A DNA stretch of 64,000 nt from Bacteroidia bacterium. GTDB lineage: Bacteria; Bacteroidota; Bacteroidia; 2-12-FULL-35-15. The notes below the pieces were generated by a model, which had not been told where the DNA came from, did not search any database, and saw only the letters and a list, made by a program, of their open reading frames with translations. The stretch spans positions 197,658-261,657 of the forward strand of contig JBJMLR010000009.1 of the NCBI GenBank assembly GCA_045805205.1, in the 5' to 3' direction. Position numbers and translations under genes: made by a program. Below are positions 1 through 64,000 of the stretch, piece after piece; the stretch's first letter is position 1; every line of letters starts with the position of its first letter.

Positions 1-26
1 ATAGAATTCGTTAAATTTGTATACGT

Positions 27-545
27 ATGCTGAAAAACAGGAGAAAATTGATTTTTGTTATTGTCTGCATGGTGCTGGTACCGATGCTGTCGTTTATTCC
101 GGCGCACCGGTATTATATGAGTCTTACGGAGGTGAGGATCAATACCGGCAAGCATACGTTGGATGTAAGCAGCAAGCTGTTTGCCGATGACCTGGAGGCG
201 GCACTGGAAAAAATGAGCGGAAAGAAAGTGTCGCTGGATAAGTCTACCGGCGATAAAGCAGTTGAAGGCATCATCAATGATTATTTTGCGAAGAATTTTA
301 AGATCAATGTCGGCGGGAAGCTGCAGCGTTTAAATTTTGTCGGTTTCGAGATCGAAAACGATGCGGTGTGGTGTTATCTTGAAACACCTGATTTCAAAGG
401 AAAAGGGACAGTGAGTATTTATAATACGCTTCTTTATGAGAGCTTTCCTGATCAGAGCAACCTGATGAATGTAAGCTGGAATGATGTCGCGAAAAGTGCG
501 CGGCTGAATAACCCGGAGCAGCTGGGGGAGTTCGTGTTTGAGTGA
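27..545 (+). CDS. hypothetical protein with an N-terminal hydrophobic anchor or signal
   Basis: 172-aa ORF. N-terminus KLIFVIVCMVLVPMLSF is hydrophobic. No motif I recognise. Confidence 0.4.
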   Translation: MLKNRRKLIFVIVCMVLVPMLSFIPAHRYYMSLTEVRINTGKHTLDVSSKLFADDLEAALEKMSGKKVSLDKSTGDKAVEGIINDYFAKNFKINVGGKLQRLNFVGFEIENDAVWCYLETPDFKGKGTVSIYNTLLYESFPDQSNLMNVSWNDVAKSARLNNPEQLGEFVFE

Positions 546-582
546 GCGTTGTGAGAGTGATAGTGGGGAAGTGATTTTATTT

Positions 583-700
583 ACTAGGAGATTGCTTCGG
601 TCGTTCCTCCCTCGCAATGACGCTGGTAGGGAAAATCATCTGGTCAATAAGAGATTGCTTCGGTCGTTCCTTCCTCAATGGCGCGGGTAGGAGCCATCAC
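583..700. repeat. ~63-bp tandem duplicate (x2), each copy carrying a dispersed element of the gattgcttcg...ctcgcaatgacg type
   Basis: Direct reading: aataagagattgcttcggtcgttcc(t)cc... occurs twice (583-645 and 646-700) between two convergent genes. Confidence 0.7.
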
Positions 701-730
701 TTCATCACTCAATCACTTCATCCCCTTTTT

Positions 731-1690
731 TCACACTTCCTCATTCACGACACCCATTGCGCAGAATTTATCAATCCGCTGGGCGACACGCTTTTCAGGA
801 GAAAGTTTTTCGAGTACGGCAAGGTGTTTTTGAATTTCTTCTTTTACCGTTTGGAAAGTGGCTTGCTGGTCGGTATGGGCACCGCCAAGTGGCTCCGGAA
901 TAACACCATCGATCAGGTGATTTCCAAGCATGTCCTTCGCAGTAAGTTTTAATGCTTCCGCAGCTCTTTCCTTGTTGTTCCAGTTTCTCCAGAGGATAGA
1001 GGAGCACGATTCAGGGGAGATCACCGAATACCAGGTGTTCTCGAGCATCAGCACCCTGTCGCCGATACCGATTCCCAATGCTCCGCCGGATGCACCTTCA
1101 CCGATGATGATACAGATCACCGGGACTTTGAGCTGTGACATTTCCAGCAGGTTCCTGGCGATCGCTTCGCCTTGTCCGCGTTCCTCAGCTTCCAGTCCGG
1201 GGTAAGCTCCGGGCGTATCGATCAGGGTAACAATAGGCTTATTGAATTTTTCAGCGAGCTTCATCAGCCGCAATGCTTTGCGATAGCCTTCCGGGTTTGG
1301 CATTCCGAAGTTCCGGATCTGGCGCATTTTGGTATTGATACCTTTTTGCTGGCCAATAAACATGACGGTTTTTCCATCCATGGATCCGAACCCGCCAACC
1401 ATGGCTTTATCATCTTTGACGGTACGGTCGCCGTGCAGCTCCATAAAGGTTCCGCCGGTGATATAATCGATATAGGCTAATGTGTATGGACGATCCGGGT
1501 GACGGCTGACCTGGACACGCTGCCATGGGGTCAGACTGCTATAAATGTCGGCACGGGCCTGTTTGATCTTTTCTTCAATTTCGGCAGTGGTTTTCGATAC
1601 GTCGACACCGCTTTTTTCAGCCACTTGCTGTACTTTTTCCAATTGTTCCTGTAATTCGGCAATTGGTTTTTCAAAATCCAGATAGTTCAT
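731..1690 (-). CDS. accA: acetyl-CoA carboxylase carboxyltransferase alpha subunit
   Basis: 319 aa. N-terminus [14 protein letters not shown]... and the [21 protein letters not shown] / [14 protein letters not shown] motifs are typical of AccA. Confidence 0.9.
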
Positions 1691-1753
1691 CTCTTCAATT
1701 TTCTGATTTAGGAAGGCTAAAGTACTTAAAATATGGGAAAAATGGAAAAAGAG

Positions 1754-2281
1754 CTATCTCCTCCTTTGTTTCTCGATCCAGTTTACGATCGGCCGGCATC
1801 CATAGAGCATAAAAAGAGCCAATATGATCTTGCTCAGCGCCAGGACCACAAACTGATAGTTGCCCGGGGTACTGCTTAAGAAATCTCCATTCGACGCCTT
1901 GAACAAATAGATCTGGCGTACCAGGTTGGGGATCTCTTCCAGGAGGATCACTCCGGCGATGCAGATAATAACGATGCTCAAAAGGGTAGAACGATGGATC
2001 TGCATGGTTTGAAAATCATTCTTCAGATCCTGCTCGTAGATGATGCGGTCAACCAGAACATGCGTTTTAATCAGTAACAAACGAATGGTGAAAATATAGA
2101 GGACCAGGAAGATCAGGGAATATCCAAAGAAGAGGCTGCCATAATAAAACGAGTCCCCGGAAACAACGCCATTGAATATTTGCGTGGCCTGCATTACAGA
2201 ACCGGCAATGTCGAAGATCTTTGGGATCATAAACAAGCCGATCGCTTTGGCGATGATCGTAAAAACACCTTTTAGATTCAT
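1754..2281 (-). CDS. hypothetical polytopic membrane protein
   Basis: 175 aa with four to five hydrophobic helices. No recognisable catalytic motif. Confidence 0.45.
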   Translation of the reverse strand: MNLKGVFTIIAKAIGLFMIPKIFDIAGSVMQATQIFNGVVSGDSFYYGSLFFGYSLIFLVLYIFTIRLLLIKTHVLVDRIIYEQDLKNDFQTMQIHRSTLLSIVIICIAGVILLEEIPNLVRQIYLFKASNGDFLSSTPGNYQFVVLALSKIILALFMLYGCRPIVNWIEKQRRR

Positions 2282-2390
2282 AGTTCTTTTTTTTCAAATC
2301 TAATCTTTTTTCCGGCTGGTGCTTAAAGCTTGCATCTAACTCACGGCCATTCCCCGAAGTGTACATCCGAAGTTTTTGTACATTTAGTCC

Positions 2391-3851
2391 ATGAGGAAAT
2401 GGACACTCCTTTTATTTTGTTTTCTTTTCACTCATTTCTCTTTCTCCCAGGACAAAGAGCTGGATTCTCTTTGGTCAGTATTCAATAATTCCCATCAGCC
2501 CGATACTGTCCGCCTCAAAGCCATTCAGGCCATCACCTGGAGCTATATCAGCAATGACCCTGATTCGGCTTTTATTATCGCACAGCGGGAACTTACTTTT
2601 GCTAAAACAGTTCCGGGGAACATTGGAAAGAAGTGGACCGGCAAGATCAACAATACGATCGGAGTTTGTTTTATGTACAAGGGCGATTATGCCCGGGCAC
2701 TTCAGTATTATCTGAAGGGGCTCGATGTTTATAAGGAGCTTAACGATAAGATCGGGACCGGGAACTGCTACAATAATATCGGTATTGTGTATTACAATCA
2801 ATCGGATTTTCCCAATGCGCTTAAATATGACCTGATGTCGCTTCAGATGTGTGAAACGATCAAGGATACATTCGGGATCGCTTCCTGCTATTTGAATATC
2901 GGGTTAGTATACAGCGATATGAATGATCTGCCCAAAGCGCTGGACTATTATAAAAATGCGCTCAGTATAAAAGAAAAGCTTGGTGATGAACGGGGAATGG
3001 AAAATTGCCTGACCGACATGGGCAACATATACTATGCTCAGCACGACAACGAAAAAGCGCTTGACTGTAATATGAAAGCGCTCAGGATCGGTGTGGAGAT
3101 CGATGATCAAAAGGGAATAGGGAACTGCTATGGAAATATTGCAAACATCTACCAGGTAAGAAACGATTATACAAAAGCGCTGGAATACAATTTGAAAGCC
3201 CTGGCTATCCTCAAAAGCGTGGACGACATCCAGGGTGTGGCGGTCTGTTACAATGGCATCGGGGAATTGTACCTGGAAAAAAAGAATTACAGAATGACCC
3301 TGGCGTATTGTGATTCAGCATTGAAAGCCGCTGAAAAGATCGGGGATATCAACCGGGAGCGAATGGCTTACGGATATATTGCGCAGGCTTATGAAGGTCT
3401 CGGAAAATTCAAAGAAGCTTACGAAAATCACATTCTGTATACGAATTTTTCCGACACGATCTTTAACGCTGATAATACGGAACAGCTAAGCAGCCTTAAG
3501 ACACAATTCGAAGTGCAGAAGAAAGAAGAGGAGCTCAAGAATAAGGCGGTCGCGCAGCTGGCGATCAATGCGGAAGAAAAGAAGCGGCAGAACCTTGTGA
3601 TCTTTGTCGCGGGAGGAATATTACTGGTGGTACTGATCTTTTCATTTTTGTTATTGCAGCGCTTCCGGCTGGCACAGCAGCAAAAGCTGGTGATTGAGGA
3701 ACAAAAGGAAAAGATGGATCTTGCTTTCAACCAATTGCATGAGAAGAATGAAGAAGTGATGAGCAGCATCCACTATGCTAAACGCATTCAGCGGTCGCTG
3801 CTGCCGACAGAGAAATACATCGAAAGGAATATTAAACGGCTGCAGAAATGA
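2391..3851 (+). CDS. TPR-repeat protein with a C-terminal TM helix and coiled coil, ending at an A..IQ..LLP motif
   Basis: Signal peptide, then many TPR-like units (N..G..Y...GDY.KAL.YY.K.L). A coiled-coil (KKEEELKNKAVAQL) precedes a TM helix (LVIFVAGGILLVVLIFSFLLL). It ends with SIHYAKRIQRSLLPTE. Confidence 0.6.
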   Translation: MRKWTLLLFCFLFTHFSFSQDKELDSLWSVFNNSHQPDTVRLKAIQAITWSYISNDPDSAFIIAQRELTFAKTVPGNIGKKWTGKINNTIGVCFMYKGDYARALQYYLKGLDVYKELNDKIGTGNCYNNIGIVYYNQSDFPNALKYDLMSLQMCETIKDTFGIASCYLNIGLVYSDMNDLPKALDYYKNALSIKEKLGDERGMENCLTDMGNIYYAQHDNEKALDCNMKALRIGVEIDDQKGIGNCYGNIANIYQVRNDYTKALEYNLKALAILKSVDDIQGVAVCYNGIGELYLEKKNYRMTLAYCDSALKAAEKIGDINRERMAYGYIAQAYEGLGKFKEAYENHILYTNFSDTIFNADNTEQLSSLKTQFEVQKKEEELKNKAVAQLAINAEEKKRQNLVIFVAGGILLVVLIFSFLLLQRFRLAQQQKLVIEEQKEKMDLAFNQLHEKNEEVMSSIHYAKRIQRSLLPTEKYIERNIKRLQK

Positions 3852-5176
3852 AAAAGTTAATGCTGCTGTTTTTCTTTGCCGGTCTCGCTTCCGTTTTAGC
3901 TGCGCAGGATCCGCTGCTGCGCACGTTCAACGATACCTCTCTTTCTGACACGGTGCGTTTGCATGCGATCGACGATCTCGCGTGGAACTATGTGTATGCA
4001 AATCTCGACAGTGCAATTTTATTCGCGAACGAGGAGCTTCGCTTTGCGGAACGGGTCCCCGCAGATAAAAAGGTGGCGTGGATAGCCCGCGCTTATGGAA
4101 CGATGGCCTCAGCAAGGATGCAGAAAGGAGACTTTCCGAATGCACTGGACCTGTTTCTGAAAGTACTCAAGATCAGGGAAGGGCAGAACGATACCATTGG
4201 TATCGGCAGATCCTATCTTAACATCGGGGAATTGTACCGGGTGCAGCGGAATTTTGACCTGGCGCTCGAAAACGACCTGCGGGCGATGAAGATCTTTATT
4301 GAAAAGAATGACAGCTCGGGCATCGGGTACGCGAATAATAATATCGGGTTGATCTACCTGAACAACGGACAATACGAGAAATCGACGGGTTATTTCCTTT
4401 ACGGACTGAAGATCATGCATGCGATTGGGGATGAACGGGAAGTGGCGAGTAACTATATGTATCTCGCCGATATAAATCAGAACCGCAAAAAATATAGCGA
4501 AGCTTTACCGTATTACCGGGAAGCATTGAAAATAAAACGAAAGCTGGGAGACCTGCTGGGAGCCAGTATCTGTTACCTCAATATCGGTGAAATGAACCTG
4601 GTAATACCGGATTATGACAAAGCAATCCTGTATTGTGATTCCGCTTTGCAGATCAATAAGCTGACCGGGAACCTAAACCAGCTGCGGGCGACACATGATG
4701 ATCTTTCAAAAGCGTTCGGAGGTTTGGGCAGATATAAGGAGGCTTACGAGCATCATGTTATCTACAAGAAGCTAACGGACAGCATTTTTAATGATGAGGC
4801 CAGCAGGCATCTGAGCGATCTGAAAACGCGGTATGAGGTAGAGAAGAAAGAAGCGGAGCTGAAGACCAAGGAAGTCGAAGCCGCTGCGATCCAGGCGGAG
4901 GAAAAGAAACGCAAGACGCTTATTATCGACGCTGTTGTATTGGTATTGGTACTGACCCTGTTATTTTCATTCTTTTTGTTCCGTCGCTTCAAATTTACCA
5001 ATGCTCAAAAAACGACCATTGAAAATCAGAAGCTCCAGGTTGACCGGGCGTACGATCAGCTGCATGAGAAAAATAAGGAGATCCTTGACAGCATTAATTA
5101 TGCGAGAAGGATCCAGCGGTCACAGCTGCCGACCGAGAGCTATATTGAAAAGCAGTTGAACCGATTGAGAAAATAA
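3848..5176 (+). CDS. TPR-repeat protein, tandem paralog of the previous gene
   Basis: Same architecture and the same C-terminal motif INYARRIQRSQLPTESYIEKQLNRLRK. Its start ATG overlaps the upstream stop as ATGA. Confidence 0.6.
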   Translation: MKKLMLLFFFAGLASVLAAQDPLLRTFNDTSLSDTVRLHAIDDLAWNYVYANLDSAILFANEELRFAERVPADKKVAWIARAYGTMASARMQKGDFPNALDLFLKVLKIREGQNDTIGIGRSYLNIGELYRVQRNFDLALENDLRAMKIFIEKNDSSGIGYANNNIGLIYLNNGQYEKSTGYFLYGLKIMHAIGDEREVASNYMYLADINQNRKKYSEALPYYREALKIKRKLGDLLGASICYLNIGEMNLVIPDYDKAILYCDSALQINKLTGNLNQLRATHDDLSKAFGGLGRYKEAYEHHVIYKKLTDSIFNDEASRHLSDLKTRYEVEKKEAELKTKEVEAAAIQAEEKKRKTLIIDAVVLVLVLTLLFSFFLFRRFKFTNAQKTTIENQKLQVDRAYDQLHEKNKEILDSINYARRIQRSQLPTESYIEKQLNRLRK

Positions 5177-5194
5177 ATTTTGTAGTTTCGTGAC

Positions 5195-6019
5195 ATGATC
5201 ACTTTTCCAAATGCAAAAATCAATATAGGTCTGAACATCATCGGAAAGCGCGATGATGGATTCCATAATATCGAAAGCGTGATGTACCCGATCGGTTTAT
5301 GTGATGCGCTTGAGATCATCGGGAACAAGGAACCGGGTGCCGAACAGTTTATTTTTACTTCTTCGGGAATTGATATTCCCGGAAACGCGAAAGACAATTT
5401 ATGCCGCAAGGCTTATGACCTGATCTCAAGAGATTATGCGTTGCCGAATGTGCGTGTTCATCTTCATAAACACATTCCGGTTGGTGCGGGACTGGGAGGA
5501 GGATCCGCAGATGCGGCTTTTTTTATCCGGCTGCTGAACGAGAAATTTGAGATCGGCCTGGCATGGGGTGAGATGCATCATTATTCCCGTCAGCTTGGAA
5601 GCGACTGCTCCTTTTTTATTTCGAATAAACCGGCTTTCGCTGAAGAAAAAGGGGATCAGTTCGAATCTGTTTTGCTTGACCTGTCGGGGTATTACATTGT
5701 TTTAGTTTGTCCGCCGATCCATGTGAACACTGCGAAAGCCTACAGCGGTGTTAAGCCTCAAAAGCCGGTTCGTTCGCTTGAAGAAGATATTCAGAAACTT
5801 CCGGCTGCGCAGTGGAAAGATCATATTTACAATGATTTTGAGGATTCTATTTTTTCTCAGTTCCCGGAAATAAAAAAGATCAAAGAAAGCTTGTATGAAA
5901 AAGGGGCACTCTATGCTTCCATGAGCGGCAGCGGATCGTCGGTGTATGGATTGTTTGAACGTCCGGTGTTTTTGGAGACAGACTTTCCCGGGTGCTTTGT
6001 TTATGAGAGCGAGTTGTAA
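5195..6019 (+). CDS. ispE: 4-(cytidine 5'-diphospho)-2-C-methyl-D-erythritol kinase
   Basis: GHMP-kinase signature. KINIGLNIIGKRDDGFHNIESV and PVGAGLGGGSADAA are typical of IspE. Confidence 0.85.
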   Translation: MITFPNAKINIGLNIIGKRDDGFHNIESVMYPIGLCDALEIIGNKEPGAEQFIFTSSGIDIPGNAKDNLCRKAYDLISRDYALPNVRVHLHKHIPVGAGLGGGSADAAFFIRLLNEKFEIGLAWGEMHHYSRQLGSDCSFFISNKPAFAEEKGDQFESVLLDLSGYYIVLVCPPIHVNTAKAYSGVKPQKPVRSLEEDIQKLPAAQWKDHIYNDFEDSIFSQFPEIKKIKESLYEKGALYASMSGSGSSVYGLFERPVFLETDFPGCFVYESEL

Positions 6020-6023
6020 TGGT

Positions 6024-6085
6024 TTAAGTGATTAGGTGGCTAAGTAACCAAGTAACTTAGTGATTAGCGATTAAGTGACTGAATG
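6024..6085. repeat. degenerate 8-bp tandem repeat (GTRAYTRG family)
   Basis: gtttaagtgattaggtggctaagtaaccaagtaacttagtgattagcgattaagtgact lies directly after the ispE stop. Confidence 0.6.
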
Positions 6086-6094
6086 ATATTTCTT

Positions 6095-6523
6095 TTATCC
6101 CTTCCTGAAAAGTTTCGTATACCCTTTAACATAGATCTTCCGTTTCTCTCCGACAAAATTTCCGGTCAGGATCAGCTCCGTGCAAAATGCATGCAGGCCA
6201 TCCTTATCGATGGGCGTAAGATATTTGAACTGGTAGATCGTTACCTTGAATTGGTCTGCTTTCCCTGGAAGGAGAGGAGTGCTCGGAAGATTGGCGAAAC
6301 CTTTTCCGCCGCCATTGCAGCTTGAAATGATCAGCGGTTCGTTTCCGGTATTCTGAAATTTAAATTCGACATCACGATAAGTAGAGGTTGCTATTTTCCC
6401 GGTGCTGTCAAGTGGAATCACAACCAGCCCGATGTCGATGGTGTCCTTTTCAAGCTTCAGAACTCCCTGTGCGGGAATCAGGAATGGAACTAAAAGCAAT
6501 ATGATCGAAATTCTATTTTTCAA
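6095..6523 (-). CDS. DUF1573-like secreted protein
   Basis: Signal peptide. The FKFQNTGNEPLIISSCNGGGKG motif (F.F.N.G..PL.I) is characteristic of DUF1573 domains. Confidence 0.5.
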   Translation of the reverse strand: MKNRISIILLLVPFLIPAQGVLKLEKDTIDIGLVVIPLDSTGKIATSTYRDVEFKFQNTGNEPLIISSCNGGGKGFANLPSTPLLPGKADQFKVTIYQFKYLTPIDKDGLHAFCTELILTGNFVGEKRKIYVKGYTKLFRKG

Positions 6524-6573
6524 TTGGTTCGCCCTAAAGGTTTTGATAAATTGTTTTTTTTCTGATAATATCC

Positions 6574-6620
6574 TTAGTTACCCAGTCACATAGTCACCTA
6601 ATCACTCGATCACTTCTGCG
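6574..6620. repeat. degenerate 8-bp tandem repeat (GTRAYTRG family, reverse orientation)
   Basis: ttagttacccagtcacatagtcacctaatcactcgatcact spans the 3' end of the permease gene. Confidence 0.55.
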
Positions 6621-7686
6621 CTTTCTTCAACAGGTACCAGGCCAGGAAGCCAAAAAGTATGTTGGGGATCCACACGGAAGCAAAAGGTGAAACCAAACCG
6701 CTTGCCGCGAATGTTGTAGTGACCTGCATAAACATGATAAAGGTAAAGCTGATAAAGATACCGAGCCCGATATGCATTCCGATGCCTCCCCGGATCTTCC
6801 GGCTGGCAATGGATGCGCCGATAAGTGTCAGAATGAACGTTGCGAATGGAAATGCGGTCCGCCGGTACTTTTCGATCTCATAGCTTTCGATATTATCGGA
6901 TCCTTTTAACTTTTCAGCCGCGATATAATCGTTAAGCTCATGGTAATCCATTGTGCCGACCGTGTTGTCTTTTCTCCCAAACTCCTCCGGCGTAAAATTG
7001 AATGTCGTATCGATCTTTTTACCTTTCGTGATGAACTCGTCCATATCATGAATATAGCGGATGTAGTAATTGTTGATCGTCCATTGGCTTTTGATCGTAT
7101 CCCATTTGATATTATCTGCAACAAGCTTGTAATATAACCTGCCCTTGCTGAATTTTTCAATGGAGAACTGGTATCCTGTATTTTCGGTTGTTGAATACCT
7201 TCCAAGATAAATATAGTTTCCCGGAGAGATCTGTTTATGAATATTCAGATCATGGTTATGAAATTCGTTCCGCACATACGTGTTCTCAAATTCAATTTGC
7301 TTTTTGGTCGCATGAGGGATCACAAAATGATTCAGATATAGTGACAGTGCGGCAATTACGGTTGCCGAAAGCATGTAGGGGAAAAGAAGACGGGTATAGC
7401 TTATTCCGCTGCTGAGGATCGCAACAATTTCCGTGCGGGTGGCCATCTGCGAAGTAAAAAAGATCACGGCGATGAATGTAAACAGCGGACTGAAAAGATT
7501 AAGGAAGAACGGAATGAAATTGAAGTAATAATCTACGATAATGGCACTGAGCGGAGCTTGTTTTGCAATAAAATCATCGATCTTTTCAGAGATGTCAAAT
7601 ACCACTACGATCAGGATGATCAAAGCCATGGCGAAGAAAAAAGTGCCAAGGAATTTCCGGATAATGTATCTGTCGAGTAGTTTCAA
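6610..7686 (-). CDS. LptF/LptG-family LPS export permease
   Basis: 358 aa. N-terminus LLDRYIIRKFLGTFFFAMALIILIVVVFD is typical of YjgP/YjgQ. There are six TM segments with a periplasmic middle domain. The ORF begins with TTG. Confidence 0.75.
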   Translation of the reverse strand: MKLLDRYIIRKFLGTFFFAMALIILIVVVFDISEKIDDFIAKQAPLSAIIVDYYFNFIPFFLNLFSPLFTFIAVIFFTSQMATRTEIVAILSSGISYTRLLFPYMLSATVIAALSLYLNHFVIPHATKKQIEFENTYVRNEFHNHDLNIHKQISPGNYIYLGRYSTTENTGYQFSIEKFSKGRLYYKLVADNIKWDTIKSQWTINNYYIRYIHDMDEFITKGKKIDTTFNFTPEEFGRKDNTVGTMDYHELNDYIAAEKLKGSDNIESYEIEKYRRTAFPFATFILTLIGASIASRKIRGGIGMHIGLGIFISFTFIMFMQVTTTFAASGLVSPFASVWIPNILFGFLAWYLLKKAQK

Positions 7687-7687
7687 T

Positions 7688-7777
7688 GGGTGATTAGGTG
7701 ACTGGGTGATTAGGTAACTAGGTGATTAGGTGACTGGGTAATTAGGTGACTGGGTAACTAGGTGACTAAGTAACTAC
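7688..7777. repeat. degenerate 8-bp tandem repeat, about 11 units (GGTGAYTRG)
   Basis: ggtgattag gtgactgg gtgattag gtaactag ... read directly. It overlaps the tgt 3' end. Confidence 0.85.
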
Positions 7778-8904
7778 AACCGGCTTCCGAGTTTCGGTAC
7801 CATCTGATCTTTCCATTCTTTAAAAGTTCCGGCGATGATCTGGTTCCGTGCCTCGCCGACCAACCACAAATAAAAAGCCAGATTATGAATACTGGCAATT
7901 TGCGCAGCCAGAAGCTCCTGCGAATGTACAAGGTGCCGCAGGTAAGCCTTGCTGTATGCCTTATCCACGTATGAGGTTCCATCGGGGTCAAGAGCTGAAA
8001 AGTCGTCCCTCCATTTTTCATTTTTCATGTTCATGATGCCATTTTTGGTGAAAATCAATCCATGGCGGGCATTCCGGGTTGGCATCACACAATCGAACAT
8101 ATCGATCCCAAGGGCAATGGACTCCAGGATGTTGACCGGTGTTCCGACTCCCATCAGGTAACGGGGCTTATCAGCCGGAAGAATATTGCAAACAACTTCG
8201 GTCATGGCGTACATATCCTCGGCCGGTTCTCCCACGGAAAGTCCTCCGATGGCGTTGCCTTCCCGGTTCTGAGCTGCGATGAACGCTGCCGAACGTTCCC
8301 GGAGATCTTTATAAACGCTTCCCTGCACGATCGGAAAGAGTGTCTGACGATAGCCATATTTGCCTTCTGTCTCATCAAAACGGGTGCAGCACCGCTTCAG
8401 CCAGCGATGCGTCATTTCCATCGAATTCTTAGCGTATTCGTATTCGCAGGGGTAGGGTGTGCATTCATCAAAAGCCATGATGATATCGGCTCCGATGGTC
8501 CGCTGGATATCCATGACATTTTCAGGTGTAAAGAAATGCTTGCTGCCGTCAATATGAGAAGTAAATTTTGCACCTTCTTCGGTCAGTTTACGCTGTCCCG
8601 AAAGGGAATATACCTGGTACCCGCCGCTATCGGTCAGCAGAGGACGTTCCCAGCCGTTGAATTTATGCAGTCCGCCTGCTTTTTCGATGATACCGAGACC
8701 CGGACGAAGGTATAAATGATAGGTATTCCCGAGTATGATCTGTGCTTTGATATCATCACGCAGCTCATGCTGGTGGACCGCTTTAACGGTCCCGGCTGTC
8801 CCAACAGGCATAAAAATAGGAGTCCGGATGATCCCATGGTCAGTCGTGATCTCTCCTGCACGGGCTTTAGAATTGGGGTCGGTATGGGAAATGCTGAAAT
8901 TCAT
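7774..8904 (-). CDS. tgt: queuine tRNA-ribosyltransferase (tRNA-guanine transglycosylase)
   Basis: 376 aa. ARAGEITTDHGIIRTPIFMPVGT and GLSVGEP are typical of Tgt. Zinc-binding C..C..C...H lies near the C-terminus. Confidence 0.9.
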   Translation of the reverse strand: MNFSISHTDPNSKARAGEITTDHGIIRTPIFMPVGTAGTVKAVHQHELRDDIKAQIILGNTYHLYLRPGLGIIEKAGGLHKFNGWERPLLTDSGGYQVYSLSGQRKLTEEGAKFTSHIDGSKHFFTPENVMDIQRTIGADIIMAFDECTPYPCEYEYAKNSMEMTHRWLKRCCTRFDETEGKYGYRQTLFPIVQGSVYKDLRERSAAFIAAQNREGNAIGGLSVGEPAEDMYAMTEVVCNILPADKPRYLMGVGTPVNILESIALGIDMFDCVMPTRNARHGLIFTKNGIMNMKNEKWRDDFSALDPDGTSYVDKAYSKAYLRHLVHSQELLAAQIASIHNLAFYLWLVGEARNQIIAGTFKEWKDQMVPKLGSRL

Positions 8905-9174
8905 CTACTAATGCCAATTTGTACTAACTTACTAATGGATTTCCATCGTTTTCCGAAACCTTTAGTACCCGAAATCACTACTACTTCTTTCGTAGATTGG
9001 TACAAATTAGTATTTAGTAGTTTAATTGTTAATTACTTTGTTTAAATCCTCGCAAAGATAAGGGAATATAGAAGAACGGATAAATCTATTTTCGTAGCAT
9101 GGATAATATTCATTGGTCGGCTGGTCATTTGCAGATCGTGGATGTGTTTTTAGAGATCGCTTGAAATAGACAAC

Positions 9175-10308
9175 ATGAATTGGGCTGCATTTAAAATATT
9201 TTCTATCGGACTGCTGGTGTTTGGGGTATTCGTTTTTGCCTTGCTGGTCCAGCTGTGGTACTATCTCGGTTATTTTCGCCGCCTTGCATTTTATAAGCGA
9301 ACAGAGATGCCGGAAAACACGCCTCCGGCTTCTATTGTCATTTGTGCCCGGAACGAAGATGATAACCTGGCGGAGTTCCTTCCAGCGGTGTTTGCGCAGG
9401 ATTATCCTGATTTTGAAGTGGTCGTTGTGAACGACTGCTCGTATGATAATACAGCTGATTTTCTAAAGGAGTTCGCTACAAAACATGCGAACCTCCGTAT
9501 TGTCACCATCAAAGAGGACGAGTATTATTCGCATGGAAAAAAAGTGGCGCTGATGATGGGGATCAAAGGTGCGAAAAATGAGCACATGCTGCTCACGGAT
9601 GCCGATTGTAAGCCAAACAGCAAGGACTGGCTGAAGAACATGATGCTTCATTTCAGCGGAGAGACCGAAATCGTGCTGGGCTATGGTGCATATGAAAAGC
9701 AGCCGGGCTTCCTGAATAAGATCATTCGCTTTGATACTTTCCTGATCGCGCAGCAGTTTCTGTCTTTTGCGCTCGCAGGGAAAACCTATATGGGAACGGG
9801 ACGTAACCTTGCGTACAAGAAGTCGCTGTTTTTTAAGATGAAAGGCTTTGCTTCCCATTATCATGTTGAATCCGGTGATGATGATCTTTTTGTGAATGAA
9901 GCGGCGACGAAACGCAATTCTCAGATAGAGGTGAGCGTTGAGAACCATACCATATCCCGGGTTAAAAAGACATTCAAATCCTGGTTTCGCCAGAAGCGCC
10001 GCCATGTGACCACCTTTAAGCTTTATAACGGGGCAAGTAAATTCCGGCTGACAATGATCGCCATGAGCCAGTATTTGTTCTTTATAGCCTTTGTAACGGA
10101 ACTCGTACTGCAATTTCAGCCGGTTGTCGTGTTGTCGCTATTTGCTTTGCGATTATTGATACAAATGATTATCTTTAACAAGTCGATGAAACAGCTGGCT
10201 GAAAAGGACCTTTTGTTCCTTGCTCCGGTCATCGAGATCATCTTAATGGCAGTTTATCCCATGATCACGTTCTCTAACCTGTTCATGAAAAAAAATAAAT
10301 GGAAATAG
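9175..10308 (+). CDS. membrane-bound family-2 glycosyltransferase
   Basis: SIVICARNEDDNLAEFLP ... VVVVNDCSYDNT (GT2 DxD region). N- and C-terminal TM helices. Confidence 0.7.
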   Translation: MNWAAFKIFSIGLLVFGVFVFALLVQLWYYLGYFRRLAFYKRTEMPENTPPASIVICARNEDDNLAEFLPAVFAQDYPDFEVVVVNDCSYDNTADFLKEFATKHANLRIVTIKEDEYYSHGKKVALMMGIKGAKNEHMLLTDADCKPNSKDWLKNMMLHFSGETEIVLGYGAYEKQPGFLNKIIRFDTFLIAQQFLSFALAGKTYMGTGRNLAYKKSLFFKMKGFASHYHVESGDDDLFVNEAATKRNSQIEVSVENHTISRVKKTFKSWFRQKRRHVTTFKLYNGASKFRLTMIAMSQYLFFIAFVTELVLQFQPVVVLSLFALRLLIQMIIFNKSMKQLAEKDLLFLAPVIEIILMAVYPMITFSNLFMKKNKWK

Positions 10309-10314
10309 TACCTT

Positions 10315-10932
10315 ATGGACGAATTAGAATTTGACTCGAATCTCTCAGTAAAGGCGGTACACGATTATCACCTGATCCGTGCCGCGCTCGATAACGGAGA
10401 TCAGAAGGCTTATGCCGAGCTGATGGGTCGCTACCGCGATTCGGTCTATTTTATGCTGCTCAAAATGGTCAACAATAAGGATGATGCGGATGATCTGACC
10501 ATTGAAGCATTCGGAAAAGCATTCAAGCGCCTGAGCCAGTACACACCAAATTATGCGTTCAGCACCTGGCTGTTTAAGATCGCATCCAATAACTGCATCG
10601 ATTTCATCCGTCGGAAGAAAATGACGACTTTCTCGATCGATAAAACCTTCGAGAATGATGAAGGAGGCGAGATGAATATGGATATCAAAGCGGAAGGGCT
10701 CAACCCGGAGGAGAACATGGTGAAGAAGCAAAAGGTAAAGCACATGCGGGAAGTAGTGGAGAAGCTGAAGCCGCGTTACCGTGTACTTGTGGAGATGCGT
10801 TATTTCGAAGAGCTCTCTTACGAGGAAATCGCAGAGAAGCTGGAATTGCCGCTGGGAACTGTGAAAGCGCAGCTGTTTCGCGCACGTGAGTTTCTTGCGA
10901 ATATCCTTAAGAATTCGAATGGGAAAATTTGA
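10315..10932 (+). CDS. sigma-70-family (ECF-type) RNA polymerase sigma factor
   Basis: Region 2 (YFMLLKMVNNKDDADDLTIEAFGKAF...STWLFKIASNNCIDFIRRKK) and region 4 (LSYEEIAEKLELPLGTVKAQLFRAR) are both present. Confidence 0.7.
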   Translation: MDELEFDSNLSVKAVHDYHLIRAALDNGDQKAYAELMGRYRDSVYFMLLKMVNNKDDADDLTIEAFGKAFKRLSQYTPNYAFSTWLFKIASNNCIDFIRRKKMTTFSIDKTFENDEGGEMNMDIKAEGLNPEENMVKKQKVKHMREVVEKLKPRYRVLVEMRYFEELSYEEIAEKLELPLGTVKAQLFRAREFLANILKNSNGKI

Positions 10933-11105
10933 CGGAATGGAGTGATCGAGTAATCAGGTGATAAGAGGGATAGCGTAAAGTGGGGAGGATAAAGTGTTAT
11001 GTGTACATCCCTTTCGATAGGTAGCTCTTTAAGATACTTTGCCTCTTTATCGTTTTACGATAATATTTCCCGGTTCACTTTTTCCTCTATTCCTTATCAC
11101 GATAT

Positions 11106-11732
11106 ATGTCTGTCGAAATAATCAAGAAGTACTTTCCCGGAATTACTGATCATCAGTACCAACAATTTTCTGAATTACAATCTCTTTACGAATATTGGAA
11201 TGCGCAGATCAACGTGATCTCGCGCAAGGATATCGATCTGCTGTATGAAAGACATGTGCTGCATTCGCTGGGTATCGCGAAAGTAATGCAGTTCTCAGCC
11301 GGAACGAATGTGATGGATGTTGGCTGTGGTGGTGGGTTTCCGGGTATTCCGCTCGCGATCCTCTTTCCTGAAGCGAACTTCCTGCTGGTGGATTCCATCG
11401 GCAAAAAAATAAAGGTTGTGAATGAAGTTGCTTCTGCGATCGGGTTGAAGAACCTGAAAGGAGAGCACAAACGTGCTGAAGAAGTAAAAGAGAAATTTGA
11501 ATTTATTGTCAGCCGTGCCGTAACCGAGTTCCCTGTTTTTTACCGATGGGTTCAGAATAAATTCAGCAAAAATCAATTCAATCCATTGCCGAATGGGATC
11601 CTGTATCTGAAAGGCGGTGATCTTTCAGAAGAATTCAAAGCTTTTCAGAAAAGAGCGGCCTTTTATGATCTGAAAGAATATTATTCAGAAGCGTTTTTCG
11701 AGACGAAGAAAGTGGTTTATGTGGGTGTTTAG
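11106..11732 (+). CDS. rsmG: 16S rRNA (guanine527-N7)-methyltransferase
   Basis: GidB-like. SAM motif VMDVGCGGGFPGIPLAILFPE and the LVDSIGKKIKV pattern. Confidence 0.85.
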   Translation: MSVEIIKKYFPGITDHQYQQFSELQSLYEYWNAQINVISRKDIDLLYERHVLHSLGIAKVMQFSAGTNVMDVGCGGGFPGIPLAILFPEANFLLVDSIGKKIKVVNEVASAIGLKNLKGEHKRAEEVKEKFEFIVSRAVTEFPVFYRWVQNKFSKNQFNPLPNGILYLKGGDLSEEFKAFQKRAAFYDLKEYYSEAFFETKKVVYVGV

Positions 11733-11733
11733 C

Positions 11734-11808
11734 GTGTTAAAGTGTTAAGGTGTTTGAGTGTTAAGGTGTTTAAAGTGTTTGAGTGTTAAAGTGTCAGGGT
11801 GTTGTAGT
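11734..11808. repeat. degenerate tandem repeat GTGTTWARR (about 9 units)
   Basis: gtgttaaagtgttaaggtgtttgagtgttaaggtgtttaaagtgtttgagtgttaaagtgtcagggtgttgtagtg. Confidence 0.7.
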
Positions 11809-11836
11809 GCCTATGTGTGCTTATCCGGATCATAGT

Positions 11837-12238
11837 ATGAAATTCTATGTGAATGTTTCAGTTCTGTTGGTTACGCTCTGCATGCTCGTATGCTGCGCGC
11901 CGCCACTGAAACACATGAAGCGTCCGGCAGAGATCCGGTACTATATTGTGGGGAGGATCAGGACTGCTGAGATTCCGGAGCCCGTCTTTAATGTAGCAGT
12001 GGATTCTCTCGATCCGATACTGGTCGAAAAACCCATAAGACTGAAGATTACCGATGCTGAACACTTTGAGATCGCATACCAGATCAACGGCGTTGAAGCA
12101 AGGAAACAGGGTTATTTCGGGAAAGATCTTAAGACTCCGGATCTGCAGCTGAATGTCACACTCACAGTGGAGCCCGACAGCGCCGGATTGCACGCGCTGA
12201 AAGATATTGATTTCGCATTTTCAGTGAAAGGAGAATGA
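11837..12238 (+). CDS. hypothetical lipoprotein
   Basis: An internal ATG gives MKFYVNVSVLLVTLCMLVCCAP, a signal peptide with a Cys. The ORF-track start at 11783 is likely too far upstream. Confidence 0.35.
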   Translation: MKFYVNVSVLLVTLCMLVCCAPPLKHMKRPAEIRYYIVGRIRTAEIPEPVFNVAVDSLDPILVEKPIRLKITDAEHFEIAYQINGVEARKQGYFGKDLKTPDLQLNVTLTVEPDSAGLHALKDIDFAFSVKGE

Positions 12239-12239
12239 G

Positions 12240-13883
12240 CTATCTGAGGATCAGTTTTTTTCTGCTTGCATGATCTCCTGAGCTGCATTCAATAAAATAA
12301 ATGCCTCTTGACTCTCCTTCCAGTTGGATTTCCTCTTTGTTCAGACTCGTTTGTTTTTTCAGGATGCATCTTCCAAGGTTGTCGGTAATCTTGACCGTTT
12401 TCGGACCCGGATCACTCATAGCGATACTGAAAACATCAGAAGCAGGATTCGGTGAAATGACAAATCCGTTTTTTTCATCGTTTGCCGGAACCGATGCCAT
12501 ACTTTCAGAAATTTTGGCTACAAACAGGTTTCCACTTCCGCTTGAATTGTAAAATGTCGTACTTCCAAAAGTAATGAAAGCGCTGGTAAAATGTCCGGTA
12601 GTGAAGATCGCGTTGGTTCCGGTCGATGTCACATCCTCACACCAGTCGGGGTTGCCGCCGCCAACGGATTGCACCCAGGAAAGCGTACCATCACTTTCAT
12701 ATTTTGCGAGAAAGCCGTCCTCCGACCCGGAGCTGCCTCCGTGGTTAAAAAGACCGGTACCCCCGAATGCAACCGGGTTGCTGGTGAAGGCACCGCAGAT
12801 GTAAGGATTGTCAGCGCTGTCGACCGTTAAGCCGATCCCGAGATCATAATCGTTCCCTCCGGCACTTGTTGCCCAAAGTGTATTTCCGGACGGATCCATT
12901 TTGGCAAGGATTATATCGTCCGAAGGAGGACTGACATTCGTAAGATTATAGCTGTCAAACGCAATGGAGCTGCCGCCGAAGCCTCCCGTAAAATAAACAT
13001 TTGCCGAGCCATCACATTTTATCGCACGGCTCCAGTTATTTCCGGCCGATCCGTATTCCTTTGCCCAGAGTGCTGTTCCGGAAGAGTTGTATTTTGCAAG
13101 ATAGATGTGTGCATATGTGTCGGAGGTGGATACGGTGTAGGCGCCGAATGTGCTGCTATTCTTATATCGCCCGGTGATCAGGACATTTCCCGCAACATCG
13201 GTACAGACTCCGTTGGCCTCATGTCCGTTGCTGCTTCCCGAGCTTCGTCCCCAGAGTCCGGCTCCGGACGGATCAACTTTTAACAGGAAGATATTATAGT
13301 CGGGACCGGCTGGCGGGATATTGACGGTATCATAAATGGCGCTTCCGCCGTCGAATGAGCCGGTTATATATACGTTAACGCCATCCGTCGCGATTCCATT
13401 GGTCATGAGATCAAAATTCGAAATAGCTTTTACCCAAACGACATTTCCGCTTCCATCCAGCTTCAGAATAAAACCATTGGTCAGGCCGCTGGCCGGACTC
13501 TTGTGCAGCATAAAAGAACCAAAAGCAAGCGAATCGCTGAAGAAGTACCCTGTCACATAGATATTACCGCTGGCATCAGCAACTACGTCCTGTGCAAGCT
13601 CCTCAAGGTAATTGCCAAATGCCTTCGCCCACATGAAGTTCCCGGAGCCATCGTATTTGGCGACGAAAATATCATATCCGCCGGCTCCTGTTATTGTGGT
13701 TCCGCCGAAATCCATGGTCGGACTAGTGAAGCCACCAGCCAGGACAAGGTTCCCCGAAGGGTCGTGTGCAATGTGCTCATAAAGTGTAGCGCACTGAGCG
13801 GATCTTGCCCAGTTCCATGTTGGCGTTTGTGCAGTAAGGAAATGAGAAATAAAAAGGCACAGCAGGAGTAAATTTTTTTTCAT
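12240..13883 (-). CDS. SBBP-type beta-propeller repeat protein with a T9SS C-terminal sorting domain
   Basis: Signal peptide. Repeated SGN..(V/I)TG.F motifs. C-terminus ISPNPASDVFSIA...IYFIEC... matches the Por/T9SS CTD pattern. Confidence 0.6.
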   Translation of the reverse strand: MKKNLLLLCLFISHFLTAQTPTWNWARSAQCATLYEHIAHDPSGNLVLAGGFTSPTMDFGGTTITGAGGYDIFVAKYDGSGNFMWAKAFGNYLEELAQDVVADASGNIYVTGYFFSDSLAFGSFMLHKSPASGLTNGFILKLDGSGNVVWVKAISNFDLMTNGIATDGVNVYITGSFDGGSAIYDTVNIPPAGPDYNIFLLKVDPSGAGLWGRSSGSSNGHEANGVCTDVAGNVLITGRYKNSSTFGAYTVSTSDTYAHIYLAKYNSSGTALWAKEYGSAGNNWSRAIKCDGSANVYFTGGFGGSSIAFDSYNLTNVSPPSDDIILAKMDPSGNTLWATSAGGNDYDLGIGLTVDSADNPYICGAFTSNPVAFGGTGLFNHGGSSGSEDGFLAKYESDGTLSWVQSVGGGNPDWCEDVTSTGTNAIFTTGHFTSAFITFGSTTFYNSSGSGNLFVAKISESMASVPANDEKNGFVISPNPASDVFSIAMSDPGPKTVKITDNLGRCILKKQTSLNKEEIQLEGESRGIYFIECSSGDHASRKKLILR

Positions 13884-13992
13884 GGCTTCTGTTTTTATTC
13901 AGAAACCTAAATTTTAATGCCATAGTTGACATAGGTCAATAAAACGAGACCCTTACGGAATGGAATTTTATAATGCTTGTCCCGGTACCTTT

Positions 13993-14238
13993 TTATAAAA
14001 ATCTTACCGACATGTGGCAGCCTTGTTTTCTGTATTTGACCAGGAAAGGAAATCTTCTGACCCACATCCATTTTTTAACTTTCGGTGTGGGAGCTTTCTG
14101 GCAGTCTCTCGGCCGGCCGGGCTCAATGATGCTTGTGCTTGTCTGCACTTGCGGTTTGCCTTTGCCTACCTGCGCATGAGAGAATGTAGTGAGAGAAAAA
14201 AAGAGAATGAAGAGGAGGAGAAGTTTTTTTGTTTTCAT
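13993..14238 (-). CDS. small secreted hypothetical protein
   Basis: 81 aa with a plausible signal peptide (MKTKKLLLLFILFFSLTTFSHAQ). No homology support, so it may be spurious. Confidence 0.25.
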   Translation of the reverse strand: MKTKKLLLLFILFFSLTTFSHAQVGKGKPQVQTSTSIIEPGRPRDCQKAPTPKVKKWMWVRRFPFLVKYRKQGCHMSVRFL

Positions 14239-14342
14239 ACCTCTATAACGGATCGCTTCCTGAAAGGTACAACTCTATAAAAAACAAAAGCCTTCCATTA
14301 TCAGGAAGGCCTTTGCCCGGGTAGTTATTATTGATTCATGTA

Positions 14343-16211
14343 TTATCTCACGATGCTGATCTTTTTGATCACAGTTCCTTCATTCGTTTTACAGCTCAGG
14401 GTATAGATGCCTTCGGCAAAAGTGCCTGCATCGATCACTGTTGTATTAGTAAAAGGAGTTTGTGAGCTGTATACGATCTGCCCGATCGCGTTGCTGATCG
14501 TCATGCTTTTTACCTCTTTGCCGCTTACGGTAATATTGATGAGATCAGTTGCCGGATTCGGGTAAACGGATACTGAATTGTCCAATGCATTTTCGTCAAT
14601 TCCTGTCAGGATATTTGCCATATCTCCAACCAGGTTGATCGGTCGGAAGATCTCCGTGATCCCTGCGGTTGCGCCGCCATACATCTGCGTTGATAATATT
14701 TTAGATGAGCCGGCGAGTCCGAGTGACAATAAACCTGCTGACGCGGTTGGCTTGATCGTTAATGTAATTGTTCCGATCTGCCCGGATCCGTTTAATACCT
14801 GTGTTTTATCATAACGTACTACCGCAGCGTCGATCTTGCCTGAAGCGTAATTGTCTTTGGTGATCATCAATTCGTTCGATGCATTTCCGAGCCAGTTGGT
14901 GGAAAGGTTTACGGAAACGGAGCCAGCGACGATCTGAGAAGGATCATAATTTATGGTGAAGGAATACCCGTAAAGTGTTCCGATCGGTTTTGCAGATGAC
15001 CCAAGATAGATCGGTGCGGTTACGGTTGTTCCTGCATAGGCAGAAGCTCCCGCGAACTGGATATACATTGTAGGATCAGCAGCAGTTGCTTCCGGCATTG
15101 CAGAAACGTTATTGTGTGTGTTATGACGCATGCCGTAGTTTGCATTGATCGCCGTCATGTCGCTGTTGTTGATCGTGCTGTCGCCATTGCTGTCGGCATA
15201 CTTCATGTTCAGAAGATCCTGGAGGTACATGAAATCGCTGAAGAAATTCGGCCAGTCAGTACAAGGCTGTGAAGTAAAGCTATTGCTTGCGGACGGACGT
15301 GCAGTTCCGGTTTGTCCATAATACATTCCCAGCGGAAAAATATCTTCCATATTTACTTCCCCGTCGCGGTTACAATCTCCGGCCCACACGCTGCAGTCGG
15401 AAACGATCTTCACTCCGTAGGTAGTATCGGTAGAAACGCCGTCGGAAATGATCACACGTGCAACATACGTTCCGAGCGCGCTGTAAAGGTGCTTAGGAGT
15501 TGCGGCAGTAGACGTATTTGCTGCTCCTGATGCAGGATCGCCGAAGTCCCAGTTATAGGATGTTGGAGTGCCGGTGTAATATACGGACATCATTGTGGAG
15601 TCGCCATAGCAGTTGCCGTTGATGTTTGAATACATGGTCGCATCGAGGCAATTCACAGCAACATTGATCAGCTGTGTTGATGTATCTGCCATCGATCCGC
15701 TGGTAGTAATGAGTGTTACGAGATAAGAGCCCGGACCCGGATAAAGGTGATAAGGAGCCGAAGCAGTGGAAGTATTATTTACTCCTGATGCAGGATCGCC
15801 GAAATTCCAGGAAGGAGTTCCGCCGCCGATGCTTTCATCGGTAAAATACATATAGTTGGAACCACCGCACCGGCTGCTGAAATCAGCCCCGAAGCAGTTG
15901 GTCCCTACCGTAATGATCTGTGTCTGGTAATCCCACTCAGCTCCTATGTTTACAAATAAGGTTACATAGTAAGTACCGGCAACAGGATACACGTGAAAGG
16001 TTGCAGTGTCGTGGTTAATGTTGACCATGGAAGTTGAATCGCCGAAATCCCAGGTATAAATCGCCATTTGGTCCTGTGCATAGAACCAAACCGTATCTCC
16101 CGCACAGGCGTTTGTGTGAGAGAAGGTTGCATTACATGCTTTTGCGGCATTTGCGCCGACGAAAAAAGCGACTAAGGCAACCAGCGTTTTTAAGAGTGTA
16201 AGTTTTTTCAT
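14343..16211 (-). CDS. PKD-domain protein with dockerin-like and cohesin-like segments and a T9SS C-terminal sorting domain
   Basis: Three WDFGD/NFGDP PKD signatures. CNRDGEVNMEDIF is a dockerin-like Ca-binding loop. C-terminus VYPNPATDLINI...GIYTLSCKT is a T9SS CTD. Confidence 0.65.
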   Translation of the reverse strand: MKKLTLLKTLVALVAFFVGANAAKACNATFSHTNACAGDTVWFYAQDQMAIYTWDFGDSTSMVNINHDTATFHVYPVAGTYYVTLFVNIGAEWDYQTQIITVGTNCFGADFSSRCGGSNYMYFTDESIGGGTPSWNFGDPASGVNNTSTASAPYHLYPGPGSYLVTLITTSGSMADTSTQLINVAVNCLDATMYSNINGNCYGDSTMMSVYYTGTPTSYNWDFGDPASGAANTSTAATPKHLYSALGTYVARVIISDGVSTDTTYGVKIVSDCSVWAGDCNRDGEVNMEDIFPLGMYYGQTGTARPSASNSFTSQPCTDWPNFFSDFMYLQDLLNMKYADSNGDSTINNSDMTAINANYGMRHNTHNNVSAMPEATAADPTMYIQFAGASAYAGTTVTAPIYLGSSAKPIGTLYGYSFTINYDPSQIVAGSVSVNLSTNWLGNASNELMITKDNYASGKIDAAVVRYDKTQVLNGSGQIGTITLTIKPTASAGLLSLGLAGSSKILSTQMYGGATAGITEIFRPINLVGDMANILTGIDENALDNSVSVYPNPATDLINITVSGKEVKSMTISNAIGQIVYSSQTPFTNTTVIDAGTFAEGIYTLSCKTNEGTVIKKISIVR

Positions 16212-16290
16212 TATATTATATAGTTAGAGTAGTTTATAAATAATGTTCAGTTTGATATTGAGATGTTTGGAAATCAATTTTAGTTGCATG

Positions 16291-16330
16291 GAGGGAAAAA
16301 AAAGGGGGAAGGGGAAAAAGAAAAAGGTGG
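16291..16330. repeat. ~40-nt pure polypurine tract
   Basis: ggagggaaaaaaaagggggaaggggaaaaaaaaaaggtgg lies between convergent genes. Confidence 0.8.
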
Positions 16331-16345
16331 CTGGAATTTACTCAT

Positions 16346-16395
16346 CCAGTCACCTAATCACTTAATCACCTAGTCACCCAATCACTAGTCACCCA
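16346..16395. repeat. degenerate 8-bp tandem repeat (GTRAYTRG family, reverse orientation) abutting the ABC transporter stop
   Basis: ccagtcacctaatcacttaatcacctagtcacccaatcactagtcaccc. Confidence 0.75.
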
Positions 16396-18255
16396 TCAAG
16401 CCAGCTGCATCTGCATATTGCTCAGGCTGCGGTACAATCCGTTATCGAGGTTCATGAGTTGTTCGTGGGTGCCGACTTCCTTAACCGTACCTTTTTCAAT
16501 CACAACGATCTTATCGGCTTTGCGGATCGTGGACAAACGGTGAGCAATTACGAAAGATGTTCTGCCAACCATCAGCTTGTCGAGCGCTTCCTGAACTACG
16601 CGTTCAGATTCAGAATCCAATGAGCTGGTCGCTTCATCTAAAATAAGAATGCTTGGATCTTTCAACACGGCTCTTGCAATTGCTATCCGCTGACGTTGTC
16701 CGCCGGAGAGCTTAATTCCGCGTTCGCCGACAACGGTTTCAAATTTTTCAGGAAATATATCGATGAACTCGAGTGCATTTGCTTTTCTTGCTGCTTCAAC
16801 GATCTCGGCAATGGTAGCATCCGGTTTTCCGTAAGCGATATTTTCTTTGATCGTACCGCCGAATAATAATACATCCTGGGGAACGATCGCCATGTTGTTT
16901 CTCAATTCCGTGAGTGAATAGCTTTTTGCATCTTTATCATCAATATAGAGTGTTCCCTTTTCAGGATCATAGAAACGAAGCAGTAAGCTGATCAGCGTAG
17001 ACTTTCCGGAACCGCTCGGTCCGACCACGGCAATCGTCTCTCCTTTTTTCGCAGTCAATGTGATATCTCTTAATACCTGGATCTCCTTACGGGAAGGATA
17101 AGTGAATGCGACGTTCTCGAAACGTACATTTCCATTTACCCGGGTAATGTCCTTGTGTGCTGCAGTAATATCCAACGGCTCCGGTTTCTCATCGAGGATA
17201 TCAAAGACACGCTCGACCGATCCGATCGCTTTCTGGAGCTGTGCGTACAGCTCGGCAATACCACCGAAGGAAGCACCTACGAAAGCGGAATACATAATGA
17301 ATGAAACCAGATCACCTGTCTCCAGCTGGTGCTGCTGAGCCAGGTAAACACCGTACCAGATCACCGCGACGATAGAACCAAAAAGGCAGAAGATAATAAA
17401 GGATGCAAAAGCACCACGGTATTTACCTCCTTTGATCGCGTTGTGAATGATCTCCTCGGTGCTCTTTTTATAACGCGCATTTTCGAAGAACTCATTTGCA
17501 AATGCTTTTACATTGGTGATTCCCTGCAATGTTTCTTCGATCACCGTGTTCGATTCGGCAATTTTTTCCTGCACATTCTTGGACGTTTTGCGGATGAACC
17601 TTCCGAATATAACAGCAGATGCGGCAACAACGGGAACGATGGCCAGCATGAGCAAGGTCAGCTTCGGCGAGATCACCAGCAACAGGAAGATGCCTCCGAA
17701 GATCAGCATGAACTGCCGCAGGAATTCAGCGATGGTCGTTGTGAGTGTATCCTGGATCTGGGCGATATCGGCGGACATACGGCTATTGAGATCACCTACA
17801 CGCTGCTGCACAAAGAAGCTCATCGGAAGAGAGATGAGGTGAGCATATACAGCCTGGCGAAGAGAAGCGAGTGTGTTTTCGGTGTAGTTGACAAAAAGAT
17901 AAATGCGGAAATAAGAGAATACGGATTGTAAGCTGAGCACGATGAGCAGGTACAGCCCGATATCGTTCATGTTTGAAAAATACGTTTCCTGGAAATGCTT
18001 CACCGACCCGCCCATCATGCTTACACCCTGAACCGCTGTCTCCGCTTTTTTAGGATCGATCACATTGATCAGCGCACCGAGCATGATCGGAAATAATAAA
18101 GCAGTGAATGAAGTCAGGAGCAAGAATCCCAGTCCGAGGTAAAGCTTCCATTTGTGCTTCCCCGTATACTGGAATATGCGCAGTGCTTTTTTGAGTGATT
18201 CTTTATTGACTTTTGCTTTCGGGAGATCATCCGTTTCCTTAACTTTTCTTGCCAT
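16396..18255 (-). CDS. ABC transporter permease/ATP-binding protein (MsbA-like exporter)
   Basis: N-terminal six-TM domain. Walker A GPSGSGKST, signature LSGGQRQRIAIARA and Walker B ILILDEATSSLD. Confidence 0.85.
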   Translation of the reverse strand: MARKVKETDDLPKAKVNKESLKKALRIFQYTGKHKWKLYLGLGFLLLTSFTALLFPIMLGALINVIDPKKAETAVQGVSMMGGSVKHFQETYFSNMNDIGLYLLIVLSLQSVFSYFRIYLFVNYTENTLASLRQAVYAHLISLPMSFFVQQRVGDLNSRMSADIAQIQDTLTTTIAEFLRQFMLIFGGIFLLLVISPKLTLLMLAIVPVVAASAVIFGRFIRKTSKNVQEKIAESNTVIEETLQGITNVKAFANEFFENARYKKSTEEIIHNAIKGGKYRGAFASFIIFCLFGSIVAVIWYGVYLAQQHQLETGDLVSFIMYSAFVGASFGGIAELYAQLQKAIGSVERVFDILDEKPEPLDITAAHKDITRVNGNVRFENVAFTYPSRKEIQVLRDITLTAKKGETIAVVGPSGSGKSTLISLLLRFYDPEKGTLYIDDKDAKSYSLTELRNNMAIVPQDVLLFGGTIKENIAYGKPDATIAEIVEAARKANALEFIDIFPEKFETVVGERGIKLSGGQRQRIAIARAVLKDPSILILDEATSSLDSESERVVQEALDKLMVGRTSFVIAHRLSTIRKADKIVVIEKGTVKEVGTHEQLMNLDNGLYRSLSNMQMQLA

Positions 18256-18457
18256 CGCGGTAGTAATTGAGCTGCAAATTTATGTTTTTTTGAGGCTGGT
18301 TATTGCTGGAGTCCTTAATTTAAAAGATTGCTTCTCCGCCAGCCGGCGGATCGCAATGATGGTTAAGAAAGATCCTGATACTAGAGACGAACTGCCGGCT
18401 TGAATACCTTAAAAAGCTGAATTTTCCGAAAAAAAGAGGAAATTTGCAGGAAAATGC

Positions 18458-18486
18458 TTGACGGAACCGAAAATCTCTTATATTTG
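18458..18486 (+). promoter_or_regulatory. candidate Bacteroidota sigma-A promoter for rpmH (-33 TTG and -7 TATATTTG)
   Basis: cTTGacgg ... 18 nt ... TAtaTTTG about 65 nt upstream of the rpmH ATG. It matches the TAnnTTTG -7 consensus. Confidence 0.3.
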
Positions 18487-18550
18487 CAGTCCGAATTCAA
18501 TAAAAAGAATTATTAATACGTCTCAACTAATTGAGGCACAATACATAAGA

Positions 18551-18706
18551 ACATGTTACGTACGTTCCAACCATCGGTAAGAAAAAGAAAGAACAAGCAC
18601 GGTTTCCGTGAAAGAATGGCAAGTGCAAACGGCCGCCGCGTTTTGGCTAACCGTCGTGCCAAAGGAAGAAAGAAATTAACTGTTTCTGACGAAAATACCC
18701 ACAAAT
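18551..18706 (+). CDS. rpmH: 50S ribosomal protein L34
   Basis: Hand translation gives [51 protein letters not shown] (51 aa), the canonical L34 sequence. It is absent from the ORF track because it is under 60 aa. Confidence 0.85.
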
Positions 18707-18726
18707 AGTGAGACGATCAGTCAATT

Positions 18727-18758
18727 AGATATTTTAAAAATGTTCCGTAACCCGGAAC
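18727..18758 (+). terminator. rho-independent terminator after rpmH
   Basis: Hairpin aatgttccg-taacc-cggaacatt followed by TTTTTTTT. Confidence 0.55.
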
Positions 18759-18897
18759 ATTTTTTTTGTCCATACGCTACTGATAACAGTAAAATCTGTT
18801 GAAAACGGCTCATAAAATGAATCTTCAGAGCCTTTAAAAAGAGATAAATTCGTAACAGTTTTCAAATTGAATAAATACCACATTTCCAAATTAACAT

Positions 18898-21714
18898 ATG
18901 CCAAGAGATAATTCCATAAAATCAGTCCTCATCATCGGAAGCGGTCCAATCGTGATCGGACAAGCCTGCGAATTTGACTATTCCGGCTCACAGGCCGCAC
19001 GTTCACTCAGAGAGGAAGGGATCAGGGTAACGCTGATCAACTCCAACCCGGCGACGATCATGACGGATAAAGTAACTGCGGAGAATATTTACCTGCTGCC
19101 GCTGGAAGTGAAGTCCATTGTAAAGATCCTGGAAGAAAACAAAGATATTGATGCGGTGCTGCCGACCATGGGCGGACAGACGGCCCTGAACCTCGCAATG
19201 AAATGCGATGAAATGGGCATCTGGAAGAAATACAATGTGAGAATGATCGGAGTCGATATCGATGCGATCGAGGTGACGGAGGATCGTGATAAATTCCGTG
19301 AGCGAATGGAAAGCATCGGTGTCGGAATGGCACCTTCCAAAATTGCAAAATCATTCCTGGAAGGAAAAGAGATCGCCCAGGACTTCGGTTTTCCATTGGT
19401 GATCCGCCCGTCCTTTACGCTTGGCGGAAGCGGCGGAAGCGTTGTATACCAGAAAGAAGAATTTGATGCAGCATTGAACCGCGGCCTGCACACGTCGCCG
19501 ATCCACGAAGTACTGATCGATAAAGCGGTGCTTGGCTGGAAAGAATTTGAGCTTGAGTTGTTGCGTGATGCGAATGACAACGTTGCGATCATCTGCTCGA
19601 TCGAGAATTTTGATCCGATGGGCGTTCATACCGGCGATAGCATCACGGTTGCTCCGGCAATGACCCTGAGCGATACCACTTACCAGAAGATGCGGACACT
19701 CGCGATCAAAATGATGCGCAGCATCGGAAATTTTGCGGGCGGATGTAATGTTCAGTTTGCGGTAAGCCCTGATGATGCGGAAGACATTATCGCCATCGAG
19801 ATCAATCCGCGTGTATCGCGTTCATCGGCACTGGCGAGTAAAGCAACCGGTTACCCGATCGCTAAGATTGCGTCGAAGCTGGCGATCGGTTATCACCTGG
19901 ATGAGCTGGAAAATCAGATCACCAAATCGACCTCTGCCTATTTTGAGCCGACGCTGGATTATGTCATTGTAAAAATTCCGCGCTGGAACTTTGATAAATT
20001 CAAGGGTGCGAAGCGTGAGCTTGGCTTCCAGATGAAATCGGTTGGCGAGGTAATGGGGATAGGCCGCTGTTTCCAGGAGGCATTACAGAAAGCTTGTCAG
20101 AGCCTTGAGATCAAACGGAATGGCTTGGGTGCAGATGGAAAAGAAGTGAAGAACCAGGATGAATTGCTGAAAAGCCTGGAGCGTCCGAGCTGGAATCGTC
20201 TGTTCCATATTTACGATGCGATCAAATTGGGGATCTCGATCAAAACGATCCAGAAGCTTACACGGATCGATCCGTGGTTTTTGAACCAGATCGAAGAGCT
20301 GATCATTCTTGAAAGCGAAATTTCTAAATACAGATTAGGAGATCTTCCGAAAGACCTGCTCTATGAGGCAAAGCAAAAAGGGTATGCTGACCGCCAGATC
20401 GCACATTTGCTGAATTGCCTCGAAAGTGAAGTATTCAATCGCCGCCGTGATCTGAATATCAATCGCGTTTATAAGCTTGTCGATACCTGTGCAGCGGAAT
20501 TCGAAGCGAAGACACCCTACTATTACAGTACTTTCGAAGATGAGAATGAAAGCATCGCCTCCGACAAGAAGAAGATCGTGGTGTTAGGAAGCGGTCCGAA
20601 CCGCATCGGACAGGGAATTGAATTTGACTACAGCTGTGTGCATGGCGTATTGGCTGCAAAGGAATGCGGCTATGAAACCATTATGATCAATTGCAACCCG
20701 GAAACGGTTTCTACGGATTTCAACGTTGCCGATAAGCTTTATTTCGAACCGGTGTTCTGGGAACATATTTACGATATCATCCTGAACGAAAAGCCGGAAG
20801 GAGTGATCGTTCAGCTGGGCGGACAAACGGCTTTGAAGCTGGCGGAAAAGCTGGAGCGCTATGGCATCAAGATCATCGGAACGGATTTCAAGTCGCTTGA
20901 CCTGGCTGAAGATCGCGGAAGCTTTTCGACTTTGCTGAAAGAAAATAACATTCCGTATCCGGAGTTCGGTGTGATCGAAGATGCGGAGCAGGCGGTGGAG
21001 CTTTCAAGAAAATTAGGATTCCCGCTGCTGGTTCGTCCGAGCTATGTGTTGGGCGGACAAAGCATGAAGATCGTGATCAATGAGCAGGAGCTGGAGCAGC
21101 ACGTTGTAAAACTGTTGCAGGATCACCCGGGCAATAAAGTATTGCTGGATCATTTCCTGGAAGGAGCGATCGAGGCTGAGAGTGATTCGATCTGTGACGG
21201 AAAAGATAATTACATCATCGGGATCATGGAGCACATCGAGCCGGCAGGGATCCACTCCGGAGATTCATACGCTGTTCTTCCTCCATTCGACTTGAGCGAG
21301 AATGTAATGAAGCAGATCGAGCAGCATACAAAAACGATTGCACTTGCTTTGAATACGGTCGGATTGCTGAACATCCAGTTCGCGATCAAAGATGAAGTGG
21401 TATACATCATTGAAGCCAATCCGCGTGCATCGCGTACGGTTCCGTTCATTGCGAAGGCGTATGATGAGCCGTATGTTAACTATGCAACCAAGGTAATGCT
21501 GGGTGCTAAGGTCAAAGACTTCAAATTCAGCCCGACCAAAAAAGGATATGCGATCAAGATCCCGGTATTCTCCTATGAGAAATTCCCGGAGGTGACCAAA
21601 GAGCTGGGGCCTGAAATGAAATCAACCGGTGAAGCGATCTATTTCATTGATGATCTGACGGATGAGTTCTTTCACAATATTTATTCTGAGAGGAATTTGT
21701 ATTTGAGTAAGTAA
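18898..21714 (+). CDS. carB: carbamoyl-phosphate synthase large subunit (short, about 938-aa form)
   Basis: Two ATP-grasp halves (IIGSGPIVIGQACEFDYSGSQA... and VVLGSGPNRIGQGIEFDYSCVH...). The last ~20 codons are duplicated in the downstream tandem array. Confidence 0.9.
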   Translation: MPRDNSIKSVLIIGSGPIVIGQACEFDYSGSQAARSLREEGIRVTLINSNPATIMTDKVTAENIYLLPLEVKSIVKILEENKDIDAVLPTMGGQTALNLAMKCDEMGIWKKYNVRMIGVDIDAIEVTEDRDKFRERMESIGVGMAPSKIAKSFLEGKEIAQDFGFPLVIRPSFTLGGSGGSVVYQKEEFDAALNRGLHTSPIHEVLIDKAVLGWKEFELELLRDANDNVAIICSIENFDPMGVHTGDSITVAPAMTLSDTTYQKMRTLAIKMMRSIGNFAGGCNVQFAVSPDDAEDIIAIEINPRVSRSSALASKATGYPIAKIASKLAIGYHLDELENQITKSTSAYFEPTLDYVIVKIPRWNFDKFKGAKRELGFQMKSVGEVMGIGRCFQEALQKACQSLEIKRNGLGADGKEVKNQDELLKSLERPSWNRLFHIYDAIKLGISIKTIQKLTRIDPWFLNQIEELIILESEISKYRLGDLPKDLLYEAKQKGYADRQIAHLLNCLESEVFNRRRDLNINRVYKLVDTCAAEFEAKTPYYYSTFEDENESIASDKKKIVVLGSGPNRIGQGIEFDYSCVHGVLAAKECGYETIMINCNPETVSTDFNVADKLYFEPVFWEHIYDIILNEKPEGVIVQLGGQTALKLAEKLERYGIKIIGTDFKSLDLAEDRGSFSTLLKENNIPYPEFGVIEDAEQAVELSRKLGFPLLVRPSYVLGGQSMKIVINEQELEQHVVKLLQDHPGNKVLLDHFLEGAIEAESDSICDGKDNYIIGIMEHIEPAGIHSGDSYAVLPPFDLSENVMKQIEQHTKTIALALNTVGLLNIQFAIKDEVVYIIEANPRASRTVPFIAKAYDEPYVNYATKVMLGAKVKDFKFSPTKKGYAIKIPVFSYEKFPEVTKELGPEMKSTGEAIYFIDDLTDEFFHNIYSERNLYLSK

Positions 21715-22000
21715 TTACAGCGCGTCATTGCGAGTGAGCTAGCGAACGAAGCAATCTGTCGTTTGATTTGACGGATAAGTTCTTTCATAATATTTATTCC
21801 CAAAGGAATTTGTGCCAGAGTAAATAAAATGCCCGTCATCCTGAGCGGAGTCGAAGGAGGGCCTTTTAGCGAACGAAGCAATCTCATCGTTTGATCTGAT
21901 GGATAAGTTCTTTCATGACATTTATTCCAAAAGGAATTTGTATCCGGGTAAATAATTACAGCGCGTCATTGCGAGTGAGTTAGCGAACGAAGCAATCTTA
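21648..22000. repeat. ~113-128-bp tandem repeat x3. Each unit is a copy of the carB 3' end (~20 codons plus stop) followed by the dispersed cgtcattgcgag...cgaagcaatc element.
   Basis: Units translate to DLTDEFFHNIYSERNLYLSK*, FDLTDKFFHNIYSQRNLCQSK* and FDLMDKFFHDIYSKRNLYPGK*. The first unit is the real carB terminus. Confidence 0.85.
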
Positions 22001-22262
22001 TTATAGTGATATTATAAAATGGAAAAAGGTCGGAGGGGATTCCTTCTTTGCCAAAGGTTTTTGGCGGATGAAGGGGTCCTATTTCGTGTGCTGTTGTCTC
22101 TTATAGTGTCTGTCACCACTGCCAGTAAAGATTTAGGCTATCCGAGAGGCGGACTTTTATAACAATTGGATTTGCAAGGCCAAGCCAAGTTAACACAAAA
22201 GCATCTTTGTAGTACGAAATCTTGCCTTTTGAGTAGTGCCGTTACTAATAGTTACTCTTTCT

Positions 22263-23633
22263 TCATTTCTTTTCTTTTATCAATTCCGTAACCTCGTTCG
22301 CTATTATTTTAATATTTTCTGGCTTTAAAACATTTTTAATAGAATCAGATATTTCTTCGTGTGGTGATTTTAGTTTAAGAAATGTGTCAATACCTTTAGA
22401 TGGGTTTGTATTTAATTGGTCTCTCAATGAATTAAACAATTCCATATACTCTGCGTCTTTATGTTCTAAACTGTACAATTCTCTGTATCCAGTCATTGCA
22501 GCAGCAATTGATGCTTTATGATGATATTCTTCAGCAAGTTTTTTTGCAATCTTTTGATTTCTATTTAGCATCCAAATTGCAAATATAAGCGCACCCGCAA
22601 TGCTAAATTGATAAATGAGAAGGTGATAATTGAACTCTTTGCCGCACAACAATAGAATTAACTGCGCTACTCCAAATGCAACAATGTCAGCAATTAACCA
22701 ATTTGTCAGGTTTAATGTTTTATTTTCTAGAGTTTGAAATTCTTTAGTGTATTCTTTTGCCCGTTCAGCAAAAGCATTGTGTAATGAGCTATCTGTTAAG
22801 GCAAGTAGCTTTTGTTCGGCATCAGTTGTTAATTTGCCTAATCTGTTAGCTAATGATTCAACAGTTGCTTTTAGTCCAAGCCCTTCCGTTTCTGTTTCTT
22901 CATCGACAACTTTTTCAAACACAGCTTTATAAAAGCTTCTTAATTTTTTTACTTCTTTTTCGTTTTCAGTTAAGTTTTTATTGAAATCATCTTTAATTTT
23001 GATAATTTGAGTTTTTACTGAATCTCTCCCTTCTTCATCTTCTAATAACAGTTTTTGTGCGGCAATAAGCTCAGTATGTTTACTTTCAATACCGGTATTT
23101 AATTTTTGTGAATCTGCAATCAGAGCAGTAGCTTCAGCAACAAGATTATTTAGACTAGCCTTTGTCGATTCTTTCCCGTCGATACCAATTAATGTTTCCG
23201 TTTTAAATTGATCAACATCGATTTTTACATTTAGGATTTGGGCTTTTATTGATTCTCTTCCTTCTTCACTTTCTAATAAAAGCTTGTGAGCAGAAACAAT
23301 CTCTTCCCGTTTGGCTTTAATATCAATAAGTGCTTCATTAATTACTTTTCTTGTTGATGGGTTTTCTTCTGTACCCACTAAGGTTTCGTTTTTGAATTTT
23401 TCAGCCTCTTCTTTTACTTCTTTTAATATTTGCTGGTCTATACCGGCTTTTACAATTACATTCTTAAATATAGTTTGATTAGATAAATGCTCACCCTCGT
23501 CAACTAAATTCTCTTTATAAAATATGCTGAGTTTGTCAATTTGAGCTTGAATAGCTTTAGTTTTTTTCGTTGTTTCGGTTATTAAAGCAAGAAGTTCTTC
23601 TCTTGTCAGTTCAGGACTATTTTTATCTTCCAT
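22263..23633 (-). CDS. repeat-rich coiled-coil protein with a C-proximal two-helix membrane hairpin (island gene A)
   Basis: 456 aa. About 300 aa of heptad-rich sequence with internal ~65-aa repeats (HKLLLESEEGRESIKAQI and QKLLLEDEEGRDSVKTQI). Two TM helices (WLIADIVAFGVAQLILLLCG and LLIYQFSIAGALIFAIWML). Strongly AT-rich DNA. Confidence 0.5.
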   Translation of the reverse strand: MEDKNSPELTREELLALITETTKKTKAIQAQIDKLSIFYKENLVDEGEHLSNQTIFKNVIVKAGIDQQILKEVKEEAEKFKNETLVGTEENPSTRKVINEALIDIKAKREEIVSAHKLLLESEEGRESIKAQILNVKIDVDQFKTETLIGIDGKESTKASLNNLVAEATALIADSQKLNTGIESKHTELIAAQKLLLEDEEGRDSVKTQIIKIKDDFNKNLTENEKEVKKLRSFYKAVFEKVVDEETETEGLGLKATVESLANRLGKLTTDAEQKLLALTDSSLHNAFAERAKEYTKEFQTLENKTLNLTNWLIADIVAFGVAQLILLLCGKEFNYHLLIYQFSIAGALIFAIWMLNRNQKIAKKLAEEYHHKASIAAAMTGYRELYSLEHKDAEYMELFNSLRDQLNTNPSKGIDTFLKLKSPHEEISDSIKNVLKPENIKIIANEVTELIKEKK

Positions 23634-23726
23634 TTTTATTTAGTTAATTTTAATTCGTTGCTTAAATGTTGAAGGGTTTGCGCAATTATCTACAGCGTTT
23701 CGCGGGCTGGCGCTCGGGCGGTCTTG

Positions 23727-24680
23727 TCATTGCGGTAGTATGTCATTTAGCTTGTCCGCAAACTCTTTTGAATCAGATACTTTTATTGGTTTGATAGTTA
23801 CTTCTTTGTTTTCTTTGTTGAAGTCGCTTATATGTTGAGCAACTAAAGGTGTCAAGTCGGTATTATAAACCAACCAAGCTTCTCCATTTTTGTTTTTAAG
23901 ATAATGTGCTAACTGATGAAATGTATTTAACCCAATTTTACTTCTACTCAGATATTTTGCTTCGATAAAGTACCGTTTATTGTTTTTCAAAAATATTAGA
24001 TCAATCCCTTTGTCCTCAAAATCATTGTTTTGAATGTCTAAGTCGGGGCGATTTCTTAATGCAGCCTCAATACTTTTTTCAAACTCAAAACTATATTCAT
24101 GTGTATCTTTGCTTGAAGAAATGTCTTGGATTTCGTTTTGAATTTCTGCATCCTTGTCTTTATCGGATTTGTATTTGAAAAAAGTGCTGATTAGTCCTAA
24201 TATTACAGTCGCTATTGCAAAAATCGTTGATAACAATTCAAGCCACCAAGTTTCTTTAGATTCGGCGTTTTGATTTTTAATTTTGGGGTTGAATTCTTTT
24301 GGCAACTGTAATTTGATTCGTTCAATTTTGTTTATCAGTTCCTTTCTTTTGGTCAATGGAAGAAATTTGTCCTCCATAAAAGATTCTTCGGTCTTTGTAA
24401 GGATGTCGTCTAGTGAAAGCGGAAAGCTTTGTTTTAGTGTAATTTCTTTAGCGTGAACAAGTGTCGGCAATTCATTAAGCGTAAATGTGGAATCTGAATA
24501 AATAAGTTCTTTGACTGATTGCAAAATTTCGCTCTCAGCATTTTTAATTCTTTCGTTCTGCGATTCTTGTAGCCAAGTCGGAACATACCAAACACCTATA
24601 TAAATGGTCGCAAAAAAACCAAGTATGCTAAATACTGTCCCGAAGTTTGTAAACCATTCTTTAAGTGTCTTTGTATTCAT
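23727..24680 (-). CDS. membrane-anchored protein with a C-terminal PD-(D/E)xK (restriction-endonuclease-like) fold motif (island gene B)
   Basis: 317 aa. TM helices at about 14-36 and about 148-170. The C-terminal GIDLIFLKNNKRYFIEAKYLS fits the hD...hExK core of Mrr/NERD-type nuclease domains. Confidence 0.4.
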   Translation of the reverse strand: MNTKTLKEWFTNFGTVFSILGFFATIYIGVWYVPTWLQESQNERIKNAESEILQSVKELIYSDSTFTLNELPTLVHAKEITLKQSFPLSLDDILTKTEESFMEDKFLPLTKRKELINKIERIKLQLPKEFNPKIKNQNAESKETWWLELLSTIFAIATVILGLISTFFKYKSDKDKDAEIQNEIQDISSSKDTHEYSFEFEKSIEAALRNRPDLDIQNNDFEDKGIDLIFLKNNKRYFIEAKYLSRSKIGLNTFHQLAHYLKNKNGEAWLVYNTDLTPLVAQHISDFNKENKEVTIKPIKVSDSKEFADKLNDILPQ

Positions 24681-24857
24681 AATATTCTACGTGTTGAATG
24701 ATCAACTATTGTTGCTGGTAACGTTTCGCGGCTTGGTGTTCGTTCGGGTTTTTAACTAAAATCATTTTTGCGAAGCCGAATTTTAAGATATTCAAATTTG
24801 TCTTGTGAAGCGAGATGCCCGTAAAGCGCAACGACCGCTGTCATAGGCAGGCAAATG

Positions 24858-26045
24858 TTAGAATGGCAAGCCATCATCTTTGTCTTCCGAAATGTCTACC
24901 GGCATCCATGGATATTTTTCAGTGTCAGTGATAAAATTTCTGGAAGAATTTGTAAATGTGCCCCAAAACTCTACTGGAGTTTCTTCATCAAAATCTGTTT
25001 CGAAAACATTCCCGTCTAATTCTAAGTAGAGGCTTTCTCCTTGTTTTTTGAATCTGCAAGTCACAACTTCAATTAATTTCCCTCTAGCCAAATTGTCTTC
25101 CTTGATTAAGGCTATTTCTTTTGATATTTGCAGCAACACCTTTTCTAATTCTGTTTTGATGACAGCGTAGTTTTTTTCGAGAGATTTTCTGCTAAATGTA
25201 AATCTTATTTGTTTTGTCAATACCACGCTTTCTGGCGTTTTAGTATAAGACGTGGGTGTGGCCTCGGTTACAGAAATTGTATGTTTTGATATTTCAGGAT
25301 ATCCAATAAGAATTTCGTCAGTTTTTAGATTAACAGTTTTTATTGAATACCCCAAAAAGCTTTTTTGTCGTTGTAGTATTGGTGACACAAATGATATAAT
25401 TAACTTAATCCATTCTTCTTTTTTGCTTTGTTTAAAAGTCACCTTACATTCCTCGATTCCCAATGTTACTATTTCCTTATACCAATTTTCCTCAGTATTT
25501 GTTGGCACAGTGTCTGGGCAAGTATAAAAGTCTCGCATCATTTTTTCAATTTCTGATAAGGTGTGAATCGAATTTTGCTTAACTAAGTCGATGTCTCCTT
25601 TTTTTATAGGTCTAAAATGAGCTAAGGAATTCCTCACATTACCAATTTCATCGAGTTTGTTTTTCATGATTTCTCTTGAACCCAAGAAATAGTTTTTGAA
25701 AAACTTCCAATATGCGTCTGAAGTAATTATTCTTATAAGCTCCCCACTCGTCAAGTGGAGTAACGGACTATTAATAACATAACCGAGGTAGGCGTAATTT
25801 TTGTCTTGCGAGAGCCGCTTTTTCGCGATAGCGCCAAGAGTCGAAGTTTCTGCATCATCGCTCGTTATTGAAAGATCTTTCCATTTATCTTGAAATTCAC
25901 TTTTCAGAATTATGAAGACGAAAACCCTTAAGGAATTTTCAATTCTGAATAAAATATTAAGCGCTTCAAAGTATTCAATCTTTAACCAATCCCCTGGCAG
26001 GTCATATAAATTCTTTTCAGTGTTTTTAGCTTCTTTCCAATCCAT
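24858..26045 (-). CDS. HEPN-domain protein, Abi_2 (AbiD/AbiF)/Swt1-like (island gene C)
   Basis: 395 aa. The alpha-helical N-terminal ~160 aa end in IGNVRNSLAHFRPI, an R-x4-H HEPN motif of the RN..AH type seen in Abi_2/Swt1 families. The size is similar to AbiD/AbiF. AT-rich. Confidence 0.4.
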   Translation of the reverse strand: MDWKEAKNTEKNLYDLPGDWLKIEYFEALNILFRIENSLRVFVFIILKSEFQDKWKDLSITSDDAETSTLGAIAKKRLSQDKNYAYLGYVINSPLLHLTSGELIRIITSDAYWKFFKNYFLGSREIMKNKLDEIGNVRNSLAHFRPIKKGDIDLVKQNSIHTLSEIEKMMRDFYTCPDTVPTNTEENWYKEIVTLGIEECKVTFKQSKKEEWIKLIISFVSPILQRQKSFLGYSIKTVNLKTDEILIGYPEISKHTISVTEATPTSYTKTPESVVLTKQIRFTFSRKSLEKNYAVIKTELEKVLLQISKEIALIKEDNLARGKLIEVVTCRFKKQGESLYLELDGNVFETDFDEETPVEFWGTFTNSSRNFITDTEKYPWMPVDISEDKDDGLPF

Positions 26046-26340
26046 CTTTCTATTTGTTTAGTTTGCTTGCCTATAAATTTCTTACTAACCGCAACTCACA
26101 CGCAATCCCACTGCATTTCAATAAATTAATACTCGTATAGAAGCGGATATAAAACGGGTAGAAACGTTTCTACACGGCTATAGAATTAAATCAATTCCAA
26201 TAAATTGACAGGAGGGAGTAGCTCGAATCGTATAGCTAAAATATAATAATTTCCGAAATGCGCAATGTTTATGCCAGCGAATAGGTAAAAACACCTATTA
26301 GAAGAGGAGCAAAATATCGATGTGCGCAGCTTATCATCGC

Positions 26341-26395
26341 CATGGTGAGATTGCTTCGTTCGCTACACTCACTCGCAATGACGCGCTGCAATGAA
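26341..26395. repeat. dispersed ~37-bp element (gattgcttcgttcgctacactcactcgcaatgacgcg), an inverted copy of the elements at 21720-21998
   Basis: About 36 of 38 nt identical to the reverse complement of 21962-21998. It explains the spurious LLRSL..AMTRCN ORFs at 21681-21887 and 26342-26584. Confidence 0.8.
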
Positions 26396-26433
26396 TCGCC
26401 TGGAGCTCTTTTTTCTTACTGCGTTTCCCAACC

Positions 26434-26997
26434 TTACTCTTTTTCTTCCGGAGCAAAATCGACTGAAACATCCTTGATCTTTTCATCCGGACCAAAAGCC
26501 AGGATCATCGATCGGATGGGACTGGATTCATTAGCATTTGTTATCGTCAGATACGTGGACAAAGCCAAAGATCCACCGCTCTGATCCCGGCAGGAATAGG
26601 ATTGCGGATATTTGCCGGCAAATTCGGAAAGGGACCAGGAGGGATCCAATACCACCTGCTCGTCCGAAAGGAATTTCACACCATTGTTGTGCAGGATATT
26701 CAGACTGGTCAGATACATCGCCTCACGGGAATCTCCATAGCTTATTTCAGTTTCCTCCGGATCGATGTATTTCATGGAATCCGGGCTCATTTTGAATTTA
26801 ATTGGTTTTGCAAAACCTTCAATGAGCAGCTGATCAAGCGGCAATGCATCAAATGTACAGGTGCCTGCGGCAAGTTTTTCCATTCGTTCTCTTTCCTGCT
26901 GCTTGTTGTTCTCTACCGAAGTCAATCCTTTGTACACAAGAAAGATGACAAGTCCCAGGATAAAAATTATGATGAATGCTTTCTTGAAGAGTTTCAT
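26434..26997 (-). CDS. hypothetical membrane-anchored protein
   Basis: 187 aa. N-terminal TM (FIIIFILGLVIFLVY). No recognised motif. Confidence 0.45.
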   Translation of the reverse strand: MKLFKKAFIIIFILGLVIFLVYKGLTSVENNKQQERERMEKLAAGTCTFDALPLDQLLIEGFAKPIKFKMSPDSMKYIDPEETEISYGDSREAMYLTSLNILHNNGVKFLSDEQVVLDPSWSLSEFAGKYPQSYSCRDQSGGSLALSTYLTITNANESSPIRSMILAFGPDEKIKDVSVDFAPEEKE

Positions 26998-27202
26998 GGG
27001 TATCCGTTTGCGAATAAAGATAGTAAATAGAACGCGGATGACACAGAAAACGCGGATCTACACGGATCTGTTTATCGTAATGATTCACCGAGCGGATTGT
27101 ATTTGCTTACGGATCGATTCGTACTGACAAGAATAGAAAAGCAATCTCCTTACTACAAAGAGATTGCTTTTCCGCCGGTCGCAGATCGTAATAGCGAAAG
27201 TT

Positions 27203-27694
27203 CTAGCTCTTCGTCAGCATTACATCCAGACTGTCGAGCGTCATTGTAAATCCTTCTTTAAAGCCCATTTCAATCATTTTTTCCATGCGTTCGAGACTAT
27301 CATTGTAAATGGAGATGTGCACTTTTGTTTTCCCGTTTTGTTCGCTGAAAGTCAGGTTCCAGTCAGAACCCGGTAAATGAAGATTTTCATCTTTGTCGGC
27401 GAAAACGCTCAGGAATTTGAAATTGCTCTTCGGGGTAATGGATGTGTATTTCTGGACCTGCCAGCCTTCGTTGCCTTCCGGACTTACCATTGCATAGAAT
27501 CGCCGGTCGCCCACCTCGAAGTTCATGTGCTTTGTTTTTGAGAGATAGGGTTTTGGTGCCCACCATTGATCAAGAATTTCAGGTTTGGTGAAAGCATCCC
27601 ATACCAGCGGGAGCTCCGCATTAAATTCGCGGTTAATGGATACCGTTTTTGTTGCTTTGTCGACAGTGAAGTCAAAGAGTGATGTGTTTTTCAT
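27203..27694 (-). CDS. SRPBCC-superfamily protein (AHSA1 / activator of Hsp90 ATPase-like)
   Basis: 163 aa. The [22 protein letters not shown] pattern is typical of the AHSA1 (PF08327) domain. Confidence 0.75.
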
Positions 27695-27699
27695 CTTAA

Positions 27700-27898
27700 A
27701 GTTAGTTTTTATTTGGTGAATTTTTCTAAGTGAACCTTGGTGCTCTGCGTGCCTTATGGCGAATAAAATTTTACCACTAAGACACTAAGATCACGTAGAA
27801 ACACTAAAGGTAAATCTTGGTTAAGCTTTATGGTGTTTTTTCTGCGTGAACCTTGGTGTTCTGAGTGCCTTAGTGGTGAATAAATTTTTACGACAGTA
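27700..27898. repeat. ~55-bp direct repeat x2 between the two AHSA1 paralogs
   Basis: ttttctaagtgaaccttggtgctctgcgtgccttatggcgaataaaatttta and ttttctgcgtgaaccttggtgttctgagtgccttagtggtgaataaattttta. Confidence 0.7.
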
Positions 27899-28396
27899 TT
27901 ACCGTTTCGCCAGCATTGTATCCAGGTTTTCCATCGCCATTGTAAGACCTTCCTTGAAGCCCATTTTGAGTGTAGCTTCCAGCTGAGCGAGGTCAGGATA
28001 GTTGATGATGCCTTCCACCAAGGTATTCTGGCCCATTTCTTTGAAATTCATGATCCATTTAGACTGCGGCATTTCAGGGTTGATCTTTCCATTGGAATCG
28101 CAGAATGCGTCATTGGCTGTGAATTTATTCATCGGTTCGATCTTTTCGTAGTTGGTGACCGACCAATGTTCTTCGCCATTGGGTCCTACTGCGGCGTACA
28201 GCCATTTGCCGCCTTCACGGAAATCCTGGCTCTTTGTTTTTGCTTTCCATGGTTTCGGCATCCACCATTGATCAAGGATCTTATGATCAGTATATGCTTC
28301 CCAGACCGTTGCGCGGTCCGCTGCAAATTCCCGTTGAATGGTGATCACGTTGTGTGTTTTGTCGACATTGAAGTCGAAGAATAATGTTTTGCTCAT
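27899..28396 (-). CDS. SRPBCC-superfamily protein (AHSA1-like), paralog
   Basis: 165 aa. ATVWEAYTDHKILDQWWMPKPW. Confidence 0.75.
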   Translation of the reverse strand: MSKTLFFDFNVDKTHNVITIQREFAADRATVWEAYTDHKILDQWWMPKPWKAKTKSQDFREGGKWLYAAVGPNGEEHWSVTNYEKIEPMNKFTANDAFCDSNGKINPEMPQSKWIMNFKEMGQNTLVEGIINYPDLAQLEATLKMGFKEGLTMAMENLDTMLAKR

Positions 28397-28534
28397 CTTT
28401 TCTGTTTTTTGTTTTATAATATATTCTGGTCTGATACTCTATTTCTCATTCTCTTCAATGTTTGCGTAGTGAAAAAATTAACCACAGAGGATCGGAGGGC
28501 ACGGAGGGCCACAGAGAAACAACTGTAGTAAGTT

Positions 28535-28852
28535 TTATTTCTTCTTTTTTAATGTGAACAGCACTTCATCCAGCTGGTTAAATTTGTCTTCCCACATTTT
28601 GCGGAACTGTTCGATCCATTTATCGATCTCTTTCATTTTGTTAATCTCTAGTGTATAGTATATTTCTCTGCCAACTTGTTCCTGGGTAACGACTTCACAT
28701 TCAGCAAGGATCTGCAGGTGCTTTGAAACCGCCTGGCGGCTGGTATTGAAATGTTCAGCCAGCGCGTTGGGTGTCATGGCATTCAGTGCGATCAGTGTAA
28801 TGATGGCTCTGCGGGTTGGATCGGCAATGGCCTGGAAGATGTCTCGTCTCAT
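28535..28852 (-). CDS. ArsR/SmtB-family transcriptional regulator
   Basis: [19 protein letters not shown] ... [21 protein letters not shown] (wHTH of the ArsR family). Confidence 0.8.
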
Positions 28853-28860
28853 TTCTTTAA

Positions 28861-28898
28861 TAGGTGATTAGGTAACCAGGTAACGGGGTGACTAAGTG
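28861..28898. repeat. degenerate 8-bp tandem repeat (GTRAYTRG family) in the ArsR upstream region
   Basis: taggtgattaggtaaccaggtaacggggtgactaagtg. Confidence 0.6.
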
Positions 28899-29015
28899 GG
28901 TACTTTCGTTTTTAATAAGCAACTAATCGGTTGCAAATATATGTGCAACTTTTCGGTTGCGCAAATTTAATTTCTGAATTGGTCGTAATTGGTTGGTAGT
29001 CAGCGATAAAAATTA

Positions 29016-29777
29016 TCAGGGTGTTAACGAAAGCGCTTTGATCCGGTCGCCATCAAAAGAAATATAGAGCACATTCGCGAGCGCTGACTTACCGTATTTG
29101 AAGTTTCCGGTCACCGCCAGGCGATTGCCGGTCCATGTTGTTACGCAGGATTCCAGGTGATAATCCTGGCTGTAAAGGAAGGTTCCGGGAGAAATAGCTT
29201 TCAGCAATGCTTTTCCGAATTCTTCTTTTTCATTCCTGCCGCTGATCATTACTTTGTTCAGCTGCTTAATAAAACCGGAGCTGATACCCGGCCCGACCGA
29301 GTTCGAGATCATGTCGGCGCTATCACCGCAGACAAACCCACCAAATTGCGCAGAACCGCCAACTTCATAGTGATGGGAATGGATCCCTCTATACAAATGT
29401 ACACCCGGGCAATATTTTGAAAATAACGGATCCGTTGTCTCGACAAGGTATTTCGCAGCTCCTTTTTTTGTGCTGTCCATTTCAAAGAATGAGAATTTCC
29501 AATGCATCTCTCCCGTCTTTGCATCAAAGGTTTCTGCAAAGGCACCGCTTCCCAAAGGGAAATAGTCGTCCGGATATTTTTTGTAAATGTTTATGAAAAA
29601 AGTTCCTTCGGGGCTGGAGCTGTCGATCGCTAAGGCCGGACCGGGACTATAGAAGAAAAGATCATCTGCGGCTTTGGTCTTTTCGGGATCTGATTTTGTG
29701 CCGGCTTCTGTTTTTGCAGGAGGCTTGCAATTGGCCAGGAGAAGAAGTATAAAGATGGAGTAGACGGCGGTCCGCAT
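29016..29777 (-). CDS. hypothetical lipoprotein
   Basis: 253 aa. Signal peptide with a lipobox-like LLLLANC. Confidence 0.4.
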   Translation of the reverse strand: MRTAVYSIFILLLLANCKPPAKTEAGTKSDPEKTKAADDLFFYSPGPALAIDSSSPEGTFFINIYKKYPDDYFPLGSGAFAETFDAKTGEMHWKFSFFEMDSTKKGAAKYLVETTDPLFSKYCPGVHLYRGIHSHHYEVGGSAQFGGFVCGDSADMISNSVGPGISSGFIKQLNKVMISGRNEKEEFGKALLKAISPGTFLYSQDYHLESCVTTWTGNRLAVTGNFKYGKSALANVLYISFDGDRIKALSLTP

Positions 29778-29786
29778 TTCCGAGCT

Positions 29787-30206
29787 CTATTTCTCTTCGC
29801 CTGTAAGATGTCCTTCCTCAAATAAGAGGGTCCGCAGCACCATGCCATTCTGATCTTTGATGTATTTCTTACCCGACCAGAGCGCTCCGTTTTTGTATGA
29901 ACCTTCTTCATCCGGAACATGCTCCGGATCGGGCTGCTGCTTCATGGCTTTTGTTTTCGGATCCCATTCTCCTTTGTAGATCTTATTTTCGAATGCCAGC
30001 ACACAAATGGTATTATGCTGGCTGTCCATGTACCTAACATAGCCGTTCACAAGTGAATCGCAGCGGAAGATCCCCTGCTCAAGGATAATGCAGTCGCTGT
30101 CGCTGGTCAGGCGTTTGCTGTCTCCATTTCTGCCGCGGCATCCTTGTGCAAAAGCAGCGCCTGTGACGAGAGAGAATAATAGGATCAATTTTATATTTTT
30201 CATCAT
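29787..30206 (-). CDS. hypothetical secreted protein
   Basis: Likely starts at MMKNIKLILLFSLVTGAAFAQ (signal peptide). The ORF-track start at 30260 is probably too long. Confidence 0.35.
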   Translation of the reverse strand: MMKNIKLILLFSLVTGAAFAQGCRGRNGDSKRLTSDSDCIILEQGIFRCDSLVNGYVRYMDSQHNTICVLAFENKIYKGEWDPKTKAMKQQPDPEHVPDEEGSYKNGALWSGKKYIKDQNGMVLRTLLFEEGHLTGEEK

Positions 30207-30327
30207 GGCGATATATATTTCTGTCGGAAGAAGAGATTGCTGAATTGCTTTACATAACAAGTGCTCTCGATGACGGCGCGATCTTCTTTAATCAAATATA
30301 AGGAAAGGGAATAAGAAAAAGAAGCGT

Positions 30328-30513
30328 TTATTTGATCTCCTCAAAATCCACATACTCACCTTCCTCTGCTATCGGATTTTTCTTTTTGGAGGCCGGCTCG
30401 GAATCTGTAGCAGGTCCCGGAGAGTCGTTCCGGCGGGGCCGCATGGAATTAACGCCGTCCATGATCCGGTAAAGGATCCAGACTACTAATATGGTATAAA
30501 AGACGTCGCGCAT
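30328..30513 (-). CDS. small membrane protein (DUF4834-like: N-terminal TM, acidic C-terminus ending YVDFEEI)
   Basis: 61 aa. TM helix FYTILVVWILYRIM. C-terminus EEGEYVDFEEIK. Confidence 0.35.
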   Translation of the reverse strand: MRDVFYTILVVWILYRIMDGVNSMRPRRNDSPGPATDSEPASKKKNPIAEEGEYVDFEEIK

Positions 30514-30547
30514 CGGATTGCAAAGTTAATCAGAATATGGTAGTTAT

Positions 30548-30605
30548 TTATTGTGATAATTAATTAATGTGATAATTAGGATAATTTGGTAATTAGTTAA
30601 TGGAG
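30548..30605. repeat. AT-rich degenerate tandem repeat (GTGATAATTA variant)
   Basis: ttgtgataattaattaatgtgataattaggataatttggtaattagttaatgg. Confidence 0.7.
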
Positions 30606-30917
30606 TAATCGAAAAGTACAGCTGTAATGCCTACGCTTAAAGGATTCCACTGCCATCGTCAGGCATGGCAGGATATAGCTCTGCAAAAAGAAACTGAATG
30701 CCTTAATTCTTAACAGAGAAATTGAATTAAAAGACCTGATTTTTAACGTTTTTGGCGAAGAAAAGCTTGTATCTAGAGTGTTTTTAAATGAAGTAGATAT
30801 CGCCAATTATTTCCCAGAATTCCAATCCGAGTCATATATACAAGGATATACTGGATAGTTTTCCCACGTGATTTCTACCTGCTTTTTACTATCTTTCGGA
30901 TAGCAAAAAACAACTCC

Positions 30918-31778
30918 ATGAACTTATTTAGTAAAGAAAACCCTTTTGTTGAGAGAGCAAAATCTCCTCTATATGGGACTTTTATCGTTTCATGGTTAAT
31001 ATGGAATTGGAGAATTGTTCTTACGGTCTTATTCCTTTCCAAGTCCGACTTTCATGGGTTCACTTTAGTTGAGTACATCGCCAATCATTACTTGCATTTC
31101 TGCAATATTTTGTTCGTCCCGTTGTTATTTACTGCCCTTTATTTATTTGCACTGCCTCACATTGATTACTACATATTGAGTTATACTGAAGAAAGAAAAA
31201 GAAGGAGAATAGACAAAAAAATGAAAATCCTAGGTAGTCACTCCGTGAGCGGTAGAGATTACAATGACTTGCTTTTTAAATATGATGCAGAAAGAAAAAA
31301 GATAATTACTATTCAACAGGAATTAACAACCGCCAATACAGAATTAGTTGGTACAAAAAACAAGCTTGAGGGACAAATCAACTCATATAATCAGCTAAAA
31401 ACGATTATAGATACTCACGAAGCGTCGTTAACTAGGCTTAGAAACCGACATCAATCGTCAGGTTTTTTTAATGGCAGATGGAAGAGGGAAGCAAAGTCGG
31501 GAACTCAGGTGTCAGAGCAAGAAGTTAGCATCCAAGCAAATGATTATTACCGTGTCAAGAATCGCGAAAACAAACAAACTCATATACTGGAATTAGTTAA
31601 TTTTGATCCTGATCGAGCTGATTTGGAATTTGCAAAGGTGTCAGTTGATAACACAGAAATTACTATATGCAAATTAAAAATTGTTGGCGACAACGTGGTA
31701 GAAGGAACCGAAGGAAAAGAAGTCGTGACTTATACGCGAAATAAGTATCAACAACAAGATCAACATACTAAAGTATAG
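30918..31778 (+). CDS. hypothetical membrane protein with a coiled-coil segment (AT-rich islet)
   Basis: 286 aa. Two N-terminal TM helices, then a coiled-coil (ITIQQELTTANTELVGTKNKLEGQINSYNQLKTIID). AT-rich DNA flanked by GTGATAATTA-type repeats. Confidence 0.45.
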   Translation: MNLFSKENPFVERAKSPLYGTFIVSWLIWNWRIVLTVLFLSKSDFHGFTLVEYIANHYLHFCNILFVPLLFTALYLFALPHIDYYILSYTEERKRRRIDKKMKILGSHSVSGRDYNDLLFKYDAERKKIITIQQELTTANTELVGTKNKLEGQINSYNQLKTIIDTHEASLTRLRNRHQSSGFFNGRWKREAKSGTQVSEQEVSIQANDYYRVKNRENKQTHILELVNFDPDRADLEFAKVSVDNTEITICKLKIVGDNVVEGTEGKEVVTYTRNKYQQQDQHTKV

Positions 31779-31853
31779 AGTTGCGTTGACTCAGTTCAGA
31801 TATAATTCCCCTACCTAATTATCAAATCCTGATTATCACATTCTCTAATTATT

Positions 31854-32648
31854 TCAATCCTTCGTCATCTTCCGCATCAGCCTATAAAACATCTTAGGGA
31901 AATAATGTTTTACATACACGGAAAAGATTTCGTACTTACCAACATATTTATGATCGCGGTTGCTTTTTACAGCAGAGATAATTCCTTTTGCGCAATCCAT
32001 GGCCGACATCCCTTTTTCCTGCGCTTCGCTTTTTACTCCATAGGGCGAACCATCTTCTTTTAAAAGCTTTGTGCTCACATCGGTATTAATGAAACCGGGT
32101 GTGGCGATCAATACTTTTACATTGTCTTTGTAGAGCTCTTGCCGTAAAGATTCAAACCATCCGAACAATGCATGTTTGGAAGCAGAATAAGTGGAGTAGA
32201 GCGGAAGTCCGTATTTACCCATGATGCTGGTAACAACCACCAGTTTACCTTCCTGCTGTTTCTGCATCACTTTCGCGACCGCCTTTGTCAGATTGATCGT
32301 TCCGAAAAAATTAATTTCCATCACTTTGCGATCCACTTCAGTTGGCGTATTTACCGCTTTTGTACGGTGTCCCATTCCGCTGTTATTGATCAGCACATCG
32401 ATACGGCCGAATTTTTTCAAAACAGCCTCCACCTTTTCCTGGATATTTTCGGTGTGTTCAAGATCGAGCGGGAGAACAAAAATATTTTCGAAAGGGATCC
32501 TGCAGGCAGCTGCAACACGCTCCAGCTCACCTTCGCGGCGCGCAGAAAGAACAAGCTTTGCACCCTCCGAAGCGCTCACGTAGGCAAGCGCTTCACCAAT
32601 TCCTGATGATGCGCCGGTGATCCAGATGATTTTGTCTTTGAGGTTCAC
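31854..32648 (-). CDS. SDR-family short-chain dehydrogenase/reductase
   Basis: TGASSGIG cofactor motif, NNSG and the catalytic YSASK (Y-x3-K). Confidence 0.85.
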   Translation of the reverse strand: MNLKDKIIWITGASSGIGEALAYVSASEGAKLVLSARREGELERVAAACRIPFENIFVLPLDLEHTENIQEKVEAVLKKFGRIDVLINNSGMGHRTKAVNTPTEVDRKVMEINFFGTINLTKAVAKVMQKQQEGKLVVVTSIMGKYGLPLYSTYSASKHALFGWFESLRQELYKDNVKVLIATPGFINTDVSTKLLKEDGSPYGVKSEAQEKGMSAMDCAKGIISAVKSNRDHKYVGKYEIFSVYVKHYFPKMFYRLMRKMTKD

Positions 32649-32721
32649 GTTTTCAATAGGCCGCCCTTCGACTCCGCTCAGGGTGACGCATCACCCGGCT
32701 GCATAGTCACCGGTCAACCTG

Positions 32722-33558
32722 CTACTTATTTTTATCCTGGAAATCCAATGATTTTACACCGAGAAATTTCAGAAACTTCTTCGCGTTGATCTTCAGGGTT
32801 TCCTTGATCTCCGTGAGTGCCGTTTTTGCAACACCTTCATCGGGTCTTGTTTTAAACCTGGAATCACGGTAAACAAAATCTTTTCCTGCGGGAGTGTAAT
32901 AATAGGCATAGAAAGATTTCCGGCTCTCATCGTCCGGGATATTGATCTTCGCATAACCGTGATATGATGTTTCATCTGTCACCATGATCGCCGCCTGGTT
33001 GAACCAAGGCATTACCTTGCTCATGCAGTTTTTTACATCTTTATCCCAGAACTCAAGTGCTCCGCCATATTCCTGCTTCCAGTTCTTATTCAGATAGATC
33101 AGCAGGTTAATGCGGCGATGTAATTTTGCCGCTGGGTTCATATTTACATCTACGTGGATGTCAACAAAGCTGCCCGGTCCGCCCTGGTGAACTCCAGAGC
33201 CCAATGCATCATAGGTAGAGCTGAGTCCGTCGATGCCGGTTACCTTGCTCATCCATTCATACATTTCAGGAGAGTTCAAAAAATCGCGGAGCTCATTAAA
33301 TTGCGGATGGTAACGGTCCAGGTGATATTCTTCGGATTTATTTTCGTTGATGCTCTTGCGTTTTACTTTCAGAGCGTCGAGCTTTGGAAAGTTGGAGTAG
33401 AGTGTGTCCGCTACCTCCGTTTGCAGAAAATCCGGCAGCGCCACATGTTTGCAGGGGATCGCCGTTTCGAACTGCTTGCGGATCTCATTTATCTTGTCTT
33501 CGCTCAAATAAGCGGGATTGATCAGATTCTTCATTAGTAACAGGGTTTTCAAAGACAA
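32722..33558 (-). CDS. 2OG-Fe(II) oxygenase-superfamily protein (prolyl-hydroxylase-like)
   Basis: HVDVN (HxD) with a downstream H. The RINLLIYLN pattern is typical of P4H/Tpa1-like domains. Confidence 0.5.
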   Translation of the reverse strand: MSLKTLLLMKNLINPAYLSEDKINEIRKQFETAIPCKHVALPDFLQTEVADTLYSNFPKLDALKVKRKSINENKSEEYHLDRYHPQFNELRDFLNSPEMYEWMSKVTGIDGLSSTYDALGSGVHQGGPGSFVDIHVDVNMNPAAKLHRRINLLIYLNKNWKQEYGGALEFWDKDVKNCMSKVMPWFNQAAIMVTDETSYHGYAKINIPDDESRKSFYAYYYTPAGKDFVYRDSRFKTRPDEGVAKTALTEIKETLKINAKKFLKFLGVKSLDFQDKNK

Positions 33559-33686
33559 AAATACACAAAAAAACGCAATTTGTGAGGGTTGAAAGCCACC
33601 TAAAAAATGGGCATTTAACAGTTTTTGGAGAGCCTGTCAGCCTGTTTTTACTATATATTTGTGTAGAACATTCATAAGCTATTTCT

Positions 33687-36242
33687 ATGCAGAATTTTAA
33701 CCTGAGATCCATTCTTCCCATTGTTACCGGCATTGTCATTTTCATTGCATTGACATTCGGCTATTTTACGCCGCTGACCAAAGGCAAGGTCATTATCCAG
33801 AGCGATATGGTTCAGAACAAGGGCATGTCGAAGGAGATCATCGACCACCGTGAGAAGTACCATGAAGAGCCGTTATGGACAAACAGGATGTTTGGCGGAA
33901 TGCCTGCTTTCCAGATCGCGATAACGTATCCGGGCAACTTGTTGACTCCTGTAAGGAATGCTTTCATGCTTGGTTTTCCCACTCCCGCGAACATGGTATT
34001 CTCGTATATGCTGGGCTTTTTCATTCTATTATTGGTGCTGAAAGTTGATAAGTGGCTGAGCATTGTCGGGGCCGTTGGCTTTGGCTTCTCCGCATTTTTC
34101 TTCCTGATCATCAGTGCCGGGCATAATACGCAGGCCCTCGCGATCGGTTATATGGCACCGGTGTTTGCAGGCGTGATCCTTGTCTGCCGTGGGAGATACT
34201 TGCTCGGCGGAGCGATCACAGCGTTATTCTTTGGGCTGGAGCTTGTTTGTAACCATCCTCAGATCGCTTATTACCTGATCCTGCTGTGTGCGATCTACGT
34301 GGCTTTTGAATGGATCGTTCGCTTGCGGAACAGGGAATTCAATGACATCCTGAAGAGCCTTGCCATATTCGCTGTTGCCGGAGCGCTTGCGGTAGGATGC
34401 AACATTACCAACCTCTGGAATACTTATGACTATGCAAAATCCACGATCCGCGGGCCGTCGGAATTATCCTCCGACAAGAGCAATAAAACTTCCGGACTGG
34501 ATAAGGATTATGCAACACAATGGAGCCTCGGTAAATCGGAAACGATGACACTGATGATCCCCGGCTTCAAGGGCCGTTCGTCCAGCGTTCAGATCAAAGA
34601 AAATAAAAGTGCTTTAAAAGGAGTGGATCCGCAAATGAAAGATGTTGTGGGAAATGCATCTCAGTATTGGGGTGATCAGCCTTTTACCGATTCTCCGTAT
34701 GCAGGTTCGGTTATTTGCTTCCTTTTCGTGCTTGGACTTTTTATTGTGCCCGGAAGGTTAAAATGGGCGCTGTTATTTACCACCGTGTTATCGATCACCC
34801 TGGCCTGGGGACATAATTTCATGTCGCTCACTAGCGCATTCCTGGATTATTTCCCGGGGTATAATAAGTTCCGCGCAGTGACCATGATCCTGGTTCTTGC
34901 TGAATTGGCAATACCGCTGCTGGCGATCCTTGCTGTCGACAGGATCCTGAAGACACCGGATATTTTTAAGCAGCCGATCAGTCTTGATCCGCCTGCAATT
35001 TTATCGAAGCTGAAATTCCTGTTCAGCGGAAAAACCATCACGTTCCAGAATGCGCTCATTATCTCTTTTGCACTGACAGGCGGATTGGCGCTGATCTTTT
35101 TCCTGATGCCCGGACTTACTGACTTCAGCGGTGCCGGCGATCAGCAGATGATCAACTATTATACGGAGAAGAACGGAGTGGACATTGCGAATAAGATCAT
35201 GGATAACATTATCATTGCCCGGACATCCATCTTCCGGATCGAGGCAATGCGAAGCTTCTTCCTCATTCTGCTGGGAGCTGCTCTCGTGTGGTTGTTCGTA
35301 AAGCAAAAACTTACCAAAGGCATTCTTATACCGGCATTGGGACTTATTATGCTCTTCGATCTGGCAACGGTTGATAAAACCTTTCTGAACGATAAAAATT
35401 TTACAGGCAAAAAAGAATCAGCAACTCCTTTCCCGATGACGGAAGCGGACAAAGCTGTGCTGGAAGACAAAGATCCGGACTATCGTGTGCTGGACATCAC
35501 CGATCAGCAGAACGGGCCTTTCAATACTGCGAGAGCGTCTTTTTATCATAACTCCATCGGAGGTTACCACGCTGCGAAGCTGAGAAGATACCAGGAGCTG
35601 ATCGAGGCACATATCGGAGGGGAGATCCAGGATGTGGTCGGCGTGCTCAGCCATCAAGCGACAGATTCGGCGATCCGGGTAGCCTTCTCGCGCCAGCCGG
35701 TGCTGAATATGCTGAACATGCGTTACCTGATCTATAATCCGGATGCACAACCGCTTGAAAACCGATATGCTTTAGGCAACGCATGGTTTGTGAACGAAAT
35801 AAAGATGGTGCCGGATGCAGATGCTGAATTAAAAGCAGTCGGAGCGTTTAATCCGAAGCAAACTGCAATTGTGGATGAGCGTTACAAAGCACAGCTCGAA
35901 GGCTTCGCGCCGAAACCGGATCCGAATGGCACTATTAAGCTTACCGAATATAAAGCGAATGATCTGAAATATGAGTCGAATGCGGCTTCAGAGCAACTGG
36001 CGGTATTCTCTGAGATCTACTACAAAGACTGGCATATTTATATTGACGGAGAAAAGAAAGATCTGATCGCTGCCGACTGGATATTACGTGCTGCAAGAAT
36101 TCCTGCCGGAAAACATGCTGTTGAGCTCAGGTTTGAACCGGACAAATATTTCACGGGTGAGAAGATCTCGCTGGTGAGCAGTTTAGCTTTGTTTGCTTTT
36201 GTAGTGGTGTCGTTGTTCCTTGCGTGGAGGAAAAAAAGCTGA
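33687..36242 (+). CDS. YfhO-family (GT-C-like) polytopic membrane protein
   Basis: 851 aa with about 14 predicted TM helices. The N-terminus LWTNRMFGGMPAFQI resembles Bacteroidota YfhO-family proteins. Confidence 0.5.
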   Translation: MQNFNLRSILPIVTGIVIFIALTFGYFTPLTKGKVIIQSDMVQNKGMSKEIIDHREKYHEEPLWTNRMFGGMPAFQIAITYPGNLLTPVRNAFMLGFPTPANMVFSYMLGFFILLLVLKVDKWLSIVGAVGFGFSAFFFLIISAGHNTQALAIGYMAPVFAGVILVCRGRYLLGGAITALFFGLELVCNHPQIAYYLILLCAIYVAFEWIVRLRNREFNDILKSLAIFAVAGALAVGCNITNLWNTYDYAKSTIRGPSELSSDKSNKTSGLDKDYATQWSLGKSETMTLMIPGFKGRSSSVQIKENKSALKGVDPQMKDVVGNASQYWGDQPFTDSPYAGSVICFLFVLGLFIVPGRLKWALLFTTVLSITLAWGHNFMSLTSAFLDYFPGYNKFRAVTMILVLAELAIPLLAILAVDRILKTPDIFKQPISLDPPAILSKLKFLFSGKTITFQNALIISFALTGGLALIFFLMPGLTDFSGAGDQQMINYYTEKNGVDIANKIMDNIIIARTSIFRIEAMRSFFLILLGAALVWLFVKQKLTKGILIPALGLIMLFDLATVDKTFLNDKNFTGKKESATPFPMTEADKAVLEDKDPDYRVLDITDQQNGPFNTARASFYHNSIGGYHAAKLRRYQELIEAHIGGEIQDVVGVLSHQATDSAIRVAFSRQPVLNMLNMRYLIYNPDAQPLENRYALGNAWFVNEIKMVPDADAELKAVGAFNPKQTAIVDERYKAQLEGFAPKPDPNGTIKLTEYKANDLKYESNAASEQLAVFSEIYYKDWHIYIDGEKKDLIAADWILRAARIPAGKHAVELRFEPDKYFTGEKISLVSSLALFAFVVVSLFLAWRKKS

Positions 36243-36353
36243 GTAATACAGGTGCTCAACTAGGTTTGACTTAGCAGCTGAATAAACGCTTCTGGCCCGG
36301 TATGCATTTCCTTAGGCTATACAGCGAAGGAAATTGCCGGACAGAAAAGCTGA

Positions 36354-37838
36354 TCATAGAAAAGTAATCCCGACATGCTTCAGGTTCTTCCTGATCTTAC
36401 CGTTCAGCTCCGGCGCAGCTTCCGTTTTCAGGATCAGGAAGATGAAAATTCCTCCGACGATCGCGCTTCGTATCGCGATATCCGGGATCAAATGTCCTGT
36501 GTACGGAATTAGCATTCCGGGTGCAAGAGCGACTACGGAAATCAGCAATAACTTCAATGAATTAAGATCGTAAGGCTGCATTTTGTAAGTGACCTTCAGG
36601 AAAAGAAAGCGGAGGGAATTATTTGCAACCACCGTAACTGCCGTCGCAATTGCGGAGCCGGCGATTCCATATTTCGGAATAAAAATGAGATTAGCCGCCA
36701 CCACCAATCCTACCATCAGGAAAACAAAGAAAGCGTCAAAGCGGTAATACTTTGAATTTGCAATGATCACCTGGTTGATCCCCGTTGCCATTTCCACAAG
36801 ATATCCCGCACTCAGGATGAGAATCACATATTTGCCGGAAGCATACGCAGGAGGAAGCAGCTGCATGATATTATCAATATTGGCTGCGATCCCGATAAAT
36901 AAAAGAAGTCCAATGGTCAGCTGGCTGTTGCATGACTTCGCATAAAGGGAAGCGATCTCTCGGAGATCTTCTTTTTTGAATGCTTCCGCTACAATTCCGG
37001 TCATGATCCGGTAAAGTGAACGTGCAGGAATGAGAATGATCGTTCCGAACTGGAAAGCGATCCCGTAGATCCCCGCTTTGTCTTCTCCCAGCATGGAGTT
37101 CACCATGATCGCATCGATGTTCAGAATAATTGCTCCTGCACCGCCTGCCAGAATGGAATACACGCCCAGCCGGATCATTTCCGCTCTCAGCTCTGCACTC
37201 ATGAAGCCCCGGATCGGCCTGATATGCCATTCGCCCTGGCGAACGATAAAAGCGAGCAAAATGATGGTCGGCAGACAAACCAGTGAAATGTAGAGCAAAA
37301 TAAAAATTCGGAATTCAATGATCTTCAAGAAGTAAATAAGCAATAGCGCCATGATCAGTATGCGCTGAAGAAAATCTTTGCTGAATGAACCAATGACCGA
37401 GTTGTACGTCGCCCGGAGGTAGCTGTCGAAAATATTAAAAAATACAGTGAAGAATGTCAATGGCATCAGGTAAAAAAGATACGTGACGAACAGCGGGGAC
37501 TTTGCCTGGTTACGCACGATCAGCGATGGCTGAAGGAAAACGAATACGACATAACAGATCGCAAACCCGATCAGCGTGATCAGCAATGCATAAAACAGGA
37601 AGCCATGATGCCCCTTGTCCTTGTTGCGGAAGTAAGGAAAGAAACGGTTGGTGACCGAAGTAAAGCCGAGATTGGCAAATTGTGCGAAGAGCGCTGAGTA
37701 AGAAACAAGGATCCGGAGCACACCATTTTCTGATGGATTGAACAGGTGCGACATCCACATAACGGTAAGAAAACCAAGCCCGGCTCCGAGATAGGAGTAG
37801 ACCGCGTTACGCGTTGCTTGTTTTTCGATGATGCCCAA
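36354..37838 (-). CDS. polysaccharide biosynthesis protein / Wzx-like oligosaccharide flippase
   Basis: 494 aa with about 12-14 TM helices. N-terminus NAVYSYLGAGLGFLTVMWMSHLF..RILVSYSALFAQFANLGFTSVTNRFFPYF is of the Polysacc_synt family. It is a paralog of 50650..52113. Confidence 0.7.
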   Translation of the reverse strand: MGIIEKQATRNAVYSYLGAGLGFLTVMWMSHLFNPSENGVLRILVSYSALFAQFANLGFTSVTNRFFPYFRNKDKGHHGFLFYALLITLIGFAICYVVFVFLQPSLIVRNQAKSPLFVTYLFYLMPLTFFTVFFNIFDSYLRATYNSVIGSFSKDFLQRILIMALLLIYFLKIIEFRIFILLYISLVCLPTIILLAFIVRQGEWHIRPIRGFMSAELRAEMIRLGVYSILAGGAGAIILNIDAIMVNSMLGEDKAGIYGIAFQFGTIILIPARSLYRIMTGIVAEAFKKEDLREIASLYAKSCNSQLTIGLLLFIGIAANIDNIMQLLPPAYASGKYVILILSAGYLVEMATGINQVIIANSKYYRFDAFFVFLMVGLVVAANLIFIPKYGIAGSAIATAVTVVANNSLRFLFLKVTYKMQPYDLNSLKLLLISVVALAPGMLIPYTGHLIPDIAIRSAIVGGIFIFLILKTEAAPELNGKIRKNLKHVGITFL

Positions 37839-37844
37839 GTGCTT

Positions 37845-38885
37845 CTAGAAATGGTCTTTGCTAAGCGGTGTTCCTGCTTTCAGGTCTTTTGCAGCGGTTT
37901 TTCCGATCACCTGTTCCCAGTATCTGGGAGCCAACCCGGTTGCGGGCCGGATGATCCTGAGGTTGTCGCTGCTGAATGCTTCTCCTTTTTTAACGTCCTT
38001 AGAAACGAAGATCGAACGCTTAAATTGCATGCTCTTTTCTTCTGCCGGTAAAATGCCTTTCTGTATCACTCCCAGCGAAAGAAATGCGCGTTCCGTTTCT
38101 ACAACCAGGGAATGCAATTCTTCCGGTTCGAGGGAAAATGCGCTGTCAACACCACCGTCAGCTCTCCTCAGTGTAAAATGTTTTTCGATCACGCGGGCAC
38201 CCAATGCCACTGCCGCCACGGAAGCGCCTACACCCATTGTATGATCCGAAAGACCAGTAACACAATCAAATGTATTGATGAAATCGGGGATCGTGTTGAG
38301 ATTGGTATTCTCCGGTGTTGCCGGATAAGTGCTGGTGCATTTCAAAAGGATAATGTCCTTGCATCCCGCTTTTCTCAATACTTCAATACTCTCTGTAATG
38401 TCTTCACGGGTGGTGACGCCGCTCGAGATGATCACCGGCTTGCCGGTAGCAGCTACTTTTTTCAGCAGCGGGTGATGAGTGTTTTCGAACGATGCGATCT
38501 TATACATCGGAACATTCAATGTTTCCAGGAAATCAACAGCCGTTTCATCGAATGGCGAGCTGAATGCAAGCATTCCTTTTTCTTTTGCCCGGTCAAAAAT
38601 AGGCTTGTGCCATTCCCAGGGAGTATATGCCATTTTGTAAAGGTCATGCAGCTCTTTTCCGTTCCAAAGTGAATTCTTGTCTTCGATCGTGTAAGCGCCT
38701 TTCATCGTGATCGTATCGGCAGTATAGGTTTGCAGCTTAAGCGCATGCGCACCGGCTGCCGCTGCTGCATCCACGAGCTCCAGCGCGCGGTCCAGCGACT
38801 GGTTATGATTGCCGCTCATTTCAGCAATAATGAAAGGCTTGTGGTTCTTGCCTATTGTAATATTTCCAATTTTGATATTCTGCAT
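37845..38885 (-). CDS. pseI: NeuB-family nonulosonic acid synthase, pseudaminic acid synthase by context
   Basis: 346 aa. FIIAEMSGNHNQSLDRALELVDAA... (NeuB TIM-barrel) plus a C-terminal SAF/antifreeze-like domain. It is adjacent to pseG/H, pseF, pseC and pseB. Confidence 0.75.
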   Translation of the reverse strand: MQNIKIGNITIGKNHKPFIIAEMSGNHNQSLDRALELVDAAAAAGAHALKLQTYTADTITMKGAYTIEDKNSLWNGKELHDLYKMAYTPWEWHKPIFDRAKEKGMLAFSSPFDETAVDFLETLNVPMYKIASFENTHHPLLKKVAATGKPVIISSGVTTREDITESIEVLRKAGCKDIILLKCTSTYPATPENTNLNTIPDFINTFDCVTGLSDHTMGVGASVAAVALGARVIEKHFTLRRADGGVDSAFSLEPEELHSLVVETERAFLSLGVIQKGILPAEEKSMQFKRSIFVSKDVKKGEAFSSDNLRIIRPATGLAPRYWEQVIGKTAAKDLKAGTPLSKDHF

Positions 38886-38886
38886 A

Positions 38887-40374
38887 TTATGCTTTTTTTC
38901 TGAATAGTTTATGACTCGGAATCCCTTGCTCCGTCACTGTTTCCTCGTTTCCGAATCCTGCTTTTAAAAAGCTGTTGTAGGAAGCGTCGTTTCCGATCTT
39001 AATATAAGCTGTGATCGTCGCATCCGGATTCTTCGTCAGAAAATCATCACCGGCAATGCTCAGCATATCTGCCGCCAGACCTTTTCCCCTGAAGTCAGGA
39101 TCAACCGAGATCCCGATCACTGTTTCTTTTCCGCTTGTGTCGATCCGGACTTGTCCGACAGGCTTTTCAGCAGCATTCAGGAACAAATAAAAGAAACACG
39201 TTCCTGAAGACAGTTTTGCGTTGAACCATTTTACATGATCTTCGTATTTTACCTGCGACTGATTATATGATTGCGCTCTTACCAGCGGGTCATTTGTCCA
39301 GATAAAATAAAAATCGGTATCCGCCGGAGTGGCCATTCTGAAATGAAGCGGTTCCTTTCTCAGACCGGCGAATGCGGTTCTGAAACGCTCCGGTGACTTA
39401 CCGTCAATATACTTCGATTGCTGCCGGACCAGGTCGTTAAGGTCTTCGATCGCTAATTGTGAGAATTGTTCCTGAATTGCAGATATTGAAAGCAGATTCA
39501 GATCACCCAGGCTGATCGCGACTTTGTTTTGAATCAAGCCCCGGAGAATTCCTTTTTGATTGTCGGCTGTGTATCCACTCAGCAGGCCGATACCGGTTGC
39601 GCAGCATTCCATGGAAATGCTGCTGGCCGGACAAATTGCCACATCACATTTTTGAAGAAGGCTCACCAGCTCATCGGCGCTTATATCGAAGTGTTTGTGA
39701 ATTTTTACGGAAGAGCTTTTCGCAATGAGCTCATCGATCTTTCCCAGGTGCGGATTTGCGGCTCCCAGCATCAAATGAATTTCACCGATCCCCTGAATAC
39801 CGGTCAGTGCTTCACAAAACTTCTGCGTGATGTTATTTGCATCGGCAGCACCCATGCTGATGAAAACATTTTTTATGGCCGCGATCGCACGTATTTCTTT
39901 TTTCTCAAGGAACGGTGCTCTCAAAAGCGCGTAATCCGGTCCGAGCAGATATTTTGTATAGGGTTCGGCGGAATAATCCGATCTTTCAGCCGTTGCAGCA
40001 TGATTGATGATCATATCAGCCACATGATGCCAGGAATGCAGGTCATCGATCGCAACCAGCTTACATCCTTTTGCTTTGATCGTCTTCTGGTAATCGGTTC
40101 TGAATTCATATCCATCCAGCAATACAATATCGGATGGATCAAGAAAGCCCGCCAGGTTTTTTACATCCTTCTCAGGGTCCGTTTCTAAAGGCAGATGAAA
40201 AATAGTTTCTGTTATTTTATGAATAGCACGGATCACATGTTCGGATGGCTGCTGCACGGCAAACATGATCTGAAAATCATGTTTCAGCATATCTGCAAGC
40301 GCGAGGCTGCGGATGATATGTCCCATCCCGATAGCAGTGCCGCCGTCGGCCCGTATAACCAGCTTTGGTTTCAA
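38887..40374 (-). CDS. pseG: bifunctional PseG-like UDP-sugar hydrolase (N-terminal) fused to a GNAT N-acetyltransferase (PseH-like, C-terminal)
   Basis: N-terminus KLVIRADGGTAIGMGHIIRSLALADML resembles PseG. The C-terminal ~160 aa carry a GNAT core (GISVDPDFRGKGLAADML). Confidence 0.65.
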   Translation of the reverse strand: MKPKLVIRADGGTAIGMGHIIRSLALADMLKHDFQIMFAVQQPSEHVIRAIHKITETIFHLPLETDPEKDVKNLAGFLDPSDIVLLDGYEFRTDYQKTIKAKGCKLVAIDDLHSWHHVADMIINHAATAERSDYSAEPYTKYLLGPDYALLRAPFLEKKEIRAIAAIKNVFISMGAADANNITQKFCEALTGIQGIGEIHLMLGAANPHLGKIDELIAKSSSVKIHKHFDISADELVSLLQKCDVAICPASSISMECCATGIGLLSGYTADNQKGILRGLIQNKVAISLGDLNLLSISAIQEQFSQLAIEDLNDLVRQQSKYIDGKSPERFRTAFAGLRKEPLHFRMATPADTDFYFIWTNDPLVRAQSYNQSQVKYEDHVKWFNAKLSSGTCFFYLFLNAAEKPVGQVRIDTSGKETVIGISVDPDFRGKGLAADMLSIAGDDFLTKNPDATITAYIKIGNDASYNSFLKAGFGNEETVTEQGIPSHKLFRKKA

Positions 40375-40377
40375 ATC

Positions 40378-41430
40378 TTATTTTACAAGTATGATTTTAT
40401 GAGTTCCGGATTCATTTCCGGTATTTACGGTGACAAAATAAACCCCGGCCGGTTGAGCTGAAAGATCAATCATAGATTCTTTATTCTCCGAGTGCTTCCA
40501 GCCGACCTGGTTTCCCAGGATGTCGTAAATCAACACATCAAAGCCCGTAGCCTGGGTATCGTTCACCTTTATTCCGAAAACTCCGGAGGAAGGATTCGGG
40601 TAGATGTTAAAATTCGTCAGCGTCCCCGGCTCAGAAATCCCAACGTTGGTTGGCCCCAGGTAAATTGCGTTAATTTCAGCTGCATTCAGCAGCCTGTCAT
40701 AAATTCTGATGTCATCGATCTTTCCATGGAAGTCATACGATGAAGCTGCACATAGAGTTCCTGAGGATGTAAGCGTTGTTGCCGTTCCCAAATGAGCAGT
40801 TCCGGCCTGCATATTTCCGAGTGTGCCGGATGGCGGAAGTGCAGCTGAAATAGTCTGCATAACATTGTTCACATACATTTGTACACGGCCGAGACCTCCT
40901 GCGGTTCCATTTGTACCATCATACATCGCGACAACGTGATACCACATGCTCGTGTCGGTAACGCTGGTTGAGCCTTGTGCGTAAACTGCATTTCCCGTTC
41001 CCAGCGAACTGCTGTAAAGCAGCATGATTTTTCCGCCATAAACGCTGAGTGCAAATTGCTGCTGTGCTGATGAACAGGCTCCGTCAGCATCTTTTGTCAG
41101 AATGCCGCTTGCTGCAGCAGTAGCATAAGGTTTAATCCAGACAGAGATCGAAAATTTATTTCCTACCCCGGAAAATGCAGTATTAAGTACGTTCCCGAAA
41201 TCAACATAATCGCTTGATCCATTATAGAAATAAGCACAATTCGGATTGCCAAACCGATCGGTAGTGAGTGTGGCACCTACTACAGTTCCGTTAAGTCCGC
41301 TGCCGCTGTCGTCATTCGCATTTCCTGTAAAGGGATACGATGCGGAGAGTCCACTTCCAAGCGATATCTGCGCATTTGCTACGGAAAAAGTGATGCCCAG
41401 AAGCAGAATAAATAAGTAGATCTTTTTCAT
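40378..41430 (-). CDS. LamG/concanavalin-like jelly-roll domain protein with a T9SS C-terminal sorting domain
   Basis: Signal peptide. DDIRIYDRLLNAAEI is the typical LamG_3 ending. C-terminus NIYPNPSSGVFGI...GVYFVTVNT is a T9SS CTD. Confidence 0.55.
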   Translation of the reverse strand: MKKIYLFILLLGITFSVANAQISLGSGLSASYPFTGNANDDSGSGLNGTVVGATLTTDRFGNPNCAYFYNGSSDYVDFGNVLNTAFSGVGNKFSISVWIKPYATAAASGILTKDADGACSSAQQQFALSVYGGKIMLLYSSSLGTGNAVYAQGSTSVTDTSMWYHVVAMYDGTNGTAGGLGRVQMYVNNVMQTISAALPPSGTLGNMQAGTAHLGTATTLTSSGTLCAASSYDFHGKIDDIRIYDRLLNAAEINAIYLGPTNVGISEPGTLTNFNIYPNPSSGVFGIKVNDTQATGFDVLIYDILGNQVGWKHSENKESMIDLSAQPAGVYFVTVNTGNESGTHKIILVK

Positions 41431-41456
41431 GATGGTTGGATTAGTTGTTAGATTTA

Positions 41457-42290
41457 TTAAACCTGTTCAGGGACAAGTTTTATTATTTCTACATTTTTTT
41501 GTGCTGCCGTCTCCAATGCAGCGGAACTGTATTTTGATGCGCGAAGGTTGTCGAGCGTATCTTTCCTCTTTAGTGAATATTCATTGATATACCGATCAAG
41601 ATGACTTGAGCGCAAAGCGAACGTCATAAAAAGCGAAATGCGTTCAAACTGCTGGTCCTTTTTGAGGAATGCCGGAACCATTCCTTCACGTCCGGCCTTA
41701 TTGATCGAAAATTCAGGAAAGAATTTCAGCCGGACCGCATTTCCGCTATGAAGCGTCTTTAGACTCCAGACAGCTACGTCGCCGGCTTCATTACCGACAA
41801 GTACGGACTTCCCGTCGGGGTTTTTATGGCTTCCTACTTTAATTTTCAAGCCACCGCTGTAGTTTTTATGATCCTGCAGATAAATTCCAAGGCGGATCAG
41901 TGTATACTCTCCCTGCCAATCCGGTCCGCTCAGATCGGTACGGTCAATGCAGTCGCGGTGAAAACCACGCTGTCCTGTTCCGATCTGGTAGGAGCTATCG
42001 CCGAAATAAATGATGTTCGGGTCACCCAGTATTGTTCGTGCAATTTCCAGGATCCGTTCGTCAAGCAGGATCGGGTAAAGCTTTTCTTTGCTCAGCAGAT
42101 CACCTTTATTGTACTTCGCTTTTGTCGGAAGATTCGGCAGCTGGAAATCCAGCTTCTTGCTTTTATCGATCTCGTATTGTTCGTAGGCCAGCTTTCTGAA
42201 TTGCCCGATCTCATCGGCGCTGAAAACGTTTCGAACCAGCAGGTACCCGTCCTGATCAAACTTCTTTTTATCGATGATCAAATTGCTCAT
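41457..42290 (-). CDS. PhyH-family (phytanoyl-CoA dioxygenase-like) 2OG-Fe(II) oxygenase
   Basis: GFHRD (HxD) and a later H in ...LKTLHSGN. The length and pattern match PhyH-like hydroxylases. Confidence 0.55.
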   Translation of the reverse strand: MSNLIIDKKKFDQDGYLLVRNVFSADEIGQFRKLAYEQYEIDKSKKLDFQLPNLPTKAKYNKGDLLSKEKLYPILLDERILEIARTILGDPNIIYFGDSSYQIGTGQRGFHRDCIDRTDLSGPDWQGEYTLIRLGIYLQDHKNYSGGLKIKVGSHKNPDGKSVLVGNEAGDVAVWSLKTLHSGNAVRLKFFPEFSINKAGREGMVPAFLKKDQQFERISLFMTFALRSSHLDRYINEYSLKRKDTLDNLRASKYSSAALETAAQKNVEIIKLVPEQV

Positions 42291-42292
42291 GG

Positions 42293-43048
42293 CTATGTTT
42301 TCTTTTGTTCTATGTGTGCATTTATTGCGACTAACTCAGGATGTTCCAGCAGAATTTTTTCAATTTCAGTGTAAGGAAGCTTGTCAGCATTGTATTCTTC
42401 GATCAGCGTTTTAACGAGCTGGAAATCATCATCGGTATCAACCGTGATCCTCAGGTTGGAGTGGTTTTCGGACTGCTTTACATGATATAAGCTGGTCACT
42501 CCTGATCTGTTCTTCCAGATGTAAGGCGTTACATGCTCCAGGTCCGAGGGCTCCTTTGCATTACTGATAGCCTGTTCCAGGGACCGGGCGCTGAAAATTT
42601 CGAAATCAAAACCGCGGGCAAATGTCCGCTCGATCGCATTGCTGAGATAGAGGTTGGGATCATTCAGCTGCATGTATTTTTCAATGCCGTTCCGAATTAA
42701 ATGCGGATCGATGAGCGGACAATCGGAAGTGACACGAACAATCGTTTCAATCTTATTTTTTTGGACAGCTCCCCAGAAGCGGTCGAGGACATTTTCCTCG
42801 CTTCCGCGGTAATATTTCAGGCTATTCTTTTCGGCAAACTCACAAACAGGGTTGTCGGTATCATTTGTTGTGGTAGCGATGATCACCTCAAACCCAGCCT
42901 GTTTCAAACGATCGGTATGATATTTCAGCAATGGAATTCCGTTCACTTCTTTCAATATCTTTCCTGGCAAGCGAGTGCTGGTCATGCGTGCCTGTGTGAT
43001 GATACCGATTTTGGGTAAATGCGGGGTCATTAATTTTTGAATTTCCAA
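42293..43048 (-). CDS. pseF: cytidylyltransferase (CTP_transf_3 / SpsF-like), candidate CMP-pseudaminic acid synthetase
   Basis: IGIITQARMTSTRLPGKILK is the signature of acylneuraminate/SpsF-type cytidylyltransferases. It may start at the internal Met (MTPHL...). It lies in the pse cluster. Confidence 0.6.
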   Translation of the reverse strand: MEIQKLMTPHLPKIGIITQARMTSTRLPGKILKEVNGIPLLKYHTDRLKQAGFEVIIATTTNDTDNPVCEFAEKNSLKYYRGSEENVLDRFWGAVQKNKIETIVRVTSDCPLIDPHLIRNGIEKYMQLNDPNLYLSNAIERTFARGFDFEIFSARSLEQAISNAKEPSDLEHVTPYIWKNRSGVTSLYHVKQSENHSNLRITVDTDDDFQLVKTLIEEYNADKLPYTEIEKILLEHPELVAINAHIEQKKT

Positions 43049-43833
43049 ACGATGAGGTTCGCCGAATTAAGCGGAACCAGTCCAAAAACATCTGTTCTGA
43101 ACTCAAGGATCTCAATATTCTTTTTATTTTTTAAAACACTGACGAGGTTTCGGTTATAGTCATTGAGCTCTAAATATTTATTTCGCATCATGCCCAGGAG
43201 TGAATCGCGCTCCTCGATCACTGTCGGTTCAAAGTGAACAACATAGTTGATCTTTTCTTTTTGCTTTTCAAGACTTTCGATGATTACGGTCGCATCGGGG
43301 ATCTGTTCGATGCTGTGTGTTGTAAAGACCGTTGAATTAGGGCGGATGAAATCGTAATCTCCGCTTTCGTAATAATTGAATTCGCGGACATCCATCCCGA
43401 TCTTTTTTCCGATCGCCAGCGCATTTCTCGAATAATCACCTCCATAAGCTTTTGCTCCCAGCAGACTGAGATTGAAACCATAGCCGCATCCCAGTTCACA
43501 CATGTTCGAAGATGAATATTTTTTCAGCGTCGAGCCGATCAGCTCATAGTACTGTTTTCTTGCCTCCGCTACCGTTGTCTTGTAAATGTCGTCACCAATA
43601 GAAATGGTCATGTCGCCGGTTACGGGATGCAGGCCCGCCTGCTGAAATTCCATCGCTTTGTATGCTTCTGCATCAGGCAGGTCGCAGGCAAGCAATCGTG
43701 CATATTTATCGAGATTGTATTCATTCTCGACCTGCTGAACATCACGTTTTTTTTGAAACTCAGTCATTCCCAGTAATCGTTTGCTCCAGGGATTATTCTT
43801 GTTCAGGTACTCGTTTACTGAAATTGCTTTCAT
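43030..43833 (-). CDS. class I SAM-dependent methyltransferase
   Basis: Motif I ELGCGYGFN and a Rossmann-like pattern. Embedded in the pse cluster. Confidence 0.6.
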   Translation of the reverse strand: MKAISVNEYLNKNNPWSKRLLGMTEFQKKRDVQQVENEYNLDKYARLLACDLPDAEAYKAMEFQQAGLHPVTGDMTISIGDDIYKTTVAEARKQYYELIGSTLKKYSSSNMCELGCGYGFNLSLLGAKAYGGDYSRNALAIGKKIGMDVREFNYYESGDYDFIRPNSTVFTTHSIEQIPDATVIIESLEKQKEKINYVVHFEPTVIEERDSLLGMMRNKYLELNDYNRNLVSVLKNKKNIEILEFRTDVFGLVPLNSANLIVWKFKN

Positions 43834-45002
43834 TTGTTTTTTATATAGCTTAGGATAGTGCTGATCACACGGTCCTGGTCCTCATTGCTCAGTGAATGGT
43901 ACATCGGAATACTCAGGCATTTTTCATAATACGCCTCCGCCAGCGGATGATCGCCCTTTTTATGTCCGAACTGCTTGTAGTACGGCATGAGGTGAACCGG
44001 TACATAATGAACCTGGGCAAAAATATTTTCAGAGCGGAGATGTTCGTAAAGCCCCGGACGATCATCCACGCTGATCACATACAGGTGATAGGCATTTCCT
44101 TCGATCGAAGGAGCGGGGATCACTTTCGTTCCTTTAAATGCATTGTCGTAGCGCTTAGCGAGTTCGATCCTTCGCGCCAGATTCTCACCGGCTCTTTGCA
44201 TCTGTGATGTCCCGAGCGCAGCCTGAAAATCGGTAAGTCGATAGTTGTAACCGAGCTCCTGCATTTCATAGTACCATCCGCCCTGCGCAATTTCGTCGGG
44301 AGAATTTTTGTATTTCGTTGCATCCTTCGTGATACCGTGGGTGCGAAGCAGGTTGATCTTATCGTAAAGCGCTTTGCTGTTGGTTGTGATCATGCCGCCT
44401 TCACCGGTTGCGATGTGTTTTACAGGATGAAATGAAAAGATCGCGAGGTCGGCAAAATTCCCGTTCCCGCAGTTCTGCTTTATTCCTTTGCTGTCGGTAA
44501 AATATCCGCCCGGAGCATGACAGGCATCCTCGATGATCCAGCATCCGAAGTCATCTGCAAGCTTCCTGTATTCTTCAAGATTTACAGCATTCCCTGTAAA
44601 ATCAACAGGAATGATGCCGCTGAAGTAGCCTTTCGGATGTTTTTCAAGCAATGCCCGAACCTTTTTTATGTCGAGCAAAAACGTATCCGGATCGATATCG
44701 GCAAAATGAACTTCGCCTCCGCAGTAGCGTACACAATTTGCGGAAGCTGCAAAGGTGATAGGAGTTGTGATAACGCGTGTTCCTTCCTTTATGTCAAGCG
44801 CCATTGCGCAAAGGTGCAGCGCGGCCGTTCCATTGGAAAGCGCAATGGCATATTTCGCACCGGTGTATGCTGCAAAGGTCTTTTCAAATTCAGCGATTGC
44901 CGGCCCCTGTGTCAGGAAATCCGACCGCAGTGTTTTTGTTACGGCTTCGATATCCGCATCGGTGATCGTCTGGCGGCCGTAAGGAATAATTTTAGAGCTC
45001 AC
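43830..45002 (-). CDS. pseC: DegT/DnrJ/EryC1-family PLP aminotransferase, UDP-4-amino-4,6-dideoxy-N-acetyl-beta-L-altrosamine transaminase by context
   Basis: N-terminus IPYGRQTITDADIEAV...LTQGP...ALSNGTAALHL and the PLP-lysine region (HPVKHIATGEGG). Confidence 0.8.
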   Translation of the reverse strand: MSSKIIPYGRQTITDADIEAVTKTLRSDFLTQGPAIAEFEKTFAAYTGAKYAIALSNGTAALHLCAMALDIKEGTRVITTPITFAASANCVRYCGGEVHFADIDPDTFLLDIKKVRALLEKHPKGYFSGIIPVDFTGNAVNLEEYRKLADDFGCWIIEDACHAPGGYFTDSKGIKQNCGNGNFADLAIFSFHPVKHIATGEGGMITTNSKALYDKINLLRTHGITKDATKYKNSPDEIAQGGWYYEMQELGYNYRLTDFQAALGTSQMQRAGENLARRIELAKRYDNAFKGTKVIPAPSIEGNAYHLYVISVDDRPGLYEHLRSENIFAQVHYVPVHLMPYYKQFGHKKGDHPLAEAYYEKCLSIPMYHSLSNEDQDRVISTILSYIKNK

Positions 45003-45014
45003 TTATTTAAGAGA

Positions 45015-46031
45015 CTAGATTGAAAAAGTAGCGTCGACGTGTTCCCTGATCAGCTTGCGAAGATCGTCTACGGAAACCCATTCCTTGTTCTCGCCCGAAT
45101 TATACTGGAAGCCTTGCGGGACCAGCTTCGCATTGAAGCTTTTGACGTACTCATCGATCTTGAAATTGGGAACCTGCGGAAGGATCGCGTAGTATTTGCC
45201 CAGGTCGTAAGTAGTAAACGAATCGGAGGAAGTGATCATTTCTTCATGCACCTTTTCGCCGGGACGAATGCCGATGACTTCATGCTTACAATCGGGACCA
45301 ATTGCTTTCGCAACGTCTGTGATCTTGTAGGAAGGGATCTTCGGGACAAAGATCTCGCCGCCCCAGGCTGTTTCCATGGCGTGGAGCACCATATCGACAC
45401 CACCTTGCAGCGAAATATTGAAACGGGTCATATTCGGATCGGTGATCGGAAGCACACCTTCCTTTTTCTTTTTAAGGAAGAACGGGATCACTGATCCGTT
45501 GGAGCCCATTACGTTTCCATAGCGGACAACGGAGAATTTAATGTCCACTTTCCCGCGGATGTTATTCGCTGCGACAAACAATTTATCCGAGCAGAGCTTT
45601 GTTGCGCCATAGAGATTAATTGGCGCTGCGGCTTTATCGGTTGATAATGCCACGACATTCTTCACTTCGCTTTCCATGGCCGCATTGATCACGTTCTCAG
45701 CTCCCAATACATTTGTCTTCACACATTCCATCGGGTTGTATTCCGCGATGGGCACATGTTTCATTGCTGCTGCATGGATCACATAATCGATGCCCTTGAA
45801 TGCTTTTTTCAGGCGATCATAATCTCTTACATCACCGATGAAATAGCGGATGGCCGGATATTTCGTGTGGGAATATTCCTGGGCCATTTCGAATTGCTTC
45901 TGCTCATCGCGCGAGAAAATAACAAGTCGGCGTATATCCGGGAAACGGGATAAAATATTGCGGGTCAGGTGCTTTCCGAGTGATCCGGTACCACCTGTGA
46001 TCAAAATTGACTTTCCATTCAAATCCAGCAT
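45015..46031 (-). CDS. pseB: UDP-N-acetylglucosamine 4,6-dehydratase (inverting), PseB/FlaA1-type
   Basis: KSILITGGTGSLGKHL...VIFSRDEQKQFEM and YGATK (Y-x3-K). The length of about 338 aa is typical of PseB. Confidence 0.8.
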   Translation of the reverse strand: MLDLNGKSILITGGTGSLGKHLTRNILSRFPDIRRLVIFSRDEQKQFEMAQEYSHTKYPAIRYFIGDVRDYDRLKKAFKGIDYVIHAAAMKHVPIAEYNPMECVKTNVLGAENVINAAMESEVKNVVALSTDKAAAPINLYGATKLCSDKLFVAANNIRGKVDIKFSVVRYGNVMGSNGSVIPFFLKKKKEGVLPITDPNMTRFNISLQGGVDMVLHAMETAWGGEIFVPKIPSYKITDVAKAIGPDCKHEVIGIRPGEKVHEEMITSSDSFTTYDLGKYYAILPQVPNFKIDEYVKSFNAKLVPQGFQYNSGENKEWVSVDDLRKLIREHVDATFSI

Positions 46032-46101
46032 AATAAGGCTTTTTGTTAAAGCCCCAAAAATACGGAGAGTTTAGCGAAATAGCAAAGGTTTGGGAGGTCA
46101 T

Positions 46102-46146
46102 AAAAAATGAGTTAAAATTCTGATTGACAGAATTTTAACTCATTTA
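46102..46146 (-). terminator. rho-independent terminator downstream of the BNR/T9SS gene
   Basis: Perfect 15-bp inverted repeat atgagttaaaattct / agaattttaactcat with a 7-nt loop. The minus-strand transcript is followed by UUUUUU. Confidence 0.55.
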
Positions 46147-46178
46147 ATGAAATTCAATTAGGGAGGATGGAATTACGC

Positions 46179-47417
46179 TTACTTAATGATCAGCTTTCCT
46201 GTACCGATCACGGATGTTCCGTCGAACACCTTGTAAAGATAAACACCTGCGTCCAGTCCGTTTCTGTTAAGACTGAAGATCCGGTTTTTAGATGCAGCCG
46301 TTTTTACCAGTTTTCCGCTGATATCGAAGAGTCCAACCGATTGCGCATTGCTGAAAGTATAATTGCTGCAGTCGATAGTAGTTGTCTCGGAAAATGGATT
46401 CGGATAAGCAGTGAAAACGTTCGCTGTTGTTTCTTCCTGGATCCCGACATTCGAAGTATATTTTAAAATAGTTCCGTTGAGTCCGGAAGCATATCCCACA
46501 TTGGCATTCACCACGTCCACCCGGTAAAGGCGTGCGGTTCCGGGATACGATGTTGTCCAGCTTGCTCCGCCGTTTGTTGTTGTAAGGATCGTTCCTGTAT
46601 TCAATGAGATGTCTCCGCCAACCACAAAGCCGTGATTGGAGTCATAGAAATCGATGCCCGAATAAAAAGCGGTGGATGTGTCGGATACCGTAACACCTGA
46701 CCAGGTTGTACCCGCGTCTGCAGTTGTTCTGACGGTTCTGTTGCCCCCGATTACAAGACCAGTGTTGACGCCCGTAAAATACAAGTTCTGAAGAGGCGAA
46801 GTTGTACCGCTTACCAGAGTGGTCCAGTTTGACCCTCCGTTCGTCGTTTTGAAGATCTTGCCGGAGAATTCTACAGCATAACCATCTGTTGACGAAGTAA
46901 AATAAGTGCCGTAAATCGCGATACCTGCACTGGCTCCGGTAACCGTTGTGTTGGTCCAGGTTGTACCGCCGTCGGTGGTTTTCAATATCACCGAAAGCGT
47001 GCTGCCGCTTCCGCCGCCGCTAATAAAACCCGTATTGGAGTCGATGAAAAAGATGTGACGGAAATTAACACCGGTCACAGGCATTGTCATTGCTGACCAG
47101 GTGGCACCTCCATTTGTTGTTTTTAACGCCGTAAGACCGTTCCCCACCGCATATCCTGTATTTGCATCAACAAAAAGAATGTAATACAGATCCTGGGTGG
47201 TCCCACTGATTTGCCCGTTCCAGGTGGTTCCGCCATCGGTGGTCTTTCTGATGGTTCCTGCCGCGCCGCATACATAAACTGTATTAATGGTTGGTGCAGA
47301 GATTCCATTAAGACTGCTCGTTGTCCCGCTGACAAGCGGCGTCCAGGCAACCGTTTGTGCAGCAATATTTCCCGCGAACAGAACAGCTGCAAATAAAAGT
47401 ACTTTGATCTTTTTCAT
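46179..47417 (-). CDS. BNR/Ycf48-like repeat protein with a T9SS C-terminal sorting domain
   Basis: Six or more T(T/S)(D/N)GG.(T/S)W BNR repeats. C-terminus FTAYPNPFSETTTI...GVYLYKV... is a T9SS CTD. Confidence 0.6.
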   Translation of the reverse strand: MKKIKVLLFAAVLFAGNIAAQTVAWTPLVSGTTSSLNGISAPTINTVYVCGAAGTIRKTTDGGTTWNGQISGTTQDLYYILFVDANTGYAVGNGLTALKTTNGGATWSAMTMPVTGVNFRHIFFIDSNTGFISGGGSGSTLSVILKTTDGGTTWTNTTVTGASAGIAIYGTYFTSSTDGYAVEFSGKIFKTTNGGSNWTTLVSGTTSPLQNLYFTGVNTGLVIGGNRTVRTTADAGTTWSGVTVSDTSTAFYSGIDFYDSNHGFVVGGDISLNTGTILTTTNGGASWTTSYPGTARLYRVDVVNANVGYASGLNGTILKYTSNVGIQEETTANVFTAYPNPFSETTTIDCSNYTFSNAQSVGLFDISGKLVKTAASKNRIFSLNRNGLDAGVYLYKVFDGTSVIGTGKLIIK

Positions 47418-47473
47418 TGGAGTCGTTTTTTAGTGAAAGGGAGACGTAATAAAAATACAAATAAATCGGGAAT

Positions 47474-48148
47474 CTACCGGTTTTGAGAGTTAAACTCGCC
47501 GATATTCAGGAACTTTTCCTTGTTTTTTTTGAGCCACTCCAGGTCCTTATCCCACCATTTGAACTTCATAAGGAATTCGATCTGCTCCTGGCTGAAGCGG
47601 TATTTGATCACTTTTGCCGGAACTCCGCCTACGATACTATACGGTTCCACATCTCTTGTCACCACTGCGCCGGATCCGATGATCGCGCCATCACCGATTT
47701 TTACGCCGTAACGTATGATGGCATTATTACCGATCCACACATCATTGCCGATCTCGGTGGAAGGAAATTCATCAAAAAGATTTTTCTCCACGATCACCAG
47801 TCCTGACGATTGTCCGAGTGTAGAGTAGAAGAGAGGATGCGTTGAAACAAACTCAGCCGAGGGATGAGCTCCCATGCCTGTGCTGACATTCGGTCCGATA
47901 CAGGTGAACTTTCCGACCTTTGTATTGTAGAGCTGGGAGTTCCTTGCAACGTAACTGAAATCGCCCAGCTCGGAGTCGCGAAGCCGTGCGAACTTATATA
48001 CCGTATTGTAATTATTGAATTTGCAATTGCTTACTTCTGCCATGTACTCAAGGTGCAGATGCTGACTGCGATACTTCATTTCCAGCGACCATTTCCGGAA
48101 CAGCCATCGTAACCAATATGTGCATGGATTCTGAAACAGTGCGCGCAT
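47474..48148 (-). CDS. hexapeptide-repeat (CatB/XAT-family) sugar O-acetyltransferase
   Basis: Left-handed beta-helix hexapeptides: [35 protein letters not shown]. Confidence 0.7.
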
Positions 48149-48150
48149 TG

Positions 48151-49041
48151 CTATAATTTTTTTCGTTCAAAAGCATCTACAAAGGAAACTTCGCTTGCAT
48201 TATAAACCTTGCAGTTCTGCGAGCGGGCATACTTTTCAAGTGCAATATAACCATAAAATGTTTTTGCCCAGGTGTGAAAGATCTCGTCCATTCTGAATGT
48301 TTCCGTAAGGTGTGCACCCTTTGTGAATGGAATATATTTTACGGTCCTCACATCATCATAAAAATGGATGTGCTTAAGATGTAGCTTATTATGCTCGTCC
48401 AGATAAAGGCTTTCATGCCACGTATGATCAGCGCCAACCAGGTCCACTTCTTCAAAACCCATATTGATCGCCAGGAAAGTAGCTGCCACAAGTACATTTT
48501 GCGCTTGCGGCATCGCCATATTACGCCGGTAGAACCAATGCGCAATCCCGGCGAATCCTTTAAAAACGGTATAGTTGAAATACCGGAGCTCGACATTGCT
48601 GTTCTTTTTACTTAAGGCTGAAAATCGTTCGCTGCCGGAGGCCATCTGCGGAACAAAAAGGATCATTTTCCAGGTGGTGCGTTTTTCGATCGCATCGATC
48701 ACATCCAGTGTTGCCTTTTCATTACTTTTCCAAAAGCTGTAATCGAGGATCACGTAGAAGGAAGGCTTTAATAGTTCATATTCCGGGGTCAGGGAAAAGG
48801 AATTCACACAAAATAACGGAAGCGACGAAAAAAGTCCGGAATGTTTTTCCAGGGAGGCTTTCAGCGAAGGGCCGTTGCCAAGCACAATACATCTTTTTTC
48901 CTTCGTTAGGGGAATACGGTTCCTCAGCTTTGAACGTGCAGGTATTTTCAACAGCGAGATGCCGGTGTTGACCAGGCGAGTGAAAAAGCCTCCGGCTTCC
49001 TTGTATGTGCTTTCCGCTGACATGCGTTGCAAATGTAGCAA
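48151..49041 (-). CDS. DUF115 / Maf-like (motility-accessory-factor-like) protein, candidate nonulosonic-acid (pseudaminic acid) transferase
   Basis: The [10 protein letters not shown] motif matches the conserved G.GPSL of DUF115/MptE-like/Maf proteins. It lies in the pse glycan locus. Confidence 0.5.
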
Positions 49042-49123
49042 ATTATGTTTTTACCTGACTTGCCCGGACCGTCGCCTGTCGCTCGCCAAAATTCATTAAT
49101 ATTGTAATCTCACAGTATAGCAT

Positions 49124-49852
49124 ATGAACAGCCTCGAACGCATAACCAAAAAGATATTTCAGAATTTCGGTATCCTGATCCGGAAATACAATCCTGCTAC
49201 CAGCGAGGAGCTTCGCCGGATCCGCCTTTTCGGGCATTATGACATCGACCTCGTGTTCGATATCGGTGCCAATAAAGGACAATATGCCAAAGGGATCATG
49301 GATGCGGGCTATAAAGGCAGAATAGTTTCTTTTGAGCCATTGTCAGCAGTACATGCTATCATTGCTTCTGAAGCCAAGGGAAGCGCTACCTGGGAAGTGG
49401 CGCCGCGCTGTGCGATCGGTGCGAAAAAAGAGGAGATCGAGATTCATATTTCTGCGAATTCAGTGAGCAGCACTTTGCTGAATATGCTGGACTCGCACAT
49501 TGAAGGTGCCCCGGAATCAAAGATCATCGGGAAAGAAAAAGTACAGGTTTTACCGCTGGATGAGATCGGCGGCAGCTATATAAAAAATGCGAAGAACCTT
49601 TTTCTGAAGATCGATGTACAGGGCTTTGAGCAGGAAGTGCTGAAAGGAGCACAGCAAATGATCGCGAAAGCAAAAGGAATTGAAATGGAAATTTCCCTGG
49701 TTCCTTTGTATGAAGGACAGGATTGGCTGCTTCCGCAGATCCTCGCATACATGGAAGAAAAAGGATTCATCCTGACCAGCATCGTTCCTGCCTTCACCGA
49801 TCATAAAACCGGAAGGGTATTGCAGTGCAACGGGATCTTCTACCGGAAATAA
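49124..49852 (+). CDS. FkbM-family methyltransferase
   Basis: The DIDLVFDIGANKGQYAKG motif is typical of Methyltransf_21 (FkbM). Confidence 0.7.
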   Translation: MNSLERITKKIFQNFGILIRKYNPATSEELRRIRLFGHYDIDLVFDIGANKGQYAKGIMDAGYKGRIVSFEPLSAVHAIIASEAKGSATWEVAPRCAIGAKKEEIEIHISANSVSSTLLNMLDSHIEGAPESKIIGKEKVQVLPLDEIGGSYIKNAKNLFLKIDVQGFEQEVLKGAQQMIAKAKGIEMEISLVPLYEGQDWLLPQILAYMEEKGFILTSIVPAFTDHKTGRVLQCNGIFYRK

Positions 49853-50602
49853 ATGGACTTCAATCCGAAAATAAGCATCATCACCGTCGTTTACAACGCA
49901 CATGCGCTGATCGAAAGGACGGTAAGATCGGTGCTTTCACAAGACTGGAACAACATCGAATACATTATCATCGATGGCGGCTCGTCCGACGGAACACTTG
50001 AAATAGCAGAGAAATATTCTTCGCAGATCGCGCTGATCCATTCGGGTAAAGACAATGGAATTTATGATGCGATGAACAAAGGATTGAAGGATGCAACCGG
50101 CGACTATGTGCTTTTCCTGAATGCCGGTGATACTTTTTATTCGAAGGATGTGATCCGGAGAGTATTTGCAAACGGTGAAGCCGATGTGTATTATGGCAAC
50201 ACCGCCATTGTGGACAGCCAGGAGAATATCATTGGCGACAGGAGATTAACGCCGCCGGAAGTGCTTAACTGGAGAAGCCTGCGTTTTGGAATGTGTGTCT
50301 CTCACCAGTCGTTTATTGCGCGGCGAAAAATCTGTGAGCCCTACGATCTTGATTATAAGGTCAGCTCCGATATCGATTGGGTGATCCGCGTGCTGAAAAA
50401 ATCCGGGAGGATCCTCAATATACAGGGGTATATTTCCTGTTTCCTCGAAGGTGGTGTTTCAAACAGGCGGAGAAAAAAAGCGCTTGGGGAACGATTCAGG
50501 ATCATGAGCCGGCACTATGGCTTTTTCCGGACGTTAGTTAATCATATTTATATCTTGCTCCGTTATCCTTTTCATCGTTTCACAAGACGATCGATGACCT
50601 GA
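49853..50602 (+). CDS. family-2 glycosyltransferase
   Basis: ISIITVVYNAHALIERTVRSV...IIIDGGSSDGT (GT2 DxD). Confidence 0.8.
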   Translation: MDFNPKISIITVVYNAHALIERTVRSVLSQDWNNIEYIIIDGGSSDGTLEIAEKYSSQIALIHSGKDNGIYDAMNKGLKDATGDYVLFLNAGDTFYSKDVIRRVFANGEADVYYGNTAIVDSQENIIGDRRLTPPEVLNWRSLRFGMCVSHQSFIARRKICEPYDLDYKVSSDIDWVIRVLKKSGRILNIQGYISCFLEGGVSNRRRKKALGERFRIMSRHYGFFRTLVNHIYILLRYPFHRFTRRSMT

Positions 50603-50649
50603 GCAATTTTTGTCCGACAGTCTCGTTAATCCAGCACAAAAAAAGAATT

Positions 50650-52113
50650 TTGAATACGATCAGGAAACAGGGAATCAGCAATGCCATCATCATATACCTT
50701 GGTGCGGTGATCGGCTTTGTCAGCCTGATGTTCATTCAGCCGCATCTGCTGCAGGCAAAAGAGCTCGGACTTACCCGGATCCTCGTTGCTGCCGCCAGCC
50801 TTATTGCGACGGTACTTCCGCTGGGGATCAGCAGCGTCACCACCCGTTTCTTTCCTTATTTCCGCAACGAGGAAAAAAAGCATTTCGGATATTTCGGCTT
50901 TATGCTGCTCGTGGTGCTTGCGGGGACACTGCTCTCGGGGATCATTGTATATGTTTTTAAAAAGGCGATCATTGCGGAGTACATCGAACAGTCGCCGCTT
51001 TTTGTGGATTACTATGATCTTTTATTGCCGCTTGCAATGGTAATGGGGATCAACATCGCCTTGAATTCTTATTCCGCTTCTCTTTTCCGTACAACGCTGG
51101 TCACCTTTCTCGAAAGTATTTATTCCCGCCTTGCATTCGTCCTGCTCATCGTCCTTTATTATTTCCACTACCTGACGTTGAGCCAGTTCATCGGCTTTTT
51201 TGTTTTCAGTTATTTTATCCAGGCGCTTTGGCTGTGCTTGTATGTTTTCAGTATCGATAAACCTTCGATGATCATTGACCGGGAACAATTCCGGAAAGTG
51301 GGACTGAGCCGCTTGTTCGGCTATGGCTTGCTGCTTACACTCACGAATATCTCATCCTTGAGCATGAAATATTTTGATACCGTGCTGATCGGACATTACC
51401 TCAACCTGGAGGCAGTCGGTGTTTTTGCGGTAGGTGCATACATTTCGGTGATCATCGAGATCCCTTTGAATTCACTTGAGAAGATCTCCCATGCAAAAGT
51501 GTCGCAGGCCTGGGCAAACAATGATACGGAAAGCATTAAAGCTATTTATTACCAGTCGGTAAAATACCTGATGCTGATCGGCGGCTTGCTGGTGGTAGGA
51601 ATTATTACTAATGTGAATGAGCTGTTCATGCTGCTTCCTGAAAGTTATGCTCCTGCGATACCGGTTACGGTGATCTCCTGCATCGCGGCCTTTCTGAATG
51701 TTGCAACGGGTGTAAATACATCGATCATTTACAGCTCTTCGAAATACCTGTATGGGACCATTTTGCTGGCAATATTGCTGGTGCTTGCTGTCGGACTGAA
51801 TATGTGGCTGATCCCTCTGTATGGGATCATGGGAGCAGCGATTGCAACAGGATTGCTGGCGATCGTTTACAATGCAACGAAATACATTATTATCCTGGTT
51901 CTTTTTAAAATGCAGCCCTATGATCTGTCGAGCTTAAAGATCATTTTTGTGATCGCGGTTTCTTTTCTCACGGCCTGGCTGATGCCTTTGTTCAAAGATC
52001 CTGTTGTTACGATGGCTTGCCGGGCGGCGGCGACAACGGCAGTGTATTGCGGATTGGCTTATTTCCTTAAGATCGCGCCGGAGCTGCACAAATACATTCC
52101 GGGAAATAAATAG
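50650..52113 (+). CDS. polysaccharide biosynthesis protein / Wzx-like flippase (paralog of 36354..37838)
   Basis: 487 aa. N-terminus NAIIIYLGAVIGFVSLMFIQPHLL..RILVAAASLIATVLPLGISSVTTRFFPYF is near-colinear with the other flippase. Confidence 0.7.
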   Translation: MNTIRKQGISNAIIIYLGAVIGFVSLMFIQPHLLQAKELGLTRILVAAASLIATVLPLGISSVTTRFFPYFRNEEKKHFGYFGFMLLVVLAGTLLSGIIVYVFKKAIIAEYIEQSPLFVDYYDLLLPLAMVMGINIALNSYSASLFRTTLVTFLESIYSRLAFVLLIVLYYFHYLTLSQFIGFFVFSYFIQALWLCLYVFSIDKPSMIIDREQFRKVGLSRLFGYGLLLTLTNISSLSMKYFDTVLIGHYLNLEAVGVFAVGAYISVIIEIPLNSLEKISHAKVSQAWANNDTESIKAIYYQSVKYLMLIGGLLVVGIITNVNELFMLLPESYAPAIPVTVISCIAAFLNVATGVNTSIIYSSSKYLYGTILLAILLVLAVGLNMWLIPLYGIMGAAIATGLLAIVYNATKYIIILVLFKMQPYDLSSLKIIFVIAVSFLTAWLMPLFKDPVVTMACRAAATTAVYCGLAYFLKIAPELHKYIPGNK

Positions 52114-52265
52114 AAAACAGTGTGAGTTTTTTTAGCGGTTTTGGAAAGAGAAACAGCTCTTGCTTTAAGCTTCGATCATTATTTTTCACCACACTTCGGC
52201 CTTCCGTCAGGGTGCCGCAGAATTCCCCTGTGAAACTCTGTGTCCTCTGATTCTCCGTGGTTTTT

Positions 52266-53024
52266 TTATAGTTTTTTCAGCAGCTCTTCGAGATCCTTTT
52301 TTGCTTTGAAATCATCTTCCGTCACCGGAGTGATCTCCAGTGCTTTTTGCGTCCAAAGTTTTGCTTCCACGCTTTTTCCCATTTCATAATAGGTTTCCGC
52401 TAATTCGTACTGGTGGTTCATGTATTTCGGCTCGATGCTGATGGCCGTCATAAACGCCTTCACTGCATCGTCGTAAGAGCCTCCCGGAGGAACACCCCCG
52501 AAAAATGAATTGATCATTGCTTTCTCAAAGGCATTGAAGCCGGCAATTGTGCGGTGCCATCTCCCAAGGATATGATAAGCTCCGGCCAGCTTTGGATTCA
52601 GCGCAATCGCTCTGTCAACCTGGTATTTGATCAGCTTCGCATTCGCGATCTTTTGTTTCGAGCTTGCATTTTCATTGATGCGCCCCAGCGCCATTGCATA
52701 CACATAATGCGCATCGGCGGTTGCTTCATTCAGCTTCAGCGCCTTTTTTGCAAGGTATTCCGCAGTGCGGTAATTCTTCATCTTTTCATCGTCCGATGGA
52801 ATGTAGTAGAACGCATACTTGGAATAGCAATAGCTCGCGCTGCAGAGGTAATTTACATTGTTCGAATCCGATTTTAGCAAGGCTTGGAAAAGCGGGAATG
52901 CTTCTTTGTATTTGAATTCCGTTCTCAGCTTGTAAGCTTTGGCATACTGTTCATCTGCGGTTTGAGCAGTTCCTGCATTGCCTAACGCGATCAGGAGGAA
53001 TAATGTAAAAGTGATTCTCTTCAT
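52266..53024 (-). CDS. hypothetical secreted TPR-like protein
   Basis: Signal peptide. Helical repeats rich in Y/A/K. No catalytic motif. Confidence 0.4.
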   Translation of the reverse strand: MKRITFTLFLLIALGNAGTAQTADEQYAKAYKLRTEFKYKEAFPLFQALLKSDSNNVNYLCSASYCYSKYAFYYIPSDDEKMKNYRTAEYLAKKALKLNEATADAHYVYAMALGRINENASSKQKIANAKLIKYQVDRAIALNPKLAGAYHILGRWHRTIAGFNAFEKAMINSFFGGVPPGGSYDDAVKAFMTAISIEPKYMNHQYELAETYYEMGKSVEAKLWTQKALEITPVTEDDFKAKKDLEELLKKL

Positions 53025-53036
53025 CTTATTTCTTTA

Positions 53037-56000
53037 TTAGAATGCTCTTTCAACTCCGATCACAAAACGATACTGGATATAATCCTTGTCTGTCGCCGGA
53101 ATTTTGTTCAGGAAAAACGGCATGTCGAACCGGATGGTGAGCGGGCTGACCGTTTGCAATGCTCCGAATTTTTTGATCGTTAATGCAGCTCCCACTCCGG
53201 CATCTGCACGCAGGTCCGACATTTTCAATACGGGATCTGTATTTTTGCTGTAATTGATCACTCCGGCATCTCCGAACAGGTAAGTAGTGAGCTTGAAAGT
53301 TTTGGTCAGCCAGTTCTGGCGTTTCACTTTAACGATGCCGCTGAACTCCAGCTCCGCATTCACTGCGGCCCCCGTGGAACCCTTGTAGGTGTATACAAGC
53401 GTTCCGTCGCTCTGCAGCTGCGGCGCAAGATATCCTGAGTAACCGCGGAGATTCAGTCCTCCGCCATAATGGAATATATTGGTCGTTGCACCGATCGTTG
53501 CCCAGGCAGGATCGAAGAAGCCTTGCGAACGGGTAAACTTGTTGTCCATCATCTCTTCCGGGTTAGCGCCGGCGAGGAACAAAGCAGATTCGCTGGGGCC
53601 GTTGGTGCCGGTTCCGTACTGACCGAAAACGCGCGTGTTCAGCATCAGCCGCCAGATCTTTGTGCGGTTGATCATCGTTAATTTGACAAGCTGGTAATCA
53701 TAGTCGCTCATAACTGCGGAGGTGCGCATGCCCAAATTGATGCTCCCGGTTCCCGCAGTATAATTATAAGAATGATCGATCCCGACATTCAGTGTATTGT
53801 TGAGTTCATTCGGGATCCACTCTTTCGGAAGCAATAGGTAAGGAAGGTCATTCAATCCTTTCCTGTACATGGATTTGAAGTACATGTATACCTTATTCTT
53901 TCCGCGGATATCTTTCCTGTCGAAACCAACGGTATAACCGTTCAATCCGTCCAGTGATTTTGCCGACAGGTAAAAGGAGGATCCTTTCATGAATTTATCG
54001 GTTGCGGTGCTGTAGCTGAACCGGTAGCTGACATTATCATAAAGATCTCCTGCTTTTTTTTCTGTAAGCGTATCAAGATAATTTTGTCCTTTTCCGAAAT
54101 TGAACCAGACCGTTGCATCGAAAATATGCTTGTAGGCCATGTAATTTCCGTTCAGGTTAAGCCCGAGTTTGACACCGTCGTAGCCGTTGTACCAGAGATC
54201 GGGCCGTGCATACAATTCATAGCGCGTCCAGTCGGAAGGGTTATAGATCTTCGAGTCAAAGCGGTAGCGCACAGGAAATTTCTGATTGTTGTTCAGCATG
54301 TTCACGTCCGCCATGCGGGTGCTTGGATCGATCACCACGTTTGCAACACCTCCCGGAACTGTTACTTCAGCGGTATAGGTCTTTTTAATATTGTCCCAGC
54401 CGATCCATCTCGGCAGCACTTTCGATTTCGTATCCTTTACAAACCAGGTATTCGGAATGTGGTAGTAGTAGATGCTGTCGCTTTTGCTGATCACCGCAAA
54501 ATCCACGGGCATCTGCATTCCTTTACGCTTGAATGTGATCTCATACTGATCTTTCTCTTTTCCCTTTTTTACTGACTTCACCGCATAATCGATTGTCTTC
54601 GATGTTTCTATCCATTCATCAAAAAACCAGTTCAGGTCCACGTGTGTGTAATTGATGATCGAGGCCCGGAAGTCTTCCACATAAGGATGAGCGAATTTCC
54701 ACTGATCGAAATAATGCGCAAGTGCAGCTTTGAATAAAGAATCTCCGAGAACGTACTGGAGATTGTACATCATCGTGGCGGTCTTCATATATACCTGTCC
54801 GTAGCCGCCTCCATGGCGGATCGCACCATTATAGCCATCGGAGTGCAGCGCCATGAATGTTTCCACATCGCGGGCAGCGGAATTCATGTAGCCGTTATAC
54901 ACTTCGCTGTTGCGGATATAATCCGGCTCGGTGAAATTCCTTACGTATTTCGATTTCGGCAGATATGCAATGCGCTGTTTGCCATCGATCCGCTCATAAG
55001 TAGAGCTGGTCACGAATTGTGTGAATCCTTCATCCAGCATCGGGCGGTAGGTTTCATTGGAGCCGACCATTCCGAAGAACCAGTTATGACTGATCTCGTG
55101 GACAAAAAGATCGCGGTAATCGGGATCGAATCCACCGCATAATGTCAGCATAGGATATTCCATTCCATCCTGTGCATCCGCAACTACCATTTTGCTGTAA
55201 GCGTATCTTCCGATGTCCTCGGAGTTCACGCGGATGATCTTGGCAGTATATTCGGCGGCATTTTGCCATCCGATGGCATGCGGTTCCTGGACCAGCGCTA
55301 CGCAGCGAACGCCGTTCCATTCCGTTTCACCGATGCGATAGGTCGGGTCGGTGGTCAGGGCAAAATCGTGAACGTTCTCCGCATGAAACATCCATGTTTT
55401 AGTGGTACCATTGGGTTCGATAACTACCGAGGGTTTTTCATTCCATGGCTTTTTTGCAAAATTCTTTATATCAAGTCTGGCCCTGAGCTCTGCAGGCAGA
55501 ACTTCATCACGGTTGATCAGATCGCCGGTCGCATCCAGGACATAATTATTCGGAAGAGAAAAAGCAACATCGAATGTTCCGTAATCGCCATAGAACTCAT
55601 GATCCAGGTGCTGATCGGTATCCCAGCCGGCTTTACGGTCGTAAACGGAAATGCGGGGATACCAGTGAACAACATCGTAATGTTTATAGCCGAATGCGTT
55701 GAACATTTTCATCCGGTTCCGGATCGAGCTGTTATCAAAATATGTTTTGAAATTTATTTTGAAAGTGAGATTTTCTCCCGGCTTAAGCGGCGCATTAAGG
55801 AAAACTTTCAGGATCGTGTTATCCAGCTCTGTCTTCAGCTCCTGTCCGTTTACAGTGATCTTTGAAACCACTGTTCCCAATCCCTGCTGCTGGTATTTTC
55901 CGAAGGTGACTTTCAGGTCATTGTTTTTGTACAGGTCCTCCAGGTAGGAGCCTTTGGTTTGAGCATTATTGTAGAGATGGAAATAAACAAAATTCAGCTC

Positions 56001-56231
56001 GTCGGGTGAATTATTATAGTAAGTAAGCTGTTCCGTTCCATCAATGATGTCAGTTTTATCATCGAGTGCCGCATTAATGGTATAATGCACATCCTGCTGC
56101 CAGTAACCCTCGTAGGGCTTTCGGTTTTTCCAGTAATAGATATTGGTGGCGCTCTGAAAATTACTTTCAGGGAACTGAGCGAATAACTGGGAACAATATA
56201 AAAGTGTGAATGCGATTAACAGCTTCTTCAT
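53037..56231 (-). CDS. M1-family zinc metallopeptidase (aminopeptidase N-like), secreted
   Basis: HEISHNWFFG (HExxH) with a downstream LDEGF glutamate. The real start is likely the internal MKKLLIAFTLLYCSQLFAQ signal peptide. The ORF-track start at 56441 adds about 70 codons that are not signal-like. Confidence 0.75.
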   Translation of the reverse strand: MKKLLIAFTLLYCSQLFAQFPESNFQSATNIYYWKNRKPYEGYWQQDVHYTINAALDDKTDIIDGTEQLTYYNNSPDELNFVYFHLYNNAQTKGSYLEDLYKNNDLKVTFGKYQQQGLGTVVSKITVNGQELKTELDNTILKVFLNAPLKPGENLTFKINFKTYFDNSSIRNRMKMFNAFGYKHYDVVHWYPRISVYDRKAGWDTDQHLDHEFYGDYGTFDVAFSLPNNYVLDATGDLINRDEVLPAELRARLDIKNFAKKPWNEKPSVVIEPNGTTKTWMFHAENVHDFALTTDPTYRIGETEWNGVRCVALVQEPHAIGWQNAAEYTAKIIRVNSEDIGRYAYSKMVVADAQDGMEYPMLTLCGGFDPDYRDLFVHEISHNWFFGMVGSNETYRPMLDEGFTQFVTSSTYERIDGKQRIAYLPKSKYVRNFTEPDYIRNSEVYNGYMNSAARDVETFMALHSDGYNGAIRHGGGYGQVYMKTATMMYNLQYVLGDSLFKAALAHYFDQWKFAHPYVEDFRASIINYTHVDLNWFFDEWIETSKTIDYAVKSVKKGKEKDQYEITFKRKGMQMPVDFAVISKSDSIYYYHIPNTWFVKDTKSKVLPRWIGWDNIKKTYTAEVTVPGGVANVVIDPSTRMADVNMLNNNQKFPVRYRFDSKIYNPSDWTRYELYARPDLWYNGYDGVKLGLNLNGNYMAYKHIFDATVWFNFGKGQNYLDTLTEKKAGDLYDNVSYRFSYSTATDKFMKGSSFYLSAKSLDGLNGYTVGFDRKDIRGKNKVYMYFKSMYRKGLNDLPYLLLPKEWIPNELNNTLNVGIDHSYNYTAGTGSINLGMRTSAVMSDYDYQLVKLTMINRTKIWRLMLNTRVFGQYGTGTNGPSESALFLAGANPEEMMDNKFTRSQGFFDPAWATIGATTNIFHYGGGLNLRGYSGYLAPQLQSDGTLVYTYKGSTGAAVNAELEFSGIVKVKRQNWLTKTFKLTTYLFGDAGVINYSKNTDPVLKMSDLRADAGVGAALTIKKFGALQTVSPLTIRFDMPFFLNKIPATDKDYIQYRFVIGVERAF

Positions 56232-56350
56232 AGGATCGGATATGAATTCTACACGTAAATATAGAAGATTTTTGGATAAGAGAAGTAGAATACCGCCTTC
56301 TGCAATGGCATGTGTTTTTTCTGCATCCTCCTGGAAACAAAAGAGATCAA

Positions 56351-57928
56351 ATGAAAAAAGGACTACTATCTGCTGCTGCATGTTTGCTGACGATGATCGG
56401 GAATGCGCAGACCGTTCAATGGGCAAAAAATTATCCGGCACTTGGGGAATTCACCTGGCCGAAATACCTGGAAACCGACGGAAGCAATGAGCTGGTATTT
56501 GGCGAGTATTTTACAGCTTATTCGAGCTCGGGTCTATTTCTTCAGAAGATGGACGGCGGAGGAACGGTGCTTTGGAGTAAAACAATGAACTCGCCGAACG
56601 CACAGGTAGCGGGTTGGGCGCCTCCAACTGTTGGCGGATTGGCGGTAAATGCCTCCGGAAATATTTATATAGGGGGAAATTTTGGTGATACCCTCGATGT
56701 GGAAGGAACTTCTTACCCGATCAACGGATCAGAAAATATTTTCCTTGCAAAGTATGCCAGTGACGGCTCCATGAGCTGGATCCAAACGTATGACCATGCC
56801 AGGCTAAGCAGCATCTTTTCAGATGGTACGAATACTTATTTTTTGGTCACATTCACGGGGTCGGTCAATATCTTCGGACAATCATATACGTCGGTAGGCA
56901 GCTCTGATCTTTTGATCCTTGAGTTGGGAGCGGCAGACAACCTGATGTGGTCCAAACAGCTTCATGGAAAGATAAGCGGGGTCAAATTCGTAAAAGCGGC
57001 ATCGGGAAATATGTTCCTTGCCGGATACTTTTCGGATGAGGCGCTTAGTTACGATTCCTATTCATATGCCTGGTCGGGCGGCTTCAATGACTATTTCCTG
57101 CTGAAGATGGATCCCGCGGGAAATCAGCTTTATTATAATCTTCTTTGGGCGAGCCAGCAGCAGAGCGCGCATGACATGGTGGTCACGGCCGATGAAAAAG
57201 TTTTTGTCGGCGGCCAAAGCTGCTGGACCGACGGATGTATGGGGATCATTAAAACCTTTGATGCTGCCGGGAGCTTATTGGCAGACCAGGGTTTTTCGGG
57301 TAGCACCTGCTCTTACGGCTGTGGATTTGATGCGAATGATCTTGTGGTCACGGATGCCTCCGGTGTCTGGATGATGGGAGCGGAGCAGAATACATTGAAC
57401 TATGGAATCCCGGAAGATGACTGGCATAACATCAGTCTCAGTAAATTTGATTTCTCAGGGAATATTATTTCGAAGGATACATTCCGGGTAGATGCTGCTG
57501 ATGGGATCGAAGTTTCAAAAGGGATAGCTGCTGACAATTCAGGAGCTCTTTATATGACAGCGCCATTCCGGGGAACAGCGGCATTCGGGTCCTATACGCT
57601 CACGAACTCCGGAACTGATCAGGAATTCATTCTCATAAAGATGGGGTTCCTGGCCACTGCAGTGGATGACAAAGAGGATCCTTATCTGGTGAAGATCTCG
57701 CCTAATCCTTCTTCCGGCCGGTTTGAACTGGACTATCGAAATAATGGAAAAAGCACTTATCAGCTGAAGGTCCGGGATGTCCTGGGACAATTGGTGCTGG
57801 ATGAACAAAAGGAGATCAGCGGATCTGACCGGCCGGTGATCGATCTGTCCGGACAACCGAAGGGAATTTACTTTCTGGAAATCGGGGGTGGATCGGAAAG
57901 AAAAGTTGAAAAGCTGATTCTGAATTGA
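56351..57928 (+). CDS. SBBP-type beta-propeller repeat protein with a T9SS C-terminal sorting domain (paralog of 12240..13883)
   Basis: Start chosen at MKKGLLSAAACLL. Repeated SGN(I/M)(Y/F)..G.F motifs. C-terminus ISPNPSSGRFEL...GIYFLEIGG is a T9SS CTD. Confidence 0.6.
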   Translation: MKKGLLSAAACLLTMIGNAQTVQWAKNYPALGEFTWPKYLETDGSNELVFGEYFTAYSSSGLFLQKMDGGGTVLWSKTMNSPNAQVAGWAPPTVGGLAVNASGNIYIGGNFGDTLDVEGTSYPINGSENIFLAKYASDGSMSWIQTYDHARLSSIFSDGTNTYFLVTFTGSVNIFGQSYTSVGSSDLLILELGAADNLMWSKQLHGKISGVKFVKAASGNMFLAGYFSDEALSYDSYSYAWSGGFNDYFLLKMDPAGNQLYYNLLWASQQQSAHDMVVTADEKVFVGGQSCWTDGCMGIIKTFDAAGSLLADQGFSGSTCSYGCGFDANDLVVTDASGVWMMGAEQNTLNYGIPEDDWHNISLSKFDFSGNIISKDTFRVDAADGIEVSKGIAADNSGALYMTAPFRGTAAFGSYTLTNSGTDQEFILIKMGFLATAVDDKEDPYLVKISPNPSSGRFELDYRNNGKSTYQLKVRDVLGQLVLDEQKEISGSDRPVIDLSGQPKGIYFLEIGGGSERKVEKLILN

Positions 57929-58257
57929 GTGATCTTATCAATTCATAAAATAGTGAAGGAAACGAAGCATCTCATTCTTCCCGACAGTTCCTTCCGGAGA
58001 TGCCTCGTTCCTCGCATTACTTTTCAAAGAATATTTTCAAATCCGGGGCGGTTTTCCTATTTTTGAATAACCATGGCGTGGGTATTTTCTGATCTGAAAA
58101 CAGCACCCCGGACTGAAAATATAAAGCCATATTTGATCACAAACTGCAAGGTTTAAACTTGCTATCGCGGGTAACAAGTCCACGACAAAAATATTCTTTG
58201 GCTTTCGCTTGCAAATATGCAAATATATTTAGTATATTTGTGCTAAATATATTAGCA

Positions 58258-59016
58258 ATGTCGAAAATAGCCAAAAACATTAGTGTTCTGAGGGCACTAA
58301 AAAAATTATCCCAAACTCAGTTAGCGGATGAATTGAACATTTCGAGGTCCCGTTTAGGTTCTTATGAAGAAGGAAGAGCAGAGCCTCCGTATGATCTTTT
58401 GATCAAAATTGCGGATCATTTTCATGTTGCTATTGATGCTTTGGTGAGAGGAGATCTTGCAAAAACAGATCCGGACTCTTTAATGGAGATCGGTAAGAAC
58501 AGGATCCTGTTCCCGGTGATCGTGGATCGTCAAAACCAGGATATGGTGGAAGTGGTTCCTGCAAAAGCGGTAGCCGGTTATTTAAATGGTTATGCTGATC
58601 CTGAATTCATCGAAGATCTTCCAACAATGAACCTTCCTTTCAAGATCATTGGAAAGCACCGTGCATTTTCTATCAAAGGAGATTCTATGCCTCCGTTAAA
58701 AGATGGAACTTTTGTAGTCGGTAAATATGTAGAATCGCTGAGCGAGATCAAAGAAGGACAAACGTATATCGTGCTTACAAAAGAAGATGGTGTGGTGTAC
58801 AAACGCCTATACCGTGAAGACAAAAAAAGCACCGATGTTTTCCAGTTTCATTCGGATAACCCGGCATATTCACCTTATACTGTGAAGTCGGAAAACATCA
58901 TCGAGATCTGGAGCTTTATCTGCAGTCTGAATATCGGCGAGTTCAAGCCACAGGATCTCAACCTGGAAAGCATGATCAGATTCCTGCAGTCGTTCAGAGT
59001 GGAGATGGGGAAATAA
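58258..59016 (+). CDS. XRE-family HTH plus S24 (LexA/CI-like) peptidase-domain repressor
   Basis: HTH is LKKLSQTQLADELNISRSRLGSYEEG. The C-terminal S24 part has the FSIKGDSMPP (G-D-S-M) nucleophile motif and a later VYKRL lysine. Start chosen at MSKIAKN. Confidence 0.7.
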   Translation: MSKIAKNISVLRALKKLSQTQLADELNISRSRLGSYEEGRAEPPYDLLIKIADHFHVAIDALVRGDLAKTDPDSLMEIGKNRILFPVIVDRQNQDMVEVVPAKAVAGYLNGYADPEFIEDLPTMNLPFKIIGKHRAFSIKGDSMPPLKDGTFVVGKYVESLSEIKEGQTYIVLTKEDGVVYKRLYREDKKSTDVFQFHSDNPAYSPYTVKSENIIEIWSFICSLNIGEFKPQDLNLESMIRFLQSFRVEMGK

Positions 59017-59090
59017 TAATATCATAGCCCGGGGTTAAAAATAATATCATAGCCCGGGGTTAAAACCACCGGGCTATGATATTATTATTT
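59014..59090. repeat. REP/BIME-like palindromic unit: a 26-bp direct repeat x2 plus an inverted copy forming an ~18-bp-stem hairpin
   Basis: aataatatcatagcccggggttaaaa appears twice, followed by ccaccgggctatgatattatt. It sits immediately upstream of the IS200-like/RAYT gene. Confidence 0.7.
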
Positions 59091-59162
59091 CATAGCGGTC
59101 GGCTTTAGTCGGCAAAACAGCAAAACAGTTAAAATTGCCCGCTCCGGCATAAATGATGATCT

Positions 59163-59540
59163 ATGTCATATGTAAGAGTGTGGGTGCATCTGGTGTTTTC
59201 AACAAAAAACAGGGAGACACTGCTGAAAAAAGAAATCCGCGAGCAAATCCGACAACACATCAAAGAAAATTGCAAGGAGAAAGGTATTTTCCTCCAGGCA
59301 ATTAATGGCTACGAAGACCACTTACATTGTCTTATATCCCTGGGCTGTGACCAAACCATCGCCAAAGTTGCCCAAATGATAAAGGGCGAATCCTCTTATT
59401 GGATCAACAAGAACAAACTAGTACCCGGAGAGTTCATGTGGCAAAATGAATATTATGCCAATTCCGTTAGTGAGTCAGAAAAAAGAAAAATCGAAAGCTA
59501 TATCAGAAATCAAGAGAAGAAACATGCAATTTCAGGGTAA
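59163..59540 (+). mobile_element. IS200/IS605-family Y1 (HuH) transposase, possibly a REP-associated tyrosine transposase (RAYT)
   Basis: 125 aa. MSYVRVWVHLVFSTKNRE..., HuH motif HLHCLIS and the catalytic-Tyr region GESSYWINK. There is no companion tnpB. Confidence 0.8.
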
Positions 59541-59556
59541 GGACTAATGCCAGCTT

Positions 59557-60552
59557 TTATTTCAACCTGATACTCTCCGCAATCTTGGTAAGATCATCAA
59601 GCGCGGAATTTTGATCGCTGATCATCACCACATGAACGATCAGCCCTTGTTCAACCTGTCCGTTATCAAAAAGCTGTTCGCGCTCAATAATATTCTGTGA
59701 TTTGATATCAAAGGAAAGCCAGTCTGCTTTTTTTTCGAGAAAGCTACCTTTCACCGTTTTAGCGTCTTTTTCCGTTAAGCCATAGCTTTTATATAACGGC
59801 GAAGGATGATTGCCAAGATAAATGATCATTTTAACCCAGCTCGTGTCACTCATCAGCTGGTACTTGTGCAGCTTAAACACCTGGAAATCGTATTGCTGGT
59901 CAGTTGTGATGAAGTAATCCGCAGGAAGATCGAAAATAAAGTTTTTCTTAGAGCCATAAAGCGCATGTGTTTCTTTCCGCGCAGTCCGGGTATTGGCGCG
60001 GGCTCCTTTTGAAAGCGTTGAGAAGACTGTCTCCGTCAGCTTCTGAAAATGTTCCCGCTGCTCATAAGCCGCAGGATTAATATATGCACTGATCTTGAAA
60101 AGTGTATTATCCTGTGTTTTTACCAACAGGCTGTTGACGAGGATCGCATTCTGGGTCGAGTCAAAGCTTAGCGGACTTGATAAAATCGAAAATAGGCTGT
60201 CCTTTTCACAAAGTACCTTCGTCCGGAAATTTATTTTTTCATTTTGCTCTTTCACGCGATCCAGCATCTTATTGTCGCCCAGTGAAAACAGCTCCTGCGC
60301 ATAAAAAACCAGCCGCATTTCACCGAGGTCGAGAACGATCCGTGTTTCTTCGTTCTCATTAGGATCTGCAGACATAATATCGACACCCCTTTTTATGTTT
60401 TTTGCATAAACCGGAAAATCAAAAAATGCCCGGTCATTCAGGATCGATTGTTTGTTGCCGATCCGGATCGTATCCGGATTTTGCGCATGGATGCCCAGGC
60501 AAAGTATTCCAAAAAGGAATGAAAGGCAGGTACGGGAGTAGTTTCTATTCAT
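59557..60552 (-). CDS. hypothetical secreted protein
   Basis: 331 aa. Signal peptide CLSFLFGILCLGIHAQ. No recognised motif. Confidence 0.4.
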   Translation of the reverse strand: MNRNYSRTCLSFLFGILCLGIHAQNPDTIRIGNKQSILNDRAFFDFPVYAKNIKRGVDIMSADPNENEETRIVLDLGEMRLVFYAQELFSLGDNKMLDRVKEQNEKINFRTKVLCEKDSLFSILSSPLSFDSTQNAILVNSLLVKTQDNTLFKISAYINPAAYEQREHFQKLTETVFSTLSKGARANTRTARKETHALYGSKKNFIFDLPADYFITTDQQYDFQVFKLHKYQLMSDTSWVKMIIYLGNHPSPLYKSYGLTEKDAKTVKGSFLEKKADWLSFDIKSQNIIEREQLFDNGQVEQGLIVHVVMISDQNSALDDLTKIAESIRLK

Positions 60553-60566
60553 GCGTTTTGTTGTTT

Positions 60567-62522
60567 TTAGTTTCCCAGCTTCTTCCGGCCTTTCCAGACA
60601 ATATTCAAGTCGTTCTCGATCTTGTAGTCCTTCGAGTAGGCAAGATGCAAGCGGTTGCGTGTGTCGGGCGTTATTGCAATGTTGGCGATCACATCGGCCG
60701 GCGAAAGAACAGAAGGCTTTATTTTAGGAAGCTGCTCCTGCGATTCCTTTCCATAGCCTACCCAGGATCTGACCCCGAATAATACGGCAAAAATATTTCC
60801 GAAGAAACCGCCCTTGTTTTCCTGGAAAGCAAACAGGACAGGAGAGAGGATCAGCAGCAATAAAGCGGAAAGAAAATCGAATAATCTTTTATTGCGTTTG
60901 TTTTTCGGTTTCCCGATAGAGTTTACATCAATGATATACAGATCTCCGGCAGTATCAATTGAATTGCTCCCGATGATCGATAAGCTCTCCGGCGGTGCGA
61001 TCTTAAAATCAACATCTGCCGAAACCAGTGTGTGCATATGATCGATGATCACCTGGGAAGAGATATCGCGGGAGCAGAAAATGACTTCGTTTATTTTGTA
61101 GATCTCGATCACTTCACTCACCTGGTTGATATCTCCTACATGATCCTTATGCTTTTTTCCGCTGCCATCGATACTGATGAATCCTGCAAAGCTGAAATTG
61201 ATATTCGTCTGCTTCAGCAAAATGATCACCCGGTCAAACTCTTCCGGTGTGCCGATCACGGCGACCCGTTTACTCTTATCCGGATTCAGGCTGAATTGTT
61301 TCAGCCCGCTGAGGTGAAGAAGGAGCCGTGAAACGAGATAAGAGGTGATCACCCAGGCCATTCCGAAAAGGATCAGCGCACGCGAAAAGCGGTAGGCTTC
61401 AGGCAATAATGAATACCCGATCAGGATGATCCCGGTTCCGACCAGCACACCCCTGAAAATGCGGAACAACCGGATCGGCTTGTCATAGCCGCCGCTGAGG
61501 TAAACGGTGAACATCCAGATGAGAATATAAACAGGAAAAGCGACGGATATGATCGTATCGGAATAATGACCTCCCGCAATGAATTTGAAATTCTTAGCGT
61601 AATAATCTTTGATCAGCATCAGTCCTGCAAAGATGAAAGCAAAATCCAGGGCAGGCAATGCGATCGATTTCAGGAAGCGGATGATGATCGCAGCACCGGC
61701 TCTCAGCCAGATCGCAAAGTTGATCAGGAGGGAAAAGGTTTTTGCATTGTTTTGCGAAAAATGCTTCTTCGCAAAAATGACCATTGCTTTGTAGAAAACG
61801 AACACGTAGTTCACACTGCTTTTTTTCGTGCTCTCTCCTTTGTAATGAATGATCCGTGTCTCCGGAAAATAATAATTTTTGTACCCGCCCAGGAGGATAC
61901 GATACGAAAGGTCGATATCTTCTCCATACATGAAGAATGTTTCATCCAGCAATCCCACTTTGTCGAGTGCATTTTTCCGCATCAGCATAAATGCTCCCGA
62001 GAGGATATCTACTTCGTTGGTTTTATCCTTATCTAAAAAGCCAAGATGATACCTGCCAAAAGTTTTAGAGCGTGGAAATAACCGGGAAAGACCGAAGATC
62101 TTATAAAACGCAACAGCCGGCGTAGGAAGTCCGCGCTTGGATTCCGGCAGGAAGTTACCTTTCCCATCCAGCATTTTTACACCCAGTCCGCCTGCATCAG
62201 GATGTTGATCCATGAATGCGGTCACCTTTTCAAAAGTGTCCTCTTCAACAACCGTATCTGGGTTCAGCAAAAGAACATATTCCCCTTTTGAAATTTTGAT
62301 CGCCTGGTTGTTTGCGTAGGAGAAGCCTGTATTCTTTTTATTTTCGATGAGCTGAACTTCCGGGAATTTCTCTTTCACCATTGCGATGGAACCATCCACC
62401 GAATTATTGTCGACTACGAAGATCTCGGTTGACAGGTTTTTCGAAGCTTTCCTTACGGAATAGAGGCATTGTTCCAGAAAATGCTGAACGTTGTAATTGA
62501 CGATGATGATGCTTAGCTTCAT
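60567..62522 (-). CDS. GT2 glycosyltransferase fused to a polytopic, sugar-transferase-like (WcaJ/PglB-N-like) membrane module
   Basis: N-terminus LSIIIVNYNVQHFLEQCL...VVDNNSVDGS (GT2). Then about six TM helices, a Rossmann-like RVAVIGTPEEFDRV segment, and KRLFDFLSALLLLILSPVLF, the start of a Bac_transf domain. The canonical C-terminal catalytic block is not seen. Confidence 0.6.
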   Translation of the reverse strand: MKLSIIIVNYNVQHFLEQCLYSVRKASKNLSTEIFVVDNNSVDGSIAMVKEKFPEVQLIENKKNTGFSYANNQAIKISKGEYVLLLNPDTVVEEDTFEKVTAFMDQHPDAGGLGVKMLDGKGNFLPESKRGLPTPAVAFYKIFGLSRLFPRSKTFGRYHLGFLDKDKTNEVDILSGAFMLMRKNALDKVGLLDETFFMYGEDIDLSYRILLGGYKNYYFPETRIIHYKGESTKKSSVNYVFVFYKAMVIFAKKHFSQNNAKTFSLLINFAIWLRAGAAIIIRFLKSIALPALDFAFIFAGLMLIKDYYAKNFKFIAGGHYSDTIISVAFPVYILIWMFTVYLSGGYDKPIRLFRIFRGVLVGTGIILIGYSLLPEAYRFSRALILFGMAWVITSYLVSRLLLHLSGLKQFSLNPDKSKRVAVIGTPEEFDRVIILLKQTNINFSFAGFISIDGSGKKHKDHVGDINQVSEVIEIYKINEVIFCSRDISSQVIIDHMHTLVSADVDFKIAPPESLSIIGSNSIDTAGDLYIIDVNSIGKPKNKRNKRLFDFLSALLLLILSPVLFAFQENKGGFFGNIFAVLFGVRSWVGYGKESQEQLPKIKPSVLSPADVIANIAITPDTRNRLHLAYSKDYKIENDLNIVWKGRKKLGN

Positions 62523-62532
62523 TCGGATGCGT

Positions 62533-62650
62533 CAATTAGTTAATGTGATAATTAGTTGATGTGATAATGTGCGGATTGTAAGGTATAGTTCTCTCTGTCA
62601 TTTGAGGGGAGCAAATTAACACATTGTCACATTATCATATTATTTAATTG
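62533..62650. repeat. AT-rich GTGATAAT-type tandem repeat with a downstream inverted partial copy
   Basis: ttaatgtgataattagttgatgtgataatgtg ... cacattgtcacattatcatattatttaattg. Confidence 0.6.
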
Positions 62651-63260
62651 AAAGCGAGTTCTCATACGGAGTACGATTCACGATCGAACGCCCCAAAGTA
62701 ACTTCATCAGCATACTCCAGTTCATCACCGATCGAGATCCCCCGTGCAATTGTGCTGACGGTCAGGTTAAATTCCTTCAGCCGTTTGTAGATATAAAAAT
62801 TGGTCGTATCGCCTTCCATTGTTGTGCTCAGGGCCATGATCACTTCCCTGATCTCTCCCGCAGCCGCTTTGACTACCAGGCTTTCAATATGCAGATCCGA
62901 AGGGCCTACGCCATCCATCGGTGAAATGATCCCTCCCAGAACGTGATATACACCCCGATATTGCTGGGTGTTCTCAATCGCCATCACATCCCGGATATCT
63001 TCTACCACGCATACCGTTCCATGATCACGGTGAGTATTGGAACACACTTCGCATAAAGGCTTGTCGGAAACATTATGACATTTTTCACAATAGCGGAGCT
63101 CGGATCTTAACTTAATAAATGCATTTCCGAACTGGCTCACATCTGCCGGATCCTGTTTCATCAAATGCAATACAAAACGCAAAGCGGTCCGCTTTCCCAC
63201 ACCCGGCAACTTGCTGAATTCATTTACAGCTTCTTCTATCAATTTGGACGAAAAGTTCAT
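62640..63260 (-). CDS. recR: recombination protein RecR
   Basis: [12 protein letters not shown] (HhH), Cys4 zinc finger CEKCHN...CEVC and a Toprim domain. Confidence 0.9.
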
Positions 63261-63347
63261 GAACCCAAAATTACTGAATTTTACCGAGGTTTTAACCTCC
63301 TGATGAGTCTTCTAATATGTATTTTTGCACAGCTAAAAGTAAATAGC

Positions 63348-64000
63348 ATGAAGCTTTACAGAACTCTTGTAAATGCAGTGACCGATACGCTACGGAAAAT
63401 TTTCCGGGAAGGACGCCATGCCGATAAAGCAGTCGAGGAGATATTGAAAAGCAATCCCCGGTTCGGTTCGCGCGACAGGAAGTTTATCGCCGAAAACGTG
63501 TATGGGATGGTTCGCTGGTGGAGACTGCTTACAGAAACAGCAGGAACAGATGAGAATTTCCTCCGGCTTTTTGCAATATGGTCCGTTATCAGCGGCCGTG
63601 AATTGCCGGATTGGGAGGAGTTCGGGGAAATTGACAATGAAAAAATTCTTGCAAAGCACAGCGAGCTGCTCTCAGTAAGAAAATACCGGGAGTCGGTTCC
63701 CGACTGGCTGGATGAGATGGCTTGCAGGGAACTGGGCGAGCCGGTTTGGACAAAAGAGCTTCACGCGCTTAACCAGGAAGCAGCGGTTGTGCTCCGGGTG
63801 AATGAGCTGAAAACGTCCGTAGAACAGCTTCAGCAAATGCTTGCTGCGAAGCAGGTTGAAACGAAAAGGACCAGTGAGTGCGGGTTGATACTGCTGAAAC
63901 GACAAAATCTTCAGCAGCTCGAAGAATACAAAGCCGGCCTGTTTGAGATCCAGGATGCTTCCTCACAGCTCATTGCACCGTTTATGGAATTGAAGAGCGG
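63348..64000 (+). CDS. RsmB/Sun-family rRNA methyltransferase, N-terminal part (runs off the window end)
   Basis: Hand translation MKLYRTLVNAVTDTLRKIFREGRHADKAVEEILKSNPRFGSRDRKFIAENVYGMVRWWRLL... has no stop up to position 64000. The NusB-like N-domain pattern is typical of RsmB/RsmF. Confidence 0.55.
   Translation, partial: MKLYRTLVNAVTDTLRKIFREGRHADKAVEEILKSNPRFGSRDRKFIAENVYGMVRWWRLLTETAGTDENFLRLFAIWSVISGRELPDWEEFGEIDNEKILAKHSELLSVRKYRESVPDWLDEMACRELGEPVWTKELHALNQEAAVVLRVNELKTSVEQLQQMLAAKQVETKRTSECGLILLKRQNLQQLEEYKAGLFEIQDASSQLIAPFMELKS

What the first reader, a model, noticed from the sequence alone, without database searches (positions are those of the whole stretch)
7688..7777. Genome-specific 8-bp tandem repeat family (GTRAYTRG) at gene ends, seen at six or more loci in 64 kb
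Arrays of 4-11 degenerate 8-mers (ggtgattag, gtgactgg, gtaactag …) occur at 6024-6085, 6574-6620, 7688-7777, 16346-16395, 28861-28898 and, weaker, 10938-10966. They lie in either orientation and usually abut or overlap a stop codon. They are not CRISPR, having no spacers and units that are too short. Their density and gene-end placement suggest a function, for example a protein-binding terminator or boundary element, or a hyper-mutable simple-sequence locus. I do not recognise it as a described repeat class.
Basis: seen in the sequence. Interest (0 to 1): 0.5.

Follow-up and report, generated by a model that had tools for sequence, protein, structure and literature searches.

The report
Stop-codon-anchored octamer repeat arrays
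The short 8-letter repeats are real and fill about a hundred gaps between genes in this uncultured freshwater bacterium. They always start exactly at a gene boundary and look like multiplied "arms" of a small selfish gene cassette, not transcription stop signals.

Summary
All six arrays exist. Genome-wide the unit GGTGAYTR forms 79 strict arrays (447 units; reversed-sequence control 0). A second unit, GGTGTTWR, forms 35. None lies inside a gene.

The arrays are polar. The 5' end of the G-rich strand abuts a gene boundary, within 10 nt of a same-strand stop codon in 46 of 49 cases. The stop codon is usually the first TAR or TGA of the first unit, and the proteins keep their native ends.

The family is almost species-specific: 131 pattern hits here, 33 in one congener (G045), and none in 64 of 67 congeners. 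G045 has no spacer between tgt and lptG, so 7688-7777 looks like an 87-nt insertion here, or a loss in G045.

The terminator reading fails. Intrinsic terminators follow the arrays at the background rate, and the sense RNA of 7688-7777 is unstructured.

All nine 23S-rRNA-IVS-protein genes (PF05635) in this genome are bracketed by inverted arms built of such units. One carries GGTGAYTR arms, and so do its closest homologues elsewhere.

Best reading: these are dispersed arm repeats of such cassettes, resized by slippage. The mobility mechanism is unknown. This scan has noted similar octamer-arm cassettes on other DNA. I found no paper describing the link.

The parts
7688..7777 (+). Family A array, 11 units of GGTGAYTR, with the G-rich strand on +. 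It fills the whole tgt-lptG spacer. Its 5' end lies 1 nt from the lptG TTG start (7686, minus strand) and its 3' end overlaps the tgt stop (7774-7776). On the mRNA strand it reads as the C-rich copy.
   Evidence: Tgt ends ...RL* and LptG ends ...AQK*, as in 40 relatives. G045 has a 0-nt spacer here. The sense RNA folds at -1.2 kcal/mol, z +1.3.
6024..6085 (+). Family A array, 7 units, with the G-rich strand on +. It starts 5 nt after the stop of the GHMP-kinase (ispE-like) gene (6017-6019) and ends 10 nt before the stop of the convergent DUF1573 gene (6095).
6574..6620 (-). Family A array, 5 units, with the G-rich strand on the minus strand. It starts directly after the lptG stop (6610-6612) and runs towards the DUF1573 gene start (6523).
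10933..11105 (+). Decayed family A hairpin that fills the spacer between the ECF sigma-factor gene and gidB (rsmG). A weak G-rich arm (10938-10966) starts at the stop codon, and a weak C-rich arm ends before the gidB start.
   Evidence: Fold -47 kcal/mol, but z only -1.3. The same spacer in G045 holds a clean A-type hairpin.
16342..16395 (-). Family A array, 6 units, with the G-rich strand on the minus strand. The stop codon TAG of the minus-strand gene lies in its first unit.
28861..28898 (+). Family A array, 4 units, with the G-rich strand on +. Its 5' end lies about 10 nt from the start (28852) of the minus-strand gene 28535-28852.
11724..11803 (+). Family B array (GTGTTWAR, about 9 units). 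The gidB stop codon TAG (11730-11732) lies in its first unit.
62534..62643 (+). Hairpin of a third unit family: arms of AATTAGTTAATGTGAT and their inverted copy. The same units occur at 30544-30609.
694..722 (-). Short A-like array (AAGTGATG, 3.5 units).

Best explanation
The arrays are non-coding 'arm repeats' of a class of small palindromic cassettes. The full-length form carries a 23S-rRNA-intervening-sequence protein gene (PF05635, a four-helix bundle related to Avd) between a G-rich arm and its inverted C-rich copy. In this species one arm family (GGTGAYTR) has multiplied into about 80 to 120 arrays, most of them solitary, and a second family (GGTGTTWR) into about 35.

Shown: each array sits with fixed polarity. 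The 5' end of its G-rich strand is flush with a gene boundary. That boundary is usually a stop codon that doubles as the first TAR or TGA of the first unit, so the protein is unchanged. Less often it is the start codon of a gene on the opposite strand. Also shown: most sites checked are not shared between the two species that carry the family.

Inferred: the arrays arrive by insertion of pre-formed sequence, not by local origin, because one 8-mer cannot arise independently at about 80 sites in one species. After seeding they grow and shrink by replication slippage in steps of 8, 16 or 24 bp, and they decay by point mutation.

Shown or inferred from position: they are transcribed as 3' UTR or inter-gene RNA. 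Single arms are unstructured in the C-rich sense. Paired arms can fold into a hairpin that brings the upstream stop and the downstream start together.

Not shown: what moves them (the PF05635 protein, a host enzyme or recombination), and whether the host gains anything. I think the host most likely gains nothing.
For: Anatomy and numbers.

Polarity: in 49 of 71 family A arrays the G-strand 5' end faces a same-strand gene 3' end, at a median of -3 nt and within 10 nt in 46 of 49. The other end lies a median 60-91 nt from the next gene. The outer end is within 10 nt of a gene in 53 of 71 arrays and the inner end in 10 of 71; Fisher p = 2e-13.

Stop codons: the stop lies in the first unit in 36 of 62 arrays. 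TAG makes up 50 % of these stops against 22 % genome-wide, p = 6e-8. The native C-termini of Tgt and LptG are kept.

Distribution: 131 pattern hits in G000, 33 in G045, 4 in G056, 2 in G023 and 0 in the other 64 congeners. Only 4 of 400 other Bacteroidota genomes have a match, each at one or two loci. G045 lacks the 7688-7777 array. About 10 of 14 G045 array loci have no array in G000, 2 are shared and 1 holds another unit family.

Cassette link: all 9 PF05635 loci of G000 and all 29 inspected in congeners are bracketed by inverted arms of tandem 7-8-nt units that start at the upstream stop codon. The G000 copy at C10:15291-15650 has family A arms. Its closest homologues have A or A-like arms at different loci: G045 at 66 % identity, G021 at 70 %, G071 and G013 at 64 %. 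Among the 67 congeners, G045 is the only one with clean A arms and the only one with dispersed A arrays. On unrelated metagenome contigs, 5 of 132 loci chosen for A arrays have a PF05635 gene within 50 nt. The A-arm label clusters on the protein tree: 4 changes against 6.6 in shuffles, with 3 of 500 shuffles as low.
Against: Only one of about 80 family A arrays is part of a PF05635 cassette. Seven other PF05635 cassettes in the same genome have 0-2 dispersed arrays, so a cassette alone does not cause spread. The family B cassette protein does not group with proteins that have B-type arms. PF05635 has no known catalytic activity. No reverse transcriptase gene is present. The two Y1 transposase genes are not flanked by arrays. 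So no mobilising enzyme is identified. G000 and G045 may be sister species, in which case the co-occurrence of cassette and arrays counts as one event, not two. The metagenome loci were chosen for having A arrays, which biases the tree test.
Confidence: 0.55

Rival explanations
1. Host-useful RNA or DNA element. The arrays would be kept because they tune expression of the flanking genes. In the C-rich sense they could give an unstructured leader before a start codon, which suits Bacteroidota translation that does not rely on Shine-Dalgarno pairing. As hairpins they could couple the stop of one gene to the start of the next. They could also serve as 3' UTR binding sites for a species-specific protein.
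For: Placement is exact at stop and start codons. The sense RNA of 7688-7777 is free of structure right up to the lptG start. Hairpin forms span the whole distance from stop to start. The core AGGTGAT is complementary to the canonical 16S rRNA 3' tail; this rests on my own knowledge and was not tested.
Against: Most sites are not conserved even in G045, the one other species that carries the family. 64 of 67 congeners do without the family. The same spacers hold unrelated elements, or nothing, in other relatives. Units of other families share no sequence, so no single binding factor fits all of them. Old copies decay, for example 10933-11105.
Confidence: 0.2
2. Purely local simple-sequence repeats. 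Each array would have arisen in place by polymerase slippage, with no transfer between sites.
For: Slippage clearly acts on the arrays: there are perfect runs, local periods of 8, 16 and 24, and assembly breaks in long arrays. Surveys of long simple-sequence repeats report 5-11-nt units in scattered bacteria (Mrazek 2007, as summarised in PMC4679880).
Against: The same 8-mer occurs at about 80 sites in one species and at none in 64 congeners. Independent origin of one unit at that many sites is not credible. The fixed polarity and the start at the stop codon are also not expected from slippage alone.
Confidence: 0.08
3. Transcription terminator or domain-boundary element. Arrays at gene ends would stop RNA polymerase, directly or through a bound protein.
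For: The arrays are strongly enriched directly after stop codons. Some convergent gene pairs have only an array between their two stops, for example 6024-6085.
Against: Canonical intrinsic terminators follow the arrays at the background rate, 9 of 51 against 351 of 2024. 35 of the 51 stop-anchored arrays are followed by the start of a co-directional gene, often within a few nt. Termination there would silence that gene. There is no hairpin or U-run. After stop codons the RNA is G-rich, which is the opposite of a Rho-loading site (my own knowledge of rut sites).
Confidence: 0.07
4. Contingency (phase-variation) loci. Changes in unit number would switch neighbouring genes on and off.
For: Unit number is variable. 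Some arrays lie between a promoter region and a start codon, for example 28861-28898.
Against: The arrays flank housekeeping genes of all kinds (tgt, lptG, gidB, ispE-like). Most lie after the stop codon, not in the reading frame or in a promoter spacer. A period of 8 outside a coding region has no frame effect.
Confidence: 0.05

Closest known systems
TAACTGA heptamer direct repeats of Beggiatoaceae, Cyanobacteria and five Bacteroidetes (MacGregor 2015, PMC4679880)
   Same: Both are dispersed intergenic tandem arrays of a short unit with stop codons in all frames in one orientation. Both sometimes overlap the stop codon of the upstream gene. Both have a sporadic, species-specific distribution that suggests horizontal spread. 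The core TAACTG is shared with the GGTAACTG variant found here.
   Different: The unit there is 7 nt, here 8 nt. Most of those arrays sit just upstream of start codons in the forward orientation, whereas most here start at the stop codon. That paper names no associated gene: it contains no mention of '23S', 'intervening' or 'four helix'.
STRR (short tandemly repeated repetitive heptamers) of heterocystous cyanobacteria, and the wider class of long simple-sequence repeats (Mrazek 2007)
   Same: Many intergenic loci carry tandem 5-11-nt units, with several unit families per genome and no known function.
   Different: The phylum and unit length differ. To my knowledge neither polar anchoring at stop codons nor a link to a flanked gene has been described for them.
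REP / REPIN elements with their RAYT transposase (Proteobacteria)
   Same: Both consist of one gene copy bracketed by the repeat, many gene-less copies of the same repeat in intergenic DNA, and family-specific pairing of gene and repeat.
   Different: The bracketed gene here is PF05635, not a Y1 (HuH) transposase. The genome's two Y1 genes are not flanked by arrays. The repeat here is a tandem array, not a single palindrome. Solitary arms do not fold.
23S rRNA intervening sequences carrying an S23p (PF05635) reading frame (Leptospira, Coxiella and others)
   Same: The same protein family is enclosed by inverted repeats that can form a long stem. The insert sits where the stem can bring the two host flanks together.
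   Different: Here the cassettes lie between protein-coding genes, not in 23S rRNA helices. The arms are tandem octamers, and the arms also occur alone in large numbers. RNase III processing is untested.

Membership tests
Long simple-sequence repeats (LSSR, units of 1-11 nt) | Head-to-tail repeats of a unit of 11 nt or less, longer than chance allows | tested here: met
   There are 79 strict arrays against 0 in the reversed-sequence control. TRF scores reach 279.
STRR of cyanobacteria | Heptanucleotide unit | tested here: not met
   The period is 8, with higher-order periods of 16 and 24.
STRR of cyanobacteria | Dispersed at many intergenic sites, with several unit families per genome | tested here: met
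TAACTGA direct repeats (PMC4679880) | Unit TAACTGA | tested here: not met
   The unit here is GGTRAYTR. Only the 6-nt core TAACTG is shared, and only by some variants.
TAACTGA direct repeats (PMC4679880) | Most arrays lie a few nt upstream of a start codon in forward orientation | tested here: not met
   49 of 71 arrays start at a stop codon. 22 of 71 face a start codon.
REPIN-RAYT system | A Y1 (HuH) transposase gene flanked by the repeat | tested here: not met
   Two PF01797 genes exist. Neither is flanked by octamer arrays.
REPIN-RAYT system | The repeat unit is a short palindrome that forms a hairpin on its own | tested here: not met
   The C-rich strand of the single arm at 7687-7776 folds at -1.2 kcal/mol, z +1.3. 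Only inverted pairs of arms can pair.
REPIN-RAYT system | Cognate pairing: one flanked gene lineage goes with one repeat family | tested here: inconclusive
   It holds for the 'MRPHKNL' PF05635 lineage and A-type arms. It is not shown for family B. Seven other cassettes have no dispersed arms.
23S rRNA intervening sequence with S23p gene | Inserted in 23S rRNA (helix 25 or 45) | tested here: not met
   All cassettes and arrays lie between protein-coding genes. There is no rRNA match in the window.
23S rRNA intervening sequence with S23p gene | PF05635 gene enclosed by inverted repeats | tested here: met
   This holds for the cassettes: 9 of 9 in G000 and 29 of 29 in congeners. It does not apply to the window arrays, which enclose no such gene.
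23S rRNA intervening sequence with S23p gene | Excised from the transcript by RNase III | not testable with these tools
   No read data were available.
CRISPR array | Repeats of about 23-50 nt separated by unique spacers | tested here: not met
   The units are 8 nt and directly adjacent.
Intrinsic terminator | G+C-rich hairpin followed by a U-run | tested here: not met
   The arrays contain no such structure. Real terminators lie downstream of them at the background rate.
Diversity-generating retroelement (Avd plus reverse transcriptase) | A reverse transcriptase gene next to the Avd-like gene | tested here: not met
   There is no PF00078 match anywhere in the genome.

The most novel reading that the evidence does not exclude
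The PF05635 four-helix-bundle protein and its tandem-octamer arms would form a previously undescribed kind of mobile system, comparable in logic to REPIN-RAYT. Each protein lineage would recognise its own 8-nt unit and, alone or with a host nuclease or recombinase, copy arm arrays to stop codons (the TA|R junction). This would explain the species-specific bursts seen here. It would also suggest an origin for heptamer and octamer arrays in other phyla, such as STRR and TAACTGA, and for the ORF-bearing rRNA intervening sequences.
Probability: 0.2. Interest if true: 0.85.

Novelty: new variant of a known kind. Interest (0 to 1): 0.55.

Why it matters
Short tandem 7-8-nt arrays between genes have been known for decades in cyanobacteria and a few other groups, without an origin or a function. 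This genome is an unusually clean case for three reasons. One unit burst to about 80 sites in one species. The insertion geometry is exact: the stop codon is the first triplet of the array. There is also a candidate parent element, a PF05635 cassette with the same arms, whose homologues carry the same arms in other hosts.

If the link holds, it gives a testable origin for this repeat class. It also gives a first functional handle on PF05635 proteins, which are widespread and have no assigned role outside diversity-generating retroelements.

Practically, such arrays break short-read assemblies: four contig ends here lie in arrays. They also mark fast-changing sites that could serve for strain typing.

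Tried and rejected
1. Terminator role: rejected.
2. Cassettes with other cargo: inverted A arms around window 6095-6523 (DUF1573) and around C4:101074-102811 (ABC ATPase and lipoproteins) turned out to be ordinary genes with an array at each end. The DUF1573 gene follows lptG in a relative without arrays.
3. RAYT-type parent: two Y1 transposase genes were found, but they are flanked by other palindromes.
4. Reverse-transcriptase-based origin (telomerase-like or DGR-like): the genome has no RT gene.
5. Growth polarity: unit variants show no gradient from the outer to the inner end.
6. Known RNA families: no Rfam match in the window.
So copy-number variation among strains and transcript ends could not be tested.
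8. Stop codons as a general property: family B units of the GGGTGTTT type contain no stop in either strand, so 'stops in all frames' is not a general feature of these arrays.
9. G-quadruplex potential: only the GGG-containing variants fit that motif and other unit families do not, so I did not pursue it.

Full report
**1. What is in the window**

The main array, 7689-7776, has 11 units. A 16-nt period fits it at 90 % (GGTGATTA-GGTGACTG dimers). A phased scan recovers 6027-6081 (7 units), 6575-6614 (5), 16347-16393 (6), 28863-28894 (4) and a weak 10941-10964 (3).

The window also holds a second unit family, GTGTTWAR, at 11724-11803. A third, with AATTAGTTAATGTGAT arms, lies at 30544-30609 and 62534-62643. 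No Rfam family matches anywhere in the window.

The neighbouring genes are ordinary housekeeping genes: a GHMP kinase, a DUF1573 protein, LptF/LptG permease, tRNA-guanine transglycosylase, an ECF sigma factor and GidB/RsmG.

**2. Genome-wide picture**

The window is C9:197658-261657 of a 4.65-Mb, 15-contig, 45.6 % G+C genome. Period 8 and its multiples 16 and 24 dominate all strong tandem repeats.

After merging, 192 arrays remain. The two large families are A (GGTGAYTR) and B (GGTGTTWR or GGGTGTTT). With a strict pattern of at least three units, family A has 79 arrays (447 units) and family B has 35 (200 units). The reversed or complemented genome gives none. None of the 105 TRF-defined A and B arrays has its midpoint in a called gene.

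Two long arrays broke the assembly. The 3' ends of contigs C5 and C9 are reverse-complementary family B arrays. The 3' ends of C3 and C12 are reverse-complementary GGAAAAA arrays.

**3. Polarity**

I oriented every family A array on its G-rich strand.
- In 49 of 71 arrays the 5' end faces the 3' end of a gene on the same strand. The median distance is -3 nt, and 46 of 49 lie within 10 nt.
- In the other 22 the 5' end faces the start of a gene on the opposite strand. The median is 16.5 nt once GTG and TTG starts are allowed.
- The 3' end of the G-rich strand lies a median 60-91 nt from the next gene.
- The outer end is within 10 nt of a gene in 53 of 71 arrays, the inner end in 10 of 71 (p = 2e-13).

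The stop codon is inside the first unit in 36 of 62 cases, either as TA|R at the unit junction or as the TGA of GTGAY. TAG is the stop in 50 % of these genes against 22 % genome-wide (p = 6e-8).

The proteins are not altered. Tgt ends ...RL* and LptG ends ...AQK*, exactly as in 40 relatives.

The main array of this finding is the start-codon type. Its anchored end is 1 nt from the lptG TTG start. Because the spacer is completely filled, its other end overlaps the tgt stop.

**4. Not a terminator**

Nine of 51 stop-anchored arrays are followed by a textbook hairpin plus T-run. That is the same fraction as in array-free 3' spacers, 351 of 2024. So the arrays lie in the transcribed 3' UTR, upstream of the real terminator where there is one.

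Thirty-five of the 51 are followed by the start of a co-directional gene. The mRNA-sense strand of 7687-7776 is essentially unstructured (-1.2 kcal/mol, z +1.3). The G-rich strand folds weakly through G-U pairs (-20.9 kcal/mol, z -2.2).

**5. Who else has them**

The organism belongs to an uncultured Bacteroidota lineage known from freshwater, groundwater and soil MAGs. The nearest LptG proteins are 85-88 % identical.
- All 68 species genomes of the genus were searched with a 3.5-unit pattern. G000 has 131 hits, G045 has 33, G056 has 4 (one locus), G023 has 2, and the other 64 have none.
- Of 400 other Bacteroidota genomes from about 180 genera, only four have a match, each at one or two loci.
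- The same unit does occur elsewhere.

**6. Turnover**

G045 is about as close to G000 as any congener (LptG 87 %, coding DNA about 65-80 %). Its arrays show the same polarity, typically ...TA|AGTRACTAGG at the stop.

Of 14 G045 array loci:
- two are orthologous to family A arrays of G000 (G045 C2:1034693 = G000 C5:879531; G045 C3:93013 = G000 C7:67122 and 67336), with different unit numbers and variants;
- one holds a different unit family in G000;
- about ten have no array in G000.

In the region syntenic with the window, tgt and lptG of G045 are directly adjacent. Relative to G045, 7688-7777 is therefore an 87-nt insertion in G000, or a loss in G045. The sigma-gidB spacer of G045 holds a clean A-type hairpin, with its G arm at the stop and its C arm at the gidB start. 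Window 10933-11105 is the decayed counterpart of that hairpin.

In 40 other relatives the tgt-lptG spacer ranges from 0 to 339 nt. It holds unrelated hairpins or arrays with other units, or nothing.

**7. The cassette link**

A lead from earlier notes of this scan said that octamer arrays are the arms of cassettes carrying a PF05635 gene. I tested this here.
- G000 has nine PF05635 loci. All nine are bracketed by inverted arms made of tandem 7-8-nt units. The G-rich arm starts at the stop codon of the upstream gene, and each cassette has its own unit.
- The copy at C10:15291-15650 has family A arms. The copy at C5:785073 has family B arms.
- All 24 congeners searched have PF05635 genes. All 29 loci inspected show the same architecture, often at the same site across species: between the fadB-like and fadA genes, between sufB and sufC, and after an enoyl-CoA hydratase gene.
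- The closest homologues of the C10 protein in the genus carry A or A-like arms although they sit at other loci (G021 70 %, G045 66 %, G071 and G013 64 %). The G045 copy has clean GGTGACTA arms.
- G045 is also the only congener with dispersed A arrays.
- On metagenome contigs picked only for A arrays, 5 of 132 loci have a PF05635 gene within 50 nt, in hosts of 32-62 % G+C. One of these cassettes has the gene flipped between its arms.
- On a protein tree the A-arm label is clustered but not monophyletic.

Limits of this evidence:
- Only A and B have multiplied. The units of the other seven cassettes are not dispersed.
- The family B protein does not group with proteins that have B-type arms.
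- G000 and G045 may share the family by descent.
- The metagenome sample is biased by the way it was chosen.

**8. What could move them**

The genome has no reverse transcriptase gene. It has two Y1 (IS200-like) transposase genes, one of them in the window at 59166-59540. They are flanked by other palindromes, not by arrays. The C10 protein resembles two uncharacterised solved structures, 2gsc and 2rld. No mobilising enzyme is identified.

**9. Literature**

Full-text searches found no paper that links PF05635 genes to tandem-repeat arms. The closest description is the TAACTGA heptamer study (PMC4679880). It reports dispersed intergenic arrays in Beggiatoaceae, Cyanobacteria and five Bacteroidetes. 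It notes stops in all frames and occasional overlap with upstream stop codons. It suspects horizontal spread, but names no associated gene. That paper also summarises the LSSR survey of Mrazek 2007.

**10. Verdict**

The terminator idea fails. 'Hyper-mutable simple repeat' is true but incomplete. The best-supported reading (about 0.55) is that these are polar, gene-boundary-anchored arm repeats of PF05635-type palindromic cassettes. They would have spread within this species and then been resized by slippage, most likely as selfish DNA that is tolerated because it leaves coding sequences intact.

Earlier agents of this scan reported the same kind of octamer-arm cassette on other genomes. This case adds the quantified stop-codon geometry, the genus-wide species specificity, and the match between one protein lineage and one arm unit.

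Noticed in passing
window 59015-59540: A Y1 (IS200-like, PF01797) transposase gene lies at 59166-59540 (+). It is preceded by a perfect 18-bp palindrome (AATAATATCATAGCCCGG...CCGGGCTATGATATTATT) whose left arm is duplicated (25 nt x 2). The palindrome occurs nowhere else in the genome.
   Followed up: partly
window 11733-16397: This 4.6-kb stretch between gidB and the next conserved gene is absent from the syntenic region of congener G045, where the two genes lie 15 nt apart. It is bounded by a family B array on the left and a family A array on the right.
   Followed up: partly
window 62534-62643 and 30544-30609: A third unit family (AATTAGTTAATGTGAT). At 62534-62643 it forms a hairpin that starts shortly after a stop codon.
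   Followed up: partly
genome contig ends: C5 and C9 3' ends; C3 and C12 3' ends: The contigs end in reverse-complementary arrays: (GGGTGTTT)n with (AAACACCC)n, and (GGAAAAA)n with (TTTTTCC)n. Long arrays broke the assembly. The window ends 757 nt before one of these breaks.
   Followed up: partly
G000 C9:47612, C14:115170, C10:34478, C5:438917; G045 loci L265, L266, L271: A different dispersed hairpin element (GTCATTGCGAG...GAAGCAATCTCAT) often lies directly beside octamer arrays in both species.
   Followed up: no
G000 C1:38156-38873: Five to seven short family B arrays recur about every 120 nt in one 700-nt non-coding stretch. This is a higher-order repeat built of arrays.
   Followed up: no
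loci L040, L044, L061, L065, L074, L077 (tgt-lptG spacer of relatives): Another repeat class (...CTCACCCCTTTATCCCCTCTCC...GGAGAGGGG...) fills the same spacer in several relatives. This spacer has been colonised repeatedly by unrelated small elements.
   Followed up: no
loci L253-L255 compared with L259 (G045): After the gene ending ...LMEYGNS*, G021, G071 and G013 carry a full PF05635 cassette with A-like arms. G045 has only a solitary A array at that stop codon. This is a possible case of cassette loss that left one arm behind.
   Followed up: partly

Follow-up and report, generated by a model that had tools for sequence, protein, structure and literature searches.

A tandem array of carB 3′ ends and dispersed hairpin repeats in a Bacteroidia genome, probably an old lineage-specific triplication

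In enterobacteria, tandem duplications are reportedly associated with REP/BIME elements and have their join points within REP sequences. Such duplications arise when two REP copies recombine; they span kilobases to hundreds of kilobases and are unstable. REP sequences are said to occur both as singlets and as doublets, the REPINs. Partial gene copies are also produced by islands that replace gene 3′ ends, such as e14 and phage 21 in icd, SCCmec in rlmH/orfX and the islands of tRNA and tmRNA genes. On the scale of single hairpins, GNA mini-hairpins of the d(GCGAAGC) type have reportedly been described. Features of all of these recur, with differences, in an array at the 3′ end of carB, which we analyzed within a 64,000-nt stretch of a Bacteroidia genome (contig JBJMLR010000009.1; hereafter the window).

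The carB terminus and its downstream copies

Repeat search and blastn identified three head-to-tail, contiguous and co-oriented units at 21646-22002, each composed of a 69-nt carB tail followed by a dispersed hairpin repeat of ~40-55 nt, here termed the arm (Table 1). A sequence-only reading of this DNA had noted three diverged copies of the carB 3′ end, each followed by a dispersed element. This description was confirmed; the units align, with E-values of 1e-9 to 1e-27 for unit matches inside the window. Identity among the three tails ranges from 77 to 91% (blastn), the middle copy being 77-87% identical to the other tails and units 2 and 3 being 91% identical over 55 nt, and units 1 and 3 are 88% identical across the whole 107-nt unit. 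The spacing of ~115 bp given by the same reading is approximate, as the measured start-to-start distances are 113 and 128 nt. The units translate as ...DLTDEFFHNIYSERNLYLSK, FDLTDKFFHNIYSQRNLCQSK and FDLMDKFFHDIYSKRNLYPGK, each followed by a stop, in agreement with the translations given by that reading. No fourth copy was found when the tail was compared with the whole 64-kb window by blastn, and a degenerate 32-nt pattern fitting all three tails gave 0 matches in a metagenome scan.

The terminus F..(I/V)YSERNLYLS(K/R) was present in 119/119 complete CarB homologs, at identities down to ~79%, as part of the tail pattern DLxDEFFxxIYSERNLYLSK, and all of these proteins stop at the same ...RNLYLS[KR] residue. 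The unit 1 tail peptide is identical to that of three related species without the array (L002, L004 and L081), with all DNA differences being synonymous. Over the 63 nt compared, unit 1 differs from six orthologous carB tails at 7-14 positions, and units 2 and 3 differ from them at 13-22. Because its peptide is that of single-tail species and its DNA differs less from the orthologs than that of copies 2 and 3, the tail fused to carB is the native copy; the enzyme keeps its normal end, and CarB would be unaffected. The suggestion that the CarB tail is specified by repeat sequence therefore has the relationship backwards, with the repeats deriving from the native tail.

Copies 2 and 3 are nearest to each other (9 differences over 63 nt, with a common 3-nt deletion and several common changes), next to copy 1, and farthest from any ortholog. 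We read the extra tails as being of local origin, derived from the native carB tail. Their differences from unit 1 are spread over codon positions (4/2/5 for unit 2 and 5/2/5 for unit 3) and cause 4 and 6 amino-acid changes, including changes at Y17, L18 and S19, which are invariant in 119/119 homologs. Residues K5, C17 and Q18 of unit 2 and K5, K13, P18 and G19 of unit 3 are absent from all 119 CarB tails. The mini-ORFs had been called in-register, which is true of the repeat itself and not with respect to carB: the three units occupy three different reading frames relative to the gene, and neither unit 2 nor unit 3 offers a start codon that would yield at least 20 aa. These frames, the missing start codons and the never-seen residues at invariant positions together suggest that units 2 and 3 are not translated and are decaying as relics, freed from the constraint on the parent gene. 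Rfam gave no match at the gathering score in the window and nothing relevant at E<=10 in 21550-22150, and folding of the whole array was no better than that of shuffles (z = +0.23). There is also a spurious 68-aa antisense ORF.

The six nearest relatives, L001-L005 (94-95% amino-acid identity) and L081 (96%), each have a single carB tail and none has the array; alleles with one or two units, which the sequence-only reading had suggested looking for, were not seen. No second carB tail was found in 80 genome loci, in which the nearest relatives are other species, and judged against these the array appears to be specific to one lineage. What lies downstream of carB varies from relative to relative. 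By eye, a hairpin and T-run follow the carB stop in L001-L004 and L081, giving a clear intrinsic terminator in 5/6 of the nearest relatives; no such terminator was identified by eye in L005. The canonical terminator of the relatives is missing here, where a terminator scan of 21400-22400 gave one weak terminator-like site.

Table 1. Features of the carB array and its surroundings (window coordinates)
Feature	Position	Strand	Basis
carB, carbamoyl-phosphate synthase large subunit, 938 aa, complete and intact	18898..21714	+	ORF; Pfam CPSase_L_D1/D2/D3
GAAGCGATCT inside carB, proposed first crossover/slippage point	21631..21640	+	sequence and alignment; 9/10 match to GAAGCAATCT
Unit 1 tail, native carB 3′ end including TAA stop	21646..21714	+	repeat search, blastn
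Arm 1, dispersed hairpin (CAGCGC-GTCATTGCGAG-TGAGCTAGCGAA-CGAAGCAATCT)	21718..21757	+	blastn; nhmmer E=2e-12
Unit 2 pseudo-tail, apparent non-coding relic with a 3-nt deletion, out of frame with carB and differing from unit 1 at 11/63 positions	21759..21827	+	repeat search, blastn, alignment
Arm 2, chimera of CCT-type arm (GTCATCCTGAGCGGAGTCGAAGGAGGGCCTTTT) and 3′ half of TGC-type arm (AGCGAACGAAGCAATCT)	21832..21884	+	blastn, alignment, nhmmer search
Unit 3 pseudo-tail, apparent non-coding relic, 12/63 differences from unit 1	21887..21955	+	repeat search, blastn, alignment
Arm 3, left member of inward-facing arm pair around cassette	21959..21998	+	blastn, nhmmer search
AT-rich three-gene cassette	21999..26347	-	composition; Pfam, PADLOC, NCBIfam, PHROGs scans
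Oppositely oriented arm, 97.6% identical to arm 3	26348..26388	-	blastn, nhmmer search
Free-standing CCT-type arm	32665..32688	-	blastn, alignment

The hairpin arms and the adjoining cassette

Arms 1 and 3 differ at a single position in 43 nt (21715-21757 versus 21956-21998) and have in common the 6 nt that separate stop and arm (TTACAG...). Divergence within the units is unequal, as the tails that precede these two arms differ at 12/63 positions (Fisher p=0.013). In the chimeric arm 2, the part from the second subfamily, GTCATCCTGAGCGGAGTCGAAGG, matches the copy at 32665-32682 exactly over 18 nt, and the 5′ half would have come from a CCT-type arm such as this one. The oppositely oriented arm beyond the cassette lies 45 nt downstream of the stop of a 187-aa gene (26434-26997, minus strand). 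When folded as single strands, the individual arms did no better than shuffles; since the nearest-neighbour model gives sheared G-A pairs no credit, this result does not disprove a hairpin.

The arm is a member of a very widespread REP/REPIN-like hairpin family. An nhmmer search found 7 arms in the window, and the family, which extends over contigs of 35-57% GC and over more than 120 viral contigs, keeps identical outer motifs. Its members are single, tandem or arranged as inward-facing inverted pairs. Inverted doublets occur in L005, L082, L083 and L085; the close inverted pairs found elsewhere have a plus-then-minus geometry in 12/12 cases, and their inner stems covary. Direct tandem arms were found at 590-690 of the window (63-nt period) and in L111 (43 nt), L137 (33 nt, four copies), L126 (117 nt) and L142 (96 nt), which supports reading the carB array as a tandem duplication. 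At one orthologous site, the presence of the arm differs between species (L005 9210-9282 versus window 33559-33686). The commonest form is GTCATTGCGA-GCGAAGC-GAAGCAATC, with GCGNAGC variants also occurring, and the window arms have a longer inner segment (GAGC-TA-GCGA). A tendency of arms to be co-oriented with transcription was considered and rejected: it holds for 4/4 arms in the window, but in viral contigs 28 arms have the same and 20 the opposite orientation. Rfam gave no relevant match at E<=1 in the arm-bearing loci L082, L084 and L085, and arm sequences of both strands matched only unrelated primers in the full-text literature; the family is apparently uncatalogued. Among the arms examined, no other was associated with a duplicated gene end.

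The 4.35-kb cassette that adjoins the array has a GC content of ~0.33 (versus ~0.45-0.50) and encodes a 456-aa coiled-coil/TM protein, a 317-aa TM protein and a 395-aa Swt1-like HEPN protein, all transcribed towards carB. It is flanked by two inward-facing arms and not by tail copies. Homologs of the HEPN protein with 72-88% identity are found away from carB at different loci, where they have different partners and lack arms; at these loci only the HEPN gene is common at the DNA level, and the cassette gene order is absent. A Pfam scan of 12 ORFs at 22.2-36.2 kb, between carB and a conserved YfhO-like gene downstream, found no integrase, recombinase or transposase domains, and scanning the cassette ORFs with NCBIfam, PHROGs and PADLOC likewise gave none. 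No other kilobase-scale insert was seen between arms. The idea that the cassette is a transposon whose terminal inverted repeats are the arms was rejected, given the homologs without arms and the absence of a transposase among these ORFs. The defence-like cassette thus appears to be a separate acquisition in a variable region rather than, as had been suggested, cargo of the units.

Origin of the array

We consider it likely that the array is an old, lineage-specific tandem triplication of a ~115-nt segment comprising the last ~66 nt of carB and a REP-like arm; an old tandem duplication had been the alternative offered by the sequence-only reading, and the evidence supports it. The three arms are all closed by GAAGCAATCT (21748-21757, 21875-21884 and 21989-21998) at the very point where the following unit or the cassette starts, and the 9/10 match GAAGCGATCT sits inside carB just upstream of the left edge of the repeat, giving successive periods of 117, 127 and 114 nt. 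We estimate the chance of a 9/10 match at a near-collinear offset at ~0.004-0.008. The 11-13 nt right after the proposed crossover match carB at ~60%, which makes the breakpoint uncertain and the microhomology possibly coincidental. The first duplication was probably seeded by this microhomology.

We propose the following route. A dispersed arm would have landed 3 nt past the carB stop, at the position where five of the six nearest relatives have their terminator. Slippage or unequal sister exchange could then have joined GAAGCGATCT with the GAAGCAATCT located 117 nt downstream and duplicated the intervening segment, as the microhomology at the repeat boundary suggests; a stable hairpin would be the type of structure that favours such slippage. 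The resulting pseudo-unit may have been duplicated again by ordinary unequal recombination, a step suggested by units 2 and 3 being mutually closest and having the 3-nt deletion in common. The chimera observed in arm 2 would reflect replacement of its 5′ half by another arm subfamily. Finally, the pseudo-tails would have drifted, with the arms kept near-identical by sequence constraint on the family or by homogenisation. The unequal divergence of arms and tails, which is observed directly, counts against simple co-duplication followed by neutral decay of whole units without arm constraint or gene conversion.

No such extra assumptions are needed to account for 98% identity of arms versus 81-86% identity of tails if a ~70-nt tail alone was triplicated and mobile arms inserted later, independently, after each stop or pseudo-stop. 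That arm presence varies between species and that the make-up of arm 2 is unlike that of arms 1 and 3 would also fit this order of events. However, it calls for three independent insertions at homologous positions and for a target preference that is unseen in other arms, whose 5′ flanks differ (...ATTCATTG, ...CCCTACCA and ...AATAATTA). Furthermore, it leaves the coincidence of GAAGCGATCT and GAAGCAATCT unexplained, and the post-stop TTACAG... of arms 1 and 3 fits co-duplication; we regard late insertion of the arms as unlikely. Serial integration of attP-bearing elements into the carB 3′ end, each with a replacement end and with the AT-rich cassette as cargo, was the interpretation first placed on this locus. 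It draws on the duplicated gene ends downstream of an intact gene, on the foreign-looking, defence-like cassette beside them and on the variability of this region among relatives. The copies, however, are adjacent, with only a 40-55-nt hairpin repeat between them; the gene-proximal copy is native-like and the source of copies 2 and 3. Neither beyond the cassette nor elsewhere in the 64 kb is there a further tail copy, none of the downstream ORFs examined has an integrase or related domain, the HEPN homologs elsewhere are neither beside carB nor armed, and site-specific excision leaves one att site and not an array. Taken together, these observations make serial integration extremely unlikely.

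The array might instead have a function, as a structured 3′-UTR or terminator substitute, as a buffer against convergent antisense transcription, or as a set of silent cassettes for varying the CarB C-terminus. We find this highly improbable: the missing terminator, the direction of cassette transcription and the conservation of the arms would be consistent with such roles, but the array is absent from all relatives examined, has neither an Rfam match nor excess folding energy, and shows tail divergence that looks neutral, and a housekeeping enzyme would be harmed if it received pseudo-tail residues that CarB never tolerates. Another possibility is that a trans-acting nuclease or recombinase, acting after ...GCAATCT at the inner end of the arm, used the carB look-alike and also placed the cassette between REPIN-like arms. 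All unit boundaries and the cassette boundary do fall right after ...GAAGCAATCT, the cassette lies between a plus and then a minus arm as in the close pairs elsewhere, and a widespread family that varies between species at an orthologous site implies some mobilising activity. Against this, no gene for a candidate enzyme was found among the ORFs scanned from carB to the conserved gene downstream, the plus-then-minus geometry has a chance expectation of 1 in 4, the cassette is the only kilobase-scale insert seen between arms, and plain slippage at a hairpin accounts for these facts as well; we give this explanation as little credence as serial integration. It is very unlikely, although perhaps worth stating, that the arm is the recognition hairpin of a putative trans-acting strand-transfer enzyme that cuts and joins after ...GAAGCAATCT, with the array a fossil of its use of GAAGCGATCT and the cassette captured in a REPIN-like doublet. 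If true, these cross-phylum hairpins would be landing pads for gene cassettes. A diversity-generating retroelement (VR/TR) was also considered and rejected: in a by-eye count, only 4/11 differences between units 1 and 2 have A in unit 2 as the template, substitutions of all kinds occur and are not confined to adenines, and no reverse transcriptase family was found in the downstream ORFs.

Implications and comparison with described systems

Tandem triplication, if correct, would mean that duplicated gene 3′ ends beside foreign DNA need not be att sites, and it advises caution in annotation, where neither the mini-ORFs nor the 68-aa antisense ORF should be called genes. The locus would provide a dated example of REP-like hairpins remodelling the DNA 3′ of a housekeeping gene, the ancestral terminator being lost as well. 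The array could serve as a strain marker, and its practical value is otherwise modest; the arm family may be the more interesting by-product.

As in the enterobacterial REP/BIME duplications, a dispersed extragenic hairpin repeat lies at the head-to-tail join, and no dedicated mobile-element enzyme would be needed. Here, however, one partner is only a 9/10 look-alike within coding sequence, and the array consists of old, diverged copies of a ~115-nt unit. The arm itself resembles REP and REPIN sequences in being a dispersed, imperfect extragenic hairpin of ~25-45 nt that occurs singly, in tandem clusters and in inverted doublets of fixed geometry, and whose presence varies between species. Unlike these, it has no GTAG-type 5′ motif, the region tested showed no RAYT gene, and its family keeps identical outer motifs across contigs of widely differing GC content and many viral contigs. 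The commonest arm form has the exact GCGAAGC core of a GNA mini-hairpin; the window arms differ in their longer inner segment, and the structure of the arm is predicted from sequence alone. An intact gene followed by partial copies of its 3′ end, near foreign DNA, likewise recalls the islands that replace gene 3′ ends. Those islands have a gene-end copy on either side, come with an integrase and place the imported copy next to the gene, whereas at carB the copies lie side by side, the ORFs scanned encode no integrase, and the gene-proximal copy is the native one.

Native carB tail and its two relic copies

The last 69 nt of carB are present two more times 3′ of the gene, and every one of these tails is followed by one copy of a small dispersed hairpin repeat, which we call the arm. 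The tails are 77–91% identical to one another; units 1 and 3 (U1 and U3, each a tail with its arm) are 88% identical across 107 nt. This agrees with the sequence-only reading, which had described three tandem copies of the carB 3′ end, each with a dispersed element. The mini-ORFs were also described there as being in register. That is true with respect to the repeat only, as the three lie in three separate frames relative to carB, and a reading-frame check found no usable start codon in units 2 and 3. A 68-aa ORF (21681-21887, minus strand) and a 21-aa ORF (21829-21894, plus strand) run through the arms and pseudo-tails, with peptides such as ...IASFASSLAMT... and MPVILSGVEG...; it is through ORFs like these that such repeats give rise to spurious 'hypothetical proteins' in annotations. 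The 5′ part of arm 2, GTCATCCTGAGCGGAGTCGAAGG, belongs to the second arm subfamily and has an exact 18-nt match to the free-standing copy at 32665-32682, while its 3′ part, AGCGAACGAAGCAATCT, is common to arms 1 and 3.

Features of the carB array and repeats elsewhere in the window
Feature	Position	Strand	Remark
carB	18898-21714	+	938 aa, usual CPSase L-chain domains
Tail 1	21646-21714	+	carB's own last 69 nt; repeat search
Arm 1	21718-21757	+	1/43 positions different from arm 3
Tail 2	21759-21827	+	Repeat search
Arm 2	21832-21884	+	Chimera of two arm subfamilies
Tail 3	21887-21955	+	Repeat search
Arm 3	21959-21998	+	1/43 positions different from arm 1
Cassette	21999-26347	-	456-aa coiled-coil/TM protein, 317-aa TM protein, 395-aa Swt1-like HEPN protein
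Further arms	588-628, 650-689, 18324-18360 (variant), 26348-26388, 32665-32688	-	
Arrays of 8-/16-nt units	695-722, 6575-6605, 7687-7776, 11724-11803, 16342-16395, 30544-30609, 62534-62643		

A search with the last 400 CarB residues returned 120 Bacteroidota homologs (79–96% identity), 119 of them with a complete C-terminus. All 119 terminate at the same residue, in ...F..(I/V)YSERNLYLS(K/R); therefore a 938-aa CarB lacking the MGS-like domain is the norm for the group, and the tail is ancestral. This comparison, proposed by the earlier reading, identifies the tail as native. At the nucleotide level, the U1 tail differs from six orthologous tails at 7–14 of 63 sites, and all of its differences from L002, L004 and L081 (carB loci of near relatives) are synonymous. 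U2 and U3 differ from the orthologous tails at 13–22 sites; within the array the differences number 9 (U2-U3), 11 (U1-U2) and 12 (U1-U3). U2 and U3 have in common a 3-nt deletion and several substitutions, and their changes are scattered across all codon positions. Residues K5, C17 and Q18 of U2, and K5, K13, P18 and G19 of U3, are absent from all 119 CarBs, in which positions 17–19 are invariant. Together, these distances, the common deletion, the unseen residues and the codon spread indicate that U2 and U3 are relics of the lineage's own carB tail. The proposal that repeat sequence determines the CarB tail thus had the relationship the wrong way round.

A single scan of 185,579 species genomes yielded 80 carB loci, none with a second tail. 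L001-L005 and the metagenome contig L081 are the nearest, at 94–95% and 96% amino-acid identity respectively, and have one tail each. Metagenomes scanned with a degenerate pattern built to match each of the three tails gave 0 hits. By eye, a terminator made of a hairpin and a T-run can be seen within ~60 nt of the carB stop in L001-L004 and L081, and none was identified in L005. This terminator is missing from the window, where a terminator scan of 21400-22400 found only one weak terminator-like site. In L003, other short dispersed-looking motifs (e.g. CGTTCTCG...GGGTGACAGTTCGAA, at 7300-7530) lie 3′ of the carB terminator, which suggests that the repeat family colonising this carB flank varies with the species.

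Origin of the array and of the adjoining cassette

Each of the three arms finishes in GAAGCAATCT, and precisely at that point the following unit, or the cassette, starts. A 9/10 match to it, GAAGCGATCT, occurs within carB at 21631-21640, just 5′ of the repeat's left edge and 117 nt ahead of the end of arm 1; by our own estimate, the chance of such a match at a near-collinear offset is roughly 0.004-0.008. Were these look-alikes to undergo slippage or unequal sister exchange, the product would be a duplication of exactly the unit seen here. The 11–13 nt beside the proposed crossover match carB at only ~60%, and the breakpoint is therefore inexact. Ordinary unequal recombination between units could then have given three copies, a second round that the tail distances place in the pseudo-copy, and the 5′ half of arm 2 would afterwards have been replaced by the CCT-type subfamily. 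Units 1 and 3 differ at 1/43 positions in their arms and at 12/63 in their tails (Fisher p=0.013), a poor fit to simple neutral decay. This disparity would be accounted for if the tails alone were duplicated and the arms inserted later, the main rival, which we consider unlikely; it is also plausible that the arms are constrained or homogenised, because identical motifs occur across very different genomes. A functional RNA or terminator role finds no support in Rfam, in folding (z = +0.23) or in conservation among relatives. A DGR-type relation was rejected, since the substitution pattern does not fit and the downstream ORFs tested hold no reverse transcriptase.

The sequence-only reading had favoured serial insertion of att-type islands with replacement carB 3′ ends, and the AT-rich cassette as their cargo. 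We found no support for this: U1 is native-like, no further tail copy exists in the 64 kb, and none of the 12 ORFs tested between carB and a YfhO-like gene (851 aa, 33687-36242) is an integrase, a recombinase, a transposase or a reverse transcriptase. The cassette has a GC content of ~0.33 (22.0-26.3 kb) versus 0.45-0.50, and is probably a defence-type module; its HEPN protein weakly matches the PADLOC candidate system PDC-M34B, and the C-terminus of the 317-aa protein resembles, by eye only, a PD-(D/E)xK nuclease. HEPN homologs with 72–88% identity occur at unrelated loci of other Bacteroidota, with different partners, no arms nearby and DNA-level sharing limited to the HEPN gene; therefore the cassette was acquired separately, in a region that is variable, and did not come as cargo of the tail units. 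It sits between arm 3 and the minus-strand arm at 26348-26388, 97.6% identical and inward-facing as in doublets, and could have inserted into the loop of an arm doublet; the geometry alone has a chance expectation of 1 in 4, and no parallel case was found. The YfhO-like homolog begins ~270–350 nt past carB in the more distant relatives L010, L036, L043, L045 and L051; the distance is about 5 kb in L005 and ~12 kb in the window. This interval is a gene-turnover hotspot with no recombinase gene among the ORFs tested. Its variable genes (21715-33686) include two AHSA1-like genes, an SDR and a 2OG-Fe(II) oxygenase, only the last two being common to L005.

Most likely, then, the native carB 3′ end and a REP-like hairpin were triplicated in tandem in this lineage and the array has since aged, in line with the old tandem duplication that the earlier reading had offered as its alternative. 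The enzyme is intact and the two extra copies are non-coding relics; the feature is real yet ordinary.

A dispersed hairpin family

The more noteworthy by-product is the hairpin family. Five window loci (seven arms) contain its outer motifs, GTCATTGCGAG...CGAAGCAATC, and a variant lies at 18324-18360. Four metagenome contigs (35–57% GC) hold exact 33-35-nt matches to the window subtype, and in 3/4 the arm and an inverted partner form a ~90-nt palindrome. L005 has a perfect 26-nt doublet; the orthologous window site has none. At least 120 viral contigs carry arms, and the 80 loci read hold 125 instances. Among the viral matches listed, arms are built as GTC-ATTGC-GAG-(inner hairpin)-CGAA-GCAAT-C, with an inner hairpin that varies and is often GCGNAGC, and the commonest form, among the matches listed, is GTCATTGCGA-GCGAAGC-GAAGCAATC. 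Also among the matches listed, inner stems covary (CCCGC/GCGGG versus TCCGC/GCGGA; also CTGAC/GTCAG), and the ...GCAATC ends face each other in 12/12 close inverted pairs. Orientation is uniform inside contigs but shows no tie to gene direction (28 same versus 20 opposite, again among the matches listed).

A perfect hairpin at 27140-27177 consists of the arm's inner motif alone (AAGCAATCTC-loop-GAGATTGCTT), just 3′ of the stop of the minus-strand gene 27203-27694, and looks like a terminator built from element sequence. The window also has short arrays in which units of 8 and 16 nt (GGTGACTA, TCACCTAA, GTGTTAAA, TTAGTTAATGTGATAA and similar) are repeated in tandem; those at 695-722 and 16342-16395 adjoin the ends of genes, and one of these two has two arms next to it. 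At 59015-59065, AATAATATCATAGCCCGGGGTTAAA occurs twice as an exact 25-nt tandem duplication.

Searches of Rfam, and of the literature by arm sequence, gave no match. Arms occur singly, as direct tandems (L111, L112, L126, L137, L142 and window 590-690) and as inverted doublets. A RAYT-like enzyme may mobilise them; the kind of element closest to this family is the REP singlet and REPIN doublet.

Follow-up and report, generated by a model that had tools for sequence, protein, structure and literature searches.

Mrr-type nucleases carry a soluble N-terminal winged-helix DNA-binding domain, and membrane effectors with two transmembrane (TM) helices, for example those of the SLATT type, are found in defence systems. 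AbiD and AbiF (Abi2 group) are type III toxin–antitoxin pairs whose genes are preceded by a conserved ncRNA (PMC13064643); the Swt1-like HEPN proteins described from bacteria occur as fusions to AAA+ ATPases, helicase/REase modules or TM helices (PMC3710099); and the HEPN-containing Taranis and Esos are single-gene defence cassettes of the V. cholerae superintegron, such HEPN cassettes conferring phage resistance (bioRxiv 10.1101/2024.07.02.601686). The locus described here, part of a 64,000-nt stretch of DNA analysed as a whole (“the window”), holds three genes, A, B, and C. These are probably three unrelated, self-contained single-gene units, horizontally acquired and placed between carB and a 187-aa gene, and not one system.

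An AT-rich block downstream of carB

The initial annotation had described three minus-strand genes in an AT-rich cassette bracketed by inverted repeats at the 3′ end of carB. The three ORFs are found as claimed, in the following setting:

18898..21714, + strand: carB, carbamoyl-phosphate synthase large subunit (938 aa, from ORF and translation); host gene whose 3′ end adjoins the locus
21646..21758, + strand: unit U1, native final 69 nt of carB and REP-like element A1 (GCGTCATTGCGAGTGAG + TAGCGAACGAAGCAATCT)
21759..21886, + strand: unit U2, decayed in-frame carB tail copy (SFDLTDKFFHNIYSQRNLCQSK, then stop), second-type REP-like element (CGTCATCCTGAGCGGAGTCGAAGGA) and the shared TAGCGAACGAAGCAATCT module
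21887..22001, + strand: unit U3, second decayed carB tail copy and REP-like element A2; left border of the AT-rich DNA
22002..26345, no strand: AT-rich foreign block of 4.3 kb with three autonomous genes (GC profile, gene GC/GC3 z-scores)
22263..23633, − strand: gene C (456 aa), coiled coil, TM hairpin and conserved C-terminal helical module; uncharacterised family
23727..24680, − strand: gene B (317 aa), two predicted TM helices and a putative C-terminal Mrr-like PD-(D/E)xK domain
24858..26045, − strand: gene A (395 aa), HEPN N-terminal domain and C-terminal α/β domain
26346..26392, − strand: REP-like element A3, in the opposite orientation to A1/A2; bounds the AT-rich DNA on the right
26434..26997, − strand: host gene of 187 aa, convergent with carB, of normal GC and with a hydrophobic segment at its N-terminus; delimits the insertion site on the far side

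In a sliding window, GC is 0.31–0.38 over about 22000–26250, compared with 0.42–0.51 in the flanks. Against the 46 other genes of the window (GC/GC3 of 0.459±0.019/0.528±0.042), A (0.346/0.336), B (0.332/0.311), and C (0.319/0.217) have z-scores of −4.6 to −7.5, or −6 to −7 for GC alone, and carB, at a GC of 0.482, is typical for the window. Both the profile and the z-scores bear out the AT-richness, and the 4.3-kb insert downstream of carB is foreign by composition. It lies between the convergent carB and 187-aa gene, behind two additional carB tail copies.

The inverted elements are indeed present, at 21957–22001 (+) and 26346–26392 (−), but they are not cassette termini: the same two REP modules also part the carB tail copies, and related copies occur at 589–669 and 32664–32688 of the window. 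Both elements belong to the dispersed REP-like repeats of the host and do not mark island ends. A3 is downstream of the 187-aa gene and co-oriented with it. The interval between carB and the 187-aa gene would normally hold REP-like elements only, with the 4.3 kb of AT-rich DNA having presumably accumulated there.

The array of carB tails, also described initially, consists of three 69-nt copies (at 21646, the native one, 21759, and 21887; 77–87% identical), all in frame and each followed by a REP-like element. Its origin was initially sought in serial site-specific integration. In this reading an integrase acting in trans would have used the 3′ end of carB, with the tails as leftover att sites and the block as the last arrival, and there are parallels elsewhere: in an unrelated Bacteroidetes MAG (locus L007), a 1.9-kb islet bearing A lies between direct repeats of 190–220 nt, 95–97% identical, each made up of REP-like sequence and the final 128 nt of an ABC-F gene, and A homologues in L065 and L069 are inside islands bounded by tRNA 3′-end repeats. 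However, every tail copy is on the carB side and none is past the block, whose far border is an inverted REP element, so the copies do not flank the insert like att sites and serial integration is reduced to one possibility. No more than 44–59 nt of REP sequence separates one copy from the next; divergence among the copies is 14–19%, without third-codon-position bias, while their REP modules are identical, which an old local duplication fits equally well; and, in agreement with the initial annotation, the block has no integrase, none of its three ORFs being recombinase-like. We consider serial integration unlikely, and both additional “carB tail + REP” units probably go back to old duplications within the insertion site itself, of uncertain origin.

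The three proteins

Gene A was proposed to encode a HEPN protein with an R-x4-H motif of Abi_2/Swt1 type, and this assignment holds. A HEPN domain of the Swt1/Abi2 clade occupies approximately aa 23–175, with R138-x4-H143 in the form of an R138-N-x3-H143 motif that is invariant across the family. The Swt1-like HEPN model PF18731 is matched by 48/48 sampled A homologues, several database relatives are already named “Swt1 family HEPN domain-containing protein,” the modelled fold agrees with the yeast Swt1 HEPN, and the PDC-M34B models of PADLOC match aa 30–156 (E 2.6e-10); the Abi_2 Pfam model has no match in A. A is a Swt1/Abi2-clade HEPN protein, to which an α/β domain with no recognisable solved relative is added C-terminally (≈ aa 180–345). 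We envisage a soluble ribonuclease whose catalytic R-x4-H residues would combine into a composite site upon dimerisation, with the α/β domain probably keeping the HEPN domain inactive or serving as its activation route. Phage infection would then lead A to cleave RNA and arrest growth, plausibly making it a single-protein abortive-infection effector.

For B, sequence analysis supports both features noted at the outset, the double membrane anchor and the PD-(D/E)xK core. Hydrophobic segments at 13–33 (TM1) and 149–167 (TM2) enclose a conserved domain of ~110 aa, and the C-terminal ~120 aa have the pattern FE...GxD...ExK...NT, in which K242 is invariant and D227 and E240 are each at least 90% conserved, some family members being without D227 or E240. 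Mrr_cat (PF04471) is matched by 10/35 homologues (best E 1.3e-6) and some homologues carry the annotation “restriction endonuclease”; the window's own B protein reaches no Mrr_cat match, and a PADLOC search of B, Shedu and other nuclease models included, gave none. Judged by sequence, B carries an Mrr-like D227/E240/K242 motif and is a membrane-anchored protein of PD-(D/E)xK type. It would pass the membrane twice, with the inter-TM domain probably extracytoplasmic and linked to an Mrr-type PD-(D/E)xK DNase in the cytoplasm, and may act as a membrane-tethered nuclease cutting invading or cellular DNA.

The first description of C, repeat-rich and coiled-coil with a TM hairpin, is borne out: its N-terminal coiled coil is variable and has ~77-aa repeats, hydrophobic segments lie at 313–331 and 338–356, and a helical module at the C-terminus (NRNQKIAKKLAEEYHHKA...AMTGYR...NPSK) is strongly conserved. 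The structure model is all-helical, with the hairpin confidently predicted. A Pfam search of 37+37 family members gave no consistent match and no SLATT, and neither homology nor fold comparison of C yielded anything informative. The protein is presumably membrane-anchored, with the hairpin and C-terminal module as its likely functional core, and it may be a membrane-perturbing effector; this is the weakest of the three gene inferences.

Independence, mobility, and defence associations

We ran profile HMMs of all three families against the six-frame ORFs of 105 related loci, of which 85 carry A, 7 carry B, and 13 carry C. In agreement with earlier tblastn searches, not one of these loci brings two of the genes together (0/105); only the window combines them. 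The trio is therefore not conserved as a unit across these loci, contrary to what a single module would entail, and A has no recurrent neighbour family either, the maximum of 5/85 loci being a clade syntenic with ThyX. As A is syntenic with thyX in this one deltaproteobacteria-like clade, it is not always mobile. The homology units are ORF-sized: blastn homology to relatives is limited to 24839–26084 for A, 23726–24722 for B, and 22275–23665 for C, ending within about 40 bp of each ORF. Solo AT-rich islets exist elsewhere, with GC of 31% against ~50% in the flanks (L007), 30% against 41–46% (L006), and 33% against 45% (L001). Since each gene stands alone in other genomes, the block is an island of separate candidate defence genes and not a three-gene system.

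The initial annotation had read the trio as one co-operating anti-phage or abortive-infection module, which could be lineage-specific or newly assembled. The common minus-strand orientation, the short spacers of 177 and 93 bp, the seemingly complementary domains (RNase, membrane nuclease, membrane coiled coil), and a similar GC-rich motif in both internal junctions speak for it. Set against these, no pair recurs in the related loci, each gene occurs singly elsewhere, together with a ~40-bp upstream region of its own, and GC3 differs from gene to gene. PADLOC, Pfam, and NCBIfam searches matched the block to no named system, as had been anticipated. A single system is thus highly improbable, although in this particular genome the three genes may still be co-transcribed or co-operate in function. 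The shared junction motif occurs in two copies only:

23696..23721, − strand: GC-rich 26-nt motif, copy 1 (contains CCGCGAAACG), B–C junction
24722..24747, − strand: GC-rich 26-nt motif, copy 2, A–B junction, just outside the conserved B unit

The motif could also suggest a remnant integron-type cassette array (CALIN) with decayed attC sites, in which A, B, and C are former cassettes. The units are ORF-sized, co-oriented, and head-to-tail, and A-family genes truly are attC-flanked cassettes elsewhere: the homologue in L037 is flanked by attC sites (GCCTAAC...GTTAGGC) belonging to a 14-copy array, and that in L038 between GCCCAAC...GTTGGGC repeats. However, a scan of 21900–26450 for RYYYAAC...GTTRRRY, which does recover the L037 sites, gave a single pair, within the coding region of gene C, and none in the junctions. 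The 26-nt motif is absent from the related loci save for one chance match, and no integron integrase was seen; we give this origin very little credence.

The proposed link to defence islands is upheld by relatives of each of the three genes, which occur in defence islands or mobile elements elsewhere. B adjoins Lamassu LmuA/LmuB in L002 and QatC in L003. C is on an integrase/excisionase element in L102. PD-T7-3, HEPN_RiboL-PSP, and HNH lie close to C in L016, as does AbiEii in both L104 and L009, where the region also bears RteC/HTH_17. One BrxL match came from the pooled set of 72 B/C neighbour ORFs. Strong defence matches amount to ~5/72 for B/C neighbours, ~4/142 for A, and 0/46 for the control genes of the window, for which PADLOC gave generic matches only; the sample is small and the difference not statistically secure.

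Alternatively, the three genes may contribute nothing to the defence of this host and be selfish or decaying cargo of foreign origin, for instance toxin-like addiction genes or what is left of a degraded mobile element. Their composition is strongly foreign and unameliorated, the window has no known defence system adjacent to the block, C is without recognisable function, and the B family includes the members without catalytic residues. Yet none of the three ORFs is truncated or disrupted in comparison with its own family, the catalytic residues of A and B are conserved, and relatives stand beside known defence genes. Amino-acid identity of 70–88% to proteins from records source-labelled Margulisbacteria, Ignavibacteria, and Flavobacterium is conservation across phyla, which implies selection. 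Mere cargo is in our view an improbable reading, and a defence role is plausible for each gene. What the block amounts to is a small and unremarkable hotspot of candidates, each a single uncharacterised gene.

Comparison with known systems

In comparison with AbiD/AbiD1/AbiF, A has no family-wide conservation, Rfam match, or stable fold in its upstream sequence, has no Abi_2 Pfam match, and carries an extra C-terminal domain of ~170 residues. With the bacterial Swt1-like HEPN proteins it shares the PF18731 matches and the fold; its 395-aa architecture, with a C-terminal domain that lacks a solved relative, is absent from those described (PMC3710099). The likeness to component B of the PADLOC candidate PDC-M34, on which we found no paper, is at the level of the HEPN domain only (a 192-position model), and PADLOC finds no PDC-M34A partner in B, C, or the neighbours. 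B shares its motif pattern and the conserved D227/E240/K242 with the Mrr type IV restriction nucleases, but in place of their N-terminal domain it has the two predicted TM helices around the conserved inter-TM domain. C resembles SLATT-type effectors in that its TM hairpin leads into a conserved helical segment and comes after a variable N-terminal region, and in occurring in defence or mobile contexts; unlike them, it has no Pfam SLATT match and its N-terminal region is always a coiled coil, with no nucleotide-sensor domain. Finally, A-family genes resemble the HEPN-containing Taranis and Esos cassettes in being small and autonomous and in moving as units the size of a single ORF, homologues of A being attC-flanked in two loci; the block in the window has no detectable attC or integrase.

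Position and composition of the AT-rich block

The AT-rich DNA at 22002-26345 lies between carB and a convergent 187-aa gene, and carries three minus-strand ORFs: A, of the Swt1/Abi2-clade HEPN type, B, a two-TM Mrr-like gene, and C, a coiled-coil/TM-hairpin gene. Their coordinates are as the initial annotation had them:

18898-21714, +, carB, host gene on one side of the block
22263-23633, -, gene C, ORF of 456 aa
23727-24680, -, gene B, ORF of 317 aa
24858-26045, -, gene A, ORF of 395 aa
26434-26997, -, 187-aa gene, convergent with carB, on the other side of the block

In a sliding window the GC content is 0.31-0.38 over about 22000-26250, against 0.42-0.51 outside, and GC/GC3 is 0.346/0.336 for A, 0.332/0.311 for B and 0.319/0.217 for C, against 0.459±0.019/0.528±0.042 for the 46 other window genes (z = -4.6 to -7.5). 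Calculation thus upholds the AT-richness first read from the sequence, and the block is compositionally foreign; GC3 is unequal among A, B and C themselves. A recombinase domain is absent from all three ORFs, in keeping with the earlier statement that no integrase is present. Scans for sigma-70 promoters and terminators, with models ill-suited to Bacteroidota, gave matches no commoner than in shuffles, and no structured or known RNA was found in the region of 261 nt downstream of C.

Two other arrangements lie nearby. A fourth AT-rich solo gene (30918-31778, +, 286 aa, GC 0.355, z -5.4) encodes two hydrophobic segments at the N-terminus followed by a coiled-coil-like middle; its product matches phage family phrog_13369 (E 9e-11), with no match in Pfam or PADLOC, and it is probably another single gene gained horizontally, 4 kb from the trio. 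Tandem paralogous genes of 163 and 165 aa (27203-27694 and 27899-28396, -), with a 105-aa gene downstream, are, judged by eye, SRPBCC/Aha1-like and ArsR-like; the paralogues at 27203-28396 come with direct repeats of 76 nt and 52 nt and a 25-nt inverted repeat in the spacer, an arrangement that looks like ordinary local duplication.

Distribution and neighbours of the three genes

A, B and C had been proposed as one undescribed three-gene anti-phage or abortive-infection module. We checked conservation of the trio in 105 related loci assembled from genomic, metagenomic, viral and encoding-contig sources (B, 5 loci from genomes; A, 80 metagenomic and 2 viral loci; and the contigs encoding homologues of A, B and C), running profile HMMs of the three proteins against all six-frame ORFs. 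The profiles located A at 85 loci, B at 7 and C at 13; none of the 105 carries more than one of the three. Within these 105 loci the absence of any pair rules out a conserved A+B+C operon as a defence system, and the module proposal does not survive it. Nor does A have a recurrent partner: clustering of every ORF up to 4 kb from A gave thyX, with 5 loci of one syntenic clade, as the largest neighbour family.

DNA similarity to relatives is limited to 24839-26084 (A), 23726-24722 (B) and 22275-23665 (C), spanning each ORF and at most about 40 bp upstream, and elsewhere each gene forms a solo AT-rich islet, for example with 31% GC within flanks of about 50% in L007, a Bacteroidetes MAG locus. 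Since the genes do not co-occur, and since each has DNA homology to relatives over little more than its own ORF and forms a solo islet elsewhere, each appears to be functionally and evolutionarily autonomous, and we consider it very probable that they are independent units. The locus is best read as a small hotspot, lying between two convergent host genes, that has gathered three unrelated single-gene defence-like units.

At several related loci (L056, L069, L074, L078, L083, L091 and L094) the HEPN gene stands beside thyX with conserved flanking DNA. This clade, at about 40% identity to A, has a conserved chromosomal context, so the A family is not always mobile.

The families may be linked to anti-phage defence by guilt by association only. 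B adjoins Lamassu LmuA/LmuB in one locus (L002) and a QatC gene in another (L003), and a BrxL match occurs among 72 B/C neighbour ORFs, its locus not pinned down. C lies near AbiEii in L009 and L104; in L016 its vicinity includes PD-T7-3, an HNH protein and a RiboL-PSP HEPN protein. AbiLi, SspH and IetA matches are among the genes around A. The control of 46 window genes gave generic PADLOC matches only, and the counts are too low to support a firm statistic on enrichment of defence neighbours. Our confidence that A and B are each truly anti-phage is moderate, at even odds or slightly better, and for C it is lower.

Predicted properties of the proteins

The assignment of A as a HEPN protein with an R-x4-H motif holds. 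Window A scores 23.5 bits against Pfam HEPN_Swt1 (PF18731), below the cut-off of 27.5 (E 7.1e-5); the family is matched by 48/48 sampled homologues at E≤0.01 (best 9.3e-8), and for many of the homologues a PF18731 annotation is precomputed. Within the catalytic motif, R138-N-S-L-A-H143, the 48 sequences do not vary at R138, N139, A142 and H143. The HEPN-type all-alpha fold is present by the fold test, and the AlphaFold prediction for A is of good confidence (pLDDT 85, pTM 0.85). Conserved residues also occur in A's C-terminal alpha/beta domain (about aa 180-345), for which Foldseek against the PDB gave no match at E≤0.001; searching PDB sequences with the family profiles, or with the C-terminal domain of B, returned compositional matches only. 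Among defence models, PADLOC matched A to PDC-M34B only, through the HEPN domain alone, with no match to the partner model PDC-M34A in the genes adjoining A and nothing found in the literature on PDC-M34; NCBIfam gave a domain-level DS11 match of 23 bits against a cut-off of 260.

AbiD/F proteins act with a conserved upstream ncRNA (PMC13064643), and an RNA of this kind was sought upstream of A. Homology stops about 40 bp before the ATG; an all-against-all comparison of 75 A upstream regions found conservation within one syntenic clade only, none of it involving the window; and the region has no Rfam match and no stable fold (z -0.1). An AbiF-like ncRNA for A is rejected at the sequence level on these grounds. 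The Abi_2 profile did not match window A at E≤1 and is absent from the top families of the 48 homologues. As proposed here, A would be a dimeric HEPN RNase, controlled by its own C-terminal domain, whose action upon infection would lead to growth arrest.

In B, hydrophobic segments at 13-33 and 149-167 enclose a strongly conserved region of about 110 aa, and the C-terminal ~120 aa hold D227-x12-E240-x-K242, with D and E at least 90% conserved (one or the other is missing from a few family members) and K invariant. Mrr_cat is matched by 10 of 35 homologues (best 1.3e-6) and Hjc by one, and some homologues are annotated as "restriction endonuclease"; window B itself has no Mrr_cat match in Pfam and no PDB sequence match. 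The earlier description of a doubly membrane-anchored protein with a PD-(D/E)xK nuclease core agrees with the two hydrophobic segments and with a triad in the expected spacing, and the nuclease fold is putative, being supported by sequence evidence. B may be a membrane-tethered Mrr-type DNase, with the conserved domain between the TM segments a possible sensor.

The third protein was correctly described as a repeat-rich coiled coil with a TM hairpin: the N-terminus of C is a coiled coil, repeat-rich and variable across the family, and the C-terminal ~200 aa are highly conserved, with LTDSSLHNAF, the hairpin (313-331/338-356) and then NRNQKIAKKLAEEYHHKA..AMTGYR..NPSK. No Pfam family was matched consistently by the C family. 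An exhaustive HMMER search found the C-terminal module in only 74 proteins among 1.84 billion representatives, and in nearly all of them, short fragments excepted, it lies in the C-terminal part. C could be a membrane-acting coiled-coil effector.

Repeats, carriage and routes of insertion

The last 69 nt of carB (native copy at 21646) are repeated directly downstream at 21759 and 21887, in frame and with a stop codon, at 77-87% identity; the copies diverge by 17-19% from the native tail and by 14% from each other. TRF did not report this diverged array. After every one of these three tails comes a REP-like element of 44-59 nt in two modules, the first GCGTCATTGCGAGTGAG or the variant CGTCATCCTGAGCGGAGTCGAAGGA and the second TAGCGAACGAAGCAATCT. 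Repeat comparison places these elements in a modular, dispersed family (GCGTCATTGCGAG.. / CGTCATCCTGAGCGGAGTCGAAGG.. plus ..GAACGAAGCAATCT):

589-669, -, REP-like
21715-22001, +, REP-like, in the carB tail array
26346-26392, -, REP-like, inverted copy just past the end of the 187-aa gene and co-oriented with it
32664-32688, -, REP-like

Those looked at closely, after carB and after the 187-aa gene, lie a few to ~40 nt past the stop codon, in the orientation of the gene itself. Such elements follow both convergent host genes, and the AT-rich DNA lies exactly between these elements. Inverted repeats had been taken as the brackets of the cassette; given the related copies at 589-669 and 32664-32688, and a GC-rich composition like that of host DNA, these elements are dispersed host-like REP copies and not island termini. 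Nothing was found in the literature on the REP sequence.

The tandem array of carB 3' ends, earlier seen as a signature of serial site-specific integration, is real, but the block is not flanked in att fashion: all three tail copies lie on the carB side, none occurs beyond the block or elsewhere in the window, and direct repeats of the carB 3' end on both sides of the block are absent. An origin of the copies in foreign functional carB alleles was tested by codon-position bias, and the tail differences show no third-position bias. The REP modules between the tails are identical, although adjacent tails have diverged by 14-19%. Old local duplication, integration relics and REP-associated capture are the possibilities for these copies.

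A similar structure occurs in L007 (JAOQAE010000006.1, 7673-9990), where an A homologue shares a 1.9-kb AT-rich islet with an XRE-like ORF of 71 aa and an ORF of 86 aa; a direct repeat of 190-220 nt (95-97% identical), consisting of the final 128 nt of the ABC-F gene upstream and REP-like sequence, flanks the islet. This duplication of gene tail and REP resembles the carB-tail+REP units of the window. Drawing on the three units here and on the repeat in this unrelated Bacteroidetes MAG, one may imagine ORF-sized AT-rich units such as A inserting beside REP-like elements downstream of host genes and duplicating gene tail and REP, an integrase-less route, other than integrons, by which Bacteroidota would capture single-gene defence cassettes; we think this a long shot. 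Both internal junctions of the block contain a GC-rich 26-nt motif with CCGCGAAACG, which could be a footprint of such capture:

23696-23721, -, 26-nt motif, B-C junction
24722-24747, -, 26-nt motif, A-B junction, 77% identical to the other copy

The copies sit just outside the conserved gene units and are the only two in the window, and the related loci yield one chance match only.

Other relatives of A are carried differently. In L037 (positions 1-16491, contig Ga0180433_10005813) the A homologue is one cassette among 14-15 repeats of about 202-210 nt that open with GCCTAAC and close with GTTAGGC, which are the R'' and R' boxes of attC sites in integrons; an A homologue in L038 likewise lies between attC-type sites (~130 nt). 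L037 is an integron-type array of direct repeats spaced 680-1930 nt, with the A-family HEPN cassette at 6670-7848 and, by eye, a SIR2-like cassette (5353-6414) and a HEPN-like one with motif RNSIVH (13186-14328); no integrase is present in the 16.5-kb piece. Integron cassettes, single HEPN genes included, can confer phage resistance (bioRxiv 10.1101/2024.07.02.601686). For the window block itself an integron array was rejected: a heuristic consensus scan (RYYYAAC...GTTRRRY) found no R''...R' attC pair in any junction of 21900-26450, though it does recover the L037 sites. A second 2024 bioRxiv study reportedly also ties integron cassettes to phage resistance.

In L065 and L069, the islands that contain A homologues have exact tRNA 3'-end repeats at their boundaries, which suggests classical tRNA-targeting islands; the tRNA-3'-end-like repeats (44-45 nt, exact; L065, 8444-8487 and 14364-14407; L069, 947-991 and 5302-5346) bracket segments of 4-6 kb. 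C lies in L102 within an element having a tyrosine integrase, an excisionase and DUF6119, and in L009 near RteC, HTH_17 and DUF6119 genes. The B homologue of L100 (61% identity) shows translational coupling to a second REase-like protein, near an IS3-family transposase. In L100 (7054-8957) and L101 an ATGA overlap joins the B homologue to a gene of 315 aa upstream, which has a D...GEAKY motif; this REase-like partner is missing from every other B locus. Searches by tblastn found no full-length relative of A, B or C in plasmid records, A giving a HEPN-domain match only, on an Acidisarcina plasmid, and no relative of A or C in phage records; scans of viral contigs found two A relatives (41% and 27% identity) and none of B or C.

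If A, B and C defend against phages, three uncharacterised single-protein candidates are added: a HEPN RNase of Swt1 type whose C-terminal domain is new, a two-pass membrane protein that has a Mrr-like nuclease domain, and a coiled-coil/TM-hairpin family that is rare, at 74 cluster representatives among 1.84 billion proteins. In practice the genes should be cloned and tested singly rather than as a trio. The locus illustrates how solo defence-like genes accumulate beside REP-like repeats, between convergent host genes, in Bacteroidota, and the HEPN family of A elsewhere moves as integron cassettes; nothing here is conceptually unexpected for a specialist.

Among known systems, PDC-M34 needs both components, whereas the A locus offers a PDC-M34B match only, and the AbiD/AbiF (Abi2) type III toxin-antitoxin has an upstream ncRNA antitoxin, whereas A is without one at the sequence level. 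The attC boundary of an integron gene cassette, not found at the junctions of the block by the consensus scan, is present for the A homologues in L037 and L038, and the flanking target repeats of an integrase-mediated island, which the block likewise lacks, are present for the A islets in L007, L065 and L069.

Follow-up and report, generated by a model that had tools for sequence, protein, structure and literature searches.

Gene B, a putative membrane-anchored Mrr-type nuclease of Bacteroidota with a conserved membrane module, exchangeable effector domains and cassette-like mobility

The window analysed here is a stretch of 64,000 nt from a Bacteroidia bacterium, in which gene B lies on the minus strand within an island at about 22000–26000 that has 33–36% GC against a background of 42–50% GC. 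The island sits just downstream of a 938-aa ORF (18898–21714), which is read as a putative carB. The ORF of gene B, described as an island gene in the original prediction, stood: it has the coordinates given to it and is a conserved gene with full-length homologues. Scans for promoters and terminators near gene B yielded hits at chance level only, with no promoter identified, and no Rfam match was found within 21000–27500. The three genes of the island and the features of the gene B protein are as follows.

23727–24680, minus strand: gene B, an ORF with an ATG start, 317 aa plus stop (ORF list and homologues)
24858–26045, same strand as gene B: gene A, Swt1-like HEPN at E 7e-5 (below the Pfam cut-off) and PADLOC PDC-M34B at 2.6e-10
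22263–23633, same strand as gene B: gene C, a coiled coil plus two C-terminal hydrophobic segments, as read from the sequence
24573–24644, minus strand: transmembrane (TM) helix 1, residues 13–36 (hydropathy, AlphaFold2 helix, pairwise identity and column counts)
24249–24572, minus strand: inter-TM helical domain, residues 37–144 (alignments and AlphaFold2 helices)
24171–24248, minus strand: TM helix 2, residues 145–170 (hydropathy, AlphaFold2 and column counts)
24114–24170, minus strand: juxtamembrane linker helix, residues 171–189, with conserved E179-I-x-N182 (alignment and AlphaFold2)
23730–24113, minus strand: predicted Mrr_cat-type PD-(D/E)xK nuclease domain, residues 190–317 (AlphaFold2, Foldseek, Pfam in relatives and PDB profile)
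24078–24080, minus strand: codon of E201, the acidic residue in helix α1 (alignment and domain model)
24000–24002, minus strand: codon of D227, at the start of strand 2 (alignments and domain model)
23955–23963, minus strand: codons of E240-A241-K242, the ExK of strand 3 (alignments and domain model)

Modelling by AlphaFold2 (AF2) gave a pLDDT of 78 with the full gene B alignment, and a pLDDT of 93.3 with a pTM of 0.87 for the C-terminal domain alone. The elements of the domain follow the order α1-β1-β2-β3-α2-β4-α3-β5-α4, among them helix 190–209, strands 215–217, 228–232 and 235–242, helix 251–261 and strand 266–272, and include the α-β-β-β-α-β core of the PD-(D/E)xK superfamily. In the model, E201 lies in α1, D227 immediately before β2 and E240-A-K242 within β3, and the window protein carries the catalytic signature of the superfamily, D...(D/E)xK in strands 2–3 plus the acid of helix 1. 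The peptide GIDLIFLKNNKRYFIEAKY (residues 225–243, window 23952–24008) spans the D...ExK motif, which lies in strands 2 and 3 and not in a helix. A PD-(D/E)xK-like C-terminal domain with this motif had been predicted originally, and fold and conserved residues now agree with it beyond a chance motif; the motif itself had been described correctly, but the fourth conserved acid, E201 in α1, had been missed.

In Foldseek comparisons of the domain with the PDB, the high-probability matches were all PD-(D/E)xK proteins, comprising Cdn1, Rpb5, MspJI, AspBHI, Can2, XisH, DdmD, Hjc and MUS81, with a probability of 1.0 for MspJI, Rpb5, Cdn1 and Can2, in keeping with the restriction-endonuclease-like core that had been anticipated. 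Among the viral models of BFVD, phage ‘restriction endonuclease’ proteins were matched at E 8e-5 to 1e-3, and a profile of the domain searched against PDB sequences gave weak but consistent matches to Rpb5 (1e-3), SfsA, Hjc and the Mrr-like AF1548. The window protein itself had no match to Pfam Mrr_cat (PF04471) at E≤1 and only TM-driven noise against Pfam, NCBIfam, PADLOC and PHROGs; full-length sequence and profile searches of the PDB returned coiled-coil noise only (MCU, Ccm), and a word-indexed search with the nuclease-domain profile added nothing. Mrr_cat was matched by 11 of 32 gene B relatives (best E 1.3e-6) and Hjc by 4 of 32, PF04471 stands in the precomputed annotation of relatives P0012, P0015 and P0037, and the distant relatives P0197 (30.6 bits) and P0199 (22.3 bits) exceeded the Mrr_cat gathering score of 21 bits. 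The link to Mrr that had been read from the motif is thus borne out by Mrr_cat matches among the relatives, including above the gathering cut-off. Based on fold and active site, the domain as modelled belongs to the Mrr_cat branch of PD-(D/E)xK.

The active-site residues were conserved to differing degrees across the family. Among the close relatives (n=32), D227 and E240 were at least 90% conserved and K242 was invariant, and among the distant representatives E201 was retained in 109/126, D227 in 114/124, E240 in 97/122 and K242 in 104/122. All four residues of the E-D-E-K set were kept in 80 of 122 distant representatives, and the changes in the deviating third or so occurred mostly at E240 or K242. 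Since only these 80 keep the complete set, some members of the family may do without catalysis; misalignment at identities of about 20% could explain some of the deviation. All four residues are present in the window protein, and therefore, of the two roles that had been left open for it, an active effector fits better than a sensor with an inactivated nuclease fold. The domain may be a Mg2+-dependent DNA nuclease.

Gene B shares with the Mrr/type IV enzymes, MspJI/AspBHI and archaeal Hjc the placement of E in α1, D at β2 and ExK in β3, as well as an N/T-T motif after β4. It differs from them in having a membrane module instead of a modification-reading or DNA-recognition domain (no winged helix, no SRA). 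Shedu (SduA) combines a DUF4263 nuclease with N-terminal domains that vary; no DUF4263 (Pfam) or PADLOC Shedu match was found in the gene B protein, nor was DUF4263 among the best 25 of the 115 Pfam families listed for the relatives.

The two TM helices, originally placed at about residues 14–36 and 148–170, match both the hydropathy peaks and the model: Kyte-Doolittle values above 1.4 in 19-residue windows were confined to residues 10–37 and 143–171, and AF2 built long helices at residues 13–62 and 142–187. TM1 was the best-conserved segment of the family, with a mean pairwise identity of 44%, compared with 36% for inter-TM residues 86–124 and 20% for the nuclease domain. Column counts revealed a stripe of small residues in TM1 (S/G18, G21, T25 and G/S29, accompanied by Y27, Y32 and P34) and another in TM2 (S151, G/S155, S/A159, G162 and S165). 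Such stripes are typical of tightly packed or channel-forming helices, and those of gene B suggest tight helix packing or oligomerisation. Between the two helices, the AF2 model contains helices at 70–82, 90–103 and 109–124, and conserved residues were found at E58, K78, E79, L94, F101, P108, L109 and R112, with the motif SFMEDKFLPLxKRxEL. The inter-TM domain matched no known family in Pfam, NCBIfam, PADLOC or PHROG, and Foldseek with this part of the model returned low-probability matches only (YiiP, GPCRs) and no known fold. The family of gene B is uncharacterised, and its conserved membrane module is novel.

As to topology, the N terminus is net positive, K/R is kept at position 11 and, directly past TM2, at 169 and 171, and an acidic residue is kept at 39 past TM1 (column counts); the positive-inside bias over the whole flanks is weak, at 5.7 versus 5.1 K+R. 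Based on these charges, we infer that the N terminus and the C-terminal nuclease are cytoplasmic and the inter-TM domain lies outside. A cytoplasmic C-terminal tail is likewise suggested by relatives in which TIR or PNP domains, which act on cytoplasmic substrates, follow TM2.

The family to which gene B belongs is small, sporadic and unstudied. Among 5.8 billion proteins searched, one on record from a Bacteroidia MAG is identical, and 56 others of 313–333 aa are homologous over the full length with 37–86% identity. When 1.84 billion representative proteins were searched exhaustively with a profile, just 161 relatives reached E≤0.001, almost all of them 300–335 aa long and matching gene B from end to end. 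A scan of one genome per species over 185,579 species gave 15 gene B loci, with hosts in Chitinophagaceae, Flavobacterium, Saccharicrinis, Draconibacterium, Algibacter, Seonamhaeicola, Mucilaginibacter, Tenacibaculum, further Bacteroidota and one Ignavibacteria MAG. Members with a named source came almost exclusively from Bacteroidota and Ignavibacteria; a distant relative was found in an archaeal Methanoperedens MAG, and the plasmid and phage collections contained no match to the family.

In the great majority of members the module of two TM helices and helical domain is paired with the nuclease. In P0163 a TIR domain (TIR_2, E 2.7e-17) and in P0177 a PNP_UDP_1 phosphorylase domain (E 7e-18) follow TM2 in the place of the nuclease; such alternative effectors are rare, with two confirmed among the 161 representatives. 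The N-terminal module is joined in P0085 and P0165 to C-termini that match no identified domain, P0159 has TM helices and a HEPN domain followed by the B-type nuclease domain, and P0200 combines a TIR domain with a copy of the B-type nuclease that has lost all four catalytic residues. Modular domain exchange is typical of conflict systems, and the modularity seen here points to the membrane module as a regulator of a toxic effector and not a passive anchor. The exchange of REase, TIR and PNP_UDP_1 effectors on a constant module resembles that in CBASS-, Thoeris- and Pycsar-type systems. The family differs from these in that its constant part is a membrane module in the same polypeptide, not a nucleotide-sensing SAVED, CARF or cNMP domain, and in that no signal-producing enzyme was linked to gene B in the 18 loci compared below.

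The closest published analogue of gene B is Epona, a V. cholerae superintegron cassette that encodes Mrr_cat plus a two-TM ‘holin’ domain and is anti-phage in E. coli (10.1101/2024.07.02.601686). By its published description, with which alone gene B was compared, Epona is likewise a single-gene, cassette-borne fusion of Mrr_cat to two TM helices. It differs in host range, which is reported to extend hardly beyond V. cholerae (Darracq et al., bioRxiv 10.1101/2024.07.02.601686), whereas the gene B family occurs in Bacteroidota and Ignavibacteria, and its description makes no mention of an inter-TM domain such as the conserved one of about 110 aa in gene B. With respect to Epona, it is also relevant that our profile search returned only the 161 representatives, most of them with gene B's own architecture.

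The ‘holin’ label of the Epona TM part raises a different division of labour, in which the TM helices are themselves the effector, holin-like or pore-forming and depolarising, and the nuclease fold serves as a DNA-binding sensor or an oligomerisation platform. The strong conservation and small-residue stripe of TM1, the similar stripe of TM2, weak holin-family matches in some relatives, the catalytic deviations in about a third of the representatives and the TIR protein P0200 with its domain copy devoid of the four residues would all suit such a pore. However, the holin matches lie far below the family thresholds (E ~0.01), the full catalytic set is retained in 80 of 122 representatives and in nearly all close relatives, and the swaps for TIR and PNP, which are classic toxic effectors, better fit a module that regulates. 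We therefore regard a pore-forming role as quite unlikely, and retain the reading of the TM helices as part of a regulatory module.

To describe the neighbourhood of gene B, we compared 18 gene B loci, 17 of them distinct, by all-against-all comparison of the flanking ORFs. Every ORF flanking gene B formed a singleton cluster, and genes A and C never recurred beside it; a homologue of 81% identity in a Chitinophagaceae MAG is surrounded by wholly different genes. Gene B therefore behaves as a stand-alone single-gene unit, no neighbouring gene being conserved, and not as part of an A-B-C operon. A three-gene system, with gene B as a subunit alongside the HEPN gene A and the coiled-coil, two-TM gene C, could be read from the three adjacent same-strand genes in one low-GC island and from the rare P0159, which fuses TM helices, HEPN and B-type nuclease in one chain. 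Neither A, C nor any other gene recurs in the 18 loci, however, and the 177-nt spacer between A and B ends at a cassette boundary, and such a complex, largely refuted by this comparison, is highly improbable. Gene C matched no significant family in Pfam, NCBIfam or PADLOC.

Defence genes were common near gene B relatives, as a raw tally by locus and not as an enrichment. Within about 5 kb at various loci we found GmrSD, Mrr_cat, type I RM, AbiH, Abi_alpha, ABC-3C, HNH, DndB, a Dam-type methylase, Lamassu LmuA/LmuB, HEC-05 and PDC candidates. One array, L032, carries the toxin-antitoxin modules HigB/HTH and Gp49/HTH. The abundance of toxin-antitoxin modules in the cassette arrays, as in L032, together with the fact that no defence phenotype is known for the family, would be compatible with a non-immune role, either as a selfish toxin that stabilises the cassette or as a membrane nuclease for DNA uptake or turnover. 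We consider this very unlikely, for no antitoxin-like partner is conserved over the 18 loci, the occurrence at 15 loci among 185,579 species genomes is too sporadic for a housekeeping function, and the neighbours are mostly defence genes. Based on these defence neighbourhoods, including the HEPN gene A (PDC-M34B) within the window, and on the precedents of Epona and of SNIPE described below, gene B would most likely encode a compact anti-phage nuclease.

SNIPE (PD-lambda-1) is a single-polypeptide anti-phage nuclease of the inner membrane that acts in the cytoplasm (Saxton et al., Nature 2026, PMC13190303); it comprises one TM helix (N-out), DUF4041 and a GIY-YIG nuclease, and its sequestration at the membrane prevents self-cleavage (PMC13190303). 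The gene B protein is likewise a predicted membrane-anchored nuclease in one polypeptide, with the nuclease probably also on the cytoplasmic side. It differs by its two TM helices, novel helical loop domain and PD-(D/E)xK nuclease; the two proteins are not homologous, and SNIPE would be a functional analogue only. With SNIPE, a membrane nuclease, and Epona, a 2TM+Mrr_cat cassette, both already published as anti-phage systems, the description of a membrane-tethered PD-(D/E)xK domain as unusual in the original prediction was overstated.

The likeness to SNIPE allows a simpler account, in which the nuclease is constitutively competent, is held at the inner membrane face, at a distance from the nucleoid, and cuts only DNA that enters by phage injection or conjugation, with the N-terminal module as a targeting adaptor. 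Anchoring of a non-specific nuclease to the membrane is indeed the logic of SNIPE, the catalytic residues of the window protein are intact, and gene B is a single-gene system found in defence contexts. Nevertheless, the conservation pattern is opposite, as conservation in SNIPE peaks in the nuclease and is lowest in the N-terminal region; the TIR and PNP domains that replace the nuclease in relatives cannot act on incoming DNA; and Pfam searches found neither GIY-YIG nor a DUF4041-like domain for binding DNA or tape measure in gene B and 32 relatives. We consider both the constitutive confinement and its targeting of entering DNA rather unlikely.

The reading we prefer, to which we would give about an even chance of being right, is that the membrane-embedded module holds a non-specific Mrr-type nuclease on the cytoplasmic side and controls it in response to a cue at the envelope, in defence against phages or other mobile elements. 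Gene B would then encode an inner-membrane protein with the N terminus and the Mrr-type nuclease in the cytoplasm and the helical domain of some 110 residues facing outward. The module of two TM helices and helical domain would both anchor and regulate the enzyme, probably in oligomeric form, with the small-residue stripes of both TM helices as packing surfaces. It might respond to an envelope-level event of phage infection, and this response would then free or activate the cytoplasmic effector, which would cut DNA without sequence specificity.

The mobility of gene B was assessed from the sequences that surround it in the window and at the other loci, and the following features were found in the window.

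24711–24722, minus strand: 5′ cassette boundary, G|TTACCAGCAAC (cross-genome comparison)
24716–24850, minus strand: probable degenerate attC-like site between A and B, with ends GACAGCGGTCGTT ... CCAAGCCGCGAAACGTTA, resembling the site after gene B in locus L006
23690–23721, minus strand: truncated 3′ half of an attC-like site after the gene B stop, GCCAGCCCGCGAAACGCTGTAG (repeat D5)

The sequence from GTT to the ATG of gene B is common to cassettes in three other genomes, and the similarity ends 5′ of GTT: the window and loci L014, L015 and L016 have in common G|TTACCAGCAA(C/T)A (GTTACCAGCAA) upstream of the gene B start and diverge beyond it. A marine subgroup (L008, L024, L025 and L026) has a common boundary of its own, G|TTCTATGCAATCTGA (GTTCTATGCAATCTGA). 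A G|TT boundary that is common to one cassette in differing contexts is a feature of integron cassettes. In the four marine loci, an element of about 127 nt, beginning ..AAC and ending CGTT.., stands directly after gene B, and the same element follows unrelated same-strand ORFs in L008 (4 copies), L026 (2) and L025 (3). Eight copies of this site have a predicted long-range stem with compensatory changes in 11 of 22 pairs. A second sequence family of sites was found in soil and freshwater loci, namely L006 (2 copies), L015, L016 and L020. Based on the GTT boundary common across genomes and on the relatives in arrays of structured attC-like sites, gene B appears to be a horizontally mobile single-gene cassette.

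Within the window, the firm evidence for a cassette is the shared 5′ boundary. The spacer between A and B, which terminates at this boundary, resembles the L006 site at its ends only. The truncated site after gene B repeats the 3′ end of this spacer in direct orientation. Three checks gave no support for a true attC site in the window: an HMM built without the window sequence found nothing in the spacer, the short terminal (3′) motif of the attC-like site occurs in the window at chance frequency, and the single strand of the spacer folds no better than shuffled sequences (z = +1.29). No recombinase was found in the 64-kb window, and given this, the degenerate upstream site and the truncated 3′ half after gene B, the island resembles the fossil of a three-cassette cluster.

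At other loci a recombinase does accompany the array. L008 and L023 have a tyrosine recombinase of about 390 aa upstream of the array and co-oriented with the cassettes, and L006 has a recombinase remnant directly upstream of gene B. The L008 recombinase scored below the NCBIfam cut-offs for integron integrases (190.7 against 265 for TIGR02249 and 214.7 against 220 for NF040815), and only 57 aa separate its GRKDR and HTLRH, which leaves no IntI-specific insertion; a canonical integron integrase was rejected on these grounds. In all, the gene B loci resemble integron cassettes in their promoterless-looking single ORFs of one orientation, imperfect palindromes of about 127 nt with covarying stems, G|TT crossover, adjacent tyrosine recombinase, and toxin-antitoxin modules and defence genes among the cassettes. 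They differ in the linked recombinase, which has no IntI-specific insertion and points in the same direction as the cassettes, and in that the window itself has no recombinase and its sites are degenerate.

A wider reading joins two propositions, and we put it forward tentatively, as rather unlikely to hold: that the module of TM helices and inter-TM domain is an undescribed infection sensor gating swappable Mrr, TIR and PNP effectors, and that an integron-like platform disseminates the family in Bacteroidota. It is with similar reserve that we picture this platform as attC-like folded sites served by a Xer-like recombinase devoid of the IntI-specific domain, and for want of that domain current integron finders would largely miss it.

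To our knowledge, membrane sensing of phage remains little understood, Zorya, Kiwa and SNIPE included. If the preferred mechanism is true, gene B would be a minimal one-protein immune device linking an envelope-side signal to a cytoplasmic nuclease, and, with an effector swappable for TIR or PNP, a tractable model of phage sensing at the membrane. The recent finding of compact defence genes in integron cassettes would then also hold for Bacteroidota, a phylum from which, as far as we know, integrons have been reported as nearly absent. Should gene B prove to be merely another membrane-tethered nuclease, it would add only modestly to a theme already known. Greater novelty lies in the membrane module with its swappable effectors and in the integron-like cassette platform, and the findings suggest that Bacteroidota have a large family of recombinases accompanied by cassette arrays. 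Two aspects had escaped the original prediction, namely the apparent nature of gene B as a stand-alone mobile cassette and the membrane module as the conserved, effector-swapping part of the protein.

The low-GC island around gene B adjoins an ORF ending at 21714, which from its sequence is read as carB. The 69-nt 3′ end of this ORF is present in three tandem copies with 77-87% identity, with a REP-like element (GTCATTGCGAGTGAG..AGCGAACGAAGCAATC) directly behind every one of them (window 21646-22010). The repeats and the ORFs on either side of gene B are located as follows.

21646-21714, 21759-21827 and 21887-21955: tandem copies of the 69-nt 3′ end of the putative carB
22263-23633 (-): gene C, 456 aa
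24858-26045 (-): gene A, 395 aa
26336-26404: inverted copy of the REP-like element
27203-27694 and 27899-28396 (-): paralogous pair of AHSA1/SRPBCC-type ORFs (Pfam AHSA1)
28535-28852 (-): 105-aa ORF adjoining the AHSA1 pair, by eye resembling an HTH regulator

Since the REP-like element follows the carB-end copies and recurs in inverted orientation at 26336-26404, the island is bracketed by inverted repeats of about 68 nt, which are 84% complementary. This suggests that the carB 3′ end is a place of repeated insertion events. The AHSA1 pair and the putative HTH ORF (27203-28852) are ordinary flanking content. A second G+C dip (0.40 and 0.36) was observed at window 30001-32000, about 5 kb past the island.

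The N-terminus of gene A carries a Swt1-like HEPN domain, with a Pfam match below the cut-off (E 7e-5) and an RNSLAH motif present in the domain, and gene A also matched the PADLOC candidate PDC-M34B (2.6e-10). It appears to start at its own boundary, GTTAGTAAG (26081-26092), and is probably a separate defence cassette. For gene C, family searches gave nothing significant, with a weak match to PHROG 34659 (4.5e-5), and it was never found beside gene B relatives in other loci; inspected by eye, its sequence reads as a long N-terminal coiled coil, two hydrophobic segments and a tail of about 80 aa.

Arrays of small, unrelated ORFs, all on the same strand, were found in Flavobacteriaceae downstream of Xer-like tyrosine recombinases of about 390 aa, which form a very large family that counts no fewer than 7851 clusters at E<=1e-20. 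Three such recombinase/array regions are the following.

L033 (Tamlana fucoidanivorans, CP074074.1): 10001-21000
L008 (locus carrying a gene B relative): 1822-7805
L032 (cassette-array locus): 10001-21000

The array ORFs, which include TA modules, PLDc and methylases, are spaced by attC-like sites of about 127 nt (..AAC ... GTT..) with covarying stems. All eight sites in L033 lie 3′ of the recombinase, with none in the 10 kb upstream of it. The IntI-specific insertion is missing from the array recombinase. Integrons are almost absent from Bacteroidetes according to the IntegronFinder 2.0 paper (PMC9024848), and the recombinase with its attC-like arrays may represent an under-recognised integron-like platform.

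The B-type nuclease domain also occurs in other architectures. In two metagenomic proteins it is fused behind a multi-TM region and HEPN (P0159) or stands behind TIR with all four catalytic residues replaced (V, T, F, R; P0200), and there are hints that a non-catalytic role is possible for this domain. A distant branch (P0197, P0199 and P0201) has a similar first TM and helical domain with extra TM helices; a further domain of these proteins exceeds the Mrr_cat Pfam gathering cut-off in P0197 and P0199, and P0197 is of archaeal origin (Candidatus Methanoperedens).
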